This document shows positions 1 to 64,000 of a DNA stretch of 64,000 nucleotides, piece after piece. The DNA comes from Acidobacteriota bacterium (GTDB lineage Bacteria > Acidobacteriota > Vicinamibacteria > Vicinamibacterales > CAVVIG01). Where the stretch lies: assembly GCA_043743165.1 (NCBI GenBank), contig JAYTXA010000059.1, positions 70,816 to 134,815 on the forward strand. Direction: 5' to 3'. The stretch's first letter is position 1. Every line of letters begins with the position of its first letter. The translations under genes and the position numbers were made by a program. The notes under the pieces are model-generated. The model was not told the DNA's origin. It did not search any database and saw nothing but the letters and a program-made list of their open reading frames with translations.

Positions 1-967
1 TCACCACGGCACCACCGAATCCACCGCCCGTCATCCGCGCACCGTACACGTCCGGGTGTCGCGCGCCAATCTCGACAAGCGTGTCAACCTCAGGCGTGGA
101 GATCTCGTAGTCGTCGCGCATCGAGGCGTGCGACGCAAGGAAGAGTACTCCAAGCGTGGTCGCGTCACCGCCGCGTAAGGCAGCCACCGCTGCCAGCACG
201 CGTGCGTTCTCGGTCACCACGTGCCGGGCTCGCCTGGCCAGCAGCGGCGGCAGCTGTGCCAGCCGCCCGAGCTGGGCCGTGGGCACGTCGCGCAAACGCT
301 CCACGCCGAGCAGCGCCGCGGCCTGGAACGATTCGCTCCGCCGTTCAGAATAGGCACCGCCGGCATGCCGGTGGGTCACACCTGAATCGATGACGATAAT
401 CTCGAGCACAGGCGGAAGCGGCACCCGCTCATACTCGAGGGTGCGGGTATCAAGGAACAGCGCCTCACCATCGCGGCCGACACTGGACGCCATCTGGTCC
501 ATGATCCCGACCGGCGCACCGACGAAGTCGGTCTCGACGTGTTGCGCAAGCTGCGCGAGCTGCGTGTCGTCATACTCCAGCTCACACAGCAGCCGCAGAC
601 CGCGCAGAACGCTGACCACCAGGGCAGCGCTCGATGACACGCCGGCTCCCGACGGCACGGTAGACGTGACACGGAGGTCGAAGCCGGGTACCTCCACCCC
701 CTGGCGCGCCAGCACCACCGTGGCCCCCTGCACGTAGTCGAGCCAGCCACGACCTGCCGACTCCCGCCCAACCTCATACGTGACCCACGTATCGGCGACA
801 CCAGCGCTCGCCGCACGTACACACTGGTCGTGACGTCGTGCCAGCTGCACCGACGTGCGCTGCGGGAGCACCATCGGCAGCACGTATCCGTCGTGGTAAT
901 CCGTGTGCTCCCCGATCAGGTTTACGCGTCCGGGCGCACTCGCCGACGCCTCGTCACGCATCCACAT
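1..967 (-). CDS. galK: galactokinase (3' end cut by window edge)
   Basis: Absent from the ORF track because there is no stop in the window. My minus-strand translation from ATG 967 (alt 961) reads MWMRDEASASAPGRVNLIGEHTDYHDGYVLP... and runs to position 2 as ...ARMTGGGFGGAVV (GHMP kinase motifs). The start overlaps the galT stop (954-956). Confidence 0.9.
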   Translation of the reverse strand, partial: MWMRDEASASAPGRVNLIGEHTDYHDGYVLPMVLPQRTSVQLARRHDQCVRAASAGVADTWVTYEVGRESAGRGWLDYVQGATVVLARQGVEVPGFDLRVTSTVPSGAGVSSSAALVVSVLRGLRLLCELEYDDTQLAQLAQHVETDFVGAPVGIMDQMASSVGRDGEALFLDTRTLEYERVPLPPVLEIIVIDSGVTHRHAGGAYSERRSESFQAAALLGVERLRDVPTAQLGRLAQLPPLLARRARHVVTENARVLAAVAALRGGDATTLGVLFLASHASMRDDYEISTPEVDTLVEIGARHPDVYGARMTGGGFGGAVV

Positions 968-2042
968 CGACCTCGACGGCCTGCAAATCGCGCACGCGCT
1001 CCTCTGGCACGGTGTCGGCCGTGAACACCCCGGCACCAATCTCGCTGCCGGCCAGGTATTTCAGCCGTCCCTCCATGCGGTAGGCCGGATAGATCTCGGC
1101 GTGGAGGTGCGCTTCCGGGTGTTCGCCACCATCGGTCGGCGCCTGATGAAATGCCATGATGTAGGGGAACGGCCGGCTCCAGAGCCCGTCGTACTTCAGC
1201 AGCACGGTTTTGAGCGCTCGCGCGAAGTCGCGGCGCTCGTCCCGCGTCAGCGCGGCAAACGACGGCGCGGCCCGCATCGGAGCAATCCAGATCTCGTAGG
1301 AATAGCGCGCACAGATGGGCATGAACGCGGCGACCTGCGGCCCGCCGTAGACGAGGCGCGTGCCGGCGCTCACCTCACGAGCCACCAGGTCCTCCAGCAG
1401 CCCGCTGCCGTGACGCTCCAGATAGGCGCGCTGCTGTTCGAGTTCGCGCGCGGCAATGGGTGGCACGAACGGGTAGGCATAGATCTGTCCGTGCGGATGG
1501 TGGAGCGTCACCCCTACTTCGACGCCGCGGTTCTCGAACGGGAAGACGTAGGCCACGTCCGGGAGCGCGCCAAGCTGCTCGTAGCGATCGGCCCACACGT
1601 CGATGATCAATTCGATGTGCCCGAGCGACAGCGTGCCCAGGCTGGCCGCGGCATCCTGCGTGAACACCACGACTTCACAGACCCCGCGAGCGGGCCTCGT
1701 CGGCACCTCGAGCGGCGGTGGCTCCGGCACCCTCATCGCAAAGGTCGGGAACAGGTTCTCGAACACGGCCACCTCCCACGGGCCGGCCGGCAGCTCGGTC
1801 GGATGCCGCGGGTCGACCGTCGTGGCGAGCGGACTGTACTCTGCCGGAGGGAGGAACGTGCGATGTTGGCGATGGGTGGCGTACGCGACCCATTCGCCGC
1901 GCAGAGGATGCCACCGCAGGTGCGAGACGGGCGCGTGTGGCGTGGCGCTCGGACTGGGCGCGGTCATCGTGTCCGGCAGCGGCGCGCGCGCAAACAGCAT
2001 GAGCGCACGGCCGTCTGGCTTGGTGAGCACACGCTTGTACAT
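954..2042 (-). CDS. galT: galactose-1-phosphate uridylyltransferase
   Basis: C-terminal 362 aa of track ORF 954..2645, starting MYKRVLTKPDGRALMLF. Contains the HHPHGQIYAYPF (HxH) motif. Its ATG at 2042 overlaps the stop of the upstream GH2 gene. Confidence 0.9.
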   Translation of the reverse strand: MYKRVLTKPDGRALMLFARAPLPDTMTAPSPSATPHAPVSHLRWHPLRGEWVAYATHRQHRTFLPPAEYSPLATTVDPRHPTELPAGPWEVAVFENLFPTFAMRVPEPPPLEVPTRPARGVCEVVVFTQDAAASLGTLSLGHIELIIDVWADRYEQLGALPDVAYVFPFENRGVEVGVTLHHPHGQIYAYPFVPPIAARELEQQRAYLERHGSGLLEDLVAREVSAGTRLVYGGPQVAAFMPICARYSYEIWIAPMRAAPSFAALTRDERRDFARALKTVLLKYDGLWSRPFPYIMAFHQAPTDGGEHPEAHLHAEIYPAYRMEGRLKYLAGSEIGAGVFTADTVPEERVRDLQAVEVDVDA

Positions 2043-3892
2043 CAACGGCTCTCTTCGCGCTCCAGCGTGCTCTTGATCTGCTCGAGGCCGTCCCATCGCA
2101 CCGCTCCGGGCCCCGCCGTAGCGCGAGCAATGTCGGCGATCGGAATCTTCGGCGTGCGGTCCGCATGGAGCAGACCATTGGCTTCCTGATAGGTGTCGCT
2201 GAACTGCGTGTAGCAGAAGCCGGCCAGCAGCCCAAGGTTGCGGATGACCGCCATCAGACGCTCGTATCGCTCGGCGAACTCCTCGGGCGTGCTCGACACG
2301 GCATATCCCCACGTTCCACTGCCGGGCCGCGCCAGCGCAATTCCCCCAAATTCCGTGAGCATCAGCGGCATGTCGACGTGCGCGTGTCCATCGAGCACCA
2401 GCTGACGCCCCCCTGGCCGCTCGCGCTTGAACAGACGCGGCAGCATGTCGTCGGCGAGGTACCGCTTCGCCAACCGCTCCGGCACATCGTCGTAGTCGTG
2501 GATACCGATGATGTCGGTGGCGACGCTCTCCCAGCCATCGTTCCCGATCACTGGCCTGCTGGAGTCCAGCGTCTTTGTCAGGTGATAGAGCGCCTGCACG
2601 TAGTGCCGCTCGCGCGGGTTGTCCGGCAGGTTGGGCACGCCCCACGACTCATTGATCGGCACCCAGGCGACGATGCAGGGGTGGGAGTAGTCGCGGTGGA
2701 TAGCTTCGGTCCATTCGCGCGACAGACGGTCCACCGACTGCGTCGTGAATCGGTACGCACTCGGCATTTCTTCCCAGACCACGAGACCCAGCGTGTCGGC
2801 CCAGTACAGGTAGCGCGGATCCTCGATCTTCTGGTGCTTGCGCACGCCGTTGAAGCCCATCGCGCGCGCCAGTTGCACGTCGCGCTTCAGCGCATCGTCG
2901 TCCGGCGCCGTCAGCCCGCCCTCCGGCCAGTAGCCCTGGTCGAGCACCATACGCAGCGGGTACGGCCGGCCGTTCAACAGGAAGCGATCGCCCTGCGCGG
3001 CGATCGAGCGCAGCCCCACATAGGACTGGGCACGATCGAGCAACTCGCCCCGCTCGCCCCACAGTTCGAGGACCACGTCGATGAGATGGGGTACATGCGG
3101 ACTCCACAACAACTCATTGCGTGAGTCATCGATGCCCGGATCGGACAGCGACACGCCACGATGCACCTCGCCGCAGATCACCTGATACGTGTCGGCGGCC
3201 AGGACGGTCGTTCCGCTCCGCAGGCGAACCGACAGACGGGTGTCGGCTCGGCGTTCGCCTTCCAGCCACATCTGCACCCCAACCTGCCAGTGGGCGAGGT
3301 CGGGGGTGAATGCGACGCGCCCGATTCGGGTGGCAGGTACCTTCTCGAGCCACACGGTCTGCCAGATACCCGAGGTCCGCGGATACCAGATTGAATGCGG
3401 CTCGAGCTGCCAGTCCTGCTTTCCCCGTGGCTTCGCGAGGTCCTGTGGGTCGTCATCAGCGCGGATGACGATCTCGCACGTCGGTCCGGATAGGACGTCG
3501 GTGACGTCGAAGCTAAAGGGCGTGTAGCCACCCTCATGCTCCCCCAGAGACACGCCGTTGACCCAGACGGTTGCCCGCCAATCAACCGCGCCGAAATGGA
3601 GCATCCAGCGTTCGCCCACCTGGGACTGCGGCAACTCGGAGCTACGGCGATACCAGCAGGCCTGGAAGAACGAGGTGTCGCCGATGCCGCTCAGTGGCGC
3701 TTCCGGAGCGAACGGCACCTGAATCGGTCCATTCCACACGACCTCGTCTGGACGTCGCCACACGCCGTCGGTGTCGATGGCGAAGTCCCAGGAGCCATTG
3801 AGCGAGTACCACATGTCCCGCCGCAACTGCGGGCGCGGGTAGCCGCGGCGATAACTGTCGAGGTGATTGGATGGGATTGGGTCGATAGGCAT
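2042..3892 (-). CDS. glycoside hydrolase family 2 (beta-galactosidase/beta-glucuronidase-like)
   Basis: 616-aa ORF with the GH2 sugar-binding, Ig-like and TIM-barrel pattern (WYRR..., NGVSLGEHEGGYTPFSFDVT, WVPINESWG, GNDGWE). Translationally coupled to galT. Confidence 0.8.
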   Translation of the reverse strand: MPIDPIPSNHLDSYRRGYPRPQLRRDMWYSLNGSWDFAIDTDGVWRRPDEVVWNGPIQVPFAPEAPLSGIGDTSFFQACWYRRSSELPQSQVGERWMLHFGAVDWRATVWVNGVSLGEHEGGYTPFSFDVTDVLSGPTCEIVIRADDDPQDLAKPRGKQDWQLEPHSIWYPRTSGIWQTVWLEKVPATRIGRVAFTPDLAHWQVGVQMWLEGERRADTRLSVRLRSGTTVLAADTYQVICGEVHRGVSLSDPGIDDSRNELLWSPHVPHLIDVVLELWGERGELLDRAQSYVGLRSIAAQGDRFLLNGRPYPLRMVLDQGYWPEGGLTAPDDDALKRDVQLARAMGFNGVRKHQKIEDPRYLYWADTLGLVVWEEMPSAYRFTTQSVDRLSREWTEAIHRDYSHPCIVAWVPINESWGVPNLPDNPRERHYVQALYHLTKTLDSSRPVIGNDGWESVATDIIGIHDYDDVPERLAKRYLADDMLPRLFKRERPGGRQLVLDGHAHVDMPLMLTEFGGIALARPGSGTWGYAVSSTPEEFAERYERLMAVIRNLGLLAGFCYTQFSDTYQEANGLLHADRTPKIPIADIARATAGPGAVRWDGLEQIKSTLEREESR

Positions 3893-3937
3893 GGGAGTAA
3901 CGCGTCGGGATGCACGTTTGCAAGCAACCCGCCAGAC

Positions 3938-5020
3938 CTACGACACGTCGAAGTGCCACGTGGTCATCGAGCGGTATTCCGCACCAGGGCGAATCACCAC
4001 CGAAGGAAACGCAGTCTGGTTCGGAGCGTCCGGGAAATGCTGGCTCTCGAGACAGAGGCCCGCGTGCTTCCCGAAGAGAGAGCCATCAGACGCGGCCGTC
4101 CGGTCGAGCAGGTGACCGCTGTAGAACTGCAGTCCAGGTTCGGTGGTCCGGATGTGAAGCCGGCGCCCCGAGGCTGGGTCGCGCAGCGACGCCGCAGGAG
4201 CCAACTCACCCATCGCCGTGGCAAGCACGAAGTTGTGGTCGAAGCCGCCCGCTGCCTGCAACTGCGGATGCTGCTCGTGGAGGCGCTCACGGAGCCGGGC
4301 TGGTCGCCGAAAGTCGAACGGTGTCCCGGCAACGCTCTCCAGGGTTCCAGTGGGAATCAGGTCCGGTCGGACCGGCGTGTAACACTCGGCGATCATGGTG
4401 AGTTCATGGTCGAGCACGCTCGCGCTCGCCGTTCCAGCCAAATTGAAGTAGCTGTGCTGCGTGAGGTTGATGATCGTCGGGGCATCCGTGGTCGCCACAT
4501 ACTCGAGGACGACGGTGTCCTCGGTCGTCAGCAGGTAGCGCGCCTCCACCTGCACCGCGCCGGGATAGCCGTCCTCCCCAGCTGGACTTGTTCGCGTCAG
4601 CGCCATGCCAGCCGAGTCGTCCGACAGCAGAGGCGCAGCGCTCCACAGTTTCCGGCTGAACCCGTGATAGCCACCGTGAAGGTGATTGGGACCGTCGTTG
4701 GTCTGCAGCCAGTGCACCACGCCGTCGATGCTGACGTGCCCGGCGTCGATGCGGTTCGCGCAGCGTCCGATCAAGGCTCCGATGTACGAACGGTTCTCCA
4801 CGTACGGCTCGAGACGATCGAACCCGAGCACCACATTTGCCAAGCGACCATCGCGTCCCGGGACGTGCAGCGACGTGATGATCCCGCCGTAGGTGATGGC
4901 AGACAGGGTGAGGCGGCCATTGCTGATCGTGAACAGGTCAACCACACGACCATCGGCCAACGTCCCGAATGGACTGCGTTCGACCGCCGGCGCACGAGGT
5001 CGGATGCCACCACCGCTCAT
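3938..5020 (-). CDS. galM: aldose 1-epimerase (galactose mutarotase)
   Basis: 360-aa ORF with LTNGRL-like N-terminus, NHLHGG, GRCANRI and FCLESQHFPDAPN motifs typical of mutarotases. Confidence 0.85.
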   Translation of the reverse strand: MSGGGIRPRAPAVERSPFGTLADGRVVDLFTISNGRLTLSAITYGGIITSLHVPGRDGRLANVVLGFDRLEPYVENRSYIGALIGRCANRIDAGHVSIDGVVHWLQTNDGPNHLHGGYHGFSRKLWSAAPLLSDDSAGMALTRTSPAGEDGYPGAVQVEARYLLTTEDTVVLEYVATTDAPTIINLTQHSYFNLAGTASASVLDHELTMIAECYTPVRPDLIPTGTLESVAGTPFDFRRPARLRERLHEQHPQLQAAGGFDHNFVLATAMGELAPAASLRDPASGRRLHIRTTEPGLQFYSGHLLDRTAASDGSLFGKHAGLCLESQHFPDAPNQTAFPSVVIRPGAEYRSMTTWHFDVS

Positions 5021-5739
5021 GACACGAGGCCCAGGATGTTCTGGCTCAACTGCCGCAGACGATGCCGGCGCGCGTTCTCGTCTTCATGCTGCTGTTCGGG
5101 CGGGCACGGATGGTCGTCCGCTACGTGCAGCACGTCGAGTTGCGCGCGGTGCGCCGCAACAAACATGGCGTGTCGCCAACCCCACCCCAGGCCGGCATCG
5201 AGCGTGGCGACGTGCGAGAGCAGCGTCCGCGGCATTACGAAGGGTCCGTATGAGTAGTCGCCAGGGCGACTGATGGTTTGAGCGCACAGCTTATTGATTA
5301 CGCGTTCCGCATAGCGCTGCATCGGCGGGAATGTCGCGAAGCTGCCGTCGGTTCGGCTCGCGAGCGTCATCCCCATGCGGTCGTGATCGGGCACAGCTTT
5401 GAGGAACGCCGGCAGGCGGTGTTCGAAGAACAAGCGCTTATCCGGCTCCACATACAGGATGAAGCGACGGCCGAAAGTCGAGGCCAACGCCATACTTGCC
5501 TGCACTTGTCCAACCAGCCCCTGTTGGGACGCCGCACAGAGATGAAGCCCCTTCAGATTGCAGAGCCGATCCGTGAACACCGCGCGCCCATCGCGGTCGG
5601 CGACCGCGACCGGCATACCCGTGGCGGCCAGGCACCGGAGGGCGTCCACGAGTGTTGCCTCTTCCTCATCCGTTCGGGCCCAGGTGATAGTGCAAACCGC
5701 AATGTCGGTGCAGTGCATACACCTGTCCTCTACCGGCAC
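5017..5739 (-). CDS. hypothetical protein, possibly GT-A-fold glycosyltransferase-like; first gene of the gal operon
   Basis: 240-aa ORF whose stop overlaps the galM ATG (ATGA). The pattern IAVCTITWAR..., VADRDG, YVEPDK is weakly reminiscent of GT-A enzymes. GTG start at 5739, or ATG at 5718. Confidence 0.5.
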   Translation of the reverse strand: MPVEDRCMHCTDIAVCTITWARTDEEEATLVDALRCLAATGMPVAVADRDGRAVFTDRLCNLKGLHLCAASQQGLVGQVQASMALASTFGRRFILYVEPDKRLFFEHRLPAFLKAVPDHDRMGMTLASRTDGSFATFPPMQRYAERVINKLCAQTISRPGDYSYGPFVMPRTLLSHVATLDAGLGWGWRHAMFVAAHRAQLDVLHVADDHPCPPEQQHEDENARRHRLRQLSQNILGLVS

Positions 5740-6126
5740 GTCTCGGGTGGACTGATAACTTACTCGCCCTCTGGATCCGATTCAGGCGCCGGTTCGTCGG
5801 CGAGCGCGTTCGGATTCGTCCGCTTGATGTTCATGCTGCTGCCAAAGCAAGCGGCACGCCGTACAGCCCCGAGGCTCGTCCAGCCCATGGATGTCAACGA
5901 AGATGGCCGGAATTCGAGGCGGCTCGGCTTCTTCTTCAGCGCCAACCGCGCAAGCGGTCGAGGATGAGGCACGTGCTAGCGGGCGCAGGCCGAGCAGGAT
6001 AACGACGGTAAGCCAACGCTGCCAACCACACTGCGGGTCAGCGCGGCTGGACGTTGCGTCGGTCTTGGCTCGACTTTGGCTTAGAGGTGAGCGAGACAGC
6101 TGGGGCTGTCAGCAAAGGAGGGCATC

Positions 6127-6567
6127 ATGACGAGACAAACTGCGGTAGTCGTCGGGCTGGGCACGGTCGCGCTGGTGGTGGCGTCCGTGTTCGCGTCGTC
6201 GCCGACGGATAAATCGCCGAAGTCCGCCGACGTCACGATGCAACCGCTCGACCCGGCAGTCGCGGCTAAAGCCGAGGATAGTTGCTGGTTCAAGGTGAAG
6301 AACCGATCGGGGAAGGCTGAAGAAGTACGGCAGTGGGCGGCCGTGTCACCCAACGGCGCCAGCACCCAGCGGTTGGGCGAACTGCTGATCGTGACCGGTG
6401 CGATGGAACCCTCGGTTCATGACAACCGCTTTTACGGCTGCTCCCTGTTCGAGTACACCAAAGGCTCGCCCGTGGTGATGACGGCCACCACGGCGTCCGG
6501 ACCGGTCAGGCCAGATACGGTGGTGCCGTTCGGATTCTCGAAGGACGGGATGAAGCAGCAGCGTTAG
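6127..6567 (+). CDS. hypothetical membrane-anchored/secreted protein
   Basis: 146-aa ORF. Strong SD AAGGAGG (6115-6121) lies 5 nt upstream of the ATG. N-terminal hydrophobic segment VVVGLGTVALVVASVFA. Confidence 0.65.
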   Translation: MTRQTAVVVGLGTVALVVASVFASSPTDKSPKSADVTMQPLDPAVAAKAEDSCWFKVKNRSGKAEEVRQWAAVSPNGASTQRLGELLIVTGAMEPSVHDNRFYGCSLFEYTKGSPVVMTATTASGPVRPDTVVPFGFSKDGMKQQR

Positions 6568-6656
6568 CCGTTCACACCAGCACGCTCCTCGCGCGCAGCA
6601 GCGGCCCGAATGCGGCGGGGCGAGGGGTAGGGTGCTGTTCTTGCAGCCGTGCAGGC

Positions 6657-6899
6657 ATGCCCAACAACATGGAACCGCAACCACCCGATCCGTCCCACGA
6701 CGACCTGTCCAACCCTGGCCCTCACCGCCCCGATACGCCTGTGGTCGACAACGAAGCGCACGACCAGAACGACGACGGCCCGGGTGCGCCGTATCCGGAC
6801 GCGGACAGCACCGCAAGCGAGGCGACGCAGACCGGCACCAAGAAGCCGCTGTCCGACATGGCGCCGCCTGGACAGGACGACCTGCAGGGTTCTGAGTAG
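6657..6899 (+). CDS. hypothetical small acidic, proline-rich protein
   Basis: 80-aa ORF with G/C-rich third codon positions. No recognisable family and no clear SD. Confidence 0.4.
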   Translation: MPNNMEPQPPDPSHDDLSNPGPHRPDTPVVDNEAHDQNDDGPGAPYPDADSTASEATQTGTKKPLSDMAPPGQDDLQGSE

Positions 6900-7004
6900 C
6901 GTCTCGCTCGCGCTCGGTGCGGCTGGGGTTCAGTCCCCAGCCGCAGGCACCCTCCTCCCTTCCTGTCCCATCGTTCCCTCCACGACCTCCCCGTCACCGA
7001 GTTC

Positions 7005-7060
7005 TTGACAACCGTCTGGTCCCCCTCTACGATGACCATTATGAGACCGAGTCTCATAAT
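7005..7060 (+). promoter_or_regulatory. candidate sigma70-type promoter plus operator upstream of feoAB
   Basis: TTGACA (7005-7010), a 17-nt spacer, then TACGAT (7028-7033). This is followed by a perfect 10-bp inverted repeat ATTATGAGAC-cga-GTCTCATAAT (7038-7060). Confidence 0.5.
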
Positions 7061-7147
7061 CACAAGTCGTCAAAACGAGCGCCTTCCGCGGCTGCGGACC
7101 AGCGCTCCACGGGCTCGGTAACCCTCTTATATACGCGGGTTTTGGTG

Positions 7148-7495
7148 ATGCACTCCTCTTCGACTGTCGACCTGTCACCCGTATCGACACCTGCATCCGA
7201 GCCAATGCCCGAAGGGTGTCAGGCGCCCGATCAGTGCCAAGCTTCTCCCGTCCGCCTCTGTCTGCTTCCAGTAGGCACCGAAGCCACGTTACACAGCATC
7301 GATGACGATCAGGCTCGTGGCCTGCTGCGATCGCTCGGCGTCATGGGCACGTGCCGGCTGCGCGTGTGCCAGTCCGGAAACCCCTGCGTCATCCAGGTCC
7401 GCAGCACCCGCATCGGCATCTCGCTGCGCACGGCCGAATCGGTCTGTGTGGTGCCCGAGTCACCTGGTGCAGCGTCAACCGCACTCCGTTCCTAG
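7148..7495 (+). CDS. feoA: FeoA-family ferrous iron transport protein
   Basis: C-terminal part of track ORF 6917..7495 from ATG 7148. The sequence LCLLPVGTEATLHSIDDDQARGLLRSLGVMGTCRLRVCQSGNPCVIQVRSTRIGISLRTAESVCV fits the FeoA SH3-like domain. It directly abuts feoB. The start is uncertain (TTG/GTG/ATG cluster at 7142-7150). Confidence 0.75.
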   Translation: MHSSSTVDLSPVSTPASEPMPEGCQAPDQCQASPVRLCLLPVGTEATLHSIDDDQARGLLRSLGVMGTCRLRVCQSGNPCVIQVRSTRIGISLRTAESVCVVPESPGAASTALRS

Positions 7496-9475
7496 ATGAC
7501 CAGCGCTGTTGCCGGGGTCGCCACTGCGGCGGCCGAAGTCCGCACGCTTGTCCTGATCGGCAATCCCAACACGGGTAAGACCACGCTCTTCAACGCCTTC
7601 TGCGGCGCCCGAGCGAAAACCTCGAACTTCCCCGGAACAACCACGTCGATTCGTCGGGGCCAACTGCGCGGCGGCGCGCTCGCCTCGGGCATCGAGGTGC
7701 TCGACCTCCCCGGCGTCTACGACCTCTCCGAAGACAGCCCCGAAGCCCGCATCGCCACCAGCGTGCTGTCTGCCTCGTCGAGCGGCGCCGAGGCACAGGT
7801 CGTCGTCGCGATCATCGACGCCTGCCACCTGGCGCGAAACCTGACCATCGTCGGGCAGACGCTCGCGACGGGAAGCCGGCTGGTCGTGGCCTTGAACATG
7901 GTCGACCTTGCCGAGCGCAACGGTCTGACGATTGATGCACCCGCGCTCTCGGCACTGCTGGGTGTGCCGGTCATCCCGATCGTCGCCCGTACGCAGCGGG
8001 GGTTCGATCAATTGCAGCGCGCCATCCTGAACGACGCGGTGGGACGCACCCACGCCGCACCGGACACGTCGGATGCCGAGGCTCTGGCCAGATGGGCCGA
8101 TGTCACGACAGCAATGGTGCAGTCTGGACGCACCGGCAATGAGCCGGACCAGATGGCCGACCGCGTCGACTACTGGCTCACGCATCCGGTCGCCGGCGTC
8201 GGCATCTTTCTGGCCCTCATGGGCGCGCTGTTCTACCTGCTGTTCTCGATGGCCACGGTGCCGATGGATCTCATCGAGACGGTGTTCGCCTCGCTGGGTG
8301 GACTGATCGAGCGCACGCTCCCGGACGGCGCACTCAGGGATCTCCTGATCAACGGCATTGTCGGCGGACTGGCGGGCACCGTCGTCTTCCTGCCGCAGAT
8401 CTGCCTGCTCTTCTTCCTGATCTCGCTCCTCGAAGACACGGGCTATCTCGCTCGGGCGGCGTTCGTGATGGATCGATTACTGGCACCGTTTGGACTTCCA
8501 GGCCACGCCTTCGTGCCGTTGCTGACATCGCATGCCTGTGCGCTGCCTGGCATCATGAGTACGAGGCTCATCCCGAACCGGCGCGATCGGCTCGCCACGA
8601 TCCTCATCGCGCCGTTCATGAGTTGCTCGGCGCGGCTGCCGATCTACGTGCTGCTTACCAGCCTCCTGTTCGCCGGCCGTCCGGCTGCAGCCGCGGCTGC
8701 GTTCGCGGGGTGCTATGCGCTTGGCGCAGCGGCCGCTCTGCTGACGGCCCGTCTCTTCAGCAGCACCATCCTGCGCGGGCGACCGCGGCCGATGATTCTC
8801 GAGTTGCCCAGTTACAAGCGGCCCTCGTTCATGAATGCCCTGCTCTCCGCCAAAGACCAGGGCCTGTCGTTCCTGACCACCGCGGGCACGGCCATCATTG
8901 CCATCTGCATCGTCATGTGGTGGCTCAGCGCCTATCCGAAGAGCGAGGCGCCTGCCCGCGTGCACGACCTGCGCGTCGCCGCGTCCACCGCCCCGAGCGC
9001 CGAGGGCCGTGCCGCCCTCGTGCAGGAAGCCGACACCCTCGAGGCCCGCACCAGGCAGGCCAACAGCTTCGCGGGGCGCATCGGCCGCGGCCTGGCGCCG
9101 GCCTTCCGGCCGCTCGGGTTCGACTGGCAGCTCACCGTCGGTGTGCTCACCAGTTTCCTCGCACGCGAAGTCTTCGTCTCGACCATGACGGTGCTCGCCG
9201 GGGCGCGCGACAACGGCGATGTCGACGCGGGGGTGATTGCCCGCATCGGGTCGATGACACGCGACGACGGGTCGCTGGTCTTTACGCCGTCGACGGCCGC
9301 GTCGGCGCTGGTCTTCTTCGTGCTCGCCATGCAGTGCCTGCCGACGCTGACGGTCACGCGAAAGGAAACCGGCAGCCTGAAGTACGCCGCGCTGCAGCTG
9401 TTCTACATGTCGGGCCTGGCGTATGCCGCGGCGTTCCTTGTGTACGCCGGCATGCGCGGAGCCGGACTCTCCTGA
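7496..9475 (+). CDS. feoB: ferrous iron transporter FeoB
   Basis: 659-aa ORF with an N-terminal G-domain (GNPNTGKTTLFN, DLPG, NMVD) followed by a polytopic membrane domain. Confidence 0.95.
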   Translation: MTSAVAGVATAAAEVRTLVLIGNPNTGKTTLFNAFCGARAKTSNFPGTTTSIRRGQLRGGALASGIEVLDLPGVYDLSEDSPEARIATSVLSASSSGAEAQVVVAIIDACHLARNLTIVGQTLATGSRLVVALNMVDLAERNGLTIDAPALSALLGVPVIPIVARTQRGFDQLQRAILNDAVGRTHAAPDTSDAEALARWADVTTAMVQSGRTGNEPDQMADRVDYWLTHPVAGVGIFLALMGALFYLLFSMATVPMDLIETVFASLGGLIERTLPDGALRDLLINGIVGGLAGTVVFLPQICLLFFLISLLEDTGYLARAAFVMDRLLAPFGLPGHAFVPLLTSHACALPGIMSTRLIPNRRDRLATILIAPFMSCSARLPIYVLLTSLLFAGRPAAAAAAFAGCYALGAAAALLTARLFSSTILRGRPRPMILELPSYKRPSFMNALLSAKDQGLSFLTTAGTAIIAICIVMWWLSAYPKSEAPARVHDLRVAASTAPSAEGRAALVQEADTLEARTRQANSFAGRIGRGLAPAFRPLGFDWQLTVGVLTSFLAREVFVSTMTVLAGARDNGDVDAGVIARIGSMTRDDGSLVFTPSTAASALVFFVLAMQCLPTLTVTRKETGSLKYAALQLFYMSGLAYAAAFLVYAGMRGAGLS

Positions 9476-9482
9476 GGCTGCC

Positions 9483-9767
9483 ATGATGACGATGATGTCG
9501 ATGCAGGATGGTCTCGTGACACTCATCGCCCTGGGTGCGGGCGCCATCCTCCTGCGCCGCGTGCTCGGCTTCGCCAGGAGCTCCGGCGACTCGCCGTGTG
9601 CGCACTGCTCGTCCTCGCCCTCGAAACCCTCCGTTGCCGCTATGGGAAGCAGCTCGAACACGACCGTCTATCCGCTCACGCTCGTCCGCCCCGCCGGCAG
9701 CGCGCCACGATCGGCGTCGGCCGCCACGGCAACGGGTCCGGCGCCCGGCCGTTCCTGCCACTCGTAG
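9483..9767 (+). CDS. FeoB-associated Cys-rich membrane protein-like
   Basis: Internal ATG of track ORF 9423..9767, 8 nt after the feoB stop. The sequence MMTMMSMQDGLVTLIALGAGAILLRRVLGFARSSGDSPCAHCSS is one TM helix, then a basic stretch, then CxxC. The tail is longer than is typical for this family. Confidence 0.5.
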   Translation: MMTMMSMQDGLVTLIALGAGAILLRRVLGFARSSGDSPCAHCSSSPSKPSVAAMGSSSNTTVYPLTLVRPAGSAPRSASAATATGPAPGRSCHS

Positions 9768-9931
9768 ACCGCGCTCCCTTCACTCGTCGGCTCGGCGTTC
9801 GGCTCCCTCGGTCCCACCAACCATTCTGACCAACGTGGCAGAATGGAACCCTGTACCGTTCACCCTCCCCCGCCGGCCTCACCGATACCGTCGCGCCGCT
9901 CGCCGGCCGCGCTCCGTGGTCGACCGTTGGG

Positions 9932-11113
9932 GTGAACGTGTGGATGTTGGGGCTGACCAGCCTCGTGACCGACATCTCGTCGGAGATGGTCACCAGCATC
10001 CTGCCGGCGTATCTCATCTTCGTGCGCGGCATCTCCCCGTCGACCTTCGGTGTCGTCGACGGCCTGTATCAGGGCGGCGCCTCGATCGCACGGCTCCTGA
10101 GCGGACTGGTAACCGACCGCCTTCGCCGCTACAAGGAAGTGGCCGCTATCGGCTACCTCGCCTCGGCACTCAGCAGAGTGGCTCTGCTCCTGGCCGGCGC
10201 TGCACCCGCATGGCTGGTATCGGCCATCCTGCTCGACCGCGTCGGTAAGGGCGTACGCACGGCACCGCGAGACGCGCTGATCTCGCTGAGTGCGCCGCGC
10301 GGCCGGCTCGGCACCGCCTTCGGCGTCCACCGCACGCTCGACACGGTCGGGGCGACGCTCGGACCGCTCGTCGCCTTCGGCATCCTCTGGTTCACGCAAC
10401 GCGACTTCGAGTCGGTGCTGGTGGTGAGCATCGCGGTGGCCCTCATAGGCCTGGCCATCCTTCTGACCTTCGTGACGAACCCGGCACGTCCGATGACGAC
10501 GGCAGCTGCGTCCGCGCCGGCCAGCATCACCTCGCAGGCGAGGCTGCTTGCGAACCCGCCCTTTCGAGCGCTCGCAACCTGCTCGGGTTTCCTTGGCGCC
10601 GTCAGCCTGAGCGACAGCGTCATCTACCTCGCCCTTCAGCGACAGACCGGGCTTCAAGCCATCTACTTCCCGCTGCTCTACGTCGCCACGCCGGCCGTCT
10701 ACGCCGCTGCGGCCGGTCCGGTGGGGCGTCTCGCCGACCGCATCGGCCGCAACTGGGTGCTCGCCGGTGGCCACGTGGCGCTGGCGCTCCTTTACGCGGT
10801 GTTGCTGCTGCCCGCGCCTGCCTGGGCGACCGGTACCGGCGTCATTGCGCTGCTGGGGCTCTACTACGCGGCAACGGACGGCGTCCTGCCGGCGCTGGGC
10901 AGCGGCGTCCTTCCGCCCGCGTCACGCGCCACGGGGCTTTCCGTCATCGGCACGGCGCAGGACATGGGGCGGCTCGTCGCCAGCCTGGGCTTCGGATGGC
11001 TCTGGTCGCGCGGCTCGATCGACAGCGCAGTCGCCGTGTATCTCGCGGCGATACTCACCGCATTGCTGATGCTCCTGCCGACATTGCGGCGCCTGGGCTC
11101 TTACTCGGACTAG
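9932..11113 (+). CDS. MFS transporter
   Basis: 393-aa polytopic ORF with an MFS-like DRxGRR-type loop (VTDRLRRYK, LADRIGRN). Confidence 0.8.
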   Translation: MNVWMLGLTSLVTDISSEMVTSILPAYLIFVRGISPSTFGVVDGLYQGGASIARLLSGLVTDRLRRYKEVAAIGYLASALSRVALLLAGAAPAWLVSAILLDRVGKGVRTAPRDALISLSAPRGRLGTAFGVHRTLDTVGATLGPLVAFGILWFTQRDFESVLVVSIAVALIGLAILLTFVTNPARPMTTAAASAPASITSQARLLANPPFRALATCSGFLGAVSLSDSVIYLALQRQTGLQAIYFPLLYVATPAVYAAAAGPVGRLADRIGRNWVLAGGHVALALLYAVLLLPAPAWATGTGVIALLGLYYAATDGVLPALGSGVLPPASRATGLSVIGTAQDMGRLVASLGFGWLWSRGSIDSAVAVYLAAILTALLMLLPTLRRLGSYSD

Positions 11114-11120
11114 CACCAAC

Positions 11121-12197
11121 ATGCAGCATCGTCCTTCGCCCCGTCCGGCCATCGTCGCCTTCGTTCTCGTCACGCTCGTCTGCGTGGCCGGCAGCGTGGC
11201 CTTCCTCATGTCGCGGCGGCAGCAGGCCGTGGCGCGGACGACGCCGGCTTCGAACATCGGGACATGGCCGCAGTCGCCCCGCGTCGATTCCGCCGATGGT
11301 CAACGCCTACTGGCTGCCATCCGCTCGGCGCCGCATGTCTACGTGCGCAGCGTACGTCCGGGCGAGTTCGGCCACGTGGTGGTGGCGGCGCTGGACGCCC
11401 CTGACGATCGGCGCGTGGTCACCAACCTGGTGTGCGATCGGCTCGACTTCGGTCGCCAGCGCGGTATCTGCCTCCTGGCGAGCGGCGACACCGTTGGCCC
11501 TGCAGCCCGCGCCATGATCGTCGACCTCGACTTCAACGTGCTGGCCAGCATCCCGCTGGCCGGCACGCCGATCAGGACCAGGCTTTCGCCCGACGAACAG
11601 GTTGCGGCCGCAACGGTCTTCGTCACGGGAGAACGCTACGATGCGGACTTCACTACACGCACGACGCTCATCGACGTGCCCTCACTCACGCCGGTCGCCG
11701 ACCTCGAACAGTTCGAGGCACAGCGCGATGGGCGGCCCTTCAAGAGAATCGACTTCAATTACTGGGGTGTCACCTTCGCGTCGAACAGCAACCGGTTCTT
11801 CGTCACGCTCGGCTACACCGGCACGCGCTTTCTGGTGGAGGGGGATGCGGCGGCGCGGCAACTGCGCGTCATGCGCGACAACGTCGAGTGCCCGTCGCTG
11901 TCGCCGGACGAACGGCTCGTGGCGTTCAAGAGCCGCGTCCCGGAGTCGAGCGAATGGCGGCTGCACGTGCTCGACCCGAGCGGCGGCGCCGAGTGGGCCG
12001 TGGCCGGAGAAACCCGGAATATCGACGACCAGGTGGAATGGCTCGACTCGGGGCACGTGCTCTATCAGGTGCTCGCCGATCGCGGCATGCCGGAGGATGC
12101 GCTGAACGTCTGGAAGAGCCCCGTCGCGCAGGGCCTCTCCCAGCCGCCGGTCCGCTTCATCCGCGCCGCCAGTTCACCGTCCGTCGTGCGCCCGTGA
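11121..12197 (+). CDS. membrane-anchored TolB-like beta-propeller protein
   Basis: 358-aa ORF with an N-terminal TM helix (IVAFVLVTLVCVAGSVAFLM) and PD40-like repeats (SLSPDERLVAFKS..., EWLDSGHVLY). Confidence 0.6.
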   Translation: MQHRPSPRPAIVAFVLVTLVCVAGSVAFLMSRRQQAVARTTPASNIGTWPQSPRVDSADGQRLLAAIRSAPHVYVRSVRPGEFGHVVVAALDAPDDRRVVTNLVCDRLDFGRQRGICLLASGDTVGPAARAMIVDLDFNVLASIPLAGTPIRTRLSPDEQVAAATVFVTGERYDADFTTRTTLIDVPSLTPVADLEQFEAQRDGRPFKRIDFNYWGVTFASNSNRFFVTLGYTGTRFLVEGDAAARQLRVMRDNVECPSLSPDERLVAFKSRVPESSEWRLHVLDPSGGAEWAVAGETRNIDDQVEWLDSGHVLYQVLADRGMPEDALNVWKSPVAQGLSQPPVRFIRAASSPSVVRP

Positions 12198-12442
12198 GCC
12201 GAACCGCGCCACTAATCAGATCTCGAGGTTGCCGCCACACCACCGGGGCTGGCCATCCTCGCCGAGGGCGTCAACCTCGCGTGGTCGGCCCGGCTTTATG
12301 GCGGCTTCCTGCTCGGGCGCGGCGCGTTTGCCGCGCTCGAGCGGTGGCAGATGGCCTACCTGCCGGTCTACCCCGCCTGGGCCGCGCTGGTCGTGATGGT
12401 GTTCCCGCCGCTGTTCGGCTACCGCTGAGCGTCCGGGCCGCG

Positions 12443-13138
12443 TCAGAGGTCGACGCGGTCGATCTCGGCGTAGGTCTTCTGCAGCCAGTACTTCACGCGC
12501 TGCCGCTCCAGAAGTCCGAGCGACGCACCGTCCTGGTTGCCGCGCGTGGTGGCGGCCCAGAAGCTGGTGTTGTGGGCGTCGATCTTCTGCATCGTGCTGT
12601 CCTGCAGGCGGCCGAGTGTGACCACCGTCGCGCCGAGCGCCCGCGCCCGCTTCAGGGTGCCGGACGTGTCCAGAATCGAGAAGTCGCCACCGCGCACGGC
12701 GTTCAGCACCACAACCAGCGGCAGGCGCCCGCCAAACCGATCGAGCAGCGTCGCCAGCAGATCGGCGGAGTCGCGGCCCGAATCCATCACGTGCCAGTAG
12801 GTTAACGACAGCCCGAGGTCGTCGCGCAGGTCAAGCAGGCCCGACTCCTCGATCCACTGGGTGAGAAAGCCGTAGGTTTGCGCCGCGAGGTCGACCAGGA
12901 TGCGTCGATCCGGTTCCGCGGCCGCGGCCTCGACGAGGCTGTCGAGCCCTTCGTAGCGGTCGATGACCACCGGCGCCGCATAGTCCCCATAAAAGCGGAG
13001 CAACGACCCGTGAGACCGGTCGGAGTCGAAACCGAGAAAGGGAATGGTGCGGTCGATGAAGTACTGCGCGAGAATGCGGGACACGACGGACTTGCCGACG
13101 CCGCCCTTCTCGCCACCAATGAAATGAAGGCGGGTCAT
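12443..13138 (-). CDS. ParA/MinD-like P-loop ATPase (orphan)
   Basis: Deviant Walker A at the N-terminus when started at ATG 13138 (MTRLHFIGGEKGGVGKS). The track ORF extends to GTG 13198. No parB-like partner is seen. Confidence 0.7.
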   Translation of the reverse strand: MTRLHFIGGEKGGVGKSVVSRILAQYFIDRTIPFLGFDSDRSHGSLLRFYGDYAAPVVIDRYEGLDSLVEAAAAEPDRRILVDLAAQTYGFLTQWIEESGLLDLRDDLGLSLTYWHVMDSGRDSADLLATLLDRFGGRLPLVVVLNAVRGGDFSILDTSGTLKRARALGATVVTLGRLQDSTMQKIDAHNTSFWAATTRGNQDGASLGLLERQRVKYWLQKTYAEIDRVDL

Positions 13139-13222
13139 GGCGATATCTTGGCACACGCGCCGAAAACCAACAGTCTTGTCTCTTGTGACCTCGGCCACGT
13201 CGCACTAGTCTCGTAGGACGCC

Positions 13223-14737
13223 ATGAGATTCGACGATTACCACACCGGCACGTTCTTCGACGAAATGTTCGAGCCCGGTGGCGCGCCGCGCCCCGCCGCT
13301 CGCGCCCTCGCCCATTTCATCGAATCGATGTCCGACGGCGAACTGCTGCATCGACAGCTGTCGGCCGAGCGGGCACTGATGCACATGGGGATCACCTTCA
13401 ACGTCTACGGCGACACCTCCGGCACCGAGCGGATCTTTCCGTTCGACCTGGTGCCCCGCATCGTGGCCGCCTCGGAGTGGAACTGGATCGAGAGCGGGCT
13501 CAAACAGCGCATTCGCGCGCTGAACCTGTTCATCGACGACATCTACCACGACCAGAACATCATCAAGGACGGCGTCATCCCCGTCGACGTCGTCAAGACG
13601 GCGAGCAGCTTCCGCAAGCAGTGCGTCGGGCTGAATCCGCCGGGCGGCGTGTGGTGTCACGTCACCGGAACCGACCTCGTTCGCAATAGCGACGGACAGA
13701 TTTATGTCCTCGAAGATAACCTGCGCTGTCCGTCGGGCGTGTCGTACGTGCTCAAGAACCGCGTCGTGATGAAGCGGACGTTCCCGCAGGTGTTCGAGTC
13801 GTCGCGCATCCGGCCAGTCGACGACTACCCCGGGCGCCTACGCGACACGCTCGAGGCGATGTCGCCGACCGACGTCGAATCGCCGCGCGTGGTGGTGCTG
13901 ACGCCGGGCATCCACAACTCGGCCTACTTCGAGCACTCCTTCCTCGCCCAGCAGATGGGTGTGGAACTGGTGGAGGGACGCGACCTCGTCGTCTCGGACG
14001 GCTTCGTCTGGATGCGCACGACCAAGGGCTTCGAGCGAGTGGACGTGATCTACCGCCGCATCGACGACGACTTCCTCGACCCGAAATCGTTCAGGGCCGA
14101 CTCGGCGCTCGGCGTGCCTGGGCTGATGGACGTCTACAAGTCGGGTCGTGTCGCCATTGCCAACGCGCCGGGCACAGGCATCGCCGACGACAAGGTGGTC
14201 TACGTCTATGTGCCGAAGATGATTGCCTATTACCTCGGTGAAGAGGCGATCATCCCGAACGTCCCCACCTTCCTGTGTGCGCAGGAGGACGACCGCAAGT
14301 ACGTGCTGGCGCACCTGCCGGAACTGGTCGTCAAGGCGGCGAACGAGTCGGGTGGCTACGGCATGCTCGTCGGCCCGGCGTCCACAACTGACGAACAGGC
14401 GGAATTCGCGCGGCGCATCGCGGCCAACCCGCGCAACTACGTCGCGCAGCCGACGCTGTCGCTGTCCAGGGTGCCGACGATCATCGACGGCTCGTTCAAG
14501 GGGCGACATGTCGATCTGCGCCCCTACATCCTCTACGGCCGCGACATCTCCGTGCTGCCTGGCGGCCTGACGCGCGTGGCGCTGCGCGAAGGGTCGCTCG
14601 TCGTCAACTCGTCACAGGGCGGCGGCAGCAAGGACACGTGGGTCGTGGCCGACGAACCTCGGCACGATGACACGGCTGTCACTCCAACCGCTCCGCAGAA
14701 CCGCAGCGTCGCAACGCAGACGCAGAGGCAACGCTGA
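13223..14737 (+). CDS. circularly permuted ATP-grasp type 2 protein
   Basis: 504-aa ORF. The pattern ITFNVYGD...ERIFPFDLVPRI, YVLEDNLRCPSGVSY and ANAPGTGIADDK is typical of the COG2308 family. Confidence 0.85.
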   Translation: MRFDDYHTGTFFDEMFEPGGAPRPAARALAHFIESMSDGELLHRQLSAERALMHMGITFNVYGDTSGTERIFPFDLVPRIVAASEWNWIESGLKQRIRALNLFIDDIYHDQNIIKDGVIPVDVVKTASSFRKQCVGLNPPGGVWCHVTGTDLVRNSDGQIYVLEDNLRCPSGVSYVLKNRVVMKRTFPQVFESSRIRPVDDYPGRLRDTLEAMSPTDVESPRVVVLTPGIHNSAYFEHSFLAQQMGVELVEGRDLVVSDGFVWMRTTKGFERVDVIYRRIDDDFLDPKSFRADSALGVPGLMDVYKSGRVAIANAPGTGIADDKVVYVYVPKMIAYYLGEEAIIPNVPTFLCAQEDDRKYVLAHLPELVVKAANESGGYGMLVGPASTTDEQAEFARRIAANPRNYVAQPTLSLSRVPTIIDGSFKGRHVDLRPYILYGRDISVLPGGLTRVALREGSLVVNSSQGGGSKDTWVVADEPRHDDTAVTPTAPQNRSVATQTQRQR

Positions 14738-15741
14738 TGCTGGCCCGGGTAGCCGAATCGATCTACTGGATGAGCCGTTACGTCGAGCGCGCCGAGAACG
14801 TGGCGCGCTTCGTCGAGGTGAACCTGAACCTGATGCTCGACCTCCCCGCCGGGGCCGAGCAACAGTGGCAGCCGCTGGTGGCGACCACCGGCGACGCCGA
14901 GGCGTTCGCGAAGCACTACGGCGAAAGCACGCAGCAGAGCGTCATCCAGTTCCTCACCTTCGACGAGGAGAATCCCAACTCCATTCTCTCGTGCCTGCGA
15001 GCGGCGCGCGAGAACGCGCGCTCGGTGCGCGAGGTCATCTCGTCGGAGATGTGGGAGCAACTGAACAAGTACTACCTGACGGTGAACGCCGCCGCCGAGG
15101 ACCAGGGCAGCCTGACCGACCCGCAGGAACTGTTCGCGTCGGTCAGGATGTCGGGGCACCTGTTCACGGGCGTCACCGACGCGACGATGACACACAACGA
15201 GGGGTGGCAGTTCTGCCGCCTCGGACGCCTCCTCGAACGCGCCGACAAGACCTCGCGCATCCTCGACGTGAAGTACTTCCTCCTGCTGCCGACGTCTGAC
15301 GACGTCGGGACGACGTCCGACGACATCCAGTGGGCAGCCGTGCTCCGCTCGGCCAGCGCCTTCGAGATGTACCGGAAGACGCATGGCCGCATCGCCCCCG
15401 AGCGCATCGTCGAGTTCCTGCTGCTCGAACGCGACTTCCCGCGCGCCATCCAGTACTCGCTGACCCACGCCCGCGAGGCAATTCACGCCATTTCCGGCAC
15501 GCCGGTCGGCATCGTCCGCTACCAGGTGGAACGGTTGCTCGGCGAGATCTGCTCGGAACTGGCCTATGCCCGCGTCGAGAGCATCATCGCGGCCGGCCTG
15601 CACGAATACCTGGACGGCCTGCAGACGAAGGTGAACCAGATCGGCATCGGCGTTGCTGAGGCATTCTTCGCAGCGCGCGCGCTGCCGCCGGTCCGGCGGA
15701 AGTCGAGGGGACGCACCTCTTCCGGTCAACCGGCGGTGTGA
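14737..15741 (+). CDS. alpha-E domain protein
   Basis: 334-aa ORF starting MLARVAESIYWMSRYVERAENVARF (alpha-E signature). Its start overlaps the stop of the ATP-grasp gene. Confidence 0.85.
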   Translation: MLARVAESIYWMSRYVERAENVARFVEVNLNLMLDLPAGAEQQWQPLVATTGDAEAFAKHYGESTQQSVIQFLTFDEENPNSILSCLRAARENARSVREVISSEMWEQLNKYYLTVNAAAEDQGSLTDPQELFASVRMSGHLFTGVTDATMTHNEGWQFCRLGRLLERADKTSRILDVKYFLLLPTSDDVGTTSDDIQWAAVLRSASAFEMYRKTHGRIAPERIVEFLLLERDFPRAIQYSLTHAREAIHAISGTPVGIVRYQVERLLGEICSELAYARVESIIAAGLHEYLDGLQTKVNQIGIGVAEAFFAARALPPVRRKSRGRTSSGQPAV

Positions 15742-15762
15742 CAGACACGAGGCCACCTGACC

Positions 15763-16584
15763 ATGCATCTCCGCGTCGGCTATGAACTGATCTACGACTG
15801 TCCGCAGCCGACGCCGATGATGCTGATGCTCAACATCCACCATTCGCGCGCCAACGACATCCGGCAAGCCGATGTGCTGCAGACCACGCCCGTCGTGCCG
15901 CGCACCACCTACCGCGACGGGTTCGGCAACTGGTGCACCCGGCTCGTCGTGCCGCAGGGACGCACGGTGCTGACCGCCACGGGCGTCGTCTGGGACTCAG
16001 GCCTGCTCGAGTCGATGGTTACGTCGGCCCGATCGACTCCGGTGGAGGATCTGCCGGAGGAATGCCTCGTCTTCCTGCTCGGCAGCCGCTACTGCGAGAC
16101 CGATCGCCTGTCGGACACCGCCTGGTCGCTGTTCGGCCACACGCCTGGCGGCGCCCTCCGCGTGCAGGCGATCTGCGATTTCGTGCACGAACACGTCACC
16201 TTCGCCTACGAGGATGCGCGCTCGACGCGGTCCGCGTGGGAAGCGTTCAACGAACGGAAGGGTGTGTGCCGTGACTTCGCGCACCTGGCGGTCACGCTCT
16301 GCCGCTGCATGAACATCCCCGCCCGGTATTGCACCGGCTACCTCGGCGACTCGGGCACGCCGCCGCCGCACGGCGTGATGGACTTCGCCGCCTGGTTCGA
16401 AGCGTTCGTCGACGGACGCTGGCAGACCTTCGATGCCCGTAACAACGTGCCGCGCATCGGCCGTGTCCTCATCGCACGCGGGCGCGACGCCACCGACGTC
16501 GCCATCAGTAACGCGTTCGGTCCGAACACGCTGGTCGGTTTCAGGGTGTGGACCGATGACGTACAGTTGGGCGCCGAGCAGTAG
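15763..16584 (+). CDS. transglutaminase-like cysteine peptidase family protein
   Basis: 273-aa ORF with catalytic-core pattern [28 protein letters not shown]...[19 protein letters not shown]. Confidence 0.85.
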
Positions 16585-16594
16585 GAGGCGGTTC

Positions 16595-16981
16595 ATGACC
16601 GACGACCTCGAGCGGAACAAGGCGACGGTCATCGCGTTCTACGACCTGATGTTCAACCAGTGCCAGCCGGCACAGGCCGTCGCGCTCTACACCGGCGACA
16701 CCTACATTCAGCACAATCCGGTGGTGGCGGACGGCAAGGACGCCTTCATCGCCTACTTCGAGCGGATGGCGCGCGAGTACCCGGGCAAGCGCGTCGAGTT
16801 CCGGCGGGTCATCGCGGAGGGGTCGCTGGTGGTGTTGCACTGCTACCAGTACTGGCCGAACGACGGCGACTGGGCGGGCATCGACATCTTCCGGCTCGAC
16901 GGCCGCGGGAAGATCGTCGAGCACTGGGACGTGCTGCAGCGGGTGCCGGCCTCGGCCGCCCACCCCAACACCATGTTCTAG
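16595..16981 (+). CDS. SnoaL-like / NTF2-fold protein
   Basis: Internal ATG of track ORF 16433..16981, preceded by AGGAGG. The sequence [15 protein letters not shown]...YIQHNP...[11 protein letters not shown] is the SnoaL/ester-cyclase pattern. Confidence 0.8.
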
Positions 16982-16997
16982 GCAGCGCGACGTAGCT

Positions 16998-17018
16998 GCG
17001 GACCTTCAGGTCGGCCCG
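16998..17018. repeat. REP-like palindromic intergenic element, copy 1
   Basis: GCGGACCTTCAGGTCGGCCCG. It is the exact reverse complement of the 21-mer at 20996-21016 and contains an imperfect hairpin GCGGACCT-tc-AGGTCGGC. Confidence 0.7.
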
Positions 17019-17111
17019 GCCTATGGGTTCGTCAAGGAGGCGCCGGGAGGCGGGACGCGATATCGTATAGGTGATGCCCGTCCACACCGGGCCCTGCTGA
17101 CTCACACCTGC

Positions 17112-20100
17112 ATGCTGACACTGCCCGGCGCTTCGGCCCTTTCGCCCTTCCGTCTACAACGCCTGCTCGCCCGCCTTGGCGGTGACGCCGCCGGCATCCG
17201 CGGCCTCGGGGCCAGATTCGTCCATTTCATCGACGTCGAGGCTCCGCTCGATGCTCAGGCACTCGTCGTCCTGGAACGTCTGCTGGAGTACGGTCCACGA
17301 CGGGCCGCGGCAGACGAGCGCGGCGAGCTGTTCCTGGTCGTGCCGCGCCCAGGCACCCTGTCGCCCTGGTCGAGCAAGGCCACCGACATCGTGCGCAACG
17401 CCGGGCTGACCTCGGTGCGGCGGGTCGAGCGCGGCATCGCGTACTACGTCGACGTGCCGTCTGGCATCACGCCGGAGCAGCGCTCGGCGATGTCGGCGCA
17501 ACTGCATGACCGCATGGTGGAGAGCGTGCTCGCCAGACTCGACGACGCCGCGCGGTTGTTCGAGCAGGGTGCGCCACGGGCGCTGGTGAGCGTCGACATC
17601 CTGGGCGGCGGGCGCGCCGCACTCGAGCGCGCCAACCTCGAGCGCGGCTTTGCCCTGGCGCCTGACGAAATGAATTATCTCTGCGGGGCGTTCACCGACC
17701 TGGGCCGCAACCCGACCGATGTCGAGCTGATGATGTTCGCGCAGGCCAACAGCGAGCACTGCCGCCACAAGATCTTCAATGCCACCTGGACGATCAATGG
17801 CGCCGAGCAGCCGAAGAGCCTCTTCGGCATGATCCGGAACACGTACGAGCAGGCCGCCGACCCCGACGTCCTCAGTGCCTACTCGGACAACGCGGCGGTG
17901 ATCCGCGGTCCGCAGGGCGCGCGTTTCTTCCCCGATCCCGCCACCGGACGCTTCGCCTTCCACGATGAGCCCGTGCACATCATGATGAAGGTCGAGACCC
18001 ACAACCACCCGACGGCGATTGCGCCGTACCCCGGAGCCTCGACCGGCTCGGGCGGCGAGATTCGCGACGAGGGCGCCGTTGGCTGCGGCGCGCGGCCCAA
18101 GGCGGGCCTCGTCGGATTCAGCGTGTCGAACCTCCGTGTGCCGGGGCTCGAGCAGCCGTGGGAGCACGGATACGGCAAGCCCGACCGGATCGTGTCGGCG
18201 CTGCAGATCATGCTCGACGGTCCGATCGGCGCGGCCGCGTTCAACAACGAGTTCGGCCGCCCGGCCATCTGCGGCTACTTCCGCACGCTGGAGCAGGCCG
18301 ACGGCGACCGGATGTGGGGCTACCACAAGCCGATCATGATTGCCGGCGGACTCGGGAACATCCGTGACGCCGACGTGCTGAAGCGCGACATGCCGGCGGG
18401 CTCGCTGCTGGTGGTGCTCGGCGGCCCGGCCATGCTGATCGGGCTCGGCGGCGGCGCCGCGTCGTCGATGACGTCAGGCGCCAGCGACGCCGACCTCGAC
18501 TTTGCCTCGGTACAGCGCGACAACGCCGAGATGGAACACCGCTGCCAGGAAGTGATCGACCGCTGCTGGCAGCTGGGCGATCGCAATCCGATCCGTTTCA
18601 TTCACGACGTCGGTGCGGGCGGACTGTCGAATGCCCTGCCCGAACTGGTGAAGGACGGCGGACGCGGCGCGCGCATCGAGCTGCGCCGCATTCCCAGCGC
18701 CGACGCCGCGCTGTCGCCGCTCGAGATCTGGTGCAACGAAGCCCAGGAGCGCTACGTCCTGGCGATCGACCCGGCCGACCTCGGCGCGTTCGAGGCCATC
18801 TGCGTCCGCGAGCGTTGCCCGTTCGCAGTGGTCGGTGAAGCGCTCGCAGACGCCACGCTGCACGTCGACGACCGCCAGTTGGGTAACGCGCCGGTCGACC
18901 TGTCGCTCGCGGTACTCTTCGGCAAGACCCCGCGCATGCTGCGGTCGTTCGAACGGCAGTCACTCGCGCGTGCGCCACTCGCCCTGGCCGACGTCACGAT
19001 CGCCGATGCGGTTGAACGGGTGCTGCGGATGCCGGCGGTGGCGAGCAAGGGGTTCCTGGTCACCATCGGCGACCGGAGCGTCACCGGACTGATTCACCGC
19101 GACCAGATGGTCGGCCCGTGGCAGGTGCCGGTGGCCGATGCCGGCATCACCCTCACCAGCTATACCGCCTACACGGGCGAGGCGATGGCGATGGGTGAAC
19201 GCACCCCGTTGGCCCTTGTCGACGCGGCGGCATCGGGCCGGATGGCCGTCGCCGAAGCCATCACGAACATCGCCAGCGCACGCATCGGCGCGCTGCGCGA
19301 CATCAAGCTCTCGGCCAACTGGATGGCCGCCGCCGGACAACTCGGTCAGGATCAGGCGCTGTTCGACACGGTCCGCGCCGTCGGCATGGAGCTCTGTCCG
19401 GCGCTCGGCATCGTCATCCCGGTCGGCAAGGACTCCATGTCCATGCATACGCGGTGGACGGTAGAGGGCCAGACGAAGGCGGTCACGGCGCCGCTGTCGC
19501 TGGTGGTGTCGGCATTCGCGCCGGTGCCCGATGTGCGGCAGTCGGTGACGCCGCAATTGCGCGCCGGCCTGGATAACGACCTGCTGCTCGTCGATCTGGG
19601 CGGCGGCAAGCACCGGCTCGGTGGCTCGATCCTCGCGCAGGCGTGGGGCCAGGTGGGCGACGAGGCTCCCGACCTCGATGCGCCGGAGTTGCTCGTGGCG
19701 TTCTTCGGCGTCGTCCAGAGCTGCCTGCAGGATGGCCTGCTCGTCGCCTATCACGACCGCTCGGACGGCGGCCTGTTCACGACGCTGGCGGAGATGGCGT
19801 TCGCGGGCCACTGCGGGCTCGACCTCGACATCTCGGCACTCGGACCGCAGCCCGTGGCGGCACTCTTCAGCGAGGAGCTCGGCGCGGTGCTGCAGGTGCG
19901 ACGGGCGGATGCAGCCACGGTAGTGGCCCGCTTCGACGCGGCAGGCCTTGGCGCGATGACGCACCGCATCGGCCACGCGGTGACCGGTTCGACCGTGCGC
20001 GTGGTGCACGGTAGTGCGGAGTGCTACCGCGCGTCGCGCATCGACCTGCACCGCACGTGGGCTGAACTCAGCGCAACGATGCAGGGCCTGCGCGACAATC

Positions 20101-20993
20101 CGGCCTGCGCCCGCGAGGAATACGACACGCTGCTCGACGAGGCCGACCCGGGCCTGTCGGCCTCGCTCACCTACGACCCCGCAGCGGATGTGGCGGCACC
20201 GTTCATCCACACTGGTGCGCGGCCGCGGCTTGCGGTCCTCCGCGAGCAGGGCGTGAACAGCCAGTACGAGATGGCGGCCGGGTTCGATCGCGCCGGGTTC
20301 GACACGTTCGATGTCCACATGAGCGACATCCTCAGCGGACGCGTCGACCTCTCCACCTTCAAGGGGCTGGCAGCGTGCGGCGGCTTCTCGTACGGCGACG
20401 TGCTCGGCGCCGGCGAAGGCTGGGCCAAGACCATCCTGTTCAACGCGCGGGCGCGCGACCAGTTCGAGGCGTTCTTCGCACGGCCAGACACCTTCACGTT
20501 CGGCAGCTGCAACGGCTGTCAGATGGTGGCGAACCTGCGCGACATCATCCCCGGTGCGGCCCACTGGCCGAAGTTCGTCCGCAACCTGTCGGAGCAGTAC
20601 GAAGCGCGCGTCGCGCTGGTGCGGGTCGAACGGAGTTCATCGCTGCTGTTCAACGGCATGCACGACTCGGTTCTGCCGATTGTCGTCGCGCACGGCGAAG
20701 GCCAGGCCGAGTTCCGCGCCGACGGCGTCCGGGAGTCGCTCGAGGCAGGCGGCGGAGTGGCGCTACGGTGGGTGGACACGCGCGGACACGCAACCCAGGT
20801 CTACCCTGCCAACCCCAACGGCTCGACGGCGGCAATCGCGGCCGTCTGCTCCGACGATGGGCGCGTGACGATCACGATGCCACATCCCGAACGGGTGTTC
20901 CGCACGGTCCAGAACTCGTGGGCGCCGACGGGCTGGGGTGAAGACGGCGGATGGATGCGCCTGTTCCGCAACGCGCGCGTCTGGCTTGGGTAG
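17112..20993 (+). CDS. purL: phosphoribosylformylglycinamidine synthase (single-chain large type)
   Basis: 1293-aa ORF. It has an N-terminal PurS-like region, AIR-synthase-like domains ([16 protein letters not shown]..) and a C-terminal glutaminase domain ([11 protein letters not shown]). Confidence 0.97.
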
Positions 20994-20995
20994 AG

Positions 20996-21016
20996 CGGGC
21001 CGACCTGAAGGTCCGC
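20996..21016. repeat. REP-like palindromic intergenic element, copy 2
   Basis: CGGGCCGACCTGAAGGTCCGC, lying between convergent purL and the NuoB-like gene. It is the exact reverse complement of 16998-17018. Confidence 0.7.
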
Positions 21017-21023
21017 TGTTTCC

Positions 21024-21785
21024 TCAGGTCGGGATGCCGAGCAGGTCGAGCACACCACACACGAACGTCAGCGGATGCGGCGGACAGCCCGGCACGTAGA
21101 GCGTCGGCGCCAACCGTTCGAGGAACCCGCGATCGAGAGCCGGCGAGCCGTCGAACGGTCCTCCCGCTATGGCGCAGGCGCCCACGGCAATCACCAGCTT
21201 CGGCGCCGGCATCGCGTCCCAGCACACCTGCAGCGCGCTGGCCATGTTGCGCGTGATCGGCCCGGTCAGCACCAGGCCATCGGCGTGTCTCGGCGACGTC
21301 ACGAAGTCGATGCCCCATCGCCCGATGTCGAAGTTGACGTTGCTCAGGGCGCTCACTTCCAGTTCGCACGCGTTGCAGCCGCCCGCAGACACAGACCGCA
21401 GCTTGAGCGACCGGCCGAACCGCTGATGCAGCGCCGCCGACACCTGCAGCGGCTCGGGAACGGGCCGTGCGCTGCCGATCACGAGCCCCTCCCGAATGGC
21501 GCTCGCCAGCCTGAACACGTTCGACGAGGACAACGTCTGCGTCGGGCACGCCGCGATGCAGTCGCCGCACATCGCGCAGCGCCCGGGGTCGATGCGCACC
21601 GCGTCCGGGCCCTGGCGCAGCGCAATCGCCTGCGTCGGGCACACCTGGACACAGGCGTCGCATCCTGCCTCGCACGGTGGGGAGCCGACGTGCGGCGCGC
21701 CCCGAAACCCCACGAGTTCGGCGCGACGCGGATCGGCGATGTACTGGCGCCCCTGCGAGGCCCTGACTCTGATCGACTTGAACAC
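21024..21785 (-). CDS. fused 2x[4Fe-4S] ferredoxin (HycF-like) / NuoB-HycG-like small subunit
   Basis: GTG at 21785 gives MFKSIRVRASQGRQYIADP... Contains CEAGCDACVQVCP and CAMCGDCIAACP, then the NuoB-type ligands GGCNACELE, GACAIAGGP and VPGCPP. The track ORF 21024..21956 over-extends into the upstream gene. Confidence 0.8.
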   Translation of the reverse strand: MFKSIRVRASQGRQYIADPRRAELVGFRGAPHVGSPPCEAGCDACVQVCPTQAIALRQGPDAVRIDPGRCAMCGDCIAACPTQTLSSSNVFRLASAIREGLVIGSARPVPEPLQVSAALHQRFGRSLKLRSVSAGGCNACELEVSALSNVNFDIGRWGIDFVTSPRHADGLVLTGPITRNMASALQVCWDAMPAPKLVIAVGACAIAGGPFDGSPALDRGFLERLAPTLYVPGCPPHPLTFVCGVLDLLGIPT

Positions 21786-21795
21786 GATGACGCCC

Positions 21796-23286
21796 CTAAA
21801 GATCGTTGCCGCAGTACGACAGGTCGAAGCTCTTGTTGCAGATCGGAAAGTCCGAGATCTCGTTGTTCCGCACGGCCAGCGCGAGCCCGAACCAGTTGAC
21901 GAGCGACGGATCCTGGACCTTGTAGTGCACCAGGCGGCCGTCGCTGCCGGTTTCAAGCACCTGCACTACGGGACCCCGACACCCTTCGCGCACCGACACA
22001 CACACCGTGTCCGGCCGCAGCACCGCGGACGTGTCGCGCACGCGCCGGTCGCAGCCAGGCAGGTGCAGGTTCGGCTCGTCGAGGACGCTCGTGACCCATC
22101 GCACCGATGCGTCCACCTCACGCATCCGCACCAGCGTCCGCGCCCAGCAATCGCCGTCCTGTTCGGTCACCGCCGCGACGGGATGCGCTGAGTAGAGCGC
22201 GCCGGGCTGGCTCTCCCGGGCATCCACTGCGAGGCCGCTCGACCGTGCCGCCACGCCGACAAGGCCGATGTCGACGGCTGCCTGTGCGGTGACGATGCCG
22301 ACGCCGCGCAGTCGGGCGCGGACGGTGCGGGCCGACAGCACGAGGTCGTTCACCTCCGCCATATCCTGGCTGAACGCCGCGAGCGTCGTCGACAGGTCGT
22401 GCCGCAGGGCGTCGGCAAGGCCGAACCGCGGACTGCCCGGCCGCAGCCATCCGCGTCCGAAACGGCTGCCGCAGATGCGCATGGTGGTGTTGATGATGGC
22501 CGTGCGCAGCCGTCCGTAGGTGGAGCTTCCCTGCAGGAAGGCGATGTCGGCCATCAGGCCGGTGAGCGTGGCCAGGTGCATGGCGACACGCTCGAGTTCG
22601 AGCGCGATGCCCGCAACTACCTCGGACGCCGCGCTGACCGTCGCCTCGCGCAGTGCGTCGACGGCGGCGCAGTAGCCCCACGCGTACGCGACGCTGCTGT
22701 CGCCGGCGATCGACTCGACGAGCGGCGCCAACGCGTGTACGGGCCTGGTCAGCAACCGCGCCTCCACGCCTCGGTGCTGATAGCCGAGTTGAACCTCGAG
22801 GAGGTGTACCTGCTCGCCGTGACACATGAAGCGGAAGTGCCCGGGTTCGGTCACGCCGGCGTGAATCGGGCCGACACCAACCTCGTGGACCTCCGGGCCC
22901 CTCACCGAGAAGAACGGGTGTTCGCGCATGCGCTGCTGGCGCACGCCCTCGTAGCGCACCGGCTTCAGCCACGGATGTCCGTCGGGCACAATCCCCGTCT
23001 GCTCCCACAACTCGCGCTCGAACATCTGCACGGCTGGGAATCGCGGCGTGAGCGAGGGAAACGACACCTCCGACGCCGCCTGCCCGCGCAGCAGCTCCAT
23101 CGGGCCTCCGGCCCGCTCGAGCACCGCCGTCGTCACGACGCCGCCATTCGTATCCGGTCGTCCGAACAGCGTGACGACCCTGGCGCCGGCCTCGAGGCGC
23201 TGTTCGATGAGACGCGCCCACGACGCGAGCTCGTCGAGTGGACGGCCACGAGCCGGGAAAAGGAGCACGGGTTGGTTGGTGACCAT
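21796..23286 (-). CDS. NuoC/NuoD-HycE-like 'large subunit' lacking the Ni-Fe cysteine ligands (Ehr-type)
   Basis: ATG 23286 (MVTNQPVLLF...) lies within track ORF 21796..23898. Contains VGPIHAGVTEPGHFRF. The L1 position reads ESIAGDSSVAY and the C-terminus reads SDFPICNKSFDLSYCGNDL. Confidence 0.8.
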   Translation of the reverse strand: MVTNQPVLLFPARGRPLDELASWARLIEQRLEAGARVVTLFGRPDTNGGVVTTAVLERAGGPMELLRGQAASEVSFPSLTPRFPAVQMFERELWEQTGIVPDGHPWLKPVRYEGVRQQRMREHPFFSVRGPEVHEVGVGPIHAGVTEPGHFRFMCHGEQVHLLEVQLGYQHRGVEARLLTRPVHALAPLVESIAGDSSVAYAWGYCAAVDALREATVSAASEVVAGIALELERVAMHLATLTGLMADIAFLQGSSTYGRLRTAIINTTMRICGSRFGRGWLRPGSPRFGLADALRHDLSTTLAAFSQDMAEVNDLVLSARTVRARLRGVGIVTAQAAVDIGLVGVAARSSGLAVDARESQPGALYSAHPVAAVTEQDGDCWARTLVRMREVDASVRWVTSVLDEPNLHLPGCDRRVRDTSAVLRPDTVCVSVREGCRGPVVQVLETGSDGRLVHYKVQDPSLVNWFGLALAVRNNEISDFPICNKSFDLSYCGNDL

Positions 23287-24719
23287 CAGCGTCCGCCTAT
23301 CGACTGCGCCACCTGCTGCAGCAGGGCGGTGATGGGCGCCGGCGTGTAGACGCCGAGCAGAATCAGCGCGGCGACAAACCCCAGCTTCGGCACGGCCGTC
23401 ACCAAGGTCTCGGTTCCCGCGCGCCCTTCGCGCTCGGACGGCCCCCAGATCATGGGGAAGATCGAGCGACCGGTGGCGACGAAGATGACGCTGAGCGTCG
23501 CGCACATCAGCGTGAACACGATGAGGTTCCCCACCTGCACGATCCCGGAGAGGATAAGCATCTCCCCCATGAAGCTGCCGAAGGGCGGAAAGCCGAGCAG
23601 CGCGAAGATGCCGACCGCGAACAGCAGGCCCGAGAACGGGAGCACGCGGATGACGCCGCTCAGCGCCTTCACCTCGTTGGTGTGATACACGGCCCGCAGG
23701 CGGCCAGCCGTGAGGAACAGGAGGGCTTTCACGAAGGCGTTGCTGACGATGTAGAGCACGACGCCGTAGGCAGCGGCCTTGCCCACCGACAGACCGATGG
23801 CGATGACGCCGGACGAACTGACGCACGCGTAGGCGATGAGCCGCTTGTAGTTGCGTGAGGCCATCACCTGCATCGCCGCCACCATCAGCGACAGGCACCC
23901 CATCAGCAGCAGTTCGTACGACACGAACTCGGTGTCGCGGCCGCGGAACACCTGGAGCACACGGAACACCGCCACCACGCTGATGTTGAATTGCACGGCG
24001 GCCAGCAAGGCGCTGGTGCTGGTCGGCGCGGCTTCGTAGGCCTCGGGCATCCAGCTGTAGAGCGGCGCCAGGCCCAGCTTGCTGCCGAGTCCGAACAGCA
24101 TCAGCGCCAGCCCCAGCCGCTGCCAGCTATCGGAGGGCGAGGCGATGCCGGCCGCCATCTCGTCGAGCGCGAAGCTGAGTTCCAGCCCGCGCAGGTGCGC
24201 CGAACGGGTGAGGCACATGATGCCGAGGAACGTGAGGGCCAGCGACATGCTCGAGTACAGCAGGTAGTGCCAGGCCACTTTGCGTGGAGCCACGGTGTCG
24301 CCCTGCGCCACCAGGGGCGCCGCGCACAGCGTGGTGAGTTCGATGAATGCCCACAGCAGCAGCAGGTTATTGGCGAGCACGCCGGCGTTCATCGCCACCA
24401 TGAAGGCCAGCGTGAGGAGGGCTCGCGGCAGCAGGTTGTCGGCCACCACGCGCGACGTGCTCGCCCGCGACGACATGTAGACGCTGATGCCGAGGAACAC
24501 GCTGTTGATCACCAGGATGAACAGCAGCGACGTCGCATCCAGCACGAAGTAGCGCCGGCCGAAGTAGAGCGGCAGCGCGTCGAGCGGTTCGCTGAGGAAC
24601 AGCCCGACGGACGCGAGCAGGTCGGCAACCGCCAGCGCCACGAGCGCGGGACCGACCCAGAGCCGCCGCGTCGGCAGCACGGGCGCCGTCCCCATCGCCA
24701 CCGCGCCGACCTCACTCAT
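23286..24719 (-). CDS. NuoN/M-HyfF-like antiporter-type membrane subunit
   Basis: ATG 24719 (MSEVGAVAMG...) lies within track ORF 23286..25049. Polytopic, with GLAPLYSWMPEAYEAAP and AYACVSSSG motifs. ATGA overlap with the upstream gene. Confidence 0.8.
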   Translation of the reverse strand: MSEVGAVAMGTAPVLPTRRLWVGPALVALAVADLLASVGLFLSEPLDALPLYFGRRYFVLDATSLLFILVINSVFLGISVYMSSRASTSRVVADNLLPRALLTLAFMVAMNAGVLANNLLLLWAFIELTTLCAAPLVAQGDTVAPRKVAWHYLLYSSMSLALTFLGIMCLTRSAHLRGLELSFALDEMAAGIASPSDSWQRLGLALMLFGLGSKLGLAPLYSWMPEAYEAAPTSTSALLAAVQFNISVVAVFRVLQVFRGRDTEFVSYELLLMGCLSLMVAAMQVMASRNYKRLIAYACVSSSGVIAIGLSVGKAAAYGVVLYIVSNAFVKALLFLTAGRLRAVYHTNEVKALSGVIRVLPFSGLLFAVGIFALLGFPPFGSFMGEMLILSGIVQVGNLIVFTLMCATLSVIFVATGRSIFPMIWGPSEREGRAGTETLVTAVPKLGFVAALILLGVYTPAPITALLQQVAQSIGGR

Positions 24720-25315
24720 AGGTGCCCTACGAGCGGAGCGGCAGCGGTCGGGTCTGGCGTCGCGATGAGCCAGGTGCCAACCGCCACGGTAAGCAGGTAG
24801 ACCAGCATCAACGCGACGTGCACCGGCAACGGCCACGGCTCTGGCTGGAGCGACTCGAACAGCGCCAGGCCGTTCTCCATGAACAGCACGGCCACGAACT
24901 GGACTGGCGGCGAATCGTTGGTCGACAACAGCAGGAGCGACACCGCCACCGTCGCACCGACCACACCAAGTGTCAGCGCCTGCCGGTCGGACATGGCCGG
25001 CGCCGCGAATTCGAACGCCAGCACGACGAGCGCCATGCCAATCGCCCACGCAAACAGGTTCGACGGCATCAGGTCGAGGTTCGGCTCGAGGCGACGCTGG
25101 ACGGTGTGGCGAATCGCCGCCGGCGCCACGACGGCGCGGAGTGCCAACACCTCGATGAGCGCCACCACGGTGTGGGTCGAGAGCTCACCGCGCACGCCGA
25201 GGTTCCAGGCCAGTGCGGCTCCCTGCGCGGCCAGCCAGAACGGCGCCGACCGGAGCTTGCCGAAGAACACCGGCATCACCACCGCCACCAGGAAGATGAG
25301 CGACGGAAGGGTCAC
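24716..25315 (-). CDS. HyfE/NuoK-like small membrane subunit
   Basis: GTG 25315 overlaps the upstream stop (GTGA). The 199-aa hydrophobic protein VTLPSLIFLVAVVMPVFFGKL... is the C-terminal part of track ORF 24716..26257. Confidence 0.65.
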   Translation of the reverse strand: MTLPSLIFLVAVVMPVFFGKLRSAPFWLAAQGAALAWNLGVRGELSTHTVVALIEVLALRAVVAPAAIRHTVQRRLEPNLDLMPSNLFAWAIGMALVVLAFEFAAPAMSDRQALTLGVVGATVAVSLLLLSTNDSPPVQFVAVLFMENGLALFESLQPEPWPLPVHVALMLVYLLTVAVGTWLIATPDPTAAAPLVGHL

Positions 25316-26238
25316 GGCATCCTCGAGAGCCAGCCGGCCACGCCGAGGCAGGCCGCGGCGGTGAGCGAAGCCAGCATCAGGAAGCTCGGCACCGAGCGCA
25401 GCCGCATGCGGGCGATGAGCGACTCGACACAGCCGACAGCCACGCCGACGCCGGCCATCGCCACGAGCGCGAAGAGCGTGCCCGATACCGGGCTCACCCG
25501 CGGGTCGAAGGGATTGACGAGCGCCGCGATCAGGCCGGCGTAGATGGTCATCTTCACGGCCGCCGCGTACTGCATGGCTGCCAGCGCCGGACCACTGTGG
25601 TCGAGCAGCATCACCTCGTGCACCATCGTCAGTTCGAGGTGGGTCTGCGGGTCGTCGACCGGCAGGCGCGCGGCCTCGGCCTGCAACAGCACGAACAGCA
25701 CGCCCACCACAGGCGCCGCAAGCCACGGGAACGACGCCGCGTGATGCCACTGCCCCATCAACCCGGCGAAGCTGGCCTGCCCCGTTGCCAGCATGGCCGC
25801 GCCGAGCAGGAAAAACAGCGCCGGCTCGATGGCAATCGTGAACAGCGCCTGGCGGGCCACCCCCATGCCTTCGAAGGCGCTGCCCACGTCCATCGCGGAC
25901 AGCATCAGGAACAGGCGCGCCAGGCCGAGCGCGTAGGCGAAGAGCAGGAAGTCGTGGTCGAAGCGCAGCGGCGCGACGTCGCCCAGGATGGGCGCCACAA
26001 GAGCGGCCACCAGTGTGGCGGCGAGCACCACCCAGGCACCTGCGAAGAATAGTGGCGTACTGGTGGTGCTGTAGACCGGCTGCTTGGTCAGCAACCGCCG
26101 CAGGTCCCATGCCGACTGCGTCAGCCCGGGGCCTTTGCGTCCCGCCCAGCGCGCCTTCGTCCGGTTCACGACCCCGACGAGGAGGAACGGTATCGCCAGC
26201 ACGATGACGATGTGGACGGCTCCGAGCAGCAGGGTCAC
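25312..26238 (-). CDS. NuoH/HycD-HyfC-like membrane subunit
   Basis: 308-aa polytopic ORF with RKGPGLTQSAWDLRRLL, EGMGVARQ and LPVDDPQTHLELTMVHE, typical of formate-hydrogenlyase subunit 4/NuoH relatives. Confidence 0.85.
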   Translation of the reverse strand: MTLLLGAVHIVIVLAIPFLLVGVVNRTKARWAGRKGPGLTQSAWDLRRLLTKQPVYSTTSTPLFFAGAWVVLAATLVAALVAPILGDVAPLRFDHDFLLFAYALGLARLFLMLSAMDVGSAFEGMGVARQALFTIAIEPALFFLLGAAMLATGQASFAGLMGQWHHAASFPWLAAPVVGVLFVLLQAEAARLPVDDPQTHLELTMVHEVMLLDHSGPALAAMQYAAAVKMTIYAGLIAALVNPFDPRVSPVSGTLFALVAMAGVGVAVGCVESLIARMRLRSVPSFLMLASLTAAACLGVAGWLSRMP

Positions 26239-28238
26239 TGCAGCGGCCCGCCCACAAGCACGACGAGCCCGGCCATGGCGATCACCACGATGAGCGCTGC
26301 GGCAAAGGCGATACGCGGGTCATCTTCCCGCAGCGCGCTGGACAGCTCGTGTGCCGAGGCGTCGCCGTTGGCGATGACGGCGAAGAGGCGTCGCTCCACT
26401 GCGTCGACGCAGGTGGTGACGAGATAGCTATCAACCGGGAAGTATCCTGCCGGCGCCTTCTGCCGTCGCAGCGTCAGCACCACGCCGCTCACCCGCGACT
26501 GGAGGTCGGCAGAGAAACTGGAGCCGGTGTACTGCATGCGCGCGCTCGGCGAGTCGTCGCCGCAGGCCCATGTGGCACTGGTTGGAGCCGGACGCTTCGA
26601 GACGCGGCTGAGAGCCCAGACAAGCGCGGCCACGCCCAGCGACACGGCGCCGGAGATGAGGCCAACCCTGGTCAGGGTGGCCCCCAGCCGAGTCAGTACG
26701 TCGGTGCGTGCGCCGGGAAGCGCCGCGAGGGCAAGGTCAGTCGCTCCGCGCACGAGGGCGAGGCCGAGGGACGGCATCACACCCAGCAGAACGACCGCCA
26801 CGCCGTGGATGCCCATCGGCAGCAGCATCCAGGCGTTCACCTCGTGGGCCGCAGGTACCGACGTGTCGCGTGCGCGCCCGAGGAACACCACGCCGAAGGC
26901 GCGCGTGATGCTGAACGCCGACACCGCGCCGACGAAGGCGAGCGCGGCCGCGCCAGCCCCCAGCGCCACCCTGGCCCAGACCCCGATCGGTTCGCCCGTG
27001 AAAAGCCCCGAGTAGACGACGAACTCACTGGTGAATCCGTTGAGGGGCGGCATGCCCGAGATGGCGATGCCGCCAAGCAGGAAACTGAACGACGTCCACG
27101 GCATGAGCCGCAGCAGTCCGCCGAGGCGCTCCACGTCCACCGTATGCACGGCGCGATAGACGGCCCCTGCGGCATAGAACAACTGGCACTTGAAGAAGGC
27201 GTGGTTGAGGACGTGCAGGAGTCCGCCCGCGAATCCGAGCGCCACGAGCGGCGCGCTGTGCCAGGCCAGCCCGAGACAACCGACGCCGAAGCCAATGCCG
27301 GCGATGCCGACGTTCTCGGTCGACGAGTACCCGAGCAGCCGTTTCAGGTCGCGCTGGCCGATGGTGTAAAGCGCACCAATCACTGCGGACAGCAGCGAGA
27401 AGCCGATCAGGAACCATCCCATCCAGGCATCGGGCGTTCCGATGAGCAGCAGCACGCGCACCAGGGCATAGAGGCCGGCCTTGTGAATCACCCCCGACAT
27501 GAGCGCCGACACGTGAGCCGGAGCGGCGGCGTGGGCGCGCGGCAGCCACGAGTGGAACGGGAAGAAGGCCGACTTCAGGCCGAAGCTGGTCACCAGCAGC
27601 AGGAACACCAGGTTGCGTTCCGCGCCGGGATGGCCGCGCAGCCAGTCGCCGAAACTGAGGAGGTCCCACGACAGCGTGTGGGCGTACAGGATCATGAACG
27701 CTGCAACGAGGAAGATCAGGCCGAAGTGGGTCGACACCAGGTAGTTGAACCCGGCGAAGCGCACTTTCTGGTTTGTGTAGTCCCAGATCACCAGGAGCCA
27801 CGCAGCGATCGCCGCGGTCTCCCAGCCGAGCAGGAAGACGAGGGCGTGGTCGCCGGTGTAGACCAGCACGAACGACAGCGCCGTGAGGTTGAGCAGCGCG
27901 AAGTGCCAGCCGAGGTGCCTGGCTGAATCCAAGTGCGACCGCAGGTAGCCGACGGCGTAGATGCTGCCGAGCAGCGTCATCGGCAGCGACCACACCAGGA
28001 AGAACGCGCCGAGCGCGTCCAGCCGCACGCGCATCGTTCCCATCGGGTAGGCCCAGGGCAGTTCACCCGAGACTGGCGCACCACCGAGCAGCACCGGCAC
28101 GACGGCGGTGAGCACCAGCAGCATGGCGACGCCCTGCGACACGAGGCCACACGCGACACGCGCCCGATTGGCGACCGGCAATAGGCAGGCCGCCGCGCCC
28201 ACTAGCAGCACGACGACGGCCACGATCAGCGCACTCAT
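26235..28238 (-). CDS. NuoL/HyfB-like antiporter-type membrane subunit
   Basis: 667-aa polytopic ORF with FPFHSWLPRAHAAAPAHVSALMSGVIHKAGLY (proton-antiporter family signature). Confidence 0.85.
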   Translation of the reverse strand: MSALIVAVVVLLVGAAACLLPVANRARVACGLVSQGVAMLLVLTAVVPVLLGGAPVSGELPWAYPMGTMRVRLDALGAFFLVWSLPMTLLGSIYAVGYLRSHLDSARHLGWHFALLNLTALSFVLVYTGDHALVFLLGWETAAIAAWLLVIWDYTNQKVRFAGFNYLVSTHFGLIFLVAAFMILYAHTLSWDLLSFGDWLRGHPGAERNLVFLLLVTSFGLKSAFFPFHSWLPRAHAAAPAHVSALMSGVIHKAGLYALVRVLLLIGTPDAWMGWFLIGFSLLSAVIGALYTIGQRDLKRLLGYSSTENVGIAGIGFGVGCLGLAWHSAPLVALGFAGGLLHVLNHAFFKCQLFYAAGAVYRAVHTVDVERLGGLLRLMPWTSFSFLLGGIAISGMPPLNGFTSEFVVYSGLFTGEPIGVWARVALGAGAAALAFVGAVSAFSITRAFGVVFLGRARDTSVPAAHEVNAWMLLPMGIHGVAVVLLGVMPSLGLALVRGATDLALAALPGARTDVLTRLGATLTRVGLISGAVSLGVAALVWALSRVSKRPAPTSATWACGDDSPSARMQYTGSSFSADLQSRVSGVVLTLRRQKAPAGYFPVDSYLVTTCVDAVERRLFAVIANGDASAHELSSALREDDPRIAFAAALIVVIAMAGLVVLVGGPLQ

Positions 28239-28244
28239 CGCGCG

Positions 28245-28595
28245 TCAGCGCTTCCGTGCCTGCCGCTGCAACTCGCGCAGCAGCCCCTGCGAGCCGACGA
28301 GATGGTTGTTGAAGATCTGGCGCGCTGCCTTCAGCAGGTCGCCGATGAGCGGGTCGCGCACGGTGTAGCGCACGCTCGTCCCCGCCTTGCGGCCCGACAC
28401 GATGTTCTTCGTCCGCAACACCGCCAGCTGCTGCGACACCACCGGCTGCTCGAGGCCGAGCGCCTCCTGCAGTTCCTGTACGCTGTGCTCGCCCTGCAGC
28501 AGCACCTCGAGGATCGCGATGCGGACCGGGTGCGCCAGGGCGCGAAAGAACTCCGCCTTGAAGTGCTGGAGATCGCCAGCAATCGATTTATCCAT
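28245..28595 (-). CDS. ArsR/SmtB-family transcriptional regulator
   Basis: ATG 28595 (MDKSIAGDLQHFKAEFFRALAHPVRIAILEVLLQGEHSVQELQEALGLEQPVVSQQLAVLR) is a wHTH protein. It lacks the ELCVCDL-type metal site. It lies 7 nt upstream of the hyfB-like gene. Confidence 0.9.
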   Translation of the reverse strand: MDKSIAGDLQHFKAEFFRALAHPVRIAILEVLLQGEHSVQELQEALGLEQPVVSQQLAVLRTKNIVSGRKAGTSVRYTVRDPLIGDLLKAARQIFNNHLVGSQGLLRELQRQARKR

Positions 28596-28601
28596 GTATT
28601 C

Positions 28602-28633
28602 AAATATTACATCACAGCGATATTTACCGACAA
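28602..28633 (-). promoter_or_regulatory. candidate promoter/operator of the arsR-led operon
   Basis: On the minus strand: TTGTCG (28633-28628), 18 nt, TAATAT (28609-28604), 8 nt, then ATG. The inverted repeat AAATAT-N12-ATATTT (28602-28625) overlaps the -10 and spacer. This is the only AT-rich patch in the area. Confidence 0.45.
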
Positions 28634-28636
28634 GGC

Positions 28637-29368
28637 TCAGGCGTGACGGACGCCGCTGGAGGCGGCACCCCAGCCGCGCTTGCGCCACAGGCGCAACACG
28701 CACGGGAACCGCACGTCGACGGCAATCTCCTCGTAGCTGCGCGGCAGTGGCCCGCCGAAGCCGTTGTAGGTGATGATCAGGGTGCCGGCGGGCGCCGTCG
28801 CCAGCAGGTACGACATCGCGAACAGGTCGCGCGCCATGGTCTGGTTGTTGAACGGCACGCCGAGTTCGGCGTAGCGGGGCGAGTCGAAGTCGTACTCGCC
28901 GAACGGGTTGTAGAGGTAGTAGGCATCGGCGACTGGCGTCGGCAGCGCGCCGAAGTCGCCAGAAAGGAACGTCACCCGCTCGGCGACATCGAAGACGCCG
29001 GCCAGGCCGCGCGCCGTGTCGACCAGCGATGCGCGCTGCTCCACGCCGATGAACCGGCACGATGTCAGCAACGCGGCGGCGACGCAGAACTTGCCGGTGC
29101 CGGACCCGATGTCCACCACCGTCCGCACCTGCGTTTCGCGCAGCCAGGCGGCCGCCCGCACCGCCACGGGCATCGGCGTCCAGTACTCGCCCGACCGCTC
29201 CCGCAGCGCCTCGGGCAGCCACCGGTCGAAGGCGTCGTCCACCAGGGTCTGCCCGGCCTGCAGGGCATCGGCCACGCGCCTCGCGGCACGCCGCGCCGCA
29301 CCGTGGTCGGTCGGACGGCTGGATCCGGGAACATGTGTCTGCGACACGACTCGATTATGTGTCCACAT
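28637..29368 (-). CDS. class I SAM-dependent methyltransferase
   Basis: ATG 29368 lies within track ORF 28637..29761. Motif I is VVDIGSGTGKF, followed by the FIGVEQ acidic loop. The exact start is uncertain. Confidence 0.7.
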   Translation of the reverse strand: MWTHNRVVSQTHVPGSSRPTDHGAARRAARRVADALQAGQTLVDDAFDRWLPEALRERSGEYWTPMPVAVRAAAWLRETQVRTVVDIGSGTGKFCVAAALLTSCRFIGVEQRASLVDTARGLAGVFDVAERVTFLSGDFGALPTPVADAYYLYNPFGEYDFDSPRYAELGVPFNNQTMARDLFAMSYLLATAPAGTLIITYNGFGGPLPRSYEEIAVDVRFPCVLRLWRKRGWGAASSGVRHA

Positions 29369-29506
29369 TTCAGATCTCAGTCGGCGGAGCCTCGAGCCGT
29401 TGCGCCGCAGGCTGCACCGATCACGCACGCCATTTGTCCATCGTGCGAAGGCGACATGAACCGGCGCCCGACCGGGCTGCTCTAACCTTCGGTGCGCGGG
29501 AGTCCA

Positions 29507-29536
29507 TTGACCTACGCGTCTGATCGAGCGTACGCT
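29507..29536 (+). promoter_or_regulatory. candidate promoter of the 29543 gene
   Basis: TTGACC (29507-29512), 18 nt, TACGCT (29531-29536), 6 nt, then ATG 29543. Confidence 0.3.
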
Positions 29537-29542
29537 CGCGGC

Positions 29543-29941
29543 ATGGCAAAGAAGGCTCGCAAGCATACGGCGGCGGAACCACAGTCGGCAGCGATCACCA
29601 TGACGGCTGCGGCAGAGGCCAGGCTGGAGAACTTCGCCGACGACCTCGGGACCCTTCTGGGTCACGCACAGAACAAGGCCGAGAGCTGGCTCGGACAGCG
29701 CAAGGCGATCGCCGAACAACTGGCGGGCGTCCGTGACACGGCCGTCAGGCTGCTGGCGCAACTCGGTGTCGCTGATCCGCCGAAGGCGGCACGCGCCGCG
29801 AAGAAGGTGGCGGGCAGCGGACGAGCGGTATCAAAGCCCACTGTTGTGAAGAAGAAGCGCACGATGTCGGTCGAGGCACGCGCGAAGATCGCGGCTGCGC
29901 AGCGCGCGCGGTGGGCCAAGCAGAAGAAGGCCAGGGACTAG
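29543..29941 (+). CDS. hypothetical basic, Ala/Lys-rich protein
   Basis: Internal ATG (MAKKARKHTAAEP...) of track ORF 29492..29941. The lysine-rich C-terminus is KKKRTMSVEARAKIAAAQRARWAKQKK. No family assigned. Confidence 0.5.
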   Translation: MAKKARKHTAAEPQSAAITMTAAAEARLENFADDLGTLLGHAQNKAESWLGQRKAIAEQLAGVRDTAVRLLAQLGVADPPKAARAAKKVAGSGRAVSKPTVVKKKRTMSVEARAKIAAAQRARWAKQKKARD

Positions 29942-29942
29942 C

Positions 29943-30300
29943 GCACTGGCCACTCGCGTCGGGCAGGTCTCGACGCAGGTGAGCCGAACTCGGCACGATC
30001 GAGACGCCGATCGTGCCGGCACGATCGCCTTCGGCTGGAAGGGCGGCATCGGTACGGCGTGGCGCGTGGTGCGCGTCGCGCCTCACTGGACGGGCCAGCG
30101 GACGAGGAGCGCCGGCGTGCCGGCGACGGCTCGTGCATGATTGTCGTCGCGACCGATGCCCCTGTCGACGCGCGTGACCTGCGGCCGTACCGGCACGTCC
30201 TACAGCAACGGCAGCGGCGACTCCGCCACCGCCTTCTCGACATCGACGGCGATGCGCAGCCGCTTCAACGACTCGCGATCGCCTCCGCGCGTTGCTCTAG
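29943..30300 (+). pseudogene. decayed P1/DmpA-family (S58) aminopeptidase remnant
   Basis: Family-like peptides are scattered over two frames: AGTIAFGWKGGIGTAWRVV (from 30015), DGSCMIVVATDAPVDARDL (from 30125) and GRTGTSYSNGSGDSATAFSTS (from 30183). Total length is about 100 codons, versus roughly 350-400 aa as I recall for intact members. Confidence 0.6.
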
Positions 30301-30325
30301 GTCAGATAGCTCGCCCCCTCCACCG

Positions 30326-31552
30326 CTACGACACCGGTTCGATCTTCAGGACCGCGCCGTCGTCTTCCTCGGTCAGGACGTAGATCAGGCCGTCGGCGCC
30401 CTGACGCACGTCGCGTACGCGCTGATGCAGGTCCTCGAGCATCAGCTCACGGCGCTGCTCCCAGAGCTTGTCGTTGAACACGATGCGCTCGATATGGCCC
30501 GTGCCAGGGATGCGTCCTCGCTGGATGCTGCCGACGATGATGTTCCCCTTCCACTTCGGGAAGCGGTCGCCGGTGTAGAACAGCATGCCCGACGGGGTGA
30601 TGCCGGGGTTCCAGGTGATCCAGGCCGGCTCCATGGCGCCAGTCAGCGGCGGCATCGGCGAGCCGTCGTTGTCGCGGCCGTAGCCGTTGGTCGGCCAGCC
30701 GTAGTTGCCGCCAGCCTTCAGGATGTTGATCTTGTCGCCACCCAGAGGCCCGAGTTCCCCGTGGAAGATCTGCCCGGTCGCCGGGTTCACCGCCAGCCCG
30801 TGGTGATCGCGGTGACCCACCGTGAAGATCTCGGGCCGAGCCCCGGCCTTCCCCACGAACGGATTGTCGGCGGGTACCGTGCCGTCGTCTTTCAGGCGCA
30901 GCACCTTGCCGAAGATTGTGTCCGTGTTCATCGCGTCGGGCAGGCGCTGCGCACCGCCAACGGTGATGTAGATCAGGCCGTCGTTGCCAAACGCGATGCG
31001 CGAGCCGCCGGTGCGGACGGCGTTGCCGGCGTACAGCTCTTGCACGTTCGACAACCCGGTCCCCTCGTAGCGTCCGCGCGCCAGCGCCAGCGTGTACGTC
31101 TCGCCGCCGAGTGGCTTGTGGTAGGTGAAGTAGATCAGCCGGTTCTCGGCGAACTTCGGATGCACCGCCATGTCGAGCATGCCGGTCGTTCGCGTCGTGC
31201 GCATGACCGGCAGCCCGGTGAGCGGCGTCGGGTCGAGCACGCCGTTGCGGATGGCCAGCACCTGCCCCGTCGGTCGCACCCCAACCAGAATGTCGCCGTT
31301 CGGCAGCGGCAGCAGACCCCATGGGCGCTGGATGCCTCGCGCGATGACCGTCACCTTGATCTTCTGCTCGAACGTGTCGTATTCACGCGGCGCAGTCGGC
31401 AGCGGGAACTTTGGGGCCGCCGGGTTCGCGGCCGGCTGCGCCAGTGCAGACGGCGCGAGCGAAGCGATGAGAAGGGCGGCAAGGGCCAGCCACCTTCGGA
31501 CATACGTTGTGGTCACAGCGGTGTTCTCCAATAGCGAGGCAGTCATAATCAT
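30326..31552 (-). CDS. PQQ-dependent sugar (glucose/sorbosone) dehydrogenase family, secreted
   Basis: 408-aa ORF with signal-like RRWLALAALLIASLAPSALA, plus motifs GKVLRLKDDGTVPADNPF, FTVGHRDHHGLA and GGNYGWP. Confidence 0.85.
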   Translation of the reverse strand: MIMTASLLENTAVTTTYVRRWLALAALLIASLAPSALAQPAANPAAPKFPLPTAPREYDTFEQKIKVTVIARGIQRPWGLLPLPNGDILVGVRPTGQVLAIRNGVLDPTPLTGLPVMRTTRTTGMLDMAVHPKFAENRLIYFTYHKPLGGETYTLALARGRYEGTGLSNVQELYAGNAVRTGGSRIAFGNDGLIYITVGGAQRLPDAMNTDTIFGKVLRLKDDGTVPADNPFVGKAGARPEIFTVGHRDHHGLAVNPATGQIFHGELGPLGGDKINILKAGGNYGWPTNGYGRDNDGSPMPPLTGAMEPAWITWNPGITPSGMLFYTGDRFPKWKGNIIVGSIQRGRIPGTGHIERIVFNDKLWEQRRELMLEDLHQRVRDVRQGADGLIYVLTEEDDGAVLKIEPVS

Positions 31553-32709
31553 CGGGCCTTCTTCGCGAGCGGCACCGACTGGCCAATGAGATGGCGCGGG
31601 TCGGCATCCTTTTTCGGCGTGAGCTTCTGTGGACGGCCGAGGACATTGTCACCCGTGTAGACGTTGCCCTTCGAGTCGAGCGAGAACTGGTGCAGTTCGC
31701 CGAAGCCGCCGGGAACAGGACCGCTGGCATTCCAGGAGAACAGCCGGTTGCCCCTGGTGTCGAACTTCAGCACTTCGGCGGTCATGTTGTCCGCGACCCA
31801 GACGATCTGTTCGCCGCCCGTGCTGGTGTCGCCGGGCGCCGGCTCGGTCACCTGCACGTGGTTCGGAAAGCGGATGTTCGGCCAGTTGGCCAGGTGCGTC
31901 CCCTTCGAGTCGAACACCTGCACCCGCTTGTTCAGGCGATCGGCGACGTAGACACGGCCGTTGCGGTCGACGTCGATGCCGTGCACTGCATTGAACTGGC
32001 CGTCGCCCGTGCCGTGTCCGCCCCAGGAAGTGACGTACTTGCCGCTGCGGTCGAGCTTCACGATACGCGCGTTCGTCAGGCCGTCTGCCACGAGCACACT
32101 GCCGTCCGGGAGGAACGCCAGGTCTTGCGGTTTGCCGAAGTGGCTGTCATCGTCGGCCGTCGCCCACTCCACGCCCAGCGTCTGCAGCAACTGCGTGCCG
32201 TCGTTCGAGAAGACGTAGATGACGTTCTTGGTCTCGCCGACGACCCAGACGCGACGCTTCGGGTCGTAGGGGCTGATCTTGATTTTGTGCGGTCCGTTGG
32301 TCCCCTGGAACAACTTGTCCCACTGCGACCAGATCTCCAGCACCTTGCCGCTGCTGTCGACCACGCGGAGGCACCCGCGGACTTCGTTCTCGGGCGCATT
32401 CAGCGCGGAGCGAATCGTGCCGAAGAAACCGAGGAAGCCGGCCGGCAGCGGTGTCGGTAGCTTGATTTCCCCTCGGCTGGCAATGAAGATGCGGTCGTCG
32501 GACTCGACGAAGATGCCGGGCACCGACCCCCACGCATAGCCCTCCCGCGGGTACGGCAGCGACCAACTGGGCACGACGTCGTAGTCGAACGGTTCCATCT
32601 TCTCGAGCACGGCGAACGGCCGCGGCGCCTGCTGGGTGGACACGGATGCCCCCAGCGCGATGGTCAGGGCCACCGCTCCGCCAATCGATCTCCACGTCAT
32701 GTCACTCAC
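31549..32709 (-). CDS. NHL-repeat six-bladed beta-propeller protein (PAL-like), secreted
   Basis: 386-aa ORF with a signal peptide. Repeats include FGKPQDLAFLPDGSVLVADGLTNARIVKLD, GQFNAVHGIDVDRNGRVYVADRLNKRVQVFD and ELHQFSLDSKGNVYTGD. Confidence 0.75.
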   Translation of the reverse strand: MSDMTWRSIGGAVALTIALGASVSTQQAPRPFAVLEKMEPFDYDVVPSWSLPYPREGYAWGSVPGIFVESDDRIFIASRGEIKLPTPLPAGFLGFFGTIRSALNAPENEVRGCLRVVDSSGKVLEIWSQWDKLFQGTNGPHKIKISPYDPKRRVWVVGETKNVIYVFSNDGTQLLQTLGVEWATADDDSHFGKPQDLAFLPDGSVLVADGLTNARIVKLDRSGKYVTSWGGHGTGDGQFNAVHGIDVDRNGRVYVADRLNKRVQVFDSKGTHLANWPNIRFPNHVQVTEPAPGDTSTGGEQIVWVADNMTAEVLKFDTRGNRLFSWNASGPVPGGFGELHQFSLDSKGNVYTGDNVLGRPQKLTPKKDADPRHLIGQSVPLAKKAR

Positions 32710-32790
32710 TCCTGTTGAACGAACGCCTCAGGTCACGCGGTTATAGCATGCCCCTTCCCGCGACACGGTCGCGGCGGCGACAATAGGCAC

Positions 32791-33516
32791 GTGGAAGAGA
32801 CGAAGCGACCGCTCAAGACGCTCGAACGTGTGATCTCGAAGTCCGGCCTCGGCTCGCGCACCGAGGCGCGCCGGTGGATTCACCAGCGGCGTGTCAGCGT
32901 GAACGGGGTCGTGGTCGAGAACCCCGACACATGGGTGGACCTCGAGCGCGACCGCGTCCTGTTCGACGGCGAGCCGCTCGAGCGACGCGAGCGCGTCTAC
33001 ATCCTGCTCTACAAGCCCACCGGCTACATCACCACCTACAAGGACCCGGACGGCCGCCCCACCGTCTACGAACTCCTTCCCGACGTCGACAGCTTCATCT
33101 ACCCGGTCGGCCGACTCGATCTCGACACGTCGGGCCTTCTGCTGATGACCAACGACTCGCAGTTGGCCGAGCGCATCATGAACCCCGATTCGCACGTGCC
33201 GAAGACCTACCTGGTGAAGGCCTCGAAGCTGCTCTCGGACGAGCAACTCCAGCAGTTGCGCGACGGCATCCTGCTGGCCGACGGTCCAACGCGGCCGGCG
33301 CGCGTCGAGCGCCTGCGCGACTCGGGCAAGTACTCGCACTTCGAGATCACGCTCACCGAAGGCAGGAACCGGCAGGTGCGACGGATGGTGGAAGCGCTCG
33401 ATGCGGTGGCGCTGAAACTGGTACGGGTGCAGATCGGCGCGCTCCGCATCGGCGCACTGCCGATCGGCCGCTGGCGTCATCTCACACCCGACGAAGTGCT
33501 CGCGCTCGGCGCCTGA
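32791..33516 (+). CDS. pseudouridine synthase, RsuA/RluB/E/F family
   Basis: 241-aa ORF (GTG start) with an S4 domain followed by the catalytic VGRLDLDTSGLLLMTND motif. Confidence 0.85.
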   Translation: MEETKRPLKTLERVISKSGLGSRTEARRWIHQRRVSVNGVVVENPDTWVDLERDRVLFDGEPLERRERVYILLYKPTGYITTYKDPDGRPTVYELLPDVDSFIYPVGRLDLDTSGLLLMTNDSQLAERIMNPDSHVPKTYLVKASKLLSDEQLQQLRDGILLADGPTRPARVERLRDSGKYSHFEITLTEGRNRQVRRMVEALDAVALKLVRVQIGALRIGALPIGRWRHLTPDEVLALGA

Positions 33517-33530
33517 CGCCGCTCTGCCAG

Positions 33531-34232
33531 CTATCCCTTGGGATTGAAACGATAACCGACCCAGGGTTCCGTCACCAGGTAGCGCGGGTTCGACGGATCC
33601 GGTTCCAGCTTCTTGCGCAGCTGTCCCATGAACACACGCAGGTATTCGGGCTGTTCCTGCGACGCCTGCCCCCACACCGCTTCGAGCAGTGCGGCGTGCG
33701 TCAGCACGCGGCTCGGGTGGCGCGCCATATAGACGAACAGGTCGAACTCCTTCGGCGTCAGGCGCACTTCGCGTCCCTGCGTGTGCACGCGACGCGCGTC
33801 CATGTCGACGCGGAAGTCGCCCGCCTCGAATGACGACGGCTCGTCCACGGCTGGTGTGCCACGGCGGCGCAGGGCGGCGCGCACGCGCGCCATCAACTCG
33901 TCGATCCCGAACGGCTTGGTCACGTAGTCGTCGGCGCCCGAGTCGAGCGCTTCTACCTTGCTGCGCTCCTCGCCCTTCACCGACAGGACGATGATCGGCA
34001 CCGTCGACGTCTCGCGAATGCGCCGGCATAGTTCCACGCCGTCCATGTGCGGCATGTAGAGATCGGTGATGACCAGTTCGGGCTGGAACTCCCGGAAATC
34101 GACCAGCGCGCGCTCACCCTCGGGGGCGGTGCGCACGTCGTAGCCCTGGCTGCTGAGGACGGTCTTCAGCACCCGCGTGATCTGGGGTTCATCGTCGACG
34201 ACAAGCACTCGCGAGCTCTCTGCGCGGTTCAT
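33531..34232 (-). CDS. OmpR/KdpE-like response regulator
   Basis: ATG 34232 (MNRAESSRVLVVDDEPQI...). The receiver has D-D-K residues (ITDLYMPHMDG) and there is a winged-helix C-terminus (LTPKEFDLF..., GYRF). Confidence 0.9.
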   Translation of the reverse strand: MNRAESSRVLVVDDEPQITRVLKTVLSSQGYDVRTAPEGERALVDFREFQPELVITDLYMPHMDGVELCRRIRETSTVPIIVLSVKGEERSKVEALDSGADDYVTKPFGIDELMARVRAALRRRGTPAVDEPSSFEAGDFRVDMDARRVHTQGREVRLTPKEFDLFVYMARHPSRVLTHAALLEAVWGQASQEQPEYLRVFMGQLRKKLEPDPSNPRYLVTEPWVGYRFNPKG

Positions 34233-34243
34233 GAATGGATCTC

Positions 34244-35431
34244 CTATGCGCGAAGCGCGATCTGCGCCTGCATGTTCTCTGTCAACGTCTCGGTCGCCAC
34301 GCACGGCAGCGTGAGCACAACGGCGGTGCCTCGTCCCGAAGCTGGGGTCTCGATGCCAATCTGTCCGGCCTGTGATTCGACGAGGCGCCTCGCAATCGGC
34401 AGTCCGAGGCCGATGCCGGTTCGCTGCGGGTCGACCGACTCCCGTCCCGGTATGCGGAAGAACTTCTTGAAGACCTGCTCGCGCAACTCCGGCGCGATGC
34501 CCGGGCCCTCGTCCTCGACCGTGATGCAGACGTGGTGCGGGTCGGCGACGCGTGCGCTGACGCGAATCGTCGTGCCGAGCGGCGCGTACTTGCTGGCGTT
34601 GTCGATGAGCGTGTAGAGCACCTCGCCGATTGCCGAGCGGTCGACGGCTAACTGCGGCAGGTCCGGCGGCAGCTCGGTTACCACGTGGTGCCGGCGCGCC
34701 ACCGTTTCGGCTCGCGCCACCGACTCGCGCACCACCTGCTCGACGGACACGGCGCGGAAGCTGCTCGGCTGGCTCGGGTCGGGCCGGTCGGCCACGGTCA
34801 GCCCTTCGATGAACCGGTTCAAGCGATCCGATTCCTCGTCGATGACTACCAGCAGATCCCTGCGGCTCGCACTCGAGAGCGCCGACGCATCGATCTCGTC
34901 GGAGCCGAGCATCGCCGTGACTGACGCCTTGATCGCGGTGAGCGGCGTGCGCAGGTTGTGGGTGAGCGCATCGAGCAGCGCCGCCTTCAACTGCTCGTTA
35001 CGCCGCGCCGCCTCGGCCTCGCTCGCCCGCTCGAACGCCGCACCGAGCTGTGTGTAGAGCTCTTCGATCTCCCGCTTCCCGTCCTCGAGCTCCATCTGCC
35101 GCCGTTCCGCGCGCGCCGCGAGTTCCCCGACGACCACCGCCGTGATGGTGAAGACGCCGAAAGCCACCCAGTCGTTGATGTCTTCGATGAAAAGACCGGC
35201 GGGAGGCAGGAAGTAGAACGAGAAGGCGATGCCCGAACACGCCGCGGCCATCAACGCGGGTCCCGTCCCCAGTTCGCGCGCAACCAGCAGCACGGCGAGA
35301 AGCAGGACCGGGGCGGCCGCACCGGTCGTGATCGCCGGAATGGCGAACAGCAGCTCAGCGCAGACACCGATCACCGCGATCGGGATCAGGTATGCGACGA
35401 AACGAGCCTGTGGCGACGCCCTGCGGAACAC
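34244..35431 (-). CDS. KdpD C-terminal-type sensor histidine kinase (no N-terminal KdpD/Usp module)
   Basis: 395-aa ORF with a four-TM DUF4118-like segment, an H-box LTHNLRTPLTAI, and an ATPase domain (DNASKYAP, EDEGPGI, GIGLGL). Confidence 0.85.
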   Translation of the reverse strand: MFRRASPQARFVAYLIPIAVIGVCAELLFAIPAITTGAAAPVLLLAVLLVARELGTGPALMAAACSGIAFSFYFLPPAGLFIEDINDWVAFGVFTITAVVVGELAARAERRQMELEDGKREIEELYTQLGAAFERASEAEAARRNEQLKAALLDALTHNLRTPLTAIKASVTAMLGSDEIDASALSSASRRDLLVVIDEESDRLNRFIEGLTVADRPDPSQPSSFRAVSVEQVVRESVARAETVARRHHVVTELPPDLPQLAVDRSAIGEVLYTLIDNASKYAPLGTTIRVSARVADPHHVCITVEDEGPGIAPELREQVFKKFFRIPGRESVDPQRTGIGLGLPIARRLVESQAGQIGIETPASGRGTAVVLTLPCVATETLTENMQAQIALRA

Positions 35432-35521
35432 GTACGGCCATTATAGGACTCGGGCGTGGCCGAGTTCCTCATCATGGTTTCTTGATATGGGTCTTGCCGA
35501 CGACTGCGTGCTGGTGTCGCT

Positions 35522-35539
35522 GCGGACCTTCAGGTCCGC
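35522..35539. repeat. REP-like palindromic intergenic element, copy 3
   Basis: GCGGACCTTCAGGTCCGC is a perfect 8-bp stem with a 2-nt loop, immediately after the deoC stop. It shares 15 of its 18 nt in a row with copy 1. Confidence 0.65.
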
Positions 35540-35540
35540 C

Positions 35541-36413
35541 TCAGTAGCCGGACGAGGTGGCGGTTGGCTTCTCGCCTCGGGCCTGCTGCACGATCTTCAC
35601 CCCGGCACTGGCGCCGACCCGCGTGGCGCCGGCTGCCACCATGGCCTTGAGGCCGTCGAGATCGCGTACGCCTCCAGCGGCCTTCACGCCCATCTCGGCC
35701 CCGACCACGCGGCGCATCAACGCCACGTCGGTCGCCGTGGCGCCGCCAGGGCCGAAGCCGGTGGAGGTCTTCACGTAGTCGGCGCCGGCCGCCTTGGCGA
35801 GCGTGCACGCCGTCACCTTCTCGTCGTCGGTCAGCAGCGCCGCCTCGATGATCACCTTGCTCAGTACTCCGCACTCGCGACACGTGGACGCCACCGCCTC
35901 GATGTCGCGCTCGACGACGCGCAGGTCACCGGACTTGAGGGCGCCAACATTGATCACCATGTCGATCTCGCGCGCGCCGTCGAAGATGGCGCGACGCGTC
36001 TCGTACGCCTTCACGTCGCTGGTGGTGGCGCCGAGCGGAAAGCCGACGACCGAACAAACACCGACGCCGCTGCCAGCCAGCAGGCGGGCGGCCGTGGCCA
36101 CCCAGGCCGGGTTCACGCAGACGGTGGCGAACTTGAACTGCGACGCCTCGCGGCACAGGTGCTCGATCTCCTGCCGCGTCGCGTCGGCCTTCAGCAGCGT
36201 GTGGTCGATCATCGAGGCCACGCCCTCAGGAGCACCGCCCGTGGCGAGCACGCCAACGCGGGTCGCGCCCGCTTCAATCACGCCCTGCAGTCGATTCGGA
36301 CAGCACTCGGCCGTCACCGAGTGGCACGCGCAGCGCGCGGCACGTGGCGTCTGGGCCGCCGACAGCTCGGAGACGATGAGGGTGATGAGTCGCTGCAGTT
36401 CGTCGCGTGTCAC
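35541..36413 (-). CDS. deoC: deoxyribose-phosphate aldolase with ~70-aa N-terminal extension
   Basis: The core is [22 protein letters not shown]...VKTSTGF...VKAAGGVR. The extension is [21 protein letters not shown]...[15 protein letters not shown]. Confidence 0.85.
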
Positions 36414-36414
36414 G

Positions 36415-37047
36415 TCAGCTCCGTCGTTCCAGGTCGCGGATCTTGGTCAGGCGCCGGATGTAGCGCGGCTCGCGCATGGCGGTCGATATCCAGGTGGTGA
36501 CGATGGCCTTTGCCTCGTCCACACTGAGCAGCGACGCGCCTAGCGCCAGCACGTTCGCGCCGTTGTGCTCGCGCGAGTAGCGCGCAATGGTTTCCGTGGT
36601 GGCCATGACGGCGCGGACGCCGTCGATCTTGTTCGCGGCGATCGCCGAGCCGATGCCTGCTCCGTCGATCACGATACCGGCGTCGGCCTCGCCGCGTGCC
36701 ACCGGACGCGCCACCGATGCGGCCACGTCCGGGTAGTCGACCGATACCGTGGAGTCGGTGCCGAGATCGAGCACGGTCAGGCCCCGGCCGCGCAGGAACG
36801 TGATGAGGGCGCGGCGCAGGGCGATGCCGGTGTGATCGCTTGCCACGGCCATCACCCTGATGTCGGCCGTCGGCACGAGCGCGTTCGCATCCGCCGGCGC
36901 CTCGGTGTCGAGCACTACGGCGATGCGCCGTTCGCGGAGCGTGTCCTGGGCTAGCGGCGTAATGTGCCCGTGCCGAGCCAGTTGCACCGGCTCGCCCGCG
37001 GGCAGGACGCGGGCGTCAGCCTCGGTGATGAACGCAAATCGCTTCAC
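36415..37047 (-). CDS. rpiB: RpiB/LacA/LacB-family sugar-phosphate isomerase with N- and C-terminal extensions
   Basis: GTG start. The core is [34 protein letters not shown]...[17 protein letters not shown]...ALGA. There is an extra ~60 aa at the N-terminus and a basic tail [19 protein letters not shown]. Confidence 0.8.
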
Positions 37048-37076
37048 AGGGTGCCCCGGAGTATCATGCAGAATCC

Positions 37077-37601
37077 ATGGTCGACCGTCGCCCGTCCAAC
37101 GTCCTGATTTCCGCCGAACAGCTCGAGAGCCGCGTCGCCGAACTGGCCGCGCAGATCCGAGCCGACTACCCCGAGAACCTGCACATCATCGCGGTGCTGA
37201 AGGGGGCGTTCATGTTCATGTCGGACCTGGTCCGTCATATGGACGGCAGCGTCTCGATGGACTTCATGGCCCTGTCCAGCTACGCAAAGGGCACGACGAC
37301 GTCCGGCGAAGTGCGGCTGCTGAAGGACCTGGATACCTCGCTCGACGGCAAGGATGTGCTCATCGTCGAGGACATCGTCGACACCGGGCTGACGCTCACC
37401 TACCTGCAGGAGATCCTGCGGGCGCGCAATCCACGCACGCTGCGCACGGCGTGCCTGCTGAGCAAGCCGTCGCGCCGCAAGGTGGAGGTGACGGTGGAAT
37501 ACGTCGGTTTCACCATCGACGATCACTTCGTCGTCGGCTACGGCCTCGACTACGCCGAGCAGTACCGCAACCTGCCGTACATCGGCCTGATCGAAACCTA
37601 G
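37077..37601 (+). CDS. hpt: hypoxanthine phosphoribosyltransferase
   Basis: 174-aa ORF with PRPP-binding loop VLIVEDIVDTGLTL and the VVGYGLDYAEQYRNLPYI tail. Confidence 0.93.
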   Translation: MVDRRPSNVLISAEQLESRVAELAAQIRADYPENLHIIAVLKGAFMFMSDLVRHMDGSVSMDFMALSSYAKGTTTSGEVRLLKDLDTSLDGKDVLIVEDIVDTGLTLTYLQEILRARNPRTLRTACLLSKPSRRKVEVTVEYVGFTIDDHFVVGYGLDYAEQYRNLPYIGLIET

Positions 37602-37612
37602 CGCGCGTCCCC

Positions 37613-39004
37613 TCACTGGACGGCGTCCCGCACCTTCTGCGCCAGCGCCTTCGCCTGCGCCAGCACCTCGGCTTCGTTCAGCGTGCTCAGGCGACGATCG
37701 CGCATCAGCACCTTCCCGTTCACGATGGTGTTCCGCACATCGTCGCCGCGCGTGACGTAGACCAGGTGCGACACCGCGTCGTACATCGGCACCTGCCGGG
37801 CGGCACTCATCGACACCGTAATCAGGTCGGCGCGCTTGCCCGGCTCGAGCGAGCCGATGAGCGCGTCCATGCCAAGCGCCCTGGCGCCGTTGATGGTGGC
37901 CATGTCCAGCGCCACCTGCGCCGGCACCGCCGTCGGGTTGCCGGAGGACAGCTTCGCCAGGAACGAGGCCTGGCGCATCGCCTCGAACATGTCGAGGTCG
38001 TTGTTGCTCGCGGCCCCGTCGGTGCCGAGCGCCAGGTTGACGCCGGCCGCCAGGTACTTCAGCACCGGCGCGGCGCCGCTGGCGAGCTTCATATTGCTCT
38101 CGGGGTTGTGCGAGATGCCGACGTTGTGCTTCTTCAGGATGGCGATGTCGTCGTCGGTCACCCAGATGCCGTGGGCCGCCACCGTCTTCGGCCCCCAGAA
38201 ACCGAGCGACTCCAGGTAGCCGGCCGGCGTGCTCTGGTGCTCGTCGCGCGCCGTCTTTACCTCGTCCTGCGTTTCGGCCAGGTGGATGAGCACCGGCACG
38301 TTGTACTTGCGGCCGAGCGCCGCCGTGGCCTGCAGCGTGGCGGCATCGAGCGTGTACATCGCGTGCGGCGCCACGGCGGGGACGATGAGCGGGTCGTTCC
38401 GGTACTGCTGGATGAAGGCTTCGGCGCGCGCCAGCCCCTCGGCCGGCGTCTTGGCGTCGGCTACCGGAAACTGGATGACCGTCTGGCCGAGGACACCACG
38501 CAGGCCCACTTCCTTCGTGGCCTTCGCGACCTGGTCCTCGAAGTAATACATGTCGGTGTAGGTCGTCGTGCCCGACTGGATCATCTCGAGCGCGGCCAGC
38601 CGCGTCCCGGTGCGGACGAAGTCGGGCGACACCGTCTTCGCCTCGGCCGGGAAGATGTACTTCTGCAGCCAGTCCATCAGCGCCAGGTCGTCGGCGAGGC
38701 CGCGGAACATCACCATCGCCGCGTGCGTGTGGGTGTTGATCAGGCCGGGCAGGACGATCTGGTCGCGCGCGTCGATCGTCTGCGCGGCGCTGTAGCGCGC
38801 CGCGATCTCGGCGGGAGTGCCGACCTCGACGATGTCGGTGCCGTTGATGGCGACCGCACCGGGCGACAGCACTTGGCGCGTGTCGTTCTCGGTGAGGACC
38901 GTGCCGCCGATCACCACCAGCGACACCGCGCGTCTGGCTCCCTGCGCCGACGCGACGACCGTCGCGGCCACCAGCGCCAGAACGACCGCGAGAGATGCAC
39001 GCAT
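37613..39004 (-). CDS. amidohydrolase (MtaD/SsnA-like deaminase family) with signal peptide
   Basis: ATG 39004 (MRASLAVVLALVAATVVASAQG) lies within the over-long track ORF 37613..39787. Metal-binding motifs are INTHTHAAM, HLAET and GTDGAASNNDLDM. Confidence 0.85.
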   Translation of the reverse strand: MRASLAVVLALVAATVVASAQGARRAVSLVVIGGTVLTENDTRQVLSPGAVAINGTDIVEVGTPAEIAARYSAAQTIDARDQIVLPGLINTHTHAAMVMFRGLADDLALMDWLQKYIFPAEAKTVSPDFVRTGTRLAALEMIQSGTTTYTDMYYFEDQVAKATKEVGLRGVLGQTVIQFPVADAKTPAEGLARAEAFIQQYRNDPLIVPAVAPHAMYTLDAATLQATAALGRKYNVPVLIHLAETQDEVKTARDEHQSTPAGYLESLGFWGPKTVAAHGIWVTDDDIAILKKHNVGISHNPESNMKLASGAAPVLKYLAAGVNLALGTDGAASNNDLDMFEAMRQASFLAKLSSGNPTAVPAQVALDMATINGARALGMDALIGSLEPGKRADLITVSMSAARQVPMYDAVSHLVYVTRGDDVRNTIVNGKVLMRDRRLSTLNEAEVLAQAKALAQKVRDAVQ

Positions 39005-39031
39005 ACGGGGGAAATTGTATAGTGTGGGACC

Positions 39032-39655
39032 GTGCCGGTCCACATCATCGATCACCCACTGGTGCATGACGCGCTCGTCGAGCTGCGCGACAAGCAGACG
39101 TCGCCTGCGCACTTCCGGCGCGCTGCCACCCGCATCAGCGTGCTGCTGGCAGCGGAGGCGCTGCGCGAGGCGCCGTCGGTGGTCGTCACCGTCGAGACGC
39201 CGATCGGGCCCGCACCCGGACGTCGGCTGAAGCCCGAAGTGGTGGTAGTGCCGGTGCTGCGTGCCGGACTCGGCATGCTCGACGCGGTGCTGGAACTGGT
39301 GCCCGATGCGCGTGTCGGCCACATCGGCCTGCAGCGCGACGAGGAAACCGCCATCGCCTCGCGCTACTACTCGAAGCTGCCGAACCGGCTCGAACACAGT
39401 TACGTGCTGATGATCGATCCGATGCTGGCCACGGGCGGATCGGCCGTGGCGGCGATCGACCTGCTGCATCAGGCCGGTGCGAGGGACGTCCGGATCGTGT
39501 GCATCGTGGCGGCGCCGGAAGGCATCGCCACCGTCGAGCAGCACTTTCCGCATGTGCATATCTACACGCCAGTAGTCGACCTGAAGCTGAACGAGCACAA
39601 GTACATCGTGCCGGGCCTGGGCGACTTCGGCGATCGGTTGTACGGCACGCTGTAA
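39032..39655 (+). CDS. upp: uracil phosphoribosyltransferase
   Basis: 207-aa ORF (GTG start) with HPLV...LRD, MIDPMLATGGS and YIVPGLGDFGDRLYGT. Confidence 0.93.
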   Translation: MPVHIIDHPLVHDALVELRDKQTSPAHFRRAATRISVLLAAEALREAPSVVVTVETPIGPAPGRRLKPEVVVVPVLRAGLGMLDAVLELVPDARVGHIGLQRDEETAIASRYYSKLPNRLEHSYVLMIDPMLATGGSAVAAIDLLHQAGARDVRIVCIVAAPEGIATVEQHFPHVHIYTPVVDLKLNEHKYIVPGLGDFGDRLYGTL

Positions 39656-39677
39656 TTCTGCCGGCTGGAGGTGATCC

Positions 39678-40532
39678 GTGTCGGAGTCCCGCTCGAAACA
39701 GCCGCCCGGTGAACGACGGTCGCAGGGGCGACAGCCGTCGGACGCCTGGCACACGGCGCTCACCGCGATCGCGCCAAACGCGATCATGGTGCGTGGGTTC
39801 CACCTCGATGCGTTGATGGGGCGGCTCGATTTCGCCGACGCCGTCTACTTGCTGTTGATGGGCGAGCTTCCGTCGCGAGCCATCGGCCGCATGCTCAACG
39901 CCATTCTCGTCTCGCTGATCGATCACGGGGTGACGCCGCCGTCGACGCTGGCGGCGCGGAACGTGGCCGCAAGCGGCGCGCCGCTGAAGGACTCGGTGGC
40001 GGCCGGCATCCTGGCGTTCGGTCCGTATCATGGTGGCGATATCGAGACGTGCATGCGCTTCCTCGACCAGGGGCTGTCGCTCGTGCGCAGCGGCTCTTCG
40101 TATGCGGAATCGGCCGACCAGCTCGTGGTCGACCTGCTGGCCCGCGGCATTACCACGCCGCCCGGGTTCGGGCATCGGCTGCACACGCAGGATCCGCGGG
40201 CGCCGCGCCTGTTCCAGTTGGCCATGGAACTGGAACTGGAAGGCGAGCACGTGCGGATGTTGCGCGCCATCGAGCAGGCGCTGGCGGCGCGGCAGGATCT
40301 GCTGGGGCGGCTGCTGCCGGCCAACGTCGACGGCGCCATTGCGGCGATTTCCGCTGACCTCGGGTTCAGCTACGAACTGGGGAACGCCATTTTCCTGATT
40401 TCGCGGCTGCCAGGGCTGATCGCGCATGCGCACGAAGAGCGGATGCGGCAGCAACCAATGCGGCAGATCGATCCGAAGGACCACGTCTACGACGGATCGA
40501 GCGAACGACGGTTGCCTGAGGGGCGGAAGTAA
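39678..40532 (+). CDS. citrate synthase-family protein (short, citryl-CoA lyase-like)
   Basis: 284-aa ORF with GPYHGGDIE and GFGHRLHTQDPRA (citrate synthase family catalytic His/Asp motifs). It lacks the N-terminal half of full-length citrate synthases. Confidence 0.75.
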   Translation: MSESRSKQPPGERRSQGRQPSDAWHTALTAIAPNAIMVRGFHLDALMGRLDFADAVYLLLMGELPSRAIGRMLNAILVSLIDHGVTPPSTLAARNVAASGAPLKDSVAAGILAFGPYHGGDIETCMRFLDQGLSLVRSGSSYAESADQLVVDLLARGITTPPGFGHRLHTQDPRAPRLFQLAMELELEGEHVRMLRAIEQALAARQDLLGRLLPANVDGAIAAISADLGFSYELGNAIFLISRLPGLIAHAHEERMRQQPMRQIDPKDHVYDGSSERRLPEGRK

Positions 40533-40574
40533 CGTTAGAATCCTGAGTCCCAGCGTCAGGCTGGCCGGATTTTC

Positions 40575-40651
40575 GGACGATTAGCTCAGCTGGTTAGAGC
40601 GTTCGCTTCACACGCGAGAGGTCGCTGGTTCGAATCCAGCATCGTCCACCA
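40575..40651 (+). tRNA. tRNA-Val (anticodon CAC), CCA encoded
   Basis: Manual cloverleaf. The acceptor GGACGAT pairs with ATCGTCC. D arm is GCTC/GAGC. The anticodon stem TTCGC/GCGAG carries loop TTCACAC. The T arm GCTGG/CCAGC carries TTCGAAT. The 3' end is ACCA. Confidence 0.9.
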
Positions 40652-40659
40652 CTTCCAAG

Positions 40660-40693
40660 ACGCCCCCAGAGCATTCGGGGGCGTTTTCATTTT
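40660..40693 (+). terminator. rho-independent terminator after tRNA-Val
   Basis: An 8-bp GC-rich stem ACGCCCCC/GGGGGCGT with a 9-nt loop, followed by TTTTCATTTT. Confidence 0.75.
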
Positions 40694-40784
40694 GAGGACG
40701 CGTGGCGGGGCGACCGAACCGGCGCCCGCCTGTCAGGCTGCCGACGTTGCGCCGGACCAGAGGACCATCGCCGCCCGGCGTTCG

Positions 40785-43700
40785 TCAACTGGAGTGCGCT
40801 GACTCCCCTTCGAACGTCAGCTTGAATACCGTATCGGTCATCCAGCGCCGGAAGGACTCGTTGTCCATGAACTGCTTGAACAACTCGGTGTCGTCCTTCA
40901 GCACGGCGGTCATCACCCTGGCCAGCGCCTTGTCGTGCTCGATTTTGGCGTTCTGCTTGTCGGAGTTCTTCTTCGCGTTCTGAAACGCCGTGTCCGCGGC
41001 AACGCGGCTGGGGATGTCCTCGGTGATCAGCTTGTGCACTCGGTCGGCGTCGCTCCACGGGATGTTCCCGAACTGGTCGTTGAACGCCTTGATGATGTTC
41101 GACAGTCGGTCCAGCGCCGGCTCCGGCTTCCGTCCGCCGCCGCTAGTGGGGACGGGCTCGATCTCGGCGTCCGTGTCAGGCAACTGGATGCGCTGCACGG
41201 CCTTCTTCTCGGCCCGGTAGCTGTCCATGTCGATGGTGTCGAGGATGCCTCTGGACAGGTCCTCATCGATCGGCGCCGGCAGCTTCGCGATGAGAAAGTT
41301 CAGGAAAATCGACAGCTTCTCCCAGTCGCCGTTCGTGTAGGGCAGGATGGACGCCAGGAACCCGTAGGCCCGGACGAACGCCTTTGCCTTTCCCTTGAAA
41401 TCGACCTGCTGATCTTCCCCGAGCGCCACGTAGGCCGCCCTGCATACGTCCAGGACGGGGTCGACCTTCGGTCGTTCGGCGCCCTCCAGATAACGCTCGA
41501 CGAACGCGTCCACCTGTTCTGGCGAGTAGACCTCGTACCCGTCGAGCGCCGCCTTCAGGTCGTGCAGCTTGTTCGGGTCCGTCTCCTCACTGAGGAGGGT
41601 CGTCCGGTAGTAGTCGGCAAACGACTCGCGGATGGCGTCGGCGTCATTCATGAAGTCGAGGACGAAGGTGTCGTGCTTCTGCGGATGCGCCCGGTTGAGC
41701 CTCGAGAGCGTCTGCACGGCCTTGATGCCAGACAGCATCTTGTCCACATACATCGTGTGCAGGAGCGGCTCGTCGTAACCGGTCTGGAACTTGTCGGCAC
41801 AGATCAGGAACCGATACGGATCGTCCTGAATCTTGTCGGCGATCTTGCTCGACGGGAAGCCGTTCAGCACCGCTTCGGAGTAGTCCTTCAGCTTCGCCCC
41901 CTTGGCGTCCTTCAACTCATCGAAGCGATTCTCGTGCTCTCCAGAGAACGCGACGATGGCCTTGAAGGGGCTCTTGCGCTCGGTCAGGTAGGCGCGAATC
42001 GCGACGAAATACTGCACGGCCCGCTCGATGCTGCTGGTCACCACCATGGCGCGCGCCTGGCCGCCGACCTTGGTCAGCGCCACGACCTGCTCGTGGAAGT
42101 GGTCCACCATGATCTCGGCCTTCAGCCGGATGGCATGGTCGTGGCTCTCCACGTAACGGCGGAGCTTCTTAGATGCCCGCCTGGTGTCGAACTCGGGGTC
42201 GCTCTCGACGGTCTTGGCCAGCCGGTAGTAGCTCTCCACCGGCGTGTAGTTCCTTAGCACGTCGAGGATGAAGCCTTCGTCGATGGCCTGCTTCATCGTG
42301 TAGCTATGGAACGCGACGTGGCGCACCTTGCCGTCAACCGGCGGCAGCGCCCTGCCGAAGATCTCCAGCGTCTTGTTCTTCGGGGTGGCCGTGAAGGCGA
42401 AGTAGCTGGCATTCGGGAGCAGCTTGCGCGACTCCATGATCCGGTTGATCCGGTCTTCCGTCGTCTCGTCGTCGTTCTTGGTCCCGGCCTCGGACAGGGC
42501 CATGTTGATGGCGGCGGAGGCCTGCCCGCCCTGGCTCGAATGTGCCTCATCGATCACGATGGCAAACCGCCGGCCGCGCTGCTCGTTGCCAATCTCATCG
42601 AGGATGTGCGGGAACTTTTGCACCGTTGTGATGATGAGCTTCTTGCCGCCCTCGATGAATTTGCGAAGATCGCCTGAGTGCTCGGCGTGCCCGACGGTGG
42701 CACTGACCTGAGCGAACTGCTTGATCGTGTCGCGGATCTGCTTGTCGAGGATTCGGCGATCGGTCACAACGATGACCGAATCGAAGACCGCGGCCTCGTC
42801 CTTTCGAAGGCCGATCATCTGGTGGGCCAGCCAGGCGATGGAGTTCGACTTGCCGCTGCCAGCTGAATGCTGGACGAGGTATCGCTGGCCGGCGCCATGC
42901 TCCGACACGTCGGCGAGCAGTTTGTGGACGACATCGAGCTGGTGATAGCGCGGCCAGATCTGGACCGACTTCTTCTTGCCGGTCTTCTCGTCCTTCGTTT
43001 CGACAATCTGGGCGTAGTTCTCGAGGATGTCCGTCAGCCCCTCCCGAGTGAGGACACGCGTCCACAGATAGTCGGTCTTGAGGCCTGCCGGGTTCGGAGG
43101 GTTGCCGGCGCCGTCGTTCCATCCGAGGTTGAAGGGGAGGAACCAGGAGCTCTTCCCCTTCAGGTGCGTGCAGAAACGCACCTCGTGGTCGTCCACGGCG
43201 AAGTGCGCGGCGCAGCGGCCGAACTCGAACAGCTTCTCACGCGGGTCGCGGTCGCGCTTGTACTGCTCCACCGCATCGTCTGCCGTCTGCTTCGTGAGGC
43301 TGTTCTTGAGTTCCAGGGTGGCGACGGGGAGACCGTTGACGAAGAGGGCTAGGTCCAGGGCTCGCTGCGTTTCGTCGCGGCTGTAGCGAAGCTGACGGGA
43401 TGCGGAGAAGCGGTTCTGGTGGTAGCGCTTCGCCGCGGGTTCGTTGCCCGGTGAGGGCGTGCCGTAGAAGAGGTCGACGTGGTGCGGACCGTCCTTCACG
43501 CCGTGGCGCAGGACGTCGATGACGCCGCGCTTGCTGATTTCACCCTGCAGGCGCGCCAGGAACTTTCGGCGGGATGGCCCCTCCTCGGCGATATTGAGAC
43601 CGTCGAACGCTTCGGGTTGCGTCACCACCAGGAACGCCAGTAACTGCGCGATGTCGACCGTGTATTCACGGTCGTAGTCGTCCGGGTGGCCGGGAAGCCA

Positions 43701-43823
43701 GCCAGCGGCACCGGGTTGCGCCTCGTGCGGGTCCGGTTTCGGACCGGCCGGGTTGCAGGCGGTGCCGGTCAGCGACTGGCAGATCAGTTCTTCGAGACCA
43801 CGTTCGCTCGTGTCACTCGGCAT
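40785..43823 (-). CDS. hsdR: type I restriction enzyme R subunit
   Basis: 1012-aa ORF with helicase motifs (HSAGSGKS, VIDEAHSSQGG DEAH box, FTATP) and a type I HsdR N-terminal nuclease region. SD-like GAGGA upstream. Confidence 0.93.
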   Translation of the reverse strand: MPSDTSERGLEELICQSLTGTACNPAGPKPDPHEAQPGAAGWLPGHPDDYDREYTVDIAQLLAFLVVTQPEAFDGLNIAEEGPSRRKFLARLQGEISKRGVIDVLRHGVKDGPHHVDLFYGTPSPGNEPAAKRYHQNRFSASRQLRYSRDETQRALDLALFVNGLPVATLELKNSLTKQTADDAVEQYKRDRDPREKLFEFGRCAAHFAVDDHEVRFCTHLKGKSSWFLPFNLGWNDGAGNPPNPAGLKTDYLWTRVLTREGLTDILENYAQIVETKDEKTGKKKSVQIWPRYHQLDVVHKLLADVSEHGAGQRYLVQHSAGSGKSNSIAWLAHQMIGLRKDEAAVFDSVIVVTDRRILDKQIRDTIKQFAQVSATVGHAEHSGDLRKFIEGGKKLIITTVQKFPHILDEIGNEQRGRRFAIVIDEAHSSQGGQASAAINMALSEAGTKNDDETTEDRINRIMESRKLLPNASYFAFTATPKNKTLEIFGRALPPVDGKVRHVAFHSYTMKQAIDEGFILDVLRNYTPVESYYRLAKTVESDPEFDTRRASKKLRRYVESHDHAIRLKAEIMVDHFHEQVVALTKVGGQARAMVVTSSIERAVQYFVAIRAYLTERKSPFKAIVAFSGEHENRFDELKDAKGAKLKDYSEAVLNGFPSSKIADKIQDDPYRFLICADKFQTGYDEPLLHTMYVDKMLSGIKAVQTLSRLNRAHPQKHDTFVLDFMNDADAIRESFADYYRTTLLSEETDPNKLHDLKAALDGYEVYSPEQVDAFVERYLEGAERPKVDPVLDVCRAAYVALGEDQQVDFKGKAKAFVRAYGFLASILPYTNGDWEKLSIFLNFLIAKLPAPIDEDLSRGILDTIDMDSYRAEKKAVQRIQLPDTDAEIEPVPTSGGGRKPEPALDRLSNIIKAFNDQFGNIPWSDADRVHKLITEDIPSRVAADTAFQNAKKNSDKQNAKIEHDKALARVMTAVLKDDTELFKQFMDNESFRRWMTDTVFKLTFEGESAHSS

Positions 43824-43832
43824 CGTCCGTCC

Positions 43833-44576
43833 TCAGGCCACAGTGGCCGACACTCGTGCGGCCCTGATGATGGGCACGAAGAACGCAGCCCCCGCAGGGT
43901 GCGACTGCTCCCAGGCCTGATCCGGCACGAGGTCGCGCGCATGCGCCAGCACGCACGCGCGCCAGTCCTCGGCAGTTCTCAGCAGCCCGGTCCGCATCTC
44001 GTCAGCATCGAGGAAGCCGAGGTAGACAAGAACGACCGGCACGCCGAGCGAGCCCACTTTCCAGGCCCATGCGAAGCGGTTGCATAGCTGATAGTGCGCG
44101 GCAGCGCACAGGTTCCAGCCAGACTCGGCCCCGCCAAGGGCGGCGTTCGCTTCGAGAATGGCCGCCGCGATGCTGGCATCGTTCTTCTCGTTGCCCTCGC
44201 TCTTGCCGTCTCGATGCAGTTCGCCAGCGTGAGCTTTCGCTTCCACGAGAACAAGCCCTGCACGTCCATCAATCCAGCAGGTGCTGACGATGTCCCAGTT
44301 CGGCGTATTCGCGCGTTCCCGCACGGCGAGCCACCACGACGTTAGCACCTCGCGCTGGTCGGCGTTCAGGAACGCCGCGACTTCCCCCAACCGAGCCTCG
44401 TTGCCCTCGAGAAACCCGCGCGGCTGCCACACGTCGTCAAAACTGACTGTCGCGTGCGGCTGGACGAGCGTGTTCAGGAATGCAGCGACGTCCCGTCTGC
44501 CGACGCTGGTGGCCATGAGGCAACGCAGCCGACTGCCCTTGAACTCCCGCCGTCTGAAGGTCACCCCGTCCGTCAC
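43833..44576 (-). CDS. unknown R-M-embedded protein with PD-(D/E)xK-like motif
   Basis: 247-aa ORF. Its GTG start overlaps the hsdS stop (GTGA) and its stop lies 9 nt before hsdR. The candidate nuclease core is NWDIVSTCWIDGRAGLVLVEAKAH. I recognise no family. Confidence 0.6.
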   Translation of the reverse strand: MTDGVTFRRREFKGSRLRCLMATSVGRRDVAAFLNTLVQPHATVSFDDVWQPRGFLEGNEARLGEVAAFLNADQREVLTSWWLAVRERANTPNWDIVSTCWIDGRAGLVLVEAKAHAGELHRDGKSEGNEKNDASIAAAILEANAALGGAESGWNLCAAAHYQLCNRFAWAWKVGSLGVPVVLVYLGFLDADEMRTGLLRTAEDWRACVLAHARDLVPDQAWEQSHPAGAAFFVPIIRAARVSATVA

Positions 44577-45973
44577 TCGACCGTCTCCGCAAAATCCAGA
44601 TCCGCTTCGTCAGGCTCTTCCGCCTCAATTGCGGCCTCGTCGTCAATCCCTTCGAGCGATGGCTCCTCTGAGAGACGGGTCGCCGCTTCGCGCACGTCAA
44701 GGCGACCCATGACGACATCCGATATCAATTGCGTTCCATAGTCGCGGAGAAGAGCGACTTCCGTCCGAGCCCGCTGAATCGCTGTCTCCACACGGTCAGT
44801 CGCCCGGGCGAGATAATCAACGATTGCCTCCTGTTCGCCAACCGGGGGCACGATGGACTTGACGTTGTAGAAGTTCTGGTTCGACAAGTTCTGCAAGCCC
44901 ACCGTCATGCCGTTGGAGCGACCAGCGTAGATGGTTCTGTACGGCGCCGTGTGATACAGCAACTCGAAATACTCGGTAATCAGTTCACGCCTGGGTTCGA
45001 ACACCCCGTAGTGGAACGAGACAATCCCTCGAAGGGACGACGCGAAGAACACTCCGAGGTGCGCCTTGAATCTGTTGACGACCAAGTCTCCAGAGACAGT
45101 CAGTTTCCAGTTGTCGTAGGTCGACGTCTGGAGGGACCTTTCCTTCATTTCGGTGGTCGCGATCAGTCCGTCACGTTGCGACAGCGATAGTGGCGTTTCC
45201 GGTAGCCCATTGTGAGGTCGAATGTTCTCTTTGAAGATCCTTTGGTTCAGCACCACGTCCCAGTGAGCCGGAACGTCGCCGAGACACTCGACGCCGGAGG
45301 GTTTCAGGCGAACACTTGGATCGAGCCCCATCGTCACAGCACGAAGGATTGTGGCTTGCTTCTGTTCCTCAAGCAGTTTGATCAGCCTCTGCTTCGCCCG
45401 GATGTACCGCCGGATTCGTCCGCTCGCGTGTTCCATGAATCGAAGGAGAGGGAACTGCTCATCGGGGGATGGCAAGCAAACAGTCGTTTCAAGGAATCGG
45501 TCGTCGTAGAGCCGCAGGAATCCGGCGCTACCGGTTCCCAGCCCTGTCGATTCACGCCTGAAGTGATCTCGATAGGGCTGAGTCCGCAGTAACTGACTCA
45601 GGAACGGCATCACGACTCGGGCATCGCGCGCTTCAAACACTGAGTAGTCTGGGCTAACAAGTCCGTCGAGCCCGGAGTCGAATACTAGGCCGTTGTTGGC
45701 TTGCAGCCGGTTGACGACGAGTTGTCCTTTGTTCACCAGCTTGTATCCGACCATCGTCGCTCCCTGCGACGGTCGTTCGAAGTGTTCGCTGTAAACGACG
45801 ATGCCGTGGTCGCGGCGGAGCGACAGCAAGGTCTCTGCGCCCGTTGTCGAACGCCGGTCAACAGGCCGCAGCAGCGCCTTGATTCGTCTCCGCTCCCAAT
45901 GAGATGGCGCCGCTCCCAGCCATTGCACGCCGGAGTCCACCATCTGAGGATACGGTTTCAGACCTGCAATCAC
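44573..45973 (-). CDS. hsdS: type I restriction enzyme specificity subunit
   Basis: GTG 45973 (VIAGLKPYPQMVDSGVQWLG...) lies within the over-long track ORF 44573..46636. It has two target-recognition domains separated by conserved helices (RIRRYIRAKQRLIKLLEEQKQA; ETAIQRARTEVALLRDY). Confidence 0.85.
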   Translation of the reverse strand: MIAGLKPYPQMVDSGVQWLGAAPSHWERRRIKALLRPVDRRSTTGAETLLSLRRDHGIVVYSEHFERPSQGATMVGYKLVNKGQLVVNRLQANNGLVFDSGLDGLVSPDYSVFEARDARVVMPFLSQLLRTQPYRDHFRRESTGLGTGSAGFLRLYDDRFLETTVCLPSPDEQFPLLRFMEHASGRIRRYIRAKQRLIKLLEEQKQATILRAVTMGLDPSVRLKPSGVECLGDVPAHWDVVLNQRIFKENIRPHNGLPETPLSLSQRDGLIATTEMKERSLQTSTYDNWKLTVSGDLVVNRFKAHLGVFFASSLRGIVSFHYGVFEPRRELITEYFELLYHTAPYRTIYAGRSNGMTVGLQNLSNQNFYNVKSIVPPVGEQEAIVDYLARATDRVETAIQRARTEVALLRDYGTQLISDVVMGRLDVREAATRLSEEPSLEGIDDEAAIEAEEPDEADLDFAETVE

Positions 45974-47160
45974 GCTCCGGCCTCTCCGTCGAATAGACCG
46001 ACATAGGCGTCGTAGCGGAAGCGACGGTGCCTCGCCTGGCCGGTGATCTCGTTGAGGATTCCGAGGTCCACCATCCGTTGCACGATCTGGTTGGCACCGG
46101 CGAACGTCGTCCCGATCAACTGCTGAACATCCGCGACGCTCATGATCGGGCGCTCGTAGAGATGCTCCAACACTCGATGACCGTTGCCGGCACCACGTCC
46201 GAGTCCATCCGTAATCGCACGGCGATGCTGCTCGCGCAGTTCGAGGATGCGGCGCGCGGTGTCCGCCGCCTCCAGGCTGACCTGCGCAATGCCGCGCAGG
46301 AAGAACGCGAGCCATTCCTCGAAGTCGCCCGCGTCGCGCACGGCCTGCAGGCGCTCGTAGTACTCCAGCCGGAAGCGCTTGAAGTAGTGCGACAGGTAGA
46401 GCACCGGCTTGTGCAGTGCGCCCTTCTCGCACAACAGGAACGTGACGAGCAGACGGCCGATACGTCCGTTGCCGTCGAGGAAGGGATGAATAGTCTCGAA
46501 CTGTGCGTGTGCAAGGCCGATCTTCACGAGCAGCGGCAGGTCGTCGTCGCGATGAAGAAAGGATTCGAGATCGCCGAGCGCGGCGCTGAGCTCCCCCGGA
46601 GGGGGCGGCACGAAGCTGGCCTCTGCCAGCGTGCAACCTGACGGGCCAATCCAGTTCTGGCTCCGCCGCAACTCGCCCGGCGTCAGCCTCGACCCGCGAA
46701 CGCCCTTGAGCAGCTCGGCGTGGATTTCTCGAATGAGACGAACCGACACAGGGAGTTCGGGTAGCCTTGCCAGTCCGTGCCGCATGGCGCTGACGTAGTT
46801 GACGACCTCGTCCACATCGCGCGGGCGCCCCTCCCCGAGGACCTGCGCTTCGGCAGCCAGCAGGTCCTGGAGCGAACTCTGCGTGCCCTCGATCTGGCTC
46901 GAGAGCACGGCTTCTTTCCGGACATACATGTAGACGAAGAGGTCCGGGTTGGGCAGGGTCTGGACCGAGCCGTCGAGCCGGCCAAGCGCCCGGTCCGCTT
47001 CGGACAGCAGGCGCTGCAGTTCCCCCATCAGCTGAACCGGAGGGTCCGGGGGCAGCGGTGAAGGAATGAAGGCGCTGTAGCCTTCAGCCTGGCGAATGTA
47101 GCGCCCCGCTCGCCCCTGAGCGGCTCGGTTACTGCCTGTGCTGGTTTCTGCGTTTACCAT
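45970..47160 (-). CDS. Fic/DOC-family protein (Fic_N + Fic + wHTH)
   Basis: 396-aa ORF with active-site motif HPFLDGNGRIGR. An N-terminal inhibitory-helix-like SSQIEGT (S/TxxxE-G/N) is present. The gene sits between hsdM and hsdS. Confidence 0.9.
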   Translation of the reverse strand: MVNAETSTGSNRAAQGRAGRYIRQAEGYSAFIPSPLPPDPPVQLMGELQRLLSEADRALGRLDGSVQTLPNPDLFVYMYVRKEAVLSSQIEGTQSSLQDLLAAEAQVLGEGRPRDVDEVVNYVSAMRHGLARLPELPVSVRLIREIHAELLKGVRGSRLTPGELRRSQNWIGPSGCTLAEASFVPPPPGELSAALGDLESFLHRDDDLPLLVKIGLAHAQFETIHPFLDGNGRIGRLLVTFLLCEKGALHKPVLYLSHYFKRFRLEYYERLQAVRDAGDFEEWLAFFLRGIAQVSLEAADTARRILELREQHRRAITDGLGRGAGNGHRVLEHLYERPIMSVADVQQLIGTTFAGANQIVQRMVDLGILNEITGQARHRRFRYDAYVGLFDGEAGA

Positions 47161-47220
47161 GGCCCTAATCAGGCCCCATGATAAACGCAGCGTTTAACAT
47201 GGGCCAGCAGAACGGCCATG

Positions 47221-49383
47221 CTAAACGCTGGCTTTCGCAGCGACCGACTCGTCTGTGCCGAGGATCTCGCTCAAAAACCCCTCAGATTCCCGCTCGAGTC
47301 TCAGAATCTCGGTCCGGATCTCATCGAGGCTTCGGAGCTGCTGGGGCTTGTAGAAGTAGCGCGTGAAGCTCACCTCGTACCCCGTGCGAACGCTGTCCGT
47401 GTCGTACCACGCGTCCGGCACGTGCGGCAGCACCTCGCGCCGCAGGAAGGCCTCGATACCGCCCGGTTCGAGCAGCGGAACCTGCTCGGTGTCGCGCAGA
47501 TCCGGGTCCGGCTCGTACTCGAGCACCACCTTCTTACCGTTCGACACGCCTTGGAACAGGCCCTTGAGCGGGTCGGCCTCGACCTTTCCGGGCTTGTGGA
47601 CGCGCGCCACCACTTCCTGAGCATTCTCATCGCGCTCGGCCAGGATGCTCTGAAGCATCTTCCTGCGCCTGGCGGTTAGCTTCACCCCGTGCTTGTCAAC
47701 GTCGGCATCGACCACGTCGATGAACTGATTGAAGTCGAGGTGAGGGCCAGCCCCGAGGGTGGCGGCCACGCGATCGACCACGTTTGCGAGCGGCTCCTCG
47801 CCATCGTCAATGCAGGACTTTCGGAAACCGGCGCGTCGCGCCTCGCCGAGGTCGACCCTCAGTCGAAGCGGCCGTTCCACCGTCAGCTTCCAGTAGCCGA
47901 ACGCGGCGTTCGGGAAGATCTTCGACTGCTCCGTCTCCTCGAACGCCAGGAACGTGTCGCAGATGCGCTGGATGTCGGCATCGGCCAGTTCGCAGTTCTT
48001 CTTTCCGAGATTCTTCCGAAGCGGCTTCGACCACTGGGTGGCGTCGATCAGCTGCACTTTGCCGCGCCGGTGCTCCGGCTTCCGGTTCGTCAGCACCCAG
48101 ATGTAGGTCGCGATGCCGGTGTTGTAGAACATGTTCAGCGGCAAGGCGACAATGGCCTCGAGCCAGTCGTTCTCGATGATCCAGCGGCGGATGTTGCTCT
48201 CGCCCTGCCCCGCGTCGCCGGTGAATAGCGACGAGCCGTTGTGCACCTCGGCGATGCGGCTCCCGAGCTTCGTGCCGTGCTTCATCTTGCTCAGCATGTT
48301 GGCCAGGAACAGCATCTGGCCGTCGCTCGACCGCGTTAGCAGCGAGTACTCGGCATCGCCGTCGTGTTCGATGAGGAAGCGCGGATCCTTGATGCCGTCC
48401 TTGCCGCCCAGGCGTTCAAGGTCGCTCTTCCAGCTCTTGCCGTAGGGCGGATTCGACAGCATGAAGTCGAACTCGCGGCTCGGGAAGGCATCGTTCGACA
48501 ACGTCGAATACTCCGGTCCACCGACGATGTTGTCGGCGGCTTCGCCTTCGCCCTTGAGCAGGAGGTCGGCCTTGGCGATGGCGTAGGTTTCGGCGTTGAT
48601 CTCCTGGCCGAAGAGGTGTGTCGCGACATCCTTGCCGTGCTGGCTGGCGAGCTGCTGGAGCGTCTCTTCGGCAACCGTCAGCATGCCGCCCGTGCCGCAG
48701 GCTCCGTCGTACAGCAAGTAGGTACCCGACTCGATCTGGTCGGCGATGGGCAGGAAGATGAGCCGCGCCATCAGCTTCACTGCATCGCGCGGGGTCCAGT
48801 GTTCGCCGGCTTCCTCGTTGTTCTCCTCGTTGAACCGGCGCACCAGCTCTTCGAAGATGGTCCCCATCGCGTGATTGTCGAGCCCCGGATGCTTCACTGA
48901 CCCATCCGGATTCAGCACGGGCTTCGGGCTCACGTTCAGGTCGGGCGAGAGCAGCTTCTCGATGAGCGTGCCGAGCGCGTCGGCCTTGGTAAGACGCGGA
49001 ATCTGGTTCCGGAACTCGAACTTCTCGAGGATGTCCTGGACGTTTGGCGAGAAGCCGTCCAGATACGCCTCGAAGTCGGCCTTCAGCTGCTGCTGGTTCG
49101 AGCGCGCCTTCAGGTCGCGCAGCGTGAACTTCGACGTGTTGTAGAACGCCTGCTCCGCCGCCTGGCGCAACGCTTGGTCCTGGTGGACGATGCCCGCCTT
49201 GTCGAGCGAGGTCTTCATCTCGAGCACGGCCTGCTTGGTCGGTTCGAGCACTGCGTCGAGACGCCGCAAGACGGTCATCGGGAGGATGACGTCGCGGTAC
49301 TTCCCGCGCACGTACAGGTCCCGGAGCACGTCGTCGGCGATGCCCCAGATGAAGTTGGCGATCCAGTTGAGATTGGCGTCCAT
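47221..49383 (-). CDS. hsdM: type I restriction enzyme methyltransferase subunit (N6-adenine)
   Basis: ATG 49383 (MDANLNWIANFIWGIADDVLRD...) lies within track ORF 47221..49446. Motif I is LYDGACGTGGML and motif IV is LSNPPYG. Confidence 0.92.
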   Translation of the reverse strand: MDANLNWIANFIWGIADDVLRDLYVRGKYRDVILPMTVLRRLDAVLEPTKQAVLEMKTSLDKAGIVHQDQALRQAAEQAFYNTSKFTLRDLKARSNQQQLKADFEAYLDGFSPNVQDILEKFEFRNQIPRLTKADALGTLIEKLLSPDLNVSPKPVLNPDGSVKHPGLDNHAMGTIFEELVRRFNEENNEEAGEHWTPRDAVKLMARLIFLPIADQIESGTYLLYDGACGTGGMLTVAEETLQQLASQHGKDVATHLFGQEINAETYAIAKADLLLKGEGEAADNIVGGPEYSTLSNDAFPSREFDFMLSNPPYGKSWKSDLERLGGKDGIKDPRFLIEHDGDAEYSLLTRSSDGQMLFLANMLSKMKHGTKLGSRIAEVHNGSSLFTGDAGQGESNIRRWIIENDWLEAIVALPLNMFYNTGIATYIWVLTNRKPEHRRGKVQLIDATQWSKPLRKNLGKKNCELADADIQRICDTFLAFEETEQSKIFPNAAFGYWKLTVERPLRLRVDLGEARRAGFRKSCIDDGEEPLANVVDRVAATLGAGPHLDFNQFIDVVDADVDKHGVKLTARRRKMLQSILAERDENAQEVVARVHKPGKVEADPLKGLFQGVSNGKKVVLEYEPDPDLRDTEQVPLLEPGGIEAFLRREVLPHVPDAWYDTDSVRTGYEVSFTRYFYKPQQLRSLDEIRTEILRLERESEGFLSEILGTDESVAAKASV

Positions 49384-49457
49384 TGCGGACTTGAGTATAC
49401 GGTTACCTCGCGAGGGTGATCGCGGCGACGCGTGAACGAGCCGCACCGGCGGCGACG

Positions 49458-52223
49458 CTACTGCTTTGCCTCAGCGCTCCAGTTCATGAGCAGCGTGATC
49501 GGTGCGGCAGCGCTGTCCAGCACGGTGTTGATCAGGAAGCGTCCATCGGGGGCGACGTCGTATTGCCGGCCAAGCTGAATGTCCGCCCCACCGCCCAGGA
49601 TTCGGGTCCGAAACAGCATCACCGGCGCTCCAGGCTCGATGGTGTCCCCGGACACCGGGATGGGCACGGCCATCATCGCGCCGGACGGGTTGAGGTAGTA
49701 CAGCTCCTTGCCGTCGGCGCGCCAGGCGGGGTGGATACCGCCGCCAGTCGAAACCTGCCACTGGCCCGTTGCCTGCGACTGCTGGACCGCGCCCTGACCA
49801 TTCGTGAGGGCCTGCCCTGTCGAGTCCGGCTCCCTGAACGGCCGGACATAGACCTCCTGGCGTCCGGATTCATTGGACATGTAGGCGACCCATCGTCCAT
49901 TCGGCGAGAACACACCCCACGCCTCCCGAAACGTCGTCTTGACAATCACCCACGGAGCCCGGCTGTGGTCCGTTGGCATGACCCAGAGGTCGGTATTCGA
50001 CTGCGGATCGGTGCTGTGAAACAACAGGAAACGCCCGTCTGACGACCAGCTGTTCGGAGTCTTCAGCTGGTCCGACGTGATCAGCCGTTCCTCCTGCGTG
50101 GCGCCACTGGTCGCCTTCAGGAAGATGTCGCCCGTTCCAGGGCTCCCGCGCTGCGAGCGGAAGGCGACGCGGGCTCCGTCGGGAGACCAGAGCGGGAATC
50201 CGTCCAGAGCAGGATCGAACGTGAGGCGGAGCGTCCGCGACCCGTCCATCATCCAGATGTCGGCGTTGCCCTGGACCGTGCGCGTCATCACCAGGCGCTG
50301 CCCGTCTGCCGACAGGCGTGGGTTCGACTGGCTCTCGTCCTCGGTGCCAAGGGACCCAAGCGCCGTTCCGGCCCGATCTCTCCACACGAGTTGTCGTTTG
50401 CTGCCTGCCCCCGTCCGATAGGCGATCAGTCCGGTAGGCGTCACCGAGACGCCGCTGCGATAGGAGGTATCGATACCTACTCCGTCGGCGAGGGTGAGCG
50501 GCTCGCCGGTCAATGCCGCGCGATCGGGATCGAGGCGCTGTGCCACTAACGCGCCGGCCCGCACCCACAGCAGCCAGCCGTTTCCCTGGCGCGGCCCACG
50601 TGCGCCAGGTCTGTCGGCCAGGTGAACCCCGGCACCATCGGCTGATGTGAGCCGGGTCGGTGTTCCGGCTTCAAGCGAACCGAGGTAGATCCCGGACACC
50701 GCCGCTGCCCCGGTGACGTAGAACAGGAATCGGCGCCCGTCGGGCAGGAAGTATGGCGCAGTGTGGCCGGCTTGTTGAGAACTGAGATCCGTGACGCCGG
50801 TTACCTCTCCGCCTGAGGATGGCACGCGCATCAACGGAGTTGTGCGGCTCGCCCCAAAGACGATCACGCCGTCGGCGTTCCAGGAGCCGCCGCGACCGAC
50901 AATGACGGGCGCCAACGTCTGGGCGGCCGCGCCGCTGAGATCGAGTCGTTTGAGCGCATTCGACGCGAAGAAGCCAATAGACCGACCGTCAGGCGACCAG
51001 AACGGAAACAACCCGCCTTCTGTGCCAGCCAGAGGCTCGGCAGTGGTGGTCCCGAGCGAACGAAGCCACAAGCGAGGAACGCCCTCTGCCGACGCCGCGA
51101 AGACGATCTGGCGGCCGTCTGGTGACAGGGCGAAGGACGTGGGGTCGTCGGTTGTCGGCGTGACGATGTCCACTCGGGTCTCGGCCTGCGGGAGGGGCGT
51201 CGCCTCTTGAATGTGACGAAGCGCGGGGACCGCGAACACGGCCGCGGCCATCAACGAAGCGACCGCCGCGACCCACGCGGTCCGTTCGCGTCTCAGTGTG
51301 TGTGGGGTAGTCGCTGAACCGAGCGCCAGCACGCCGCCCTGCTGCACCCACATCAATTCGTCGTGCAGGTCCTTCGCGCTCTGCCAGCGGTCATCCGCGT
51401 CTTTCGCCAAGCACTTGCTGACGAGGCGCTCGAAGGCCGGCGGCGTCATCGGCTGACGCGTCGAGAGTGCGAGCGGTGTGTGGTTCAGAATGGCGCCGAT
51501 GATGCTGGCCGCGGACTCGCCGTTGAACGGTCGCTGCCCCGTCGCCATCTCGTACAGCAGCGTGCCCAGCGCCCAGATGTCGGTGCGCGTGTCGGCGTCG
51601 CGCCCTTCCACCTGCTCGGGCGCCATGTAGTGAATGGTGCCGAGGATGGTCCCCTTCGCCGTCGCCGGACCCGCCGTCGTGGCGGCAGTTTCGGTGGACA
51701 GCGACACCGGCGACGCGGCGCTGTGCAGCTTCGCGAGTCCGAAGTCGAGCAGCTTCGGGCCGCTCTTCGTGAGCATCACGTTTGCGGGCTTCAGATCGCG
51801 GTGCACGATGCCGGCGCGATGCGCCTTGTCGAGCGCGTCGGCGATGGACGTGCCGATCTTCAGAACCTCGTCGATCGGCAGCGGGCCTTTCGCGCGCGCG
51901 AGTCGCTCCGCGAGTGTCTCGCCCTCGAGCAGCTCCATCACGAGGTAGTCAATACCTGTCCCTGAGCCTGTCGAAGGGTCCTGGTGCCCCACGTCGTAGA
52001 CGACGCAGATGTGCGGGTGGGAGAGCGCGGCAATCGCGCGGGCTTCCCGCTCGAAGCGCGCGCGAGCGGACGCATCGGCCGCGGAATCGGACGGCAGCAC
52101 CTTGATCGCCACGGTGCGCGCGAGGCGCGTGTCGCGGGCCTTGTACACCTCGCCCATCCCGCCGGCACCGAGCGCCGAGAGAACTTCGTAGGGACCGAGT
52201 CGGGTGCCGGGTGTGAGCGCCAA
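49458..52223 (-). CDS. Ser/Thr receptor kinase with single TM and TolB-like beta-propeller (STK-1)
   Basis: 921-aa ORF with a TTG start. Hanks kinase motifs are GAGGMGEVY, VAIK, HRDLKPANV, DFG and APE. The TM helix is WVAAVASLMAAAVFAV. PD40 repeats (SPDGR..., WSPDG...) run to the C-terminus. Confidence 0.9.
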   Translation of the reverse strand: MALTPGTRLGPYEVLSALGAGGMGEVYKARDTRLARTVAIKVLPSDSAADASARARFEREARAIAALSHPHICVVYDVGHQDPSTGSGTGIDYLVMELLEGETLAERLARAKGPLPIDEVLKIGTSIADALDKAHRAGIVHRDLKPANVMLTKSGPKLLDFGLAKLHSAASPVSLSTETAATTAGPATAKGTILGTIHYMAPEQVEGRDADTRTDIWALGTLLYEMATGQRPFNGESAASIIGAILNHTPLALSTRQPMTPPAFERLVSKCLAKDADDRWQSAKDLHDELMWVQQGGVLALGSATTPHTLRRERTAWVAAVASLMAAAVFAVPALRHIQEATPLPQAETRVDIVTPTTDDPTSFALSPDGRQIVFAASAEGVPRLWLRSLGTTTAEPLAGTEGGLFPFWSPDGRSIGFFASNALKRLDLSGAAAQTLAPVIVGRGGSWNADGVIVFGASRTTPLMRVPSSGGEVTGVTDLSSQQAGHTAPYFLPDGRRFLFYVTGAAAVSGIYLGSLEAGTPTRLTSADGAGVHLADRPGARGPRQGNGWLLWVRAGALVAQRLDPDRAALTGEPLTLADGVGIDTSYRSGVSVTPTGLIAYRTGAGSKRQLVWRDRAGTALGSLGTEDESQSNPRLSADGQRLVMTRTVQGNADIWMMDGSRTLRLTFDPALDGFPLWSPDGARVAFRSQRGSPGTGDIFLKATSGATQEERLITSDQLKTPNSWSSDGRFLLFHSTDPQSNTDLWVMPTDHSRAPWVIVKTTFREAWGVFSPNGRWVAYMSNESGRQEVYVRPFREPDSTGQALTNGQGAVQQSQATGQWQVSTGGGIHPAWRADGKELYYLNPSGAMMAVPIPVSGDTIEPGAPVMLFRTRILGGGADIQLGRQYDVAPDGRFLINTVLDSAAAPITLLMNWSAEAKQ
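51345..52223 (-). repeat. kinase-domain direct repeat, copy A (pairs with 57482-58337)
   Basis: By-eye nucleotide alignment shows roughly nine in ten positions identical over the whole kinase-coding part. There is one 21-nt in-frame indel near 51955-51978. Boundaries are approximate. Confidence 0.75.
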
Positions 52224-52234
52224 CGGTGCGCGCG

Positions 52235-52240
52235 ATTATA
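52235..52240 (-). promoter_or_regulatory. conserved TATAAT upstream of STK-1
   Basis: Minus strand reads caTATAATcgcgcgcaccgTTG, an 11-nt spacer to the TTG start. Confidence 0.4.
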
Positions 52241-52302
52241 TGACGGCTGAGCTATCGGGCCGACTGTCAGGCCTCGAATGCGTTCAGCATGCGGCTTCCA
52301 GG

Positions 52303-52641
52303 CTACGCGCGGTCGAGTTCGGGGCGAAGCTCCGACAGGATCTCGGGAACCTTGTTCAGCGCCACGTCCCACAGTTCGTCGGCGTCGATCACCCAGTAGC
52401 CATGAGCGAGCAGGTTGCGCAAGCCGACGATCTGGCGCCACGGGACCGCCGGTCGAGCTTCCTTCCACTCCTGGGACATCCGGGCCGCGGCTTCGCCGAT
52501 CACGAACAACTGGCGCTCGACGGCGGCACGCTTTTCGTCGTTGCCCGCAAACGCCTCGAATGTGACCCCGTCGATGTAGCGAAGGACGGCTTCGCCGGCC
52601 GACACCATGTCGGCGACATAGAGGAGCTGATCACGCGACAT
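52303..52641 (-). CDS. hepT: HepT (DUF86) toxin, type VII TA
   Basis: 112-aa ORF with the Rx4HxY motif (RNLLAHGY). It overlaps mntA by 11 nt. Confidence 0.85.
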   Translation of the reverse strand: MSRDQLLYVADMVSAGEAVLRYIDGVTFEAFAGNDEKRAAVERQLFVIGEAAARMSQEWKEARPAVPWRQIVGLRNLLAHGYWVIDADELWDVALNKVPEILSELRPELDRA

Positions 52642-52924
52642 GCACGAGATCCCGTTCGATGAGTGGTCGGAGTCTGGGCTTCAGACCTGAGGCCGTCACC
52701 ACGTCGACCCGGCGCCCGAGCAGGTCTTCGAGATAGACAAGGAGACCCATGTGCGCGTCGAAGGTGACCGGACCAGAGAACTCCACCAGCACATCGACAT
52801 CACTGTCCGGTCGCGCCTCGTCCCTGGCGGTGGAGCCGAAGATCGACAGCGACCGCACGCCAAATCGCTCGGCGATCTCCTCCCGCTTTCCGCTCAACAG
52901 CGCGACAACCTGGGCTCGGCGCAT
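52631..52924 (-). CDS. mntA: MntA nucleotidyltransferase antitoxin
   Basis: 97-aa ORF with minimal NTase motif GSTARDEARPDSDVDVLV (GS-x10-DxD). Confidence 0.85.
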   Translation of the reverse strand: MRRAQVVALLSGKREEIAERFGVRSLSIFGSTARDEARPDSDVDVLVEFSGPVTFDAHMGLLVYLEDLLGRRVDVVTASGLKPRLRPLIERDLVHVA

Positions 52925-53009
52925 GCTGACATGATAGCCCGCTGTGGCCCATGAGAACAGGACGCGCTGGCCGTCGCATCGCTCTCGCGGACGAGCGACG
53001 GCCCATGGG

Positions 53010-53612
53010 TCAGTAGCGCTTCGCCCACCCGCCAGTGACGAACCTCACCTCGGGTGCGCTGGTCACGCCGGCCTTCTGCATCGCATCCTTCAGGCCGGGG
53101 TTTGCCATGAACGCCTTCAGCTCGTCGAACGACTCGGCCTGGTGATAGACCAGCGCCGTGTTCGGCGCCTCGAGTAACTGGTTGGCCGCAGCGCCAATGA
53201 TGCCGCCCTGCGTGCGCACGACGGCCGCGGCGGCGTATCCGGCCAGCCACGTGTCGAACTGCGCGACCTGATGCGAGATCATCATCGCGGGCAGTTCACG
53301 GTCCCACACGATCTCTTCTGACACCGGTGTCACCCACACCGCCGACGGCGCGCTCTTGATACCGGCGGCGCTCATCGTCTGGCGAAGGTCGTCCGACGCG
53401 GCGAACGCTTTGGCCTTCTCCACGTCCGACACGGCCAGGTAGACGCTCAGGAGGTTCGGGTTGTCGACGTGCCTGTTGATGTGATGGCCGAGGAAGCCCG
53501 CGGCCTTGCGCGCCCCTTCGTGACCGTCGAAGACCGACTTCCAGGTGCCGAAGTCCGCGACTTCGTGCGTGAGGATCAGAGCCGCCGAGGGACGCTGCGT
53601 GGATGCACTCAT
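53010..53612 (-). CDS. hypothetical protein made of two tandem ~95-aa homologous domains (alpha+beta barrel-like)
   Basis: 200-aa ORF. Repeat 1 is LILTHEVADFGTWKSVFDGH...SAPSAVWVTP. Repeat 2 is AMMISHQVAQFDTWLAGYAA...SAPEVRFVTG. The family is not confidently recognised. Confidence 0.55.
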   Translation of the reverse strand: MSASTQRPSAALILTHEVADFGTWKSVFDGHEGARKAAGFLGHHINRHVDNPNLLSVYLAVSDVEKAKAFAASDDLRQTMSAAGIKSAPSAVWVTPVSEEIVWDRELPAMMISHQVAQFDTWLAGYAAAAVVRTQGGIIGAAANQLLEAPNTALVYHQAESFDELKAFMANPGLKDAMQKAGVTSAPEVRFVTGGWAKRY

Positions 53613-53704
53613 GGTTTTACTCTCTGCAGGCTTGCGTGCCCATCCCGGTTCGGACGAGAGGGCTGAAGGTCAGGGGCAGACGGTCCGACCCGTCGTGAAC
53701 AACG

Positions 53705-54187
53705 TCAGGGAAAGGTGCCAAGGTCGGCCAGCACGTCATCGAGCAACTGCGCCAGCCGCTTGAGCCTGGCCTCGCCGAGGTGACCGACCATCGCCGTCGG
53801 CATGCGCAACACGTGCGGGTCCAGTTCCTCAACCACCGCGATGCCCTTCGGCGTGATGCCCACTTCGACGACGCGGCGATCGCGCTCGGCGCGGACGCGC
53901 TCGACGAGGCCGCCGGCGCTGAGCCGATCGACCAGGCGCGTGACGTCGGGATCGCGGGCGATCATCCGCTCGGAGATCTCGCTGCACGCCAGCCGGGTCG
54001 GATGGCTGCCGCGCAGGATGCGGAGCACGTTGTACTGGCTGGTCGTCAGGCCGGCCCTGTCCTTCAGGAACTTCTCCCACGGCTCGACCAGCCGCGCCGC
54101 AAGGACGCGCAGGCCAAGCACGACGTGCTGCTCGGGAGAGACGAACCGGCTTTTCTGCTTCAGCGCGCGCGCGACCGCTCGAGCCAT
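53705..54187 (-). CDS. MarR-family transcriptional regulator
   Basis: ATG 54187 (MARAVARALKQKS...) with wHTH sequence LTTSQYNVLRILRGS...ISERMIARDPDVTRLVDRLSAGGLVERVRAERDRRVVEVGITPKG. Confidence 0.88.
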   Translation of the reverse strand: MARAVARALKQKSRFVSPEQHVVLGLRVLAARLVEPWEKFLKDRAGLTTSQYNVLRILRGSHPTRLACSEISERMIARDPDVTRLVDRLSAGGLVERVRAERDRRVVEVGITPKGIAVVEELDPHVLRMPTAMVGHLGEARLKRLAQLLDDVLADLGTFP

Positions 54188-54194
54188 TCGCGGA

Positions 54195-54223
54195 ACAATA
54201 GTCGTTACAACGACTATCGTCAA
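54195..54223 (-). promoter_or_regulatory. candidate leaderless marR promoter with embedded palindromic operator
   Basis: On the minus strand: TTGACG (54223-54218), 17 nt, TATTGT (54200-54195), 7 nt, then ATG. A 20-bp near-perfect palindrome ATAGTCGTTacAACGACTAT (54198-54217) fills the spacer and -10. Confidence 0.55.
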
Positions 54224-54259
54224 GAGGAGTGTTGAGGCGCGACCCGGGGGCACGCCGAC

Positions 54260-54883
54260 TCAGTGTCGCCGTGCCGTCAGGGTCCTGATGTGGGCCACGC
54301 CGAACCCACGCACCACCACCACATCGAGCGGGTCGGCCGGGTCGTACCAGCACGGGACCGTGGCTCCGACCGTCCACCGCGACAGTTCCTCCAGGCGTCC
54401 GCCGCGGCCGCCAACGCCCAGACGTGAACCGGAGTCGTATCCCGACGAGTAGGTCTCGCGTCCGTCGACGTCGTACTCGACCCCCAGGACAGGCACGTAG
54501 TCGTTGTCGTCCAGCGGCTGGCTGGGCATGGAACGGCTGTTCGAGGCCGCCGCCTGCGTACTGAGACGACCGCCGAGAATGGTGCACGAGGTTTCGGGCC
54601 AGCGCGTCAGCGACTGGTAGTCGCGCCAGGCCATCACGCTGAACATCGTCCAGAAGCCGACAGCCACCGTGATCGCTGCTGCGGCGCCGCCCGCGCATCC
54701 GAGCAGCATGGCAAGCGACAGCAGGAACGACGCCAGCGTCCGCGCGACTTCACGACGGGGTGGACGAGATCCGGGAGTCAGAGCCACGTGCGGACTGGAT
54801 TGGATGGGCGGACGAGCGCAGATGGCCAAGTCACCTGGCCACAACGCGGCGCACAGGCCGATGCGCCCGTCCGCACCGATCAC
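54260..54883 (-). CDS. DUF3592-like membrane protein
   Basis: C-terminal pattern WPETSCTILGG...YVPVLGVEYDVDGRETYSSG...TVPCWYDPADP, preceded by a TM helix. The true start is probably internal (for example, the V of VARTLASFLL). Confidence 0.55.
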   Translation of the reverse strand: MIGADGRIGLCAALWPGDLAICARPPIQSSPHVALTPGSRPPRREVARTLASFLLSLAMLLGCAGGAAAAITVAVGFWTMFSVMAWRDYQSLTRWPETSCTILGGRLSTQAAASNSRSMPSQPLDDNDYVPVLGVEYDVDGRETYSSGYDSGSRLGVGGRGGRLEELSRWTVGATVPCWYDPADPLDVVVVRGFGVAHIRTLTARRH

Positions 54884-54890
54884 TCGTGCC

Positions 54891-55325
54891 TTACGCGCCG
54901 CCCCGCTGAAGCCGCTGCAGCACGGCCACCATCTCCGGCGAGATGTCAGTGTGGTGATGCACGATCTTCCACACCCGCCCGGTGCGGATGTAGACGTTGG
55001 TGACGCGGTCGTTGATGGCGACCGTCGTCCCGGCCATGATCGCCGTGCCCACCTCGACGCCCGACTCCACAGCCATATCTTTCGTGGCGTTGATCCGCGC
55101 CGACTTGAGCCTGACCTTCCCGCCCGAGCTGAGGCTGGCCACCTGCGCCCACGGCGCCTTCACCTTCGACCAGCCGCGTTCGCATCCCCCAATCGGGTGC
55201 ATGGTGGTGGCCGCCGGTGTCTGCGACCAGGCCGCCAGCATCGGTTCAGGGTTTCCCTTCAGCATCTGGTTGAGTGCGGCGTAGAACGACTTCGACGCGA
55301 GCGTGAGCGCGGGCGGAACGGGCAT
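54891..55325 (-). CDS. SnoaL-like/DUF4440 NTF2-fold protein
   Basis: 144-aa ORF with FYAALNQM...NVYIRTGRVWKIVHHHTD, typical of this fold. Confidence 0.7.
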   Translation of the reverse strand: MPVPPALTLASKSFYAALNQMLKGNPEPMLAAWSQTPAATTMHPIGGCERGWSKVKAPWAQVASLSSGGKVRLKSARINATKDMAVESGVEVGTAIMAGTTVAINDRVTNVYIRTGRVWKIVHHHTDISPEMVAVLQRLQRGGA

Positions 55326-55329
55326 GGGT

Positions 55330-55591
55330 GCTGTCTCCTCGTTGGCGGCGCGTGGTCAGGGTGAACACGCGGGGGAATTCTAGCCGTTTGCCCATGGCCA
55401 TGTCCTCCTTCGGGTCCACCCACCAGTTCGTGCCGCTCGTGGACGCGGCGCACCCGCCTCCGCAGGCAGACTTCGTCGGTCGCGTGACGCAACACCTTCG
55501 CAGCCGGGACGACGAAGCTGGCGTCGGACATCCCGAGCGGCTGGCCAGCGATGCGCTCCACGATCATGCCGAGGAGATAGAGGCAATCTCC
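55330..55591 (-). pseudogene. beta-lactamase-family serine hydrolase remnant (C-terminal third only, frameshifted)
   Basis: Minus-strand reading starts 8 nt after the STK-2 stop as GDCLYLLGMIVERIAGQPLGMSDASFVVPAAKVLRHA. A second frame gives WWVDPKEDMAMG. No N-terminal SxxK region is present. Confidence 0.55.
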
Positions 55592-55598
55592 CTATGGG

Positions 55599-58337
55599 TC
55601 ACTTCGTCGGCACGAGTCTGTTCAGTTCCTCGAACCAGTGCTGCACGATCACCAGGTGGGACGACCCTACCAGCGGGTCCGCGACGGCCTTCAGCATCAG
55701 GAATCGATTGCCGTCTGGCGAGATGTCGTACTGTCGCACCCAATACGGCGCCGGGTATCGACCATCCACCACGAGGCGCGGCGCATCGAACGACAGTATG
55801 TTTCCCTGCCGAACGGCGACGGCAAACACCTTCCCTGGCGTCAGGTAGTAGAACAGTTCGCGTCCGTTCCGGTTCCACACGGGGCGCGTGCCGCCCTCGA
55901 GCGAGACCTTCCATCGCCCGCCATCGATGTCTGGAAATGGCCGCACGTAGATCTCTTCGATCCCGGACTCGCCCGACTGGTAGGCGAGCCACTTGCCGTC
56001 CGGCGACAATACCCCGTTGCTCTCGTTGTATCGCTCCTGCAGAATCAGCGATGCTTGCCCGTCCTGCTTCGAGCCCGCAAAGCCAAGGTCGTAGGGTGCG
56101 GCGCCAGGTTGGAAGAACAGCAGCCCCGTGCCATCTGGCGTGAAGGACAACGGGTACCGAGGAATGCGGCCGCTGGTAATGGCCGAGGGGATGCCAGTTC
56201 CATCGGCGCTCTGCGAGGCGATGATCTCTTCGCCGCCTCCCTCTGATCGGAACGCGAGACGTCGCCCGTCGGGCGACCACAGCGGATAGAGATAGTTCTT
56301 GCCGGCTGCACCGGAAAACGGGGTCAGGATTCGACGGCCGAGATCCCAGATCCAGATGCTCGACCGTATCTCCCGCACATCGACGGCAACTCGAGTTCCG
56401 TCGGGTGACACCTTTGCACTGGCATACAACTTCGGGGGAGCTCCGGTCACTTCCTCGCGCCCCTGTCGATCGACCCACACGAGCGTCTTCTCGACGGCCC
56501 CCAGCTTGCCGTGAAGGTAGAACAGCGTGCCTGTCTCGGATACGACATACTGCCCGGCCCCCACGCCCTTCGTGGCCACCTCGCTCACGACCGCGACCGG
56601 TTCACCTCGGGTCTTCAGGCTGGCGATGTCGAACGGCACGGCGAGCAACGCACCATCGGCAACGTAGAGCAAGTGACCAGTCGCCGAATATCGCGGTGTA
56701 CTGCCATTCGAAATGAGCGGCGCCTGCGCTCCGGAGCCAAGGTCGAAGGTGACTATCTGACTCGGAACCCCAGCCGACGCCGCAAGCGTGAAGAGCAGTG
56801 CGTTCCGACCAGGCAGGACGGCCGGGAAGATGTGATCCTCGCCGGGCTTTGGCGTGGTCAGCACTACTGGCGTGCCGCCAGCGACAGGGGCGCGCAGCAG
56901 GCCAGTCGTGATGTCTGAGGTCGCCGCGATGATCGTGTCTTCGTCAACCCACACGATTCCGCGAGCCGCGCCGAGCGCCGGCCCGATGGAGGCTGGCGTC
57001 CCACCGGATGCGGGAATCCGTTTCAACTGGTTCATGTTCTCGTCGAGAAACGCGATCCAGTTGCCGTCCGGCGACATCGATGGGCCTCGGATGTCCCCCG
57101 TCTGCCCCGACAGCACGAGGCGCGCCTCCAGTTGGCCGAGGGATCGAACGTAGAGTTGCTCGATACCGTTCGTTGCGGCGAGATACGCGACCCGACGACC
57201 GTCGGCGGAGATCGATACATCCACGTTGTTGATGGACGGTCCGATCTCCGTCACGCCCGGCGGCAAAGCCACATCGGTTCGCGTCACCAGAGGCGGAGTC
57301 GGTGTCGCGGCATTCCATCGGCTCGCGCCCAAGCCCGCGATTGTGCCCACGAGAGCGGCGGCGATAGCAGAGAAGATCCAGCGTTGCGACCGCTTGCCAG
57401 ACTCGTGCTCGCCCATGCGGACCGCGGAAGCTGCGCCCGCTGGCGCTGGAACCGTGACGGCACGGCTGCCGCTTTCGGAAATCCACTTCAACTCGTCGCA
57501 CAAGTCCTTCGCGCTCTGCCACCGCTCGTCTGGATCCTTGCTCAGGCACTTGCTGACGAGTCGCTCGAACGGCGGCGGCGTCAGGGGCTGTCGTGTCGAA
57601 AGCGCGGGCGGTGTGTCCTTCAGAATCGCGCCGATGACGCTCGCGGCCGACTCGCCATTGAACGGCCTCGCGCCCGTCGCCATCTCGTACAGCAGCGTGC
57701 CCAGCGCCCAGACGTCGGTGCGCGTGTCGGCCTCGCGCCCTTCCACCTGCTCGGGCGCCATGTAGTGAATGGTGCCGAGGATGGTCCCCTTCGCCGTCGC
57801 GGGTCCAGCGGTCGTGGCGGCCGTTTCGGTGGGCAGCGACACCGGCGATGCGGCGCTGTGCAGCTTCGCAAGTCCGAAGTCGAGCAGCTTCGGGCCGCTC
57901 TTCGTGAGCATCACGTTCAAGGGCTTGAGGTCGCGGTGCACGATGCCGGCGCGATGCGCCTTGTCGAGGGCGTCGGCGATCGCGACGCCGATCTTCAGAA
58001 CCTCGTCGAGCGGCAGCGGGCCTTTCGCGCGCGCGAGGCGCTCGGCCAGCGTCTCGCCCTCGAGCAACTCCATCACGAGGTAGTCGATACCGTCCTGGTG
58101 CCCGACGTCGTGGACGACGCAGATGTGGGGATGCGAGAGCGTGGCAATGGCGCGGGCTTCCCGCTCGAAGCGCGCGCGGGCGGACGCATCGGCCGCGGTA
58201 TCCGCCGGCAGCACCTTGATGGCGACGGTGCGGGCGAGGCGCGTGTCGCGGGCTTTGTAGACTTCGCCCATCCCGCCGGCACCAAGGGGCGAGAGAATTT
58301 CGTAGGGACCGAGTCGGGTGCCGGGTGTGAGCGCCAA
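55599..58337 (-). CDS. Ser/Thr receptor kinase with single TM and a different beta-propeller type (STK-2)
   Basis: 912-aa ORF with a TTG start. The kinase domain is nearly identical to STK-1. The TM helix is WIFSAIAAALVGTIAGLGA. The propeller repeats and C-terminus (IVQHWFEELNRLVPTK) are unlike STK-1 and STK-3. Confidence 0.9.
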   Translation of the reverse strand: MALTPGTRLGPYEILSPLGAGGMGEVYKARDTRLARTVAIKVLPADTAADASARARFEREARAIATLSHPHICVVHDVGHQDGIDYLVMELLEGETLAERLARAKGPLPLDEVLKIGVAIADALDKAHRAGIVHRDLKPLNVMLTKSGPKLLDFGLAKLHSAASPVSLPTETAATTAGPATAKGTILGTIHYMAPEQVEGREADTRTDVWALGTLLYEMATGARPFNGESAASVIGAILKDTPPALSTRQPLTPPPFERLVSKCLSKDPDERWQSAKDLCDELKWISESGSRAVTVPAPAGAASAVRMGEHESGKRSQRWIFSAIAAALVGTIAGLGASRWNAATPTPPLVTRTDVALPPGVTEIGPSINNVDVSISADGRRVAYLAATNGIEQLYVRSLGQLEARLVLSGQTGDIRGPSMSPDGNWIAFLDENMNQLKRIPASGGTPASIGPALGAARGIVWVDEDTIIAATSDITTGLLRAPVAGGTPVVLTTPKPGEDHIFPAVLPGRNALLFTLAASAGVPSQIVTFDLGSGAQAPLISNGSTPRYSATGHLLYVADGALLAVPFDIASLKTRGEPVAVVSEVATKGVGAGQYVVSETGTLFYLHGKLGAVEKTLVWVDRQGREEVTGAPPKLYASAKVSPDGTRVAVDVREIRSSIWIWDLGRRILTPFSGAAGKNYLYPLWSPDGRRLAFRSEGGGEEIIASQSADGTGIPSAITSGRIPRYPLSFTPDGTGLLFFQPGAAPYDLGFAGSKQDGQASLILQERYNESNGVLSPDGKWLAYQSGESGIEEIYVRPFPDIDGGRWKVSLEGGTRPVWNRNGRELFYYLTPGKVFAVAVRQGNILSFDAPRLVVDGRYPAPYWVRQYDISPDGNRFLMLKAVADPLVGSSHLVIVQHWFEELNRLVPTK
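57482..58337 (-). repeat. kinase-domain direct repeat, copy B (pairs with 51345-52223)
   Basis: See copy A. Same orientation, about 6.1 kb apart. Boundaries are approximate. Confidence 0.75.
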
Positions 58338-58345
58338 CGCTGGGG

Positions 58346-58351
58346 ATTATA
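58346..58351 (-). promoter_or_regulatory. conserved TATAAT upstream of STK-2
   Basis: Minus strand reads caTATAATccccagcgTTG, an 8-nt spacer. Confidence 0.4.
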
Positions 58352-58402
58352 TGGGGGAATGGCCGCGATGGCCGAAGCGCTCGGCAGGAGATTGCGCGCG
58401 CC

Positions 58403-58744
58403 TCAGGCTTGGCGGAGGAGGGACAACAGTGAAGCCCTGAGAGGCGGCAAGTCCACGGTAATGGTCTGCCACAGAATCCCGATGTCAACGCCGAAGTACT
58501 CGTGAATCAGGACATTGCGCATTCCGGAGACATCAGCCCACGGGATATCCGACGGAATCTCCTCGCGCACACGCGACAGATGTCCTGCCGCTTCGCCGAT
58601 GACCTCGAGGTTCCGGACGACCGCATCGACGGTCTTCCCGTCAGCCTGAAACTGTTCGAAGTCCAGACCGGCGATGTAGGCCTCGATGCGGCTTGCGGCT
58701 TCGAGGATATCTTCGACGCGGAGGCGCCAATCTCTAGGCGGCAA
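58403..58744 (-). CDS. hepT: HepT (DUF86) toxin, type VII TA, second copy
   Basis: 113-aa ORF with Rx4HxY motif RNVLIHEY. It overlaps its mntA by 11 nt. Confidence 0.85.
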   Translation of the reverse strand: MPPRDWRLRVEDILEAASRIEAYIAGLDFEQFQADGKTVDAVVRNLEVIGEAAGHLSRVREEIPSDIPWADVSGMRNVLIHEYFGVDIGILWQTITVDLPPLRASLLSLLRQA

Positions 58745-59042
58745 GGACGGCCTCGCGCAGTATCCGATCGCGCAGCGCCGGCTTCAAGGCTGCGGGGGTC
58801 ACCAGGTCCACGCGATGCCCGACAATCTGGGCGAGCCGTCGCTGCAGGCGTACGAACTCGAAGAGACCAATCGGGCGATTGAACTCGACAAGCAGGTCCA
58901 CGTCGCTGTCGTCCCGTCCTTCGTCACGGGCGAATGAGCCGAACAACCGCAGGTTGGCAACACCGAATACGGCAAGGCTGGTGCGTTGCTCACGCAAGGT
59001 CTTGAGGATGTCGTCGCGACGAAGCGCGGCGTTCGCAGCCAT
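58734..59042 (-). CDS. mntA: MntA nucleotidyltransferase antitoxin, second copy
   Basis: 102-aa ORF with GSFARDEGRDDSDVDLLV. Confidence 0.85.
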   Translation of the reverse strand: MAANAALRRDDILKTLREQRTSLAVFGVANLRLFGSFARDEGRDDSDVDLLVEFNRPIGLFEFVRLQRRLAQIVGHRVDLVTPAALKPALRDRILREAVLAA

Positions 59043-59114
59043 GGGCCATTATCACCGGGATTTGTGCTACTGCGGTCGCCTGGCGGCACCTCGATGGCCG
59101 CGGTGCGAACCGCG

Positions 59115-59606
59115 TCAGCGCGCCGGCACCGCCCCATCCGCCAACGGGATGTACAGCGAAATGCGGTCGCCGGAACCGATCGCCCGTGAGATGTGTCCCT
59201 GGCCGGTCGTATCTTCGACCAGGAGAATGTTCCCAGGTCCCAGATGGATCTTTCGACCGCCTTCGAGTTCCACTTCGCTCTCTCCGCTGAGCGTGACGAC
59301 GTATTGCCGCGTTGGGGCTGGATGCCAGTCGAGGTTGTAGTCCTTGTTCGTGCGGCGGAACTGCACGCTCTTCGCTGGCACAACAACCGAAAGGTCTGTG
59401 CCTGTGTTCTGCACCTTCAGCGGGATTTCGTACTCCTCCACTTTCGTCTTCCCGTCCGTCCCCGTGTAGAGCCGCGTGACCTTCACGGGTGTGGCGCGCC
59501 CCTGCGCGAACAGGCCGCCTCCGGTGATCCAGTTGGCTCCGGCCATCAGCGCAAGGGTTGGAATCCATCCGAGTGTCAGAAGTGAGCGGATCACGGTGCG
59601 TCGCAT
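59115..59606 (-). CDS. secreted cupin-like protein
   Basis: 163-aa ORF with an N-terminal signal/TM segment and cupin beta-barrel pattern WHPAPTRQYVVTLSGESEVELEGGRKIHLGPGNILLVEDTTGQGH. Confidence 0.6.
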   Translation of the reverse strand: MRRTVIRSLLTLGWIPTLALMAGANWITGGGLFAQGRATPVKVTRLYTGTDGKTKVEEYEIPLKVQNTGTDLSVVVPAKSVQFRRTNKDYNLDWHPAPTRQYVVTLSGESEVELEGGRKIHLGPGNILLVEDTTGQGHISRAIGSGDRISLYIPLADGAVPAR

Positions 59607-59667
59607 GCGTCTCTCCAGATGAACGGCGTTGTCAGGTCAGCTTCGCTGTCGCGTCGAATGGATTCGG

Positions 59668-59936
59668 CTACTTCGTTGCGGCGTCCGGTCGCCAGTTCAT
59701 GAGCACACCCAGCGACACCCTCGATGACGTGCCTTCGAGTGGCGTGAGCGCGAGTATGCGGCCATCGGACGCGATGTCGCACGGATGAATCAACTCGGCA
59801 GGCGGTTCGACAAGCGGCATCAACGAGCGCGGCTCTCCGGTCGTCATCGAACCGCCAGAGTCCTTGAAGGGCACAACCACCAGGTGTCCGTCATCGGACC
59901 GGTAGAACCCCGTCGGGTGCCGGGTGTGAGGGGCAA
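59668..59936 (-). pseudogene. internally deleted STK-propeller paralog (5' ~30 nt fused out of frame to the last ~85 codons)
   Basis: TTG 59936 reads MPLTPGTR..., then stops after 30 codons. The other frame (track ORF 59668..60057) reads FYRSDDGHLVVVPFKDSGG...DIASDGRILALTPLEGTSSRVSLGVLMNWRPDAATK, matching the STK-1/STK-3 C-termini. Confidence 0.7.
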
Positions 59937-59944
59937 CGGAGGCG

Positions 59945-59950
59945 ATTATA
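59945..59950 (-). promoter_or_regulatory. conserved TATAAT upstream of the STK remnant
   Basis: Minus strand reads caTATAATcgcctccgTTG, an 8-nt spacer. Confidence 0.4.
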
Positions 59951-60071
59951 TGGGCGGAACGGCAGAGATGGGTTGTGCCCTCCCCCGCTCCAACAAATCT
60001 CTTGTGTCCCGTCTGCAACAGGCGCAGGATGCGTCCGTCAGGCGACGAACAGGTCATCCAGGGAGGCGCGA

Positions 60072-60233
60072 ATGCACCGCAGACCGGACACCCTCACGTT
60101 GAATACCACCGCAGTTGTCGTCATGGTCGCCACGAGCGCAGCCATCGCGCTGGTCATCTTCGCGGCGCTCACGGGCGTCCACCTGCTGCCATCGGCGCTC
60201 GTCGCTCGCGACATCGTTCATCTGGCGTACTGA
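60072..60233 (+). CDS. possible small single-TM protein (53 aa)
   Basis: Internal ATG of track ORF 59973..60233, preceded by GGGAGG at 5 nt. The sequence is MHRRPDTLTLNTTAVVVMVATSAAIALVIFAALTGVHLL... Confidence 0.35.
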   Translation: MHRRPDTLTLNTTAVVVMVATSAAIALVIFAALTGVHLLPSALVARDIVHLAY

Positions 60234-60301
60234 CCGCCGAATCCTCAGGGCGCTCTGCGTGATGTGAGACGACGACAGGGCCACGGTGCGGACGGTTGGA
60301 A

Positions 60302-63061
60302 CTACTTCTTCGGGTCGGGGTTCCAGTTGATGAGGAGCGTGATTGGCGTCGCATCCTCCGTCAACTCCGTGTTGACAAGGAATCGGCCGTCCCGGCTCAC
60401 GTCGTACTGACGGTTCTGCTGGTTGTCGAGGCCGCCTCCGTAGATGTGCGGCGTGAAGAGCGCGACCGGCGCGCCCGGTTCCAGCCTTCCGCCCGCCGTG
60501 TTGATGGGGGCAGCCATAAGGCGACCATCCGGTGCGATGTAATACAACTCCCTGCCGTCAGCACTCCACTTCGGAAAGATCCCGCCGCCGGTGGAGATCT
60601 GCCATTGTCCGCGGGAGCGCGACTCACCGTTCGACGACGCCGTCGGTTCGATGAAGGGGCGGACGTACACCTCCAGCCGTCCCGACTCGTTCGACATGTA
60701 GGTAACCCATCGGTCGTCTGGCGAGAACTGGCCCACGCGCTCGTCGAACCGGGTCTTCAAAAAGACCCACGGCTTTCGATCGCCCTGCATGGGCAGCACC
60801 CAGAGGTCCTGCGCCGTCTGCGGGTCGAGGGTGCGGTAGAGGATGAACCGTCCATCGTGGGACCAGTCGTTTGCAGACTTTTCCCCTGGCGCGTCGAGCA
60901 GCAGCTGCTCGCTGCCCGCGTTCGCGGAGGACAGCAGATACAAATCCCGCCGGCCGGCTCGATTCGAATCGAACACGAGGGATTTGCCGTCAGGCGACCA
61001 CTGACCGAAGCGGTCGAGCGCCGGGTCGAACGTGAACCGACTCAGGCGCGCGCTGTCGAGCATCCAGATGTCGGCATTGCCTTGCACGATTCGAAACATC
61101 GACACGCGCCGGCCGTCGGGCGAGAGCCGGGGCGTGCTCATGCCGTTCTCGTCGGGCGCTCCCATCGTGCCAAGGGCGGCGCCGGACCGATCGAACCAGG
61201 CGAGTTGCCGCCGTTCGCCAACACCTGCTCGGTAGGCAATCAGCCCAGTGGGCGAGACGGACACCGCAGATGTCAACGACGTGGTGTCGGACGCGACGGA
61301 CCCGGCGATCGTGATCTGGTCCCCAATCAGTGCCCGCTGCGACACGTCCAGTTTTCGGGCCACCAGCCTTCCGGAGTCCACCCATAACAGCCAGCCCGAC
61401 GGAAGGTAGGCACCGCCTCTGTCGGCCGGAGTCAGCCTGGTCGCATCAGACGAGTCGAGGGAGCCGAGGTAGATACCGGCCGAGGCCACCGGACCGGCCT
61501 CCAGGAAGAGAAAGTGCCGACCATCGGGCAGGAACGCCGGCACCCGCTGATCGGAGGCGGAGCCTTTCAGCGTCATGGCTGGAACGGGCAACCCGCCCGA
61601 TGCAGAGACACGGTACAGCGGACTGCCGGTATTGGGCGTGAACAGAATCACGCCGTCCGCATTCCATGCACCACCGCGCGGCGTCGCCGTCGCGAGCACC
61701 TGCGGCCGGCCACCCGCGAGGTCCATGCGGGTCAGACGCCCGTCCTGGAAATACGCAATCGAGCGGCTGTCCGGTGACCAGAACGGATACTGCGCACCAT
61801 CGGTGCCGGGCAACGACTGTGCGACCGTGCCGGAGAGCGACCGCACCCAGAGTCGGGAGACTCCCGCCTCCGAGGCGACGAAGGCGACCTGCCGCCCGTC
61901 TGGAGAAAGCGCAAACGAGAGCAGGTCTGAGGTGGCGGGCGTCTGGAGTTCGACCCGCATCTCCAGGGGCGCCGAGAGAGGTGTCTCGCGAAGATGCCGG
62001 ACCGCAGGCAGCGCGAGCCCGGCTGCCACGAGGGCAGCCGCACCAATGCCGAGCCACGAGGTACGGGCGGTGCGATGCGAGGAAGAGGCCGCAGGAGCAG
62101 GCAGCGGTGTCGGGAATTCCTCCACGGCGCCGCTGAGGAGTTCCTCGATTTGCAGTCGCGCTTCGCCGATGTCGCGCATCCGCGCCTTCGGTTCCTTCTT
62201 CAGGCACCGCGCGAGCAACCGGCGAAGCGCCGATGTCGTCGCGGCCGGCAGCGCGCTCCAGTCCGGCTCCCTGCTAACCACTGAGACCATCGTGTCGGTG
62301 ACGTCCTCGCCGGGGAAGGCACGGCGAGCCGTCAGCATCTCGTACAGCACTGCGCCGAACGCCCAGATGTCGGCGCGCTTGTCCACGGCTTTGCCGCGCG
62401 CCTGCTCGGGCGCCATGTACGCCGCCGTGCCCAGGATCATGCCCACCTCGGTCATCACTTGCCCGCCGTAGCCTTGGCGGAGGTAGGCGGGCGACGTCAG
62501 TGTGGGCGATGCTGACAGGTCGTGCCCACCAGGCCTGCCCGACCCACCAGACTCACCCGACCTATCCAGCGCCTTCGCCAGCCCAAAGTCGAGCACCTTC
62601 ACCGTGCCGTCAGAGCGCACCTTGATGTTGGCGGGCTTCAGATCGCGGTGAATGATGCCCTGCTCGTGCGCGGCCTCGAGCGCCTCCGCTATCTGCTTCG
62701 CAAGGGGCAGGGCTTCGTCGAGGGGCATCGGCCCGCGCGCAATGCGGGCGGCGAGTTCCTCGCCGTCGACCAGTTCCATCACAAGGAACGGACCGACCTG
62801 ACCCTCGCGACCCTCCTGCCCCTCTTCGAGCCCGTGGATGTGCGCGATGTTCGGATGGTTCAGCGCCGCCAGGGTCTGTGCCTCACGGCGAAAGCGCGCC
62901 AGACGTTCCGGATTGCCCGCGACCTCAGGCAGCAGCACCTTGATCGCCACCTGCCGCTTCAGGTTCGTGTCGGTTGCCCGATAGACCTGCCCCATCCCGC
63001 CTTCGCCGAGAAGCGCGGTCACTTCATAGGGACCAAGTCTGGAGCCTGGTGTGAGAGCCAA
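60302..63061 (-). CDS. Ser/Thr receptor kinase with single TM and TolB-like beta-propeller (STK-3)
   Basis: 919-aa ORF with a TTG start. The kinase domain is divergent (GEGGMGQVY, HRDLKPANI, DFG, APE). The TM helix is WLGIGAAALVAAGLALPAV. The propeller is collinear with and clearly similar to that of STK-1. Confidence 0.9.
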   Translation of the reverse strand: MALTPGSRLGPYEVTALLGEGGMGQVYRATDTNLKRQVAIKVLLPEVAGNPERLARFRREAQTLAALNHPNIAHIHGLEEGQEGREGQVGPFLVMELVDGEELAARIARGPMPLDEALPLAKQIAEALEAAHEQGIIHRDLKPANIKVRSDGTVKVLDFGLAKALDRSGESGGSGRPGGHDLSASPTLTSPAYLRQGYGGQVMTEVGMILGTAAYMAPEQARGKAVDKRADIWAFGAVLYEMLTARRAFPGEDVTDTMVSVVSREPDWSALPAATTSALRRLLARCLKKEPKARMRDIGEARLQIEELLSGAVEEFPTPLPAPAASSSHRTARTSWLGIGAAALVAAGLALPAVRHLRETPLSAPLEMRVELQTPATSDLLSFALSPDGRQVAFVASEAGVSRLWVRSLSGTVAQSLPGTDGAQYPFWSPDSRSIAYFQDGRLTRMDLAGGRPQVLATATPRGGAWNADGVILFTPNTGSPLYRVSASGGLPVPAMTLKGSASDQRVPAFLPDGRHFLFLEAGPVASAGIYLGSLDSSDATRLTPADRGGAYLPSGWLLWVDSGRLVARKLDVSQRALIGDQITIAGSVASDTTSLTSAVSVSPTGLIAYRAGVGERRQLAWFDRSGAALGTMGAPDENGMSTPRLSPDGRRVSMFRIVQGNADIWMLDSARLSRFTFDPALDRFGQWSPDGKSLVFDSNRAGRRDLYLLSSANAGSEQLLLDAPGEKSANDWSHDGRFILYRTLDPQTAQDLWVLPMQGDRKPWVFLKTRFDERVGQFSPDDRWVTYMSNESGRLEVYVRPFIEPTASSNGESRSRGQWQISTGGGIFPKWSADGRELYYIAPDGRLMAAPINTAGGRLEPGAPVALFTPHIYGGGLDNQQNRQYDVSRDGRFLVNTELTEDATPITLLINWNPDPKK

Positions 63062-63069
63062 TGGTCGGG

Positions 63070-63075
63070 ATTATA
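63070..63075 (-). promoter_or_regulatory. conserved TATAAT upstream of STK-3
   Basis: Minus strand reads cgTATAATcccgaccaTTG, an 8-nt spacer. Confidence 0.4.
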
Positions 63076-63209
63076 CGAGCGGAACGGTCGTGATGACCGC
63101 AGGGTTCGACGCACTGCCTGACGTGCGTCCGTGAGACCGCGACAGGGTCGTAAGGTGCCGCGTCTTCAGGAACACACCCGGCGTGCGGTCACCGGCCATC
63201 GGCGAGGTT

Positions 63210-63238
63210 TTGCTCATTACGTACTGAACGTACATAAT
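63210..63238 (+). promoter_or_regulatory. candidate leaderless promoter/operator of phd-relE
   Basis: TTGCTC (63210-63215), 17 nt, CATAAT (63233-63238), 6 nt, then ATG 63245. The spacer carries the direct repeat ACGTAC-tga-ACGTAC (63219-63233). Confidence 0.45.
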
Positions 63239-63244
63239 GCACAC

Positions 63245-63490
63245 ATGTCCAAGATGGCGGCCACCGCCCTTCGTAGCAACATTGCCGAAACGCTCAACCG
63301 CGTCGCGTTCCAAGGCGAGCGCATCGAACTCGAGCGTCACGGCAAAGCCGTCGCTGCACTAGTCAGCATCGAAGATTTCGAGTTGCTCGAGGCGCTGGAG
63401 AACCGCATCGACCTTGCGGCCGCGCGTCGGGCGCTCAAGGAACCGGGCCAGCGCAGTTGGAACAAGGTAAAGGCAGACCTCGGCCTCTAA
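63245..63490 (+). CDS. Phd/YefM-family antitoxin
   Basis: Internal ATG of track ORF 63131..63490. The sequence is MSKMAATALRSNIAETLNRVAFQGERIELERHGKAVAALVSIEDFELLEALE. Confidence 0.85.
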   Translation: MSKMAATALRSNIAETLNRVAFQGERIELERHGKAVAALVSIEDFELLEALENRIDLAAARRALKEPGQRSWNKVKADLGL

Positions 63491-63496
63491 CGCGCC

Positions 63497-63772
63497 ATGC
63501 CTGGCCCCGCTCGGTATACCGTCTTCTTGAAACCTGCAGCCGAACGGGCCCTGAAGAAGATCGTCCAGCCCATCCTCCGCCGACTCGCCAAGGCCATTGA
63601 CAACCTCGGCCACGACCCGCGCCCCCCAGGTGCGACAGCGCTCCACGGCGAGTCCAGCCTGCTGCGTATTCGCGTCGGCGACCATCGCATCATCTACAGC
63701 GTCAACGATACTGTGCTCACCGTGCTGGTGGTCGCGATCGGTCACCGGCGCGAAGTCTATCAACGCCGATAG
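63497..63772 (+). CDS. RelE/ParE-family toxin
   Basis: 91-aa ORF 7 nt after the antitoxin stop. Pattern LRIRVGDHRIIYSVNDTVLTVLVVAIGHRREVY. Confidence 0.85.
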   Translation: MPGPARYTVFLKPAAERALKKIVQPILRRLAKAIDNLGHDPRPPGATALHGESSLLRIRVGDHRIIYSVNDTVLTVLVVAIGHRREVYQRR

Positions 63773-63808
63773 GTCTACCCTTCGCGTACGGTGAGTAACC
63801 TGCTGGTC

Positions 63809-64000
63809 TCACGCTGCGGCTGGCGCAACGTGAAACCGACTCACGACAACAGTCACGTTGTCCTTCCCGCCGCGGCTGTTCGCTAGATGGACCAGCGCCC
63901 GACACGCGTCCTCCGCCGTCTTGGCGGTCCCCAGCGCCTCAGCGATCATCACCTCCGGGACCATCTCCGTCAGTCCGTCCGTGCACAGCAGCACCTGGTC
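63809..64000 (-). CDS. PP2C-family Ser/Thr phosphatase (C-terminal end only; 5' part beyond the window)
   Basis: The track fragment LLCTDGLTEMV...GGKDNVTVVVSRF is the conserved PP2C C-terminal metal-binding region. The reading frame stays open to position 64000. Confidence 0.75.
   Translation of the reverse strand, partial: DQVLLCTDGLTEMVPEVMIAEALGTAKTAEDACRALVHLANSRGGKDNVTVVVSRFHVAPAAA

Follow-up and report, generated by a model that had tools for sequence, protein, structure and literature searches.

Organization of the locus

The window considered here, a stretch of 64,000 nucleotides, carries on its minus strand seven genes, arsR and six tightly coupled subunit genes (table 1). The order given in the initial annotation (arsR, HyfB-, HycD-, HyfE-, HyfF- and HycE-like genes and a ferredoxin–NuoB fusion) is reproduced by our own translation and by independent gene calls on an identical public contig, which return the same seven minus-strand genes. 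Each subunit is homologous to a Hyf, Hyc, Mbh or Nuo counterpart, and EhrA (NuoL-like), EhrC (HyfE-like), EhrL and EhrS are subunit names used in Geobacter (PMC7894505). All seven reading frames are intact and translationally coupled: 6 nt separate the arsR stop from the next ATG, and overlaps follow at 26235-38 (GTGA, EhrA/EhrB), 25312-15 (GTGA, EhrB/EhrC), 24716-19 (ATGA, EhrC/EhrD) and 23286 (EhrD/EhrL). The same annotation had listed all four as ATGA/GTGA overlaps, which is correct for the first three, but the last is a 1-nt overlap in TGATG; its span of 21024-28636 likewise encloses the operon genes, but arsR coding stops at 28595 and the remainder, 28596-28636, is upstream region.

Table 1. 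Genes and sequence features of the operon.
Feature	Position	Strand	Size or basis
arsR, ArsR/SmtB-family regulator, Rv0081 type, no Cys	28245-28595	-	116 aa
EhrA, HyfB/NuoL-like antiporter-like subunit with C-terminal extension	26235-28238	-	667 aa
EhrB, HycD-HyfC-like (NuoH class) membrane subunit	25312-26238	-	308 aa
EhrC, HyfE-like small membrane subunit	24716-25315	-	199 aa
EhrD, HyfF-like antiporter-like subunit (NuoM/N class)	23286-24719	-	477 aa
EhrL, NuoC-NuoD/HycE-like large subunit without Ni-Fe ligands	21796-23286	-	496 aa
EhrS, ferredoxin-NuoB (HycF-HycG) fusion, small subunit	21024-21785	-	253 aa, GTG start
AT-rich region 5′ of arsR, candidate promoter/operator	28596-28640	-	sequence and inverted repeats
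EhrL former L1 ligand motif, residues 192-201, SIAGDSSVAY for RVCGICGFAH	22684-22713	-	HycE alignment
EhrL former L2 motif and C-terminus, residues 483-496, CNKSFDLSYCGNDL-COOH for (I)GSLDPCYSCTDR	21799-21840	-	HycE alignment
EhrL beta1-beta2 loop, residues 138-153, VGPIHAGVTEPGHFRF	22827-22874	-	alignment to T. thermophilus Nqo4 and HycE

The membrane subunits

EhrA and EhrD both match Pfam Proton_antipo_M. The best NCBIfam match of EhrA is hydrogenase 4 subunit B (432 bits, cut-off 667) and that of EhrD is hydrogenase 4 subunit F, also under the cut-off; the two proteins are 35% and 30% identical to E. coli HyfB and HyfF, respectively. EhrB matches Pfam NADHdh (1.6e-28) and is 30% identical to E. 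coli HyfC. EhrC alone has no Pfam or NCBIfam match, and a family profile built from 51 syntenic homologues, EhrC included, aligns with E. coli HyfE along its entire length (residues 8-215, 82.5 bits) and shares with it an (M/L)ENG motif; a HyfE-like gene lies between the HycD-like and HyfF-like genes in 55 of 58 loci.

Across some 60 loci that span more than 10 phyla, the antiporter Glu, Lys and His residues and the acidic residues of the HycD-like subunit vary little or not at all. In EhrA, E140, K222, K253, E308, H342, H346, K350 and E405 occur in at least 91% of 58 members (most in 58/58); at least 92% of 61 EhrD-type proteins share E127, K214, K292, K331 and E386. Nine residues of EhrB (R129, E138, R191, D195, H200, E202, H207, E208 and E272) are invariant among 61 members, with E188 conserved in 98%.

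The large subunit and its rebuilt pocket

EhrL matches Pfam Complex1_30kDa and Complex1_49kDa, without a Pfam NiFeSe_Hases match, and its best PDB sequence match is E. coli HycE (1e-33). The AlphaFold2 model (pLDDT 89.9, pTM 0.93) agrees, with 7z0s_E as best fold match (TM 0.88). The actual HycE sequence of E. coli served as reference for reading the ligand columns (HMMER against PDB 7z0s_E; MAFFT), and in this alignment DRVCGICGFAH corresponds to ESIAGDSSVAY and SLDPCYSCTDR to KSFDLSYCGNDL. All four Ni-Fe ligand columns are thus non-Cys: at the former L1 site, Cys is replaced by A194 and S197 and His by Y201, with Asp196 gained, while at the former L2 site, Cys is replaced by S490 and G493. 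These are exactly the correspondences given in the initial annotation, and its statement that no protease-cleaved tail is present also stands, as the last residue falls where HycE has its maturation cleavage-site Arg. The beta1-beta2 loop is hydrogenase-like and almost invariant across the family, and is modelled with low confidence; its Thr146 occupies the position of the complex I quinone ligand His38.

The lost ligand motifs have given way to a new, nearly invariant signature. E[ST]xxGD[ST] is present in family loci with a readable large subunit and in 50%-identity representatives, and SDFP[LI]CNKSF[ND]LSYCGxDL-COOH is nearly invariant across phyla; therefore, the pocket (GD[ST]; CNKSF[ND]LSYCGxDL-COOH) is functional and not decayed. 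Judged by sequence conservation, such near-invariance of the replaced residues is what an active or coupling site would show. Within the family, C483 and C492 are common yet replaceable, and the comparison reveals no invariant redox-active residue in the pocket.

A tblastn search of the 64-kb window with E. coli HypA-F, HycI, HycB, HycH, HydN and FdhF finds no homologue, the sole signal being a weak HypE match within PurL, and Pfam scans of the window's large ORFs likewise find no maturation or formate dehydrogenase genes, as had been noted at the outset. No hyp, hycI or fdhF homologue lies near some 90 related loci. The non-[NiFe] status first proposed is therefore upheld by the four non-Cys ligand columns, the lack of a NiFeSe_Hases match or tail, and the absence of maturation genes. 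With its Ni-Fe catalytic site lost, the complex cannot make hydrogen.

The small subunit and its clusters

EhrS matches Pfam Fer4_7 and Oxidored_q6, and its PDB matches are MbhJ (4.7e-27), HycG (1.8e-26), HycF (2.4e-8) and MbhN (1e-7). It has all 12 Fe-S cysteines: eight in a HycF/NuoI-like 2x[4Fe-4S] ferredoxin domain (38, 42, 45, 49; 70, 73, 76, 80) and four, C137, C140, C204 and C234, for the proximal cluster in a HycG/MbhJ/NuoB-like domain. The latter had been described as NuoB-type; all four are indeed present, but their pattern is the CxxC type of hydrogenases and not the tandem-CC (N2) type of complex I.

Related loci as a rule encode a small subunit of fusion size (about 250 aa). Both ferredoxin-type motifs and the proximal-cluster cysteines are kept in 42 of 63 family small subunits, and 12 more retain one ferredoxin-type cluster with the proximal cluster. 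Five Bacteroidota members have D/x/D/N in place of the proximal-cluster cysteines, the ferredoxin domain of two Omnitrophota members retains no more than one Cys, and a short-S subtype (Mycobacterium, and second cassettes in loci L005 and L006) lacks that domain altogether. In all of these, the pocket signature is retained, as are the relay residues of the membrane arm; therefore, electron delivery through the wire is not required family-wide.

The Ehr family and the ArsR leader

In the literature, Ehr complexes are described as relatives of complex I and of group 4/4f hydrogenases, without the NiFe cysteines and of unknown function (PMC3569383, PMC10284858, PMC6349859). The gene set and the missing NiFe cysteines fit this published description, and the intact operon is almost certainly an Ehr complex of the long-small-subunit subtype, led by a Cys-less ArsR repressor of the Rv0081 type, and not a hydrogenase. 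This known family also includes the hypoxia-induced M. tuberculosis locus Rv0081-Rv0087, which has been termed an EHR complex, its function undetermined, in a species without NiFe maturation genes (PMC6728331). The resemblance to that locus, noted initially, is borne out by Rv0081 being the best PDB match of the ArsR protein (6jmi, E 3.4e-18, full length; next match 5e-12) and by a Mycobacterium riyadhense locus in which an Rv0081 homologue, with 93% identity to the query stretch of Rv0081 and 42% to the ArsR of the window, is followed by homologues of all six subunits and which shares the large-subunit signature of EhrL.

The ArsR protein matches Pfam HTH_5 and NCBIfam NF033788, scores under every NCBIfam metal-sensor equivalog cut-off and, like Rv0081, contains no Cys (bioRxiv 10.1101/465575). 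Upstream of arsR, an inverted repeat, AAATAT-N12-ATATTT (28602-28607/28620-28625), overlaps a weak -10-like TAATAT; a consensus promoter scan of the region finds no match. Rv0081 is the autorepressor of the hypoxia-induced rv0081-rv0088 operon and acts via an upstream inverted repeat (bioRxiv 10.1101/465575), which makes the AT-rich repeat a candidate operator. The ArsR leader is lineage-specific and not family-wide, since its place is taken elsewhere by an RHH_9 protein or an HTH_17-PTS_EIIA_2 regulator.

The six-subunit cassette occurs in identical order in more than 10 phyla, and more than 7000 90%-identity clusters match EhrL at E<=1e-10. No redox partner gene is conserved adjoining it across 80 loci, and no FdhF, HycB or HydN homologue is adjacent to any related locus. 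In a sister lineage (about 83-88% nucleotide identity), a deletion runs from arsR into the 5′ part of the HyfF-like gene; with its membrane arm deleted there, the system is therefore dispensable. Against this lineage, dN/dS is 0.20 for EhrL, 0.14 for EhrS and 0.105 for PurL.

Possible functions of the complex

The HycE-like fold, the conserved Glu147-Pro-Gly-His loop and the retained proximal cluster would suit a cryptic hydrogenase that evolves or consumes H2 at a metal centre held by non-cysteine ligands, but this is scarcely conceivable: the four ligand cysteines are all missing in EhrL, CCCC is found in only 5 of 107 full-length representatives, which are separate hydrogenase relatives, and hyp and hycI are not found in the window or adjoining related loci. 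Marginally less remote is a pseudogenised relic of a hydrogenase operon with ligands lost by drift, to which the sister-lineage deletion and an EhrL dN/dS about twice that of PurL could point. Seven intact, coupled ORFs, non-random substitutions that form a conserved signature from Mycobacterium to Bacteroidota, the thousands of EhrL clusters and invariant relay residues stand against it, and the conservation data effectively refute it. Reduction of a membrane quinone by the three clusters, as in a complex I-like ferredoxin:quinone oxidoreductase, would place a cavity among EhrL, EhrS and the HycD-like subunit, comparable to that of Fpo-type complexes or photosynthetic NDH-1. The cassette includes a NuoH-like subunit, EhrL scores on NuoD models with E. 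coli NuoCD as its second-best fold match, and the host and close relatives (Variovorax, Polaromonas, Rhodoferax) are respiring, quinone-containing bacteria. This reading is nevertheless improbable: both complex I head-group ligands are missing (Nqo4 His38 corresponds to Thr146, beside a hydrogenase-type two-residue insertion, and Tyr87 to invariant Gly195), EhrS has hydrogenase CxxC in place of N2 tandem cysteines, the cassette is without NuoA, NuoJ and NuoK, and the family is common in reported or known fermenter lineages without quinone synthesis, such as those of the Gastranaerophilales/Melainabacteria loci. In Ehr-carrying Riflemargulisbacteria, a quinone pathway was not found (PMC6349859).

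A more serious contender, if still an unlikely one, is a redox-gated or non-redox Mrp-like transporter. Its membrane arm, formed by the two antiporter-like, the HyfE-like and the NuoH-like subunits, would be a secondary cation/proton antiporter and the ex-hydrogenase cap a plug or gate, with a polar pocket that binds a proton, water or a cation and Fe-S clusters that, if kept, only monitor how reduced the ferredoxin pool is, with zero net electron flux. Piecemeal loss of Fe-S ligands in several lineages, with pocket signature and Glu/Lys relays intact, keeps this reading alive. It also accords with the lack of conserved acceptor, donor or partner genes, with pocket gains that are carboxylate and hydroxyl residues and not redox-active ones, and with the dedicated regulator that always heads the cassette, often an HTH_17-PTS_EIIA_2 protein; proteins of the EIIA(Ntr) type have ties to the homeostasis of K+ and other ions, and Mrp antiporters function without a redox module. 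However, an unbroken chain of two or more clusters, surface-exposed distal cluster included, is kept in 54 of 63 small subunits and would be costly to maintain merely for sensing; the six-gene cassette has no MrpE, MrpF or MrpG equivalents, and we know of no characterised non-redox complex with a NuoB/NuoD-type module.

The reading that we favour, tentatively and at slightly less than even probability, is a ferredoxin-fed, ion-translocating oxidoreductase with a rebuilt polar pocket and an acceptor other than H+. To our knowledge, every characterised member of the superfamily (complex I, NDH-1, Ech, MBH and FHL) is an ion-translocating oxidoreductase; the catalytic site lies at the NuoD/NuoB-type interface, and P. 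furiosus MBS illustrates that a member no longer acting as a hydrogenase can perform other reductase chemistry. Points that weigh against this reading are the lack of a conserved redox partner gene beside the cassette, the Fe-S ligand losses in some lineages, a pocket with no invariant redox-active residue and the sister lineage's deletion of the membrane arm. ArsR bound to the AT-rich inverted repeat probably keeps the operon off; to judge from its mycobacterial counterpart, derepression probably follows oxygen or redox limitation. Low-potential electrons from a ferredoxin- or flavodoxin-type soluble carrier, encoded elsewhere, would enter at the exposed HycF-like 2x[4Fe-4S] domain of EhrS and pass to the proximal [4Fe-4S] cluster, three [4Fe-4S] clusters in all, before arriving at the former Ni-Fe pocket of EhrL. 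Rebuilt as a polar Asp/Ser/Thr/Tyr/Cys-lined site, this pocket would be lined by E191, D196, S197, S490, Y491, C492, D495 and the free C-terminal carboxylate, and the acceptor reduced in it would not be H+ and probably not a quinone bound complex I-style. From the pocket, the hydrogenase-type beta1-beta2 loop and acidic loops in the HycD-like subunit may carry the redox and protonation change on to the HyfE-like subunit and to the pair of antiporter-like subunits, which have complete Glu/Lys relays and would transport H+ or Na+ across the membrane. The complex may equally run in reverse, with the ion gradient driving production of a low-potential reductant.

Operon structure and subunit identities

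The operon consists of seven co-directional genes, the boundaries of which are the same in our own translation and in independent gene calls on the identical contig L001 (see the table of features). The genes are tightly coupled: the junctions read GTGA, GTGA, ATGA and then a one-base TGATG overlap, with gaps of 6 nt between arsR and the HyfB-like gene and 10 nt between the large- and small-subunit genes. Since the two sets of gene calls agree and the junctions can be read directly, the coordinates and gene overlaps of the initial annotation are real.

Features of the window, with coordinates, coding strand and source
Feature	Position	Strand	Description	Source
arsR	28245-28595	minus	116 aa	own translation; L001 gene calls
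HyfB/NuoL-like	26235-28238	minus	667 aa	own translation; L001 gene calls
HycD/NuoH-like	25312-26238	minus	308 aa	own translation; L001 gene calls
HyfE-like	24716-25315	minus	membrane protein, 199 aa	own translation; L001 gene calls
HyfF/NuoN-like	23286-24719	minus	477 aa	own translation; L001 gene calls
Large subunit	21796-23286	minus	NuoC-NuoD/HycE-like, 496 aa	own translation; L001 gene calls
Small subunit	21024-21785	minus	ferredoxin-NuoB fusion, 253 aa, GTG start	own translation; L001 gene calls
ATP-grasp gene cluster	13223-16584		circularly permuted ATP-grasp, Alpha-E, transglutaminase-like
PQQ-type dehydrogenase	30326-31552		glucose/sorbosone dehydrogenase
Restriction-modification locus	40785-49446		type I
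HsdR	40785-43823		part of type I locus
Fic/DOC	45970-47160		embedded in type I locus
HsdM	47221-49446		part of type I locus
Kinase-propeller paralogue	49458-52223	minus	~915 aa; N-terminal Ser/Thr kinase, C-terminal PD40/WD40-like beta-propeller repeats
Kinase-propeller paralogue	55599-58337	minus	as preceding
Kinase-propeller paralogue	60302-63061	minus	as preceding

In Pfam and NCBIfam searches the operon proteins fall in the expected superfamilies, none of them reaching an equivalog cut-off. Identities to the E. coli proteins are 35% for HyfB, 30% for HyfC and 30% for HyfF, 26-27% for the large subunit against HyfG/HycE and 36-38% for the small subunit against HyfI/HycG. The 199-aa subunit alone has no Pfam or NCBIfam match, and its HyfE-like identity came only through a family profile: built from 51 syntenic homologues, this protein included, the profile matches the whole of E. 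coli HyfE at 82.5 bits. In the small subunit, MbhJ and HycG match the C-terminal domain, while the N-terminal domain aligns with HycF (35% identity; HyfH and HyfA match more weakly), MbhN and NuoI-type proteins. On these alignments the protein is a HycF-HycG fusion, predicted to carry three [4Fe-4S] clusters. NuoC and NuoD are fused in the large subunit, as in E. coli NuoCD, and its AlphaFold2 model (pLDDT 89.9, pTM 0.93) finds its best structural match in HycE of the formate hydrogenlyase structure 7z0s (TM 0.88), with E. coli NuoCD second, a comparison at fold level only.

Replacement of the Ni-Fe ligands

The large subunit was aligned to HycE by HMMER (against PDB 7z0s_E) and by MAFFT (with the HycE sequence of the E. 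coli genome), and the two alignments are concordant. At the first ligand motif, L1, SIAGDSSVAY lies opposite RVCGICGFAH of HycE (in the wider stretch, ESIAGDSSVAY opposite DRVCGICGFAH), so that the two cysteines become A194 and S197 and the histidine becomes Y201. At the second, L2, DLSYCGNDL lies opposite DPCYSCTDR (in the wider stretch, KSFDLSYCGNDL opposite SLDPCYSCTDR), and the cysteines become S490 and G493. The ligand columns thus read ASSG, with none of the four Ni-Fe cysteines kept, and the protein ends at the HycE maturation cleavage point. In the small subunit the proximal-cluster residues C137, C140, C204 and C234 are all present and line up with the ligands of MbhJ and HycG, in the CxxC arrangement of hydrogenases (GGCNACE). 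The initial annotation had proposed these same replacements, the lack of a protease-cleaved tail and the retention of the four small-subunit cysteines, and had reported no hyp, hycI or formate dehydrogenase genes in the window; each point is upheld by the alignments and by the searches that follow. By tblastn, no homologue of E. coli HypA-F, HycI, HycB, HycH, HydN or FdhF was found in the 64-kb window, the sole signal being a weak HypE match inside PurL, and Pfam scans of the window's other large ORFs found no hydrogenase-related genes. Homologues of HypA-F, HycI, HycB, HycH, HydN and FdhF were likewise not found by tblastn within ~10 kb of ~90 related loci.

A conserved replacement signature

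At E<=1e-10 the large subunit has relatives in more than 7000 90%-identity clusters. Identity to it is no lower than 63% for the best 120, which belong to Variovorax, Polaromonas, other Burkholderiales, Rhodanobacter and Vicinamibacterales. In a search of 50%-identity representatives, 107 full-length sequences among the best 150 of 4733 clusters were aligned. In nearly all of those that lack the cysteines the L1 region follows E[ST]x[ACS]GD[ST]..[AG][HY], and the protein closes, at its very C-terminus, on P[LI]CNKSF[DN]LSY[CSA]GxDL; the window protein carries GDS and CNKSFDLSYCGNDL-COOH. This signature (GD[ST]; NKSF[ND]LSY[CSA]GxDL-COOH), which was derived in the present analysis and is no published criterion, is found in about 100 of the 107.

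Only five of the 107 have CCCC in the ligand columns. They share the PLINKSF context with their cysteine-less relatives and likewise have no C-terminal extension past the L2 motif, but unlike the window protein they keep all four cysteines (CGxC ... LCYSCxDR). They are ~34% identical to the window protein and, with PLINKSFELCYSCTDR at their C-terminus, probably represent group 4f hydrogenases. [quoted passage not shown] Desru_3260-3265 of Desulfotomaculum ruminis; PMC3569383).

A scan of species-representative genomes yielded at least 600 stretches, of which the best 80 loci, a biased sample from more than 10 phyla, were compared. Nearly all have the order HyfB-, HycD-, HyfE-, HyfF-like, large and small subunit, with a small subunit of ~250 aa. 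Three stretches of the large subunit are near-invariant across the readable loci, namely VGP[VI]HAG[VI]IEPGHFRF (the beta1-beta2 loop), GD[ST] and SDFP[LI]CNKSF[ND]LSYCGxDL-COOH; this holds in nearly all readable large subunits, Mycobacterium included as regards the signature. Such conservation shows that the Ni-Fe ligands have been replaced under purifying selection rather than lost through decay.

Identity of the large subunit is 69-76% to homologues assigned to Acidobacteriota (Vicinamibacterales MAGs; P0006, P0014) and ~70% to betaproteobacterial ones (Variovorax P0017, P0025, P0030), a pattern that suggests cross-phylum horizontal transfer of the cassette (21024-28238). Compared with a sister lineage, the large subunit shows a dN/dS of 0.20 and the small subunit one of 0.14, the value for PurL being 0.105. 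In this lineage (L085, L086 and L087, ~83-88% nucleotide identity) arsR, the HyfB-, HycD- and HyfE-like genes and the 5' part of the HyfF-like gene are gone. The break point corresponds to ~23564 in the window, and what is kept is a 91-aa HyfF remnant (95% identical), an intact large subunit (496 aa) and an intact small subunit (253 aa), in the same PurL/MFS/FeoB synteny. Directly upstream lie genes for an MtrB/PioB porin and for a multihaem cytochrome c, and the sister-lineage protein is present on many contigs from several samples.

Relation to Ehr complexes and the mycobacterial system

Ehr complexes are defined by a large subunit related to group 4 hydrogenases and NuoD that lacks the NiFe cysteines (PMC3569383, PMC10284858, PMC6349859), and their function is unknown (PMC7894505, PMC3569383, PMC10284858). 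The window protein is such a group 4/NuoD homologue, with HycE as its best match in both sequence and fold and with the cysteines missing. It is accompanied by the full six-gene cluster (NuoL-, NuoH-, HyfE- and NuoN-like, large and small) and carries the family signature. The class given in the initial annotation therefore stands: the window locus almost certainly encodes an Ehr complex. The subunit names come from Geobacter (PMC7894505), where GSU0739-0745 of Geobacter sulfurreducens (EhrA, EhrC, EhrL, EhrS and others) encode the same six-subunit set. Geobacter-related loci (L038, L075, L077) share gene order and large-subunit signature with the window; however, the Geobacter-type large subunit is only ~40% identical, the small subunits of L038 and L075 have one ferredoxin-type cluster motif only, and the lead regulator is unlike the window's ArsR.

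The M. tuberculosis locus Rv0081-Rv0087, described as an EHR complex of undetermined function (PMC6728331), was compared through the orthologous M. riyadhense locus L090. There, too, a Cys-less ArsR heads the operon, and it is followed by a short NuoB-like subunit and then by HyfB-, HycD-, HyfE-, HyfF-like and large-subunit homologues. Identity to the window proteins is 30-42% (30-40% for the subunits, 42% for ArsR). The mycobacterial small subunit is thus first after ArsR, with 159 aa and no ferredoxin domain, whereas that of the window is last and fused. The mycobacterial large subunit contains SGDT, with the sequence ERISGDTSAAHAL, and its C-terminus reads PLANKSFNQSYAGNDL (NKSFNQSYAGNDL). 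The resemblance to Rv0081-Rv0087 suspected earlier is therefore confirmed for the regulator, which is nearest to Rv0081, and for the enzyme, with homologues of all six subunits and the signature present in L090.

The mycobacterial complex belongs to a second Ehr subtype, in which a short small subunit (159-180 aa) has the proximal cluster only and the large subunit ends in PL(I/A)NKSFN(L/Q)SY(S/A)GxDL. It is represented by L090 and by the second cassettes of L005 (13221-19000, minus strand) and L006 (13409-21341), and the short and long subtypes coexist in some proteobacterial genomes. The window complex is of the long subtype, an already known kind of Ehr, and its host is probably Vicinamibacterales-like, judging by the nearest named homologues.

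Comparison with other members of the superfamily

Subunit by subunit, the best-characterised homologues are E. coli hydrogenase-4 (HyfA-J) and hydrogenase-3 of formate hydrogenlyase (HycB-G, PDB 7z0s). Compared with these, the window locus is without NiFe ligands, C-terminal tail and HycI, and without the HyfA/HycB connector, FdhF and the third antiporter-like subunit HyfD. It fuses the ferredoxin and NuoB-like subunits that E. coli keeps separate, and the sigma-54 regulator FhlA/HyfR is absent from it.

The respiratory complex MBS of Pyrococcus furiosus (formerly Mbx; PDB 6u8y) belongs to the same superfamily, and its NuoD-like subunit is no longer a hydrogenase; we take this complex to be a non-hydrogenase precedent for Ehr. 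The peripheral arm of MBS and MBH (6cfw) resembles that of the window (NuoI-like, NuoB-like, NuoC, NuoD), whereas their Mrp-type membrane arm is much larger. The best sequence matches include MbhJ for the small and MbhL for the large subunit, and MbsL is only a weak, partial match to the latter (2e-14, residues 118-404).

The core modules are also homologous to those of complex I/NDH-1 (NuoB, C, D, H, L, M, N), and the antiporter relay residues of complex I are conserved in the cassette. None of its six structural genes encodes NuoA/J/K or NuoE/F/G. The quinone ligands His38 and Tyr87 of T. thermophilus Nqo4 align with Thr146 and the invariant Gly195 of the large subunit (numbering counted), and GGCNACE in the small subunit is of CxxC type, not the tandem-Cys N2 motif of complex I. 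Judged by sequence, the locus has neither the defining ligands of [NiFe] hydrogenases nor those of complex I. The relay of Mrp antiporters (Glu in TM5, Lys in TM7, Lys in TM12) is present family-wide, as E140/K222/K350 in the HyfB-like and E127/K214/K331 in the HyfF-like subunit. MrpE, MrpF and MrpG are absent from the cassette, where the membrane subunits are the HyfB-, HycD-, HyfE- and HyfF-like proteins only; contrary to Mrp, which has no NuoB/NuoD-type cap, it carries one made of the large and small subunits.

The ArsR regulator and alternative leaders

The window ArsR has an HTH_5 domain and no cysteine. Among proteins of solved structure it is closest to M. tuberculosis Rv0081 (E 3.4e-18, full length), with BigR next (5e-12), and the SQQL residues of the recognition helix are common to it and Rv0081. 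Rv0081 is a Cys-less autorepressor without metal sites that heads the hypoxia-induced rv0081-rv0088 operon, which is regulated by DosR and hypoxia (bioRxiv 10.1101/465575). The window protein appears to match an Rv0081-type regulator: it heads an Ehr operon, has no Cys, and is without alpha3 and alpha5 metal sites, the alpha5 ligands being absent as judged by eye only. Upstream of arsR, an AT-rich stretch contains the inverted repeat AAATAT-N12-ATATTT, a candidate operator of the operon. No shared operator is evident between the window and the ArsR-led Vicinamibacterales MAG locus L089, a consensus scan of the operon found no promoter, and a terminator scan gave one terminator-like match, below chance expectation.

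An ArsR leader is not universal across the family. In Variovorax-like loci (~70% identity; L082, L083, L084, L088; also L006 and L007) a small RHH_9 gene (PF19839) takes the place of arsR, and an ACT-domain gene lies upstream. L082-L084 have two tandem Ehr cassettes, separated by a few kb that include a spermine-synthase-like gene, and in L082 a further small RHH_9 gene precedes the second cassette. Elsewhere in the family (~30 loci from other phyla, L009-L070) the first structural gene is abutted by a regulator of the HTH_17-PTS_EIIA_2 type. This protein of ~225-240 aa, with an N-terminal HTH_17 and a C-terminal PTS_EIIA_2 domain bearing a GIAIPH motif, is often translationally coupled (gap -3 to +4 nt) and occurs in Bacteroidota, Spirochaetota, Planctomycetota, Verrucomicrobiota and other phyla. 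We know of no description of it as an Ehr partner.

Membrane relay, iron-sulfur clusters and partner genes

Over ~60 loci, E140, K222, K253, H342, H346, K350 and E405 are kept in the HyfB-like subunit and E127, K214, K292, K331 and E386 in the HyfF-like subunit, and the HycD-like subunit has an invariant set of acidic and basic residues. This conservation points to strong selection on the predicted ion-translocating arm.

The Fe-S ligands vary within the family. All 12 Fe-S cysteines are present in the window small subunit; in the family, both ferredoxin-type motifs and the proximal cysteines occur in 42 of 63 proteins, and one ferredoxin-type cluster with the proximal one in 12 of 63. Proximal ligands are replaced as D/x/D/N in the Bacteroidota loci L036, L052, L071, L072 and L081, with changes at three or four sites (C to D, C to A/Y or kept, C to D, C to N), and at most one cysteine is left in the ferredoxin domain of the Omnitrophota loci L029 and L070. 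In these variants, and in the short subtype, the pocket signature and membrane relay are largely unchanged. The exceptions in the relay lie in the HyfF-like subunit (two substitutions in L029, a single one in both L070 and L081); the HyfB- and HycD-like subunits of L029, which were not recovered, stand outside the comparison.

Clustering of neighbouring genes over 80 loci revealed no conserved electron donor or acceptor, the only recurrent neighbours being the HyfE-like subunit and the HTH_17-EIIA regulator. A pairing of FDH with Ehr has been proposed for Margulisbacteria (PMC6349859); it is not general in this sample of loci.

Neighbouring genes

In L089 the small-subunit gene is followed directly by an alpha-carbonic anhydrase gene (9302-9861), with a PQQ dehydrogenase gene upstream; the window, for its part, has a PQQ-type dehydrogenase gene ~2 kb upstream of arsR. 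Their common occurrence near Ehr may be coincidence. The type I restriction-modification stretch has a G+C content of 0.60-0.64, against ~0.67 elsewhere in the window, which marks it as a probable mobile defence island. Relative to the sister-lineage locus L086, the ATP-grasp/Alpha-E/transglutaminase cluster is inserted between the MFS/358-aa genes and PurL.

Mechanism and alternatives

Tentatively, we favour a ferredoxin-fed, reversible, ion-translocating oxidoreductase. Electrons from a ferredoxin-type donor would pass through the three [4Fe-4S] clusters to the rebuilt polar pocket at the former Ni-Fe site. The acceptor reduced there would be something other than H+, and probably other than a quinone held in the manner of complex I; the resulting change would reach the antiporter modules via the beta1-beta2 loop and the HycD-like subunit. 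This model is based on the retention of the electron wire in most members, on the invariance of pocket and relay and on the superfamily itself, in which, to our knowledge, every characterised relative is an oxidoreductase. A cryptic hydrogenase, by comparison, we find scarcely credible, and a decaying relic of a hydrogenase operon is highly implausible given the conserved replacement signature. A quinone reductase resembling complex I is improbable: the homologous core modules notwithstanding, equivalents of His38 and Tyr87 are missing from the large subunit, and Ehr cassettes also occur in lineages without quinones (PMC6349859 and loci of the genome scan).

The main rival is a redox-gated or non-redox transporter of the Mrp type, which we consider possible, if on the unlikely side. 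The piecemeal loss of Fe-S ligands in the family, the absence of partner genes beside the cassettes and a pocket lined by residues that are not of redox type all speak for it; the invariance of the pocket, the wire kept in most members and the nature of the characterised relatives are what the oxidoreductase model is built on. Slightly less likely, in our judgement, is that Ehr is not an oxidoreductase in the classical sense and that the pocket (Asp196, Ser/Thr197, Ser490 and the free C-terminal carboxylate) gates an Mrp-like transporter via a proton, cation or small ligand, with the Fe-S wire as a dispensable sensor of the ferredoxin pool. Gating of this kind would explain why clusters are lost in whole lineages with pocket and ion relays unchanged, why the cassette is never accompanied by donor or acceptor genes and why it always has a dedicated regulator.

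Significance

No biochemical or structural study of Ehr complexes was found in the literature searched. The reference analysis of Ehr is that of Marreiros et al. from 2013, and we do not claim the replacement signature and the Fe-S losses as new observations, as they may have been described there. Ehr is very common, in soil aerobes, gut fermenters, metal reducers and mycobacteria, including the hypoxia-induced Rv0082-Rv0087. The finding of the initial annotation is correct and bears on a real question with a link to tuberculosis; as one among thousands, the window locus alone brings no gain in tractability. What the locus adds is a clean, complete example of the long subtype, tied through its regulator to the mycobacterial system. 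Viewed across the family, the 'lost ligands' become a strictly conserved new site, and hence a target for mutagenesis and metal analysis, while the natural Fe-S-less variants and the membrane-arm deletion could tell a redox pump from a gated transporter.

Follow-up and report, generated by a model that had tools for sequence, protein, structure and literature searches.

Two adjacent genes, an rpiB-family gene (36415..37047, minus strand, 210 aa) and deoC (35541..36413, minus strand, 290 aa), lie within the 64-kb stretch of DNA analysed here (the window), part of contig C59 of a Vicinamibacterales MAG. The nearest related loci are titled Vicinamibacterales or Acidobacteriota; Vicinamibacteria correspond to Acidobacteria subdivision 6. 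The ORF listing bore out both genes as first described from the DNA letters, and Pfam and NCBIfam matches placed their products in the RPI and DERA families; both are of the SPU microcompartment-associated type. The rpiB stop codon and the deoC start codon, a GTG, are 1 nt apart, and the rpiB start is just 29 bp away from that of the divergent hpt. This hpt gene, encoding hypoxanthine phosphoribosyltransferase (37077..37601, plus strand; TIGR01203, 225 bits), adjoins rpiB in 45 related loci and is regarded as context, not cargo. Also taken as context are a gene for a TRZ/ATZ-family amidohydrolase resembling nucleoside/base deaminases (37613..39004, minus strand; below equivalog cut-offs), whose synteny is kept in 38 loci, and upp, encoding uracil phosphoribosyltransferase (39032..39655, plus strand; NF001097, 255 bits), kept in 37. 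Genes for deoB (phosphopentomutase) and pyrimidine nucleoside phosphorylase are present in the genome. The original prediction had remarked that the window holds no BMC-H or BMC-P genes, and a profile search extended this to all of contig C59, which has no PF00936 or PF03319 match.

DeoC is a pfam01791 aldolase that retains the catalytic Asp, Lys and Lys: D151, K186 and K215 align with E. coli D102, K167 and K201. Its Pfam domain spans residues 67-276, and it scores as a TIGR00126 equivalog (NCBIfam; 274 bits over residues 66-276 against a cut-off of 117). The DERA TIM barrel (residues 66-290; 35544..36218, minus strand), delimited from the Pfam and NCBIfam ranges, is modelled with pLDDT >90. 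This DeoC was the only tblastn match in the genome, making it the sole DeoC encoded there.

Ahead of the barrel is an N-terminal extension of 68 residues, in agreement with the earlier estimate of about 70 aa before the canonical domain. It comprises an amphipathic helix, a variable linker and a Cys-rich segment, and matched no Pfam family when searched alone. The helix, a putative encapsulation peptide (residues 3-20; 36354..36407, minus strand), was delimited by AlphaFold2, muH and conservation. AlphaFold2 predicted it with block pLDDT 89/80, residues 4-18 have a muH of 0.56 (attained by 1.4% of shuffles), and R8, L9, I10, I13 and E16 are conserved at 73-90% in 60 sequences from several phyla; the amphipathic helix originally proposed, with helical-wheel and AlphaFold analysis as the check, is thus upheld by muH and the predicted structure. 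The linker (residues 21-27; 36333..36353, minus strand), recognized from codon divergence, pLDDT and alignment length, has low pLDDT at residues 21-23 and varies in length across the alignment. The Cys/His cluster segment (residues 28-54; 36252..36332, minus strand), defined by conservation and codon pattern, reads C28-A-C30-H31-x5-C37-C38-P, with C28, C30, H31, C37 and C38 as cluster members, and continues into a helix (39-47) and the motif G49-A50-x-R52. C28 and C30 are 91% conserved and G49, A50 and R52 invariant among 60 sequences.

Codon-position divergence, determined for the helix, the Cys segment and the RpiB module in about 40 genomes, showed that the helix (0.37/0.25/0.52) and the Cys segment (0.23/0.15/0.55) are under purifying selection. 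Linker residues 21-27 diverge equally at all three positions (0.58/0.59/0.61) and are not under purifying selection. A Cys-rich stretch had been noticed originally but taken for a linker; the stretch is there, but it is more than a mere linker, since it is conserved and is kept where helix and shell have been lost. Its Cys/His cluster may bind metal. Neither E. coli DeoC nor the DeoC of two shell-less genomes (G068, G144) has the extension, which aligns with those of shell-adjacent DERAs; this DeoC thus carries the extension of about 70 residues, opening with a long amphipathic helix, that non-BMC DERAs do not have.

The PduP tag of the Salmonella Pdu system has the sequence MNTSELETLIRTILSEQL (PMC5405515), as the original prediction had correctly given it. 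DeoC 1-17 and PduP 1-18 share M1, E5, L6, L9, I10, I13, S15 and E16, that is 8/17 positions, in register, by manual count. Like DeoC, PduP and PduD have encapsulation peptides made of a short N-terminal amphipathic helix and a poorly conserved linker, whereas in DeoC a conserved Cys-rich segment follows. PduP and PduD are cargo enzymes unrelated to DeoC, and the likeness is one of pattern, with homology not demonstrable. When a profile of the DeoC helix was run against all ORFs of the genome, only DeoC scored and the class II aldolase tail described below was not recovered, the profile being too short to inform.

The RpiB-family protein departs from its enzyme family at both the active site and the N-terminus. 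It belongs to pfam02502, with the catalytic His kept and the catalytic Cys changed to Asp: Asp128, invariant in 48 sequences, aligns with Cys66 of E. coli RpiB. This substitution has been reported for all SPU RPIs, and a Chloroflexi RPI had negligible measured R5P isomerase activity and formed a 1:1 complex with DERA (PMC11585597). The RPI probably acts as a DERA-binding adaptor, not as an isomerase; a second RpiB of this genome, on contig C7, is a normal Glu-type enzyme. The Pfam LacAB_rpiB domain covers residues 67-203, which leaves a 66-aa N-terminal extension. Both this extension and a basic helical tail had been put forward as encapsulation-peptide-like. The N-terminal extension is real but is a folded module resembling the EutT/EutQ N-termini and not an amphipathic peptide, and the tail is no extension, its counterpart in the alignment with E. 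coli RpiB being the ordinary C-terminal helix.

The module, putatively a shell-binding or assembly element (residues 1-46; 36910..37047, minus strand; EutT/EutQ N-terminal kind, Pfam PDU_like C-end), was predicted by AlphaFold2 as a compact beta-alpha-beta-alpha-beta fold over residues 2-46 (pLDDT 90-97), and its codon-position pattern indicates purifying selection. PF15953 was matched by 17/23 homologous modules (best E 3.9e-5), and hhalign aligned the module with E. coli EutT residues 3-46 (probability 92%, E 6.6e-7) and weakly with EutQ residues 4-45 (probability 24%, E 8.4e-4). Searched against all 50,580 genome ORFs, the module HMM found its best non-self match at the C-terminus of the ACI aldehyde dehydrogenase described below (E 0.038); the next matches lay in non-coding frames, and no further cargo emerged. 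Nothing significant was found among PDB chain sequences (best PrpR, E 0.14). RpiB module, EutT/EutQ N-termini and aldehyde dehydrogenase tail have in common the pattern xITExDxR...G..(V/I).L.....(I/V)TP.A...L, although they are borne by different enzymes and the aldehyde dehydrogenase carries it C-terminally. EutQ, in which residues 9-41 (H1/H2) bind the Eut shell (Sci Adv 2025, PMC12487888), is alone among the bearers in having shell binding demonstrated, and its match here is below usual confidence; moreover, EutQ 1-99 is described as four helices (PMC12487888), whereas AlphaFold2 predicts strands and helices for the RpiB module. In the published SPU RPI extension, an EP helix leads into a linker (Dwyer 2024, PMC11585597). 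Chloroflexota homologues have helix plus module, whereas the window RPI opens directly with the module.

Both extensions are genuinely coding. Conservation begins at residue 1 in about 50 Vicinamibacterales loci, many of which have an ATG there; the GC3 of the two extensions (0.79 and 0.85) is typical of coding sequence here, and several relatives have a stop codon shortly upstream of the start. That the start codons were mis-called and the extensions are untranslated upstream sequence is scarcely credible. The GTG start of DeoC, the short gap between the rpiB and hpt starts and the frequent omission of SPU-type extensions by automated annotation (Dwyer et al. 2024, PMC11585597) could be read in that sense, but amino-acid conservation, ATG usage, GC3, the upstream stops and the confident predicted folds all argue the other way. 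Given its conservation and the purifying selection on it, the DeoC extension leaves no room for a start further downstream, and the start-codon reassignment that would have undone the original prediction found no support.

Alignment and gene arrangement show the window pair to be a homologue of the DERA/RPI pair that is the signature of SPU microcompartments. SPU loci are defined by DeoC and RpiB (PMC8217296), as the original prediction had stated; as here, their rpiB and deoC are adjacent, in that order, and belong to the two Pfam families of the window genes. SPU DERAs keep the catalytic Asp, Lys and Lys and carry an N-terminal extension of about 70 aa that opens with a long amphipathic helix and continues into a structured segment, the same overall design as in the window DeoC (Dwyer et al. 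2024, PMC11585597), and SPU RPIs have the catalytic Cys-to-Asp change and an N-terminal extension. The comparison with SPU DeoC and RpiB suggested at the outset thus revealed homologous proteins with the same DERA extension and the same RPI substitution. The arrangement differs among 80 related loci: in those of Chloroflexota, Fidelibacterota, Planctomycetota and others, BMC-H, BMC-P and AldDh follow immediately downstream of the pair, and the Vicinamibacterales loci (about 50) have no shell gene within 10 kb of it. In the DeoC tree, the acidobacterial sequences make up a single clade (SH-aLRT 87) set among the shell-adjacent clades, and the window DeoC groups with shell-adjacent SPU-type DERAs.

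The locus nevertheless differs from an SPU locus, in which DERA, RPI, BMC-H, a BMC-P triplet, at least one BMC-T and aldehyde dehydrogenase occur together; the window does not hold this set. No shell, aldehyde dehydrogenase or other BMC genes occur in its 64 kb, or within 10 kb in the roughly 50 relatives. In addition, BMC-T is found in all SPU subtypes but not in the host genome, whose shell set is of ACI type, and SPU Chloroflexota RPIs have the leading amphipathic helix that the window RPI does not. A similar idea has been raised for HO-type genomes of Myxobacteria, where a distal pfam01791 aldolase with an EP-like N-terminal extension, encoded away from the shell locus, was proposed as cargo (PMC8217296). 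That case concerns a different shell type and phylum and was a single-sentence remark, without RPI partner, co-occurrence data or synteny (PMC8217296).

Shell genes are encoded elsewhere in the genome. The profile search for PF00936 and PF03319, advised in the original prediction, found three BMC-H and three BMC-P genes in total, on contigs C11, C35 and C66. The main locus (C11 35252-38652) combines one BMC-H and three BMC-P genes with a 2-hydroxyacid dehydrogenase and a class II aldolase whose C-terminal tail, LTYRELSALIEDAIRSLK, has a muH of 0.55 (attained by 1.6% of shuffles). A satellite locus (C35 3538-5574) holds a BMC-H gene and a 583-aa acylating aldehyde dehydrogenase scoring 615 bits on TIGR02518, acetylating acetaldehyde dehydrogenase, and C66 has a lone BMC-H identified by profile match. 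A search for aldehyde dehydrogenase and PTAC partners, likewise proposed, therefore yielded the former but not the latter: neither a PduL-type phosphotransacylase nor BMC-T or tandem BMC domains were found in the genome. In closed relatives the aldehyde dehydrogenase lies megabases from the shell match listed for that genome, for example at 725 kb against a listed shell match at 4.20 Mb in G061. One candidate regulatory link, a 15/16-nt match CATGAT[G/A]CTCCGGGG present only upstream of rpiB and of the C35 BMC-H, was rejected, its distances to the starts being different; the rpiB upstream region of relatives has only a -10-like TAnnnT element, and no convincing regulatory motif joining the dispersed loci was found.

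The predicted microcompartment of this genome is of the ACI type, the published description being matched feature by feature. ACI was described from Acidobacteria subdivisions 4 and 6 (125 genomes), with an aldehyde dehydrogenase phylogenetically close only to that of MIC3, and grouped with types in which no signature enzyme would obviously generate an aldehyde (Sutter et al. 2021, PMC8217296). The gene features listed for it are all in the host genome: the pfam00596 class II aldolase with a C-terminal EP helix, the pfam00389/02826 2-hydroxyacid dehydrogenase, the BMC-P triplet and at least one BMC-H at the main locus, found on C11, and the aldehyde dehydrogenase with its own BMC-H at a satellite locus, found on C35; the host, too, is an Acidobacterium of one of the two subdivisions. 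Unlike the cargo set proposed here, the published ACI description does not list DERA or RPI (PMC8217296), and a link between ACI and DERA is absent from both the ACI and the SPU descriptions (PMC8217296, PMC11585597). In collecting genes, the 2021 survey went no further than 12 ORFs from a shell gene (PMC8217296), which puts a shell-less cargo locus beyond its reach.

We compared the distribution of shell genes and DeoC across 151 genomes of the order Vicinamibacterales. Shell genes were present in 145/151 and DeoC in 131/151. DeoC aligned from the helix onwards in 99/151 genomes, all of them shell-positive (99/99), and the five shell-less genomes with DeoC had no helix (5/5), in a count that ignores phylogeny and in which the shell-less cases go back to about three independent events. 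The helix was thus not found in these BMC-less organisms, where its presence would have spoken against the original prediction. Besides its shell, the shell-less genus g40 has lost the ACI aldehyde dehydrogenase, the extended RpiB and the helix of DeoC; it keeps the rest of DeoC, Cys segment included. The shell-positive genus g56 and genome G012 have lost the DeoC extension and kept the extended RpiB. Family f10 (12 sampled genomes) has shell and aldehyde dehydrogenase but no DeoC, and the five of its genomes that were checked have no extended RpiB; organelle genes are kept there without either protein, which implies that DERA-RPI is dispensable for the organelle. A congener with shell genes and no DeoC (G134) was set aside as an informative deletion, since hpt is also missing and an assembly gap is most likely.

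Homology, gene arrangement, conservation, co-occurrence and co-loss, and predicted folds together make it probable that rpiB-deoC is an SPU DERA-RPI cargo module that moved to a shell-less nucleotide-salvage locus and most likely serves the ACI microcompartment of the same genome. The original prediction had offered satellite cargo of a microcompartment encoded elsewhere as one option, and the shell genes on C11, C35 and C66 and the co-occurrence data support it. From sequence-level evidence we infer encapsulation, a shell-binding role for either targeting device, and the substrate. Deoxynucleosides would be phosphorolysed and converted to deoxyribose-5-phosphate, with the freed bases salvaged by the neighbouring Hpt and Upp; inside the shell, DERA would split deoxyribose-5-phosphate into glyceraldehyde-3-phosphate and acetaldehyde, and the ACI aldehyde dehydrogenase, cast in this step because it resembles acetylating acetaldehyde dehydrogenases, would convert acetaldehyde to acetyl-CoA. 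Two putative targeting devices would be at work: an amphipathic helix, which opens DERA and has a similar counterpart at the end of the class II aldolase, and the EutT/EutQ-N-like module, which the catalytically altered RPI carries N-terminally and which is found again at the aldehyde dehydrogenase C-terminus.

Several observations count against satellite cargo. As the sole DeoC of the genome, this enzyme must also cover any cytosolic need; f10 has the organelle without DERA-RPI, and g56 and G012 lost the extension while shell-positive; PduL-type phosphotransacylase and tandem BMC-T are missing and the EutQ match is weak (probability 24%); and neither profile search nor a joint regulatory motif links the helix to the aldolase tail or the loci to one another.

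Some of these points would also suit a pair that is cytosolic housekeeping of SPU descent, serving deoxynucleoside catabolism, with extensions that act in DERA-RPI complexing, oligomerization, or metal/redox regulation via the Cys cluster. The pair is embedded in a conserved nucleotide-salvage block and not in a BMC locus, the genome has a single DeoC, f10 does without the pair, and the extension has been lost from some shell-positive genomes. Since DERA and RPI bind each other in vitro (PMC11585597), the helix could be their interface, and helix and extended RpiB were lost together in g40. We nevertheless consider this explanation unlikely. A helix-bearing DeoC occurs in shell-positive genomes in 99/99 cases and in none that is shell-less, and g56 and G012, which keep the extended RpiB without the DeoC extension, argue against strict interdependence of the two. 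Furthermore, the helix matches proven encapsulation peptides (PduP 1-18, for example) in sequence pattern and, with its unconstrained linker, has their standard design, and the RpiB module is common to the organelle's aldehyde dehydrogenase, EutT and EutQ. Decay offers another account, in which the extensions are functionless relics of a lost SPU organelle, as the original prediction had allowed. The separation of the pair from all shell genes and the several extension losses within the order would fit, but the selection pattern speaks against it, with helix, Cys segment and RpiB module under purifying selection in about 40 genomes. The conservation of helix residues across phyla and the confident structures predicted for both extensions weigh the same way, and in g40 the helix was deleted when the organelle was gone, which implies that relics do not persist. 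We regard decay as very improbable.

Returning to a cargo role for the pair, a broader reading is possible, though we put it forward only tentatively. The ACI organelle may be a scattered-gene metabolosome that draws cargo from at least four unlinked loci through two address systems, a helix on DERA and the class II aldolase and a module on a non-catalytic RPI adaptor and the aldehyde dehydrogenase. DERA-RPI would then be an optional plug-in that adds a second substrate, deoxyribose-5-phosphate as DNA-derived carbon, to an aldolase-based core, and the Cys/His cluster, as it survives organelle loss, would be a metal/redox site of the DERA enzyme and not a targeting element. Published work treats the DERA extension as a single unit. 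Natural deletions split it: g40, with the helix lost and the Cys segment kept, together with g56 and G012, with the whole extension lost, part targeting from a second conserved part.

The new element here is that a DERA-RPI locus devoid of shell genes is linked, by inference, to ACI organelles. Locus-based surveys have a blind spot, since they never collect cargo genes that lie far from any shell gene, and functions of microcompartment types now labelled incomplete or unknown may be encoded elsewhere in the genome. The module common to RpiB, aldehyde dehydrogenase, EutT and EutQ may be a general portable shell-address domain, of interest to microcompartment engineers. For the ACI organelles themselves, known from soil-abundant groups, the address-tagged DERA-RPI pair offers a testable candidate substrate: deoxyribose-5-phosphate from DNA turnover.

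Two adjacent genes encode the pair on the minus strand, an rpiB-family gene (36415-37047, 210 aa) and deoC (35541-36413, 290 aa, GTG start), with the rpiB stop 1 nt from the deoC start in the ORF table. Pfam placed the LacAB_rpiB domain at RpiB residues 67-203 and the DeoC domain at DeoC residues 67-276; both catalytic domains thus begin at residue 67, leaving approximately 66 additional N-terminal residues on each protein. The ORF table and Pfam thereby confirmed the two extensions of the original prediction, with sequences as quoted there; the basic helical tail that it also assigned to RpiB is the ordinary C-terminal helix of the family and no special feature. DeoC scored as a deoxyribose-phosphate aldolase equivalog (NCBIfam, 274 bits, cut-off 117) and retained catalytic D151, K186 and K215. 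In RpiB, the position of Cys66 is occupied by Asp128, invariant in 48 homologues. Contig C7 of the same genome encodes another RpiB (40765-41223), without the extension and with a GGSGxGE (Glu-base, Mycobacterium-type) active site, which is likely the housekeeping enzyme and the real ribose-5-phosphate isomerase of the cell.

Both extensions are translated and constrained. At approximately 50 loci in Vicinamibacterales and other Acidobacteriota, tblastn matches to DeoC and RpiB alike started at residue 1-5, and many relatives have ATG at the matching start position. Comparing 41 close homologues in pairs gave divergences at codon positions 1/2/3 of 0.37/0.25/0.52 for DeoC residues 4-20, 0.58/0.59/0.61 for residues 21-27 and 0.23/0.15/0.55 for the Cys-rich segment 28-54, an architecture in which an unconstrained linker joins the conserved helix to another conserved stretch. 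The AlphaFold2 model of DeoC (60-sequence alignment, mean pLDDT 87) contained a helix at 3-20, a low-confidence stretch, a helix at 39-47 and the TIM barrel. The first helix was amphipathic, as predicted from its sequence, with a muH of 0.56 that 1.4% of shuffles reached. The PduP targeting peptide quoted in the original prediction is correct (PMC5405515), and by our count the DeoC N-terminus has eight positions in common with it, in register. Comparison of the N-terminal extensions of L065, L068, L071, L079, L080 and L083 showed a different form of the Cys cluster in other phyla, C-x-C-x4-C-x3-C in Chloroflexota, and some Acidimicrobiia and other aldolases of sugar-phosphate-utilising (SPU) microcompartments (L075, L084, L089, L069) have none. 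The cluster is thus common, not universal.

SPU loci are defined by pfam01791 and pfam02502 (Sutter et al., PMC8217296), in agreement with the DeoC/RpiB definition given in the original prediction. All SPU DERAs (DeoC) carry an N-terminal extension of approximately 70 residues, a long amphipathic helix followed by two strands, and SPU RPIs (RpiB-family proteins) have an N-terminal extension and an Asp in place of the catalytic Cys; isomerase activity was negligible in the sole RPI assayed, from Chloroflexi, and DERA and RPI form a 1:1 complex (Dwyer et al. 2024, PMC11585597). The present pair resembles the SPU pair in the DERA extension, the retained DERA catalytic residues and the Cys-to-Asp change in RPI; the RPI extension is here a folded module with no leading amphipathic helix, and Chloroflexota homologues have both. 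Related loci (n=80) were collected by scanning one genome per species. At the distant loci (Chloroflexota, Fidelibacterota, Lentisphaerota, Planctomycetota, Actinomycetota), rpiB-deoC, sometimes fused, lay directly upstream of the shell genes BMC-H and BMC-P and an aldehyde dehydrogenase; no Vicinamibacterales locus in this set had shell genes within 10 kb of the pair. In a catalytic-domain tree the detached acidobacterial genes grouped into a single clade (SH-aLRT 87), which fell among clades of shell-adjacent genes. These comparisons indicate that the pair represents the signature genes of SPU loci in detached form. In closed relatives the pair and the aldehyde dehydrogenase were far from the BMC-H match listed for the same genome; in G061, for example, DeoC is found at 3.97 Mb and the dehydrogenase at 4.20 Mb, against 0.73 Mb for BMC-H. 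In families f3 and f7, DeoC was found in ORFs of approximately 440 aa, probably RpiB-DeoC fusions, 1-2 kb or less from a BMC-H gene (G051:C2:1477040-1478685, G037:C34:172167-173858, G026:C1:673167-674816), and attached and detached arrangements therefore coexist in Vicinamibacterales. Five MAG loci titled Bifidobacterium, Betaproteobacteria or Acidimicrobiia (L010, L016, L028, L035, L042) showed 70-89% identity to the present locus and full Vicinamibacterales synteny, and most likely stem from bins that were mislabelled or contaminated.

Whole-genome searches with PF00936 and PF03319 gave no match anywhere on contig C59, which carries the pair, in keeping with the predicted lack of shell genes nearby, and located three BMC-H and three BMC-P genes on contigs C11, C35 and C66. 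Gene calls and Pfam showed on C11 a class II aldolase followed by one BMC-H, three BMC-P and a 2-hydroxyacid dehydrogenase; the aldolase tail ends LTYRELSALIEDAIRSLK, with a muH of 0.55. Within the 112-bp aldolase/BMC-H spacer (C11 36143-36254; L007 10143-10254) lie two short arrays of tandem heptamers, one GCAGATT-like x3 and the other AACTCTG x3, perhaps an intergenic repeat of the whole lineage. On C35, BMC-H is followed by a 583-aa aldehyde dehydrogenase, which reached 615 bits against TIGR02518, the model for acetylating acetaldehyde dehydrogenases, short of its cut-off of 620. Of the two enzyme partners proposed, this dehydrogenase was thus found, and no PduL phosphotransacylase was detected in the genome. 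Exactly such a gene set, with the aldehyde dehydrogenase always at a satellite locus, defines the ACI type, reported solely in subdivisions 4 and 6 of the Acidobacteria and counted with those types that have no obvious signature enzyme for generating an aldehyde (Sutter et al. 2021, PMC8217296). The microcompartment of this genome is of the ACI type. On C66, a lone BMC-H (47233-47580, L008) is adjoined by toxin-antitoxin-like genes and stands apart from any enzyme or further shell gene; it is an orphan, the third such paralogue belonging to the ACI organelle.

AlphaFold2 (48 sequences, mean pLDDT 93) confidently predicted RpiB residues 2-46 as a beta-alpha-beta-alpha-beta module preceding the isomerase fold; residues 1-46 follow the pattern FxIITExDAR...G..V.L..GGHVTPLA.DTL..RRV. 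A similar module forms the C-terminus of the aldehyde dehydrogenase (...DFVCEDDVRLALRAGRTLTVSERAIITPSARELG...); when the genome's 50,580 ORFs were all searched with an HMM of the module, this tail gave the best non-self match (E 0.038). Of 23 modules, 17 matched the C-terminal end of PF15953 'PDU_like', consistently and below the family cut-off (best E 3.9e-5). The module profile also matched E. coli EutT residues 3-46 (probability 92%, E 6.6e-7) and, much more weakly, EutQ residues 4-45 (E 8.4e-4, probability 24%). EutQ residues 9-41 have been demonstrated to bind the Eut shell (PMC12487888). We infer that the RpiB module may be a shell-binding or assembly device.

Across 151 genomes of the order, BMC-H was present in 145, DeoC in 131 and an aldehyde dehydrogenase match at E <=1e-60 in 138; alignments at >=60% identity mostly extended through the C-terminal tail, and approximately 15 weaker matches (~40% identity) ended near residue 460-470. 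DeoC aligned from the helix in 99 genomes, all 99 with shell genes. We looked for the extension in organisms lacking microcompartments, and the helix occurred in 0/5 shell-less genomes having DeoC (Fisher p 7e-4, uncorrected for phylogeny, the cases representing approximately three independent events). The clearest loss was genus g40, three shell-less genomes of 1.5-2.5 Mb, in which a stop codon closely precedes deoC and the protein starts MK.SKQG.TVRRCDCH...; the helix is lost, and the Cys segment and barrel are kept. No extended RpiB lies beside g40 DeoC, the two of three genomes checked genome-wide had RpiB of the housekeeping kind only, and the ACI aldehyde dehydrogenase was absent. Family f10 (12 sampled genomes) has the shell and aldehyde dehydrogenase and lacks DeoC, with no extended RpiB in the 5 genomes checked; DERA-RPI is therefore an optional module, not a universal core. 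Genus g56 and G012 retained the shell and extended RpiB and lost the entire DeoC extension. Extension-less DeoC beside a retained extended RpiB was seen in shell-positive relatives at L093-L095 (G072, G107, G140) and L099 (G012), the last resembling an in-frame deletion when set against G030 of the same genus. In such relatives DERA may have been released naturally from the organelle.

The gene block upp - TRZ/ATZ-family amidohydrolase - hpt - rpiB - deoC is kept in most Vicinamibacterales loci (hpt 45, amidohydrolase 38, upp 37). Just downstream of deoC (33531-35431) are a KdpD-like histidine kinase that lacks the sensor half at its N-terminus and a KdpE-like regulator, probably unrelated to the pair because they adjoin deoC in only 7-11 loci, a minority of relatives. 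The 4.7-Mb genome has just two copies of CATGAT[A/G]CTCCGGGG, a 15-of-16-nt match (window 37054-37069; C35 3422-3437): one closely upstream of rpiB, the other upstream of the BMC-H/aldehyde dehydrogenase satellite. Their distances to the respective start codons differ, and relatives do not conserve the match as such. In relatives, a -10-like TAnnnT 7-15 nt ahead of the rpiB start could reflect a leaderless or short-leader mRNA.

With shell genes on other contigs and, among the sampled genomes, the helix only in shell-positive ones, the original suggestion of satellite cargo is supported, and we consider it likely that the pair is encapsulated in the microcompartment. The main rival, that the pair was once cargo and now works in the cytosol, is considered rather unlikely. 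The two enzymes, their extensions, the SPU concept (PMC8217296, PMC11585597) and the ACI shell set (PMC8217296) are already published, and a distal DeoC bearing an encapsulation peptide is mentioned once as possible cargo, for HO-type genomes (PMC8217296). The ACI and SPU descriptions (PMC8217296, PMC11585597) do not link the ACI organelle to the DERA-RPI module. New relative to both are the conservation of DERA-RPI throughout the order at a nucleotide-salvage locus devoid of shell genes, the pattern of joint loss, the division of the DERA extension into an organelle-tied helix and a Cys/His segment outliving the organelle, and the EutT/EutQ-like module common to RPI and the ACI aldehyde dehydrogenase.

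Phosphopentomutase and pyrimidine nucleoside phosphorylase are both present above curated cut-offs, and the genome thus has a path leading from deoxynucleosides to deoxyribose-5-phosphate. Encapsulated DERA would cleave this, yielding glyceraldehyde-3-phosphate along with acetaldehyde, the latter to be consumed by the acetylating aldehyde dehydrogenase. If its module is a shell-binding or assembly device, RPI, enzymatically altered and DERA-binding, may serve as an adaptor, and the freed bases would be salvaged by the genes adjoining the pair.
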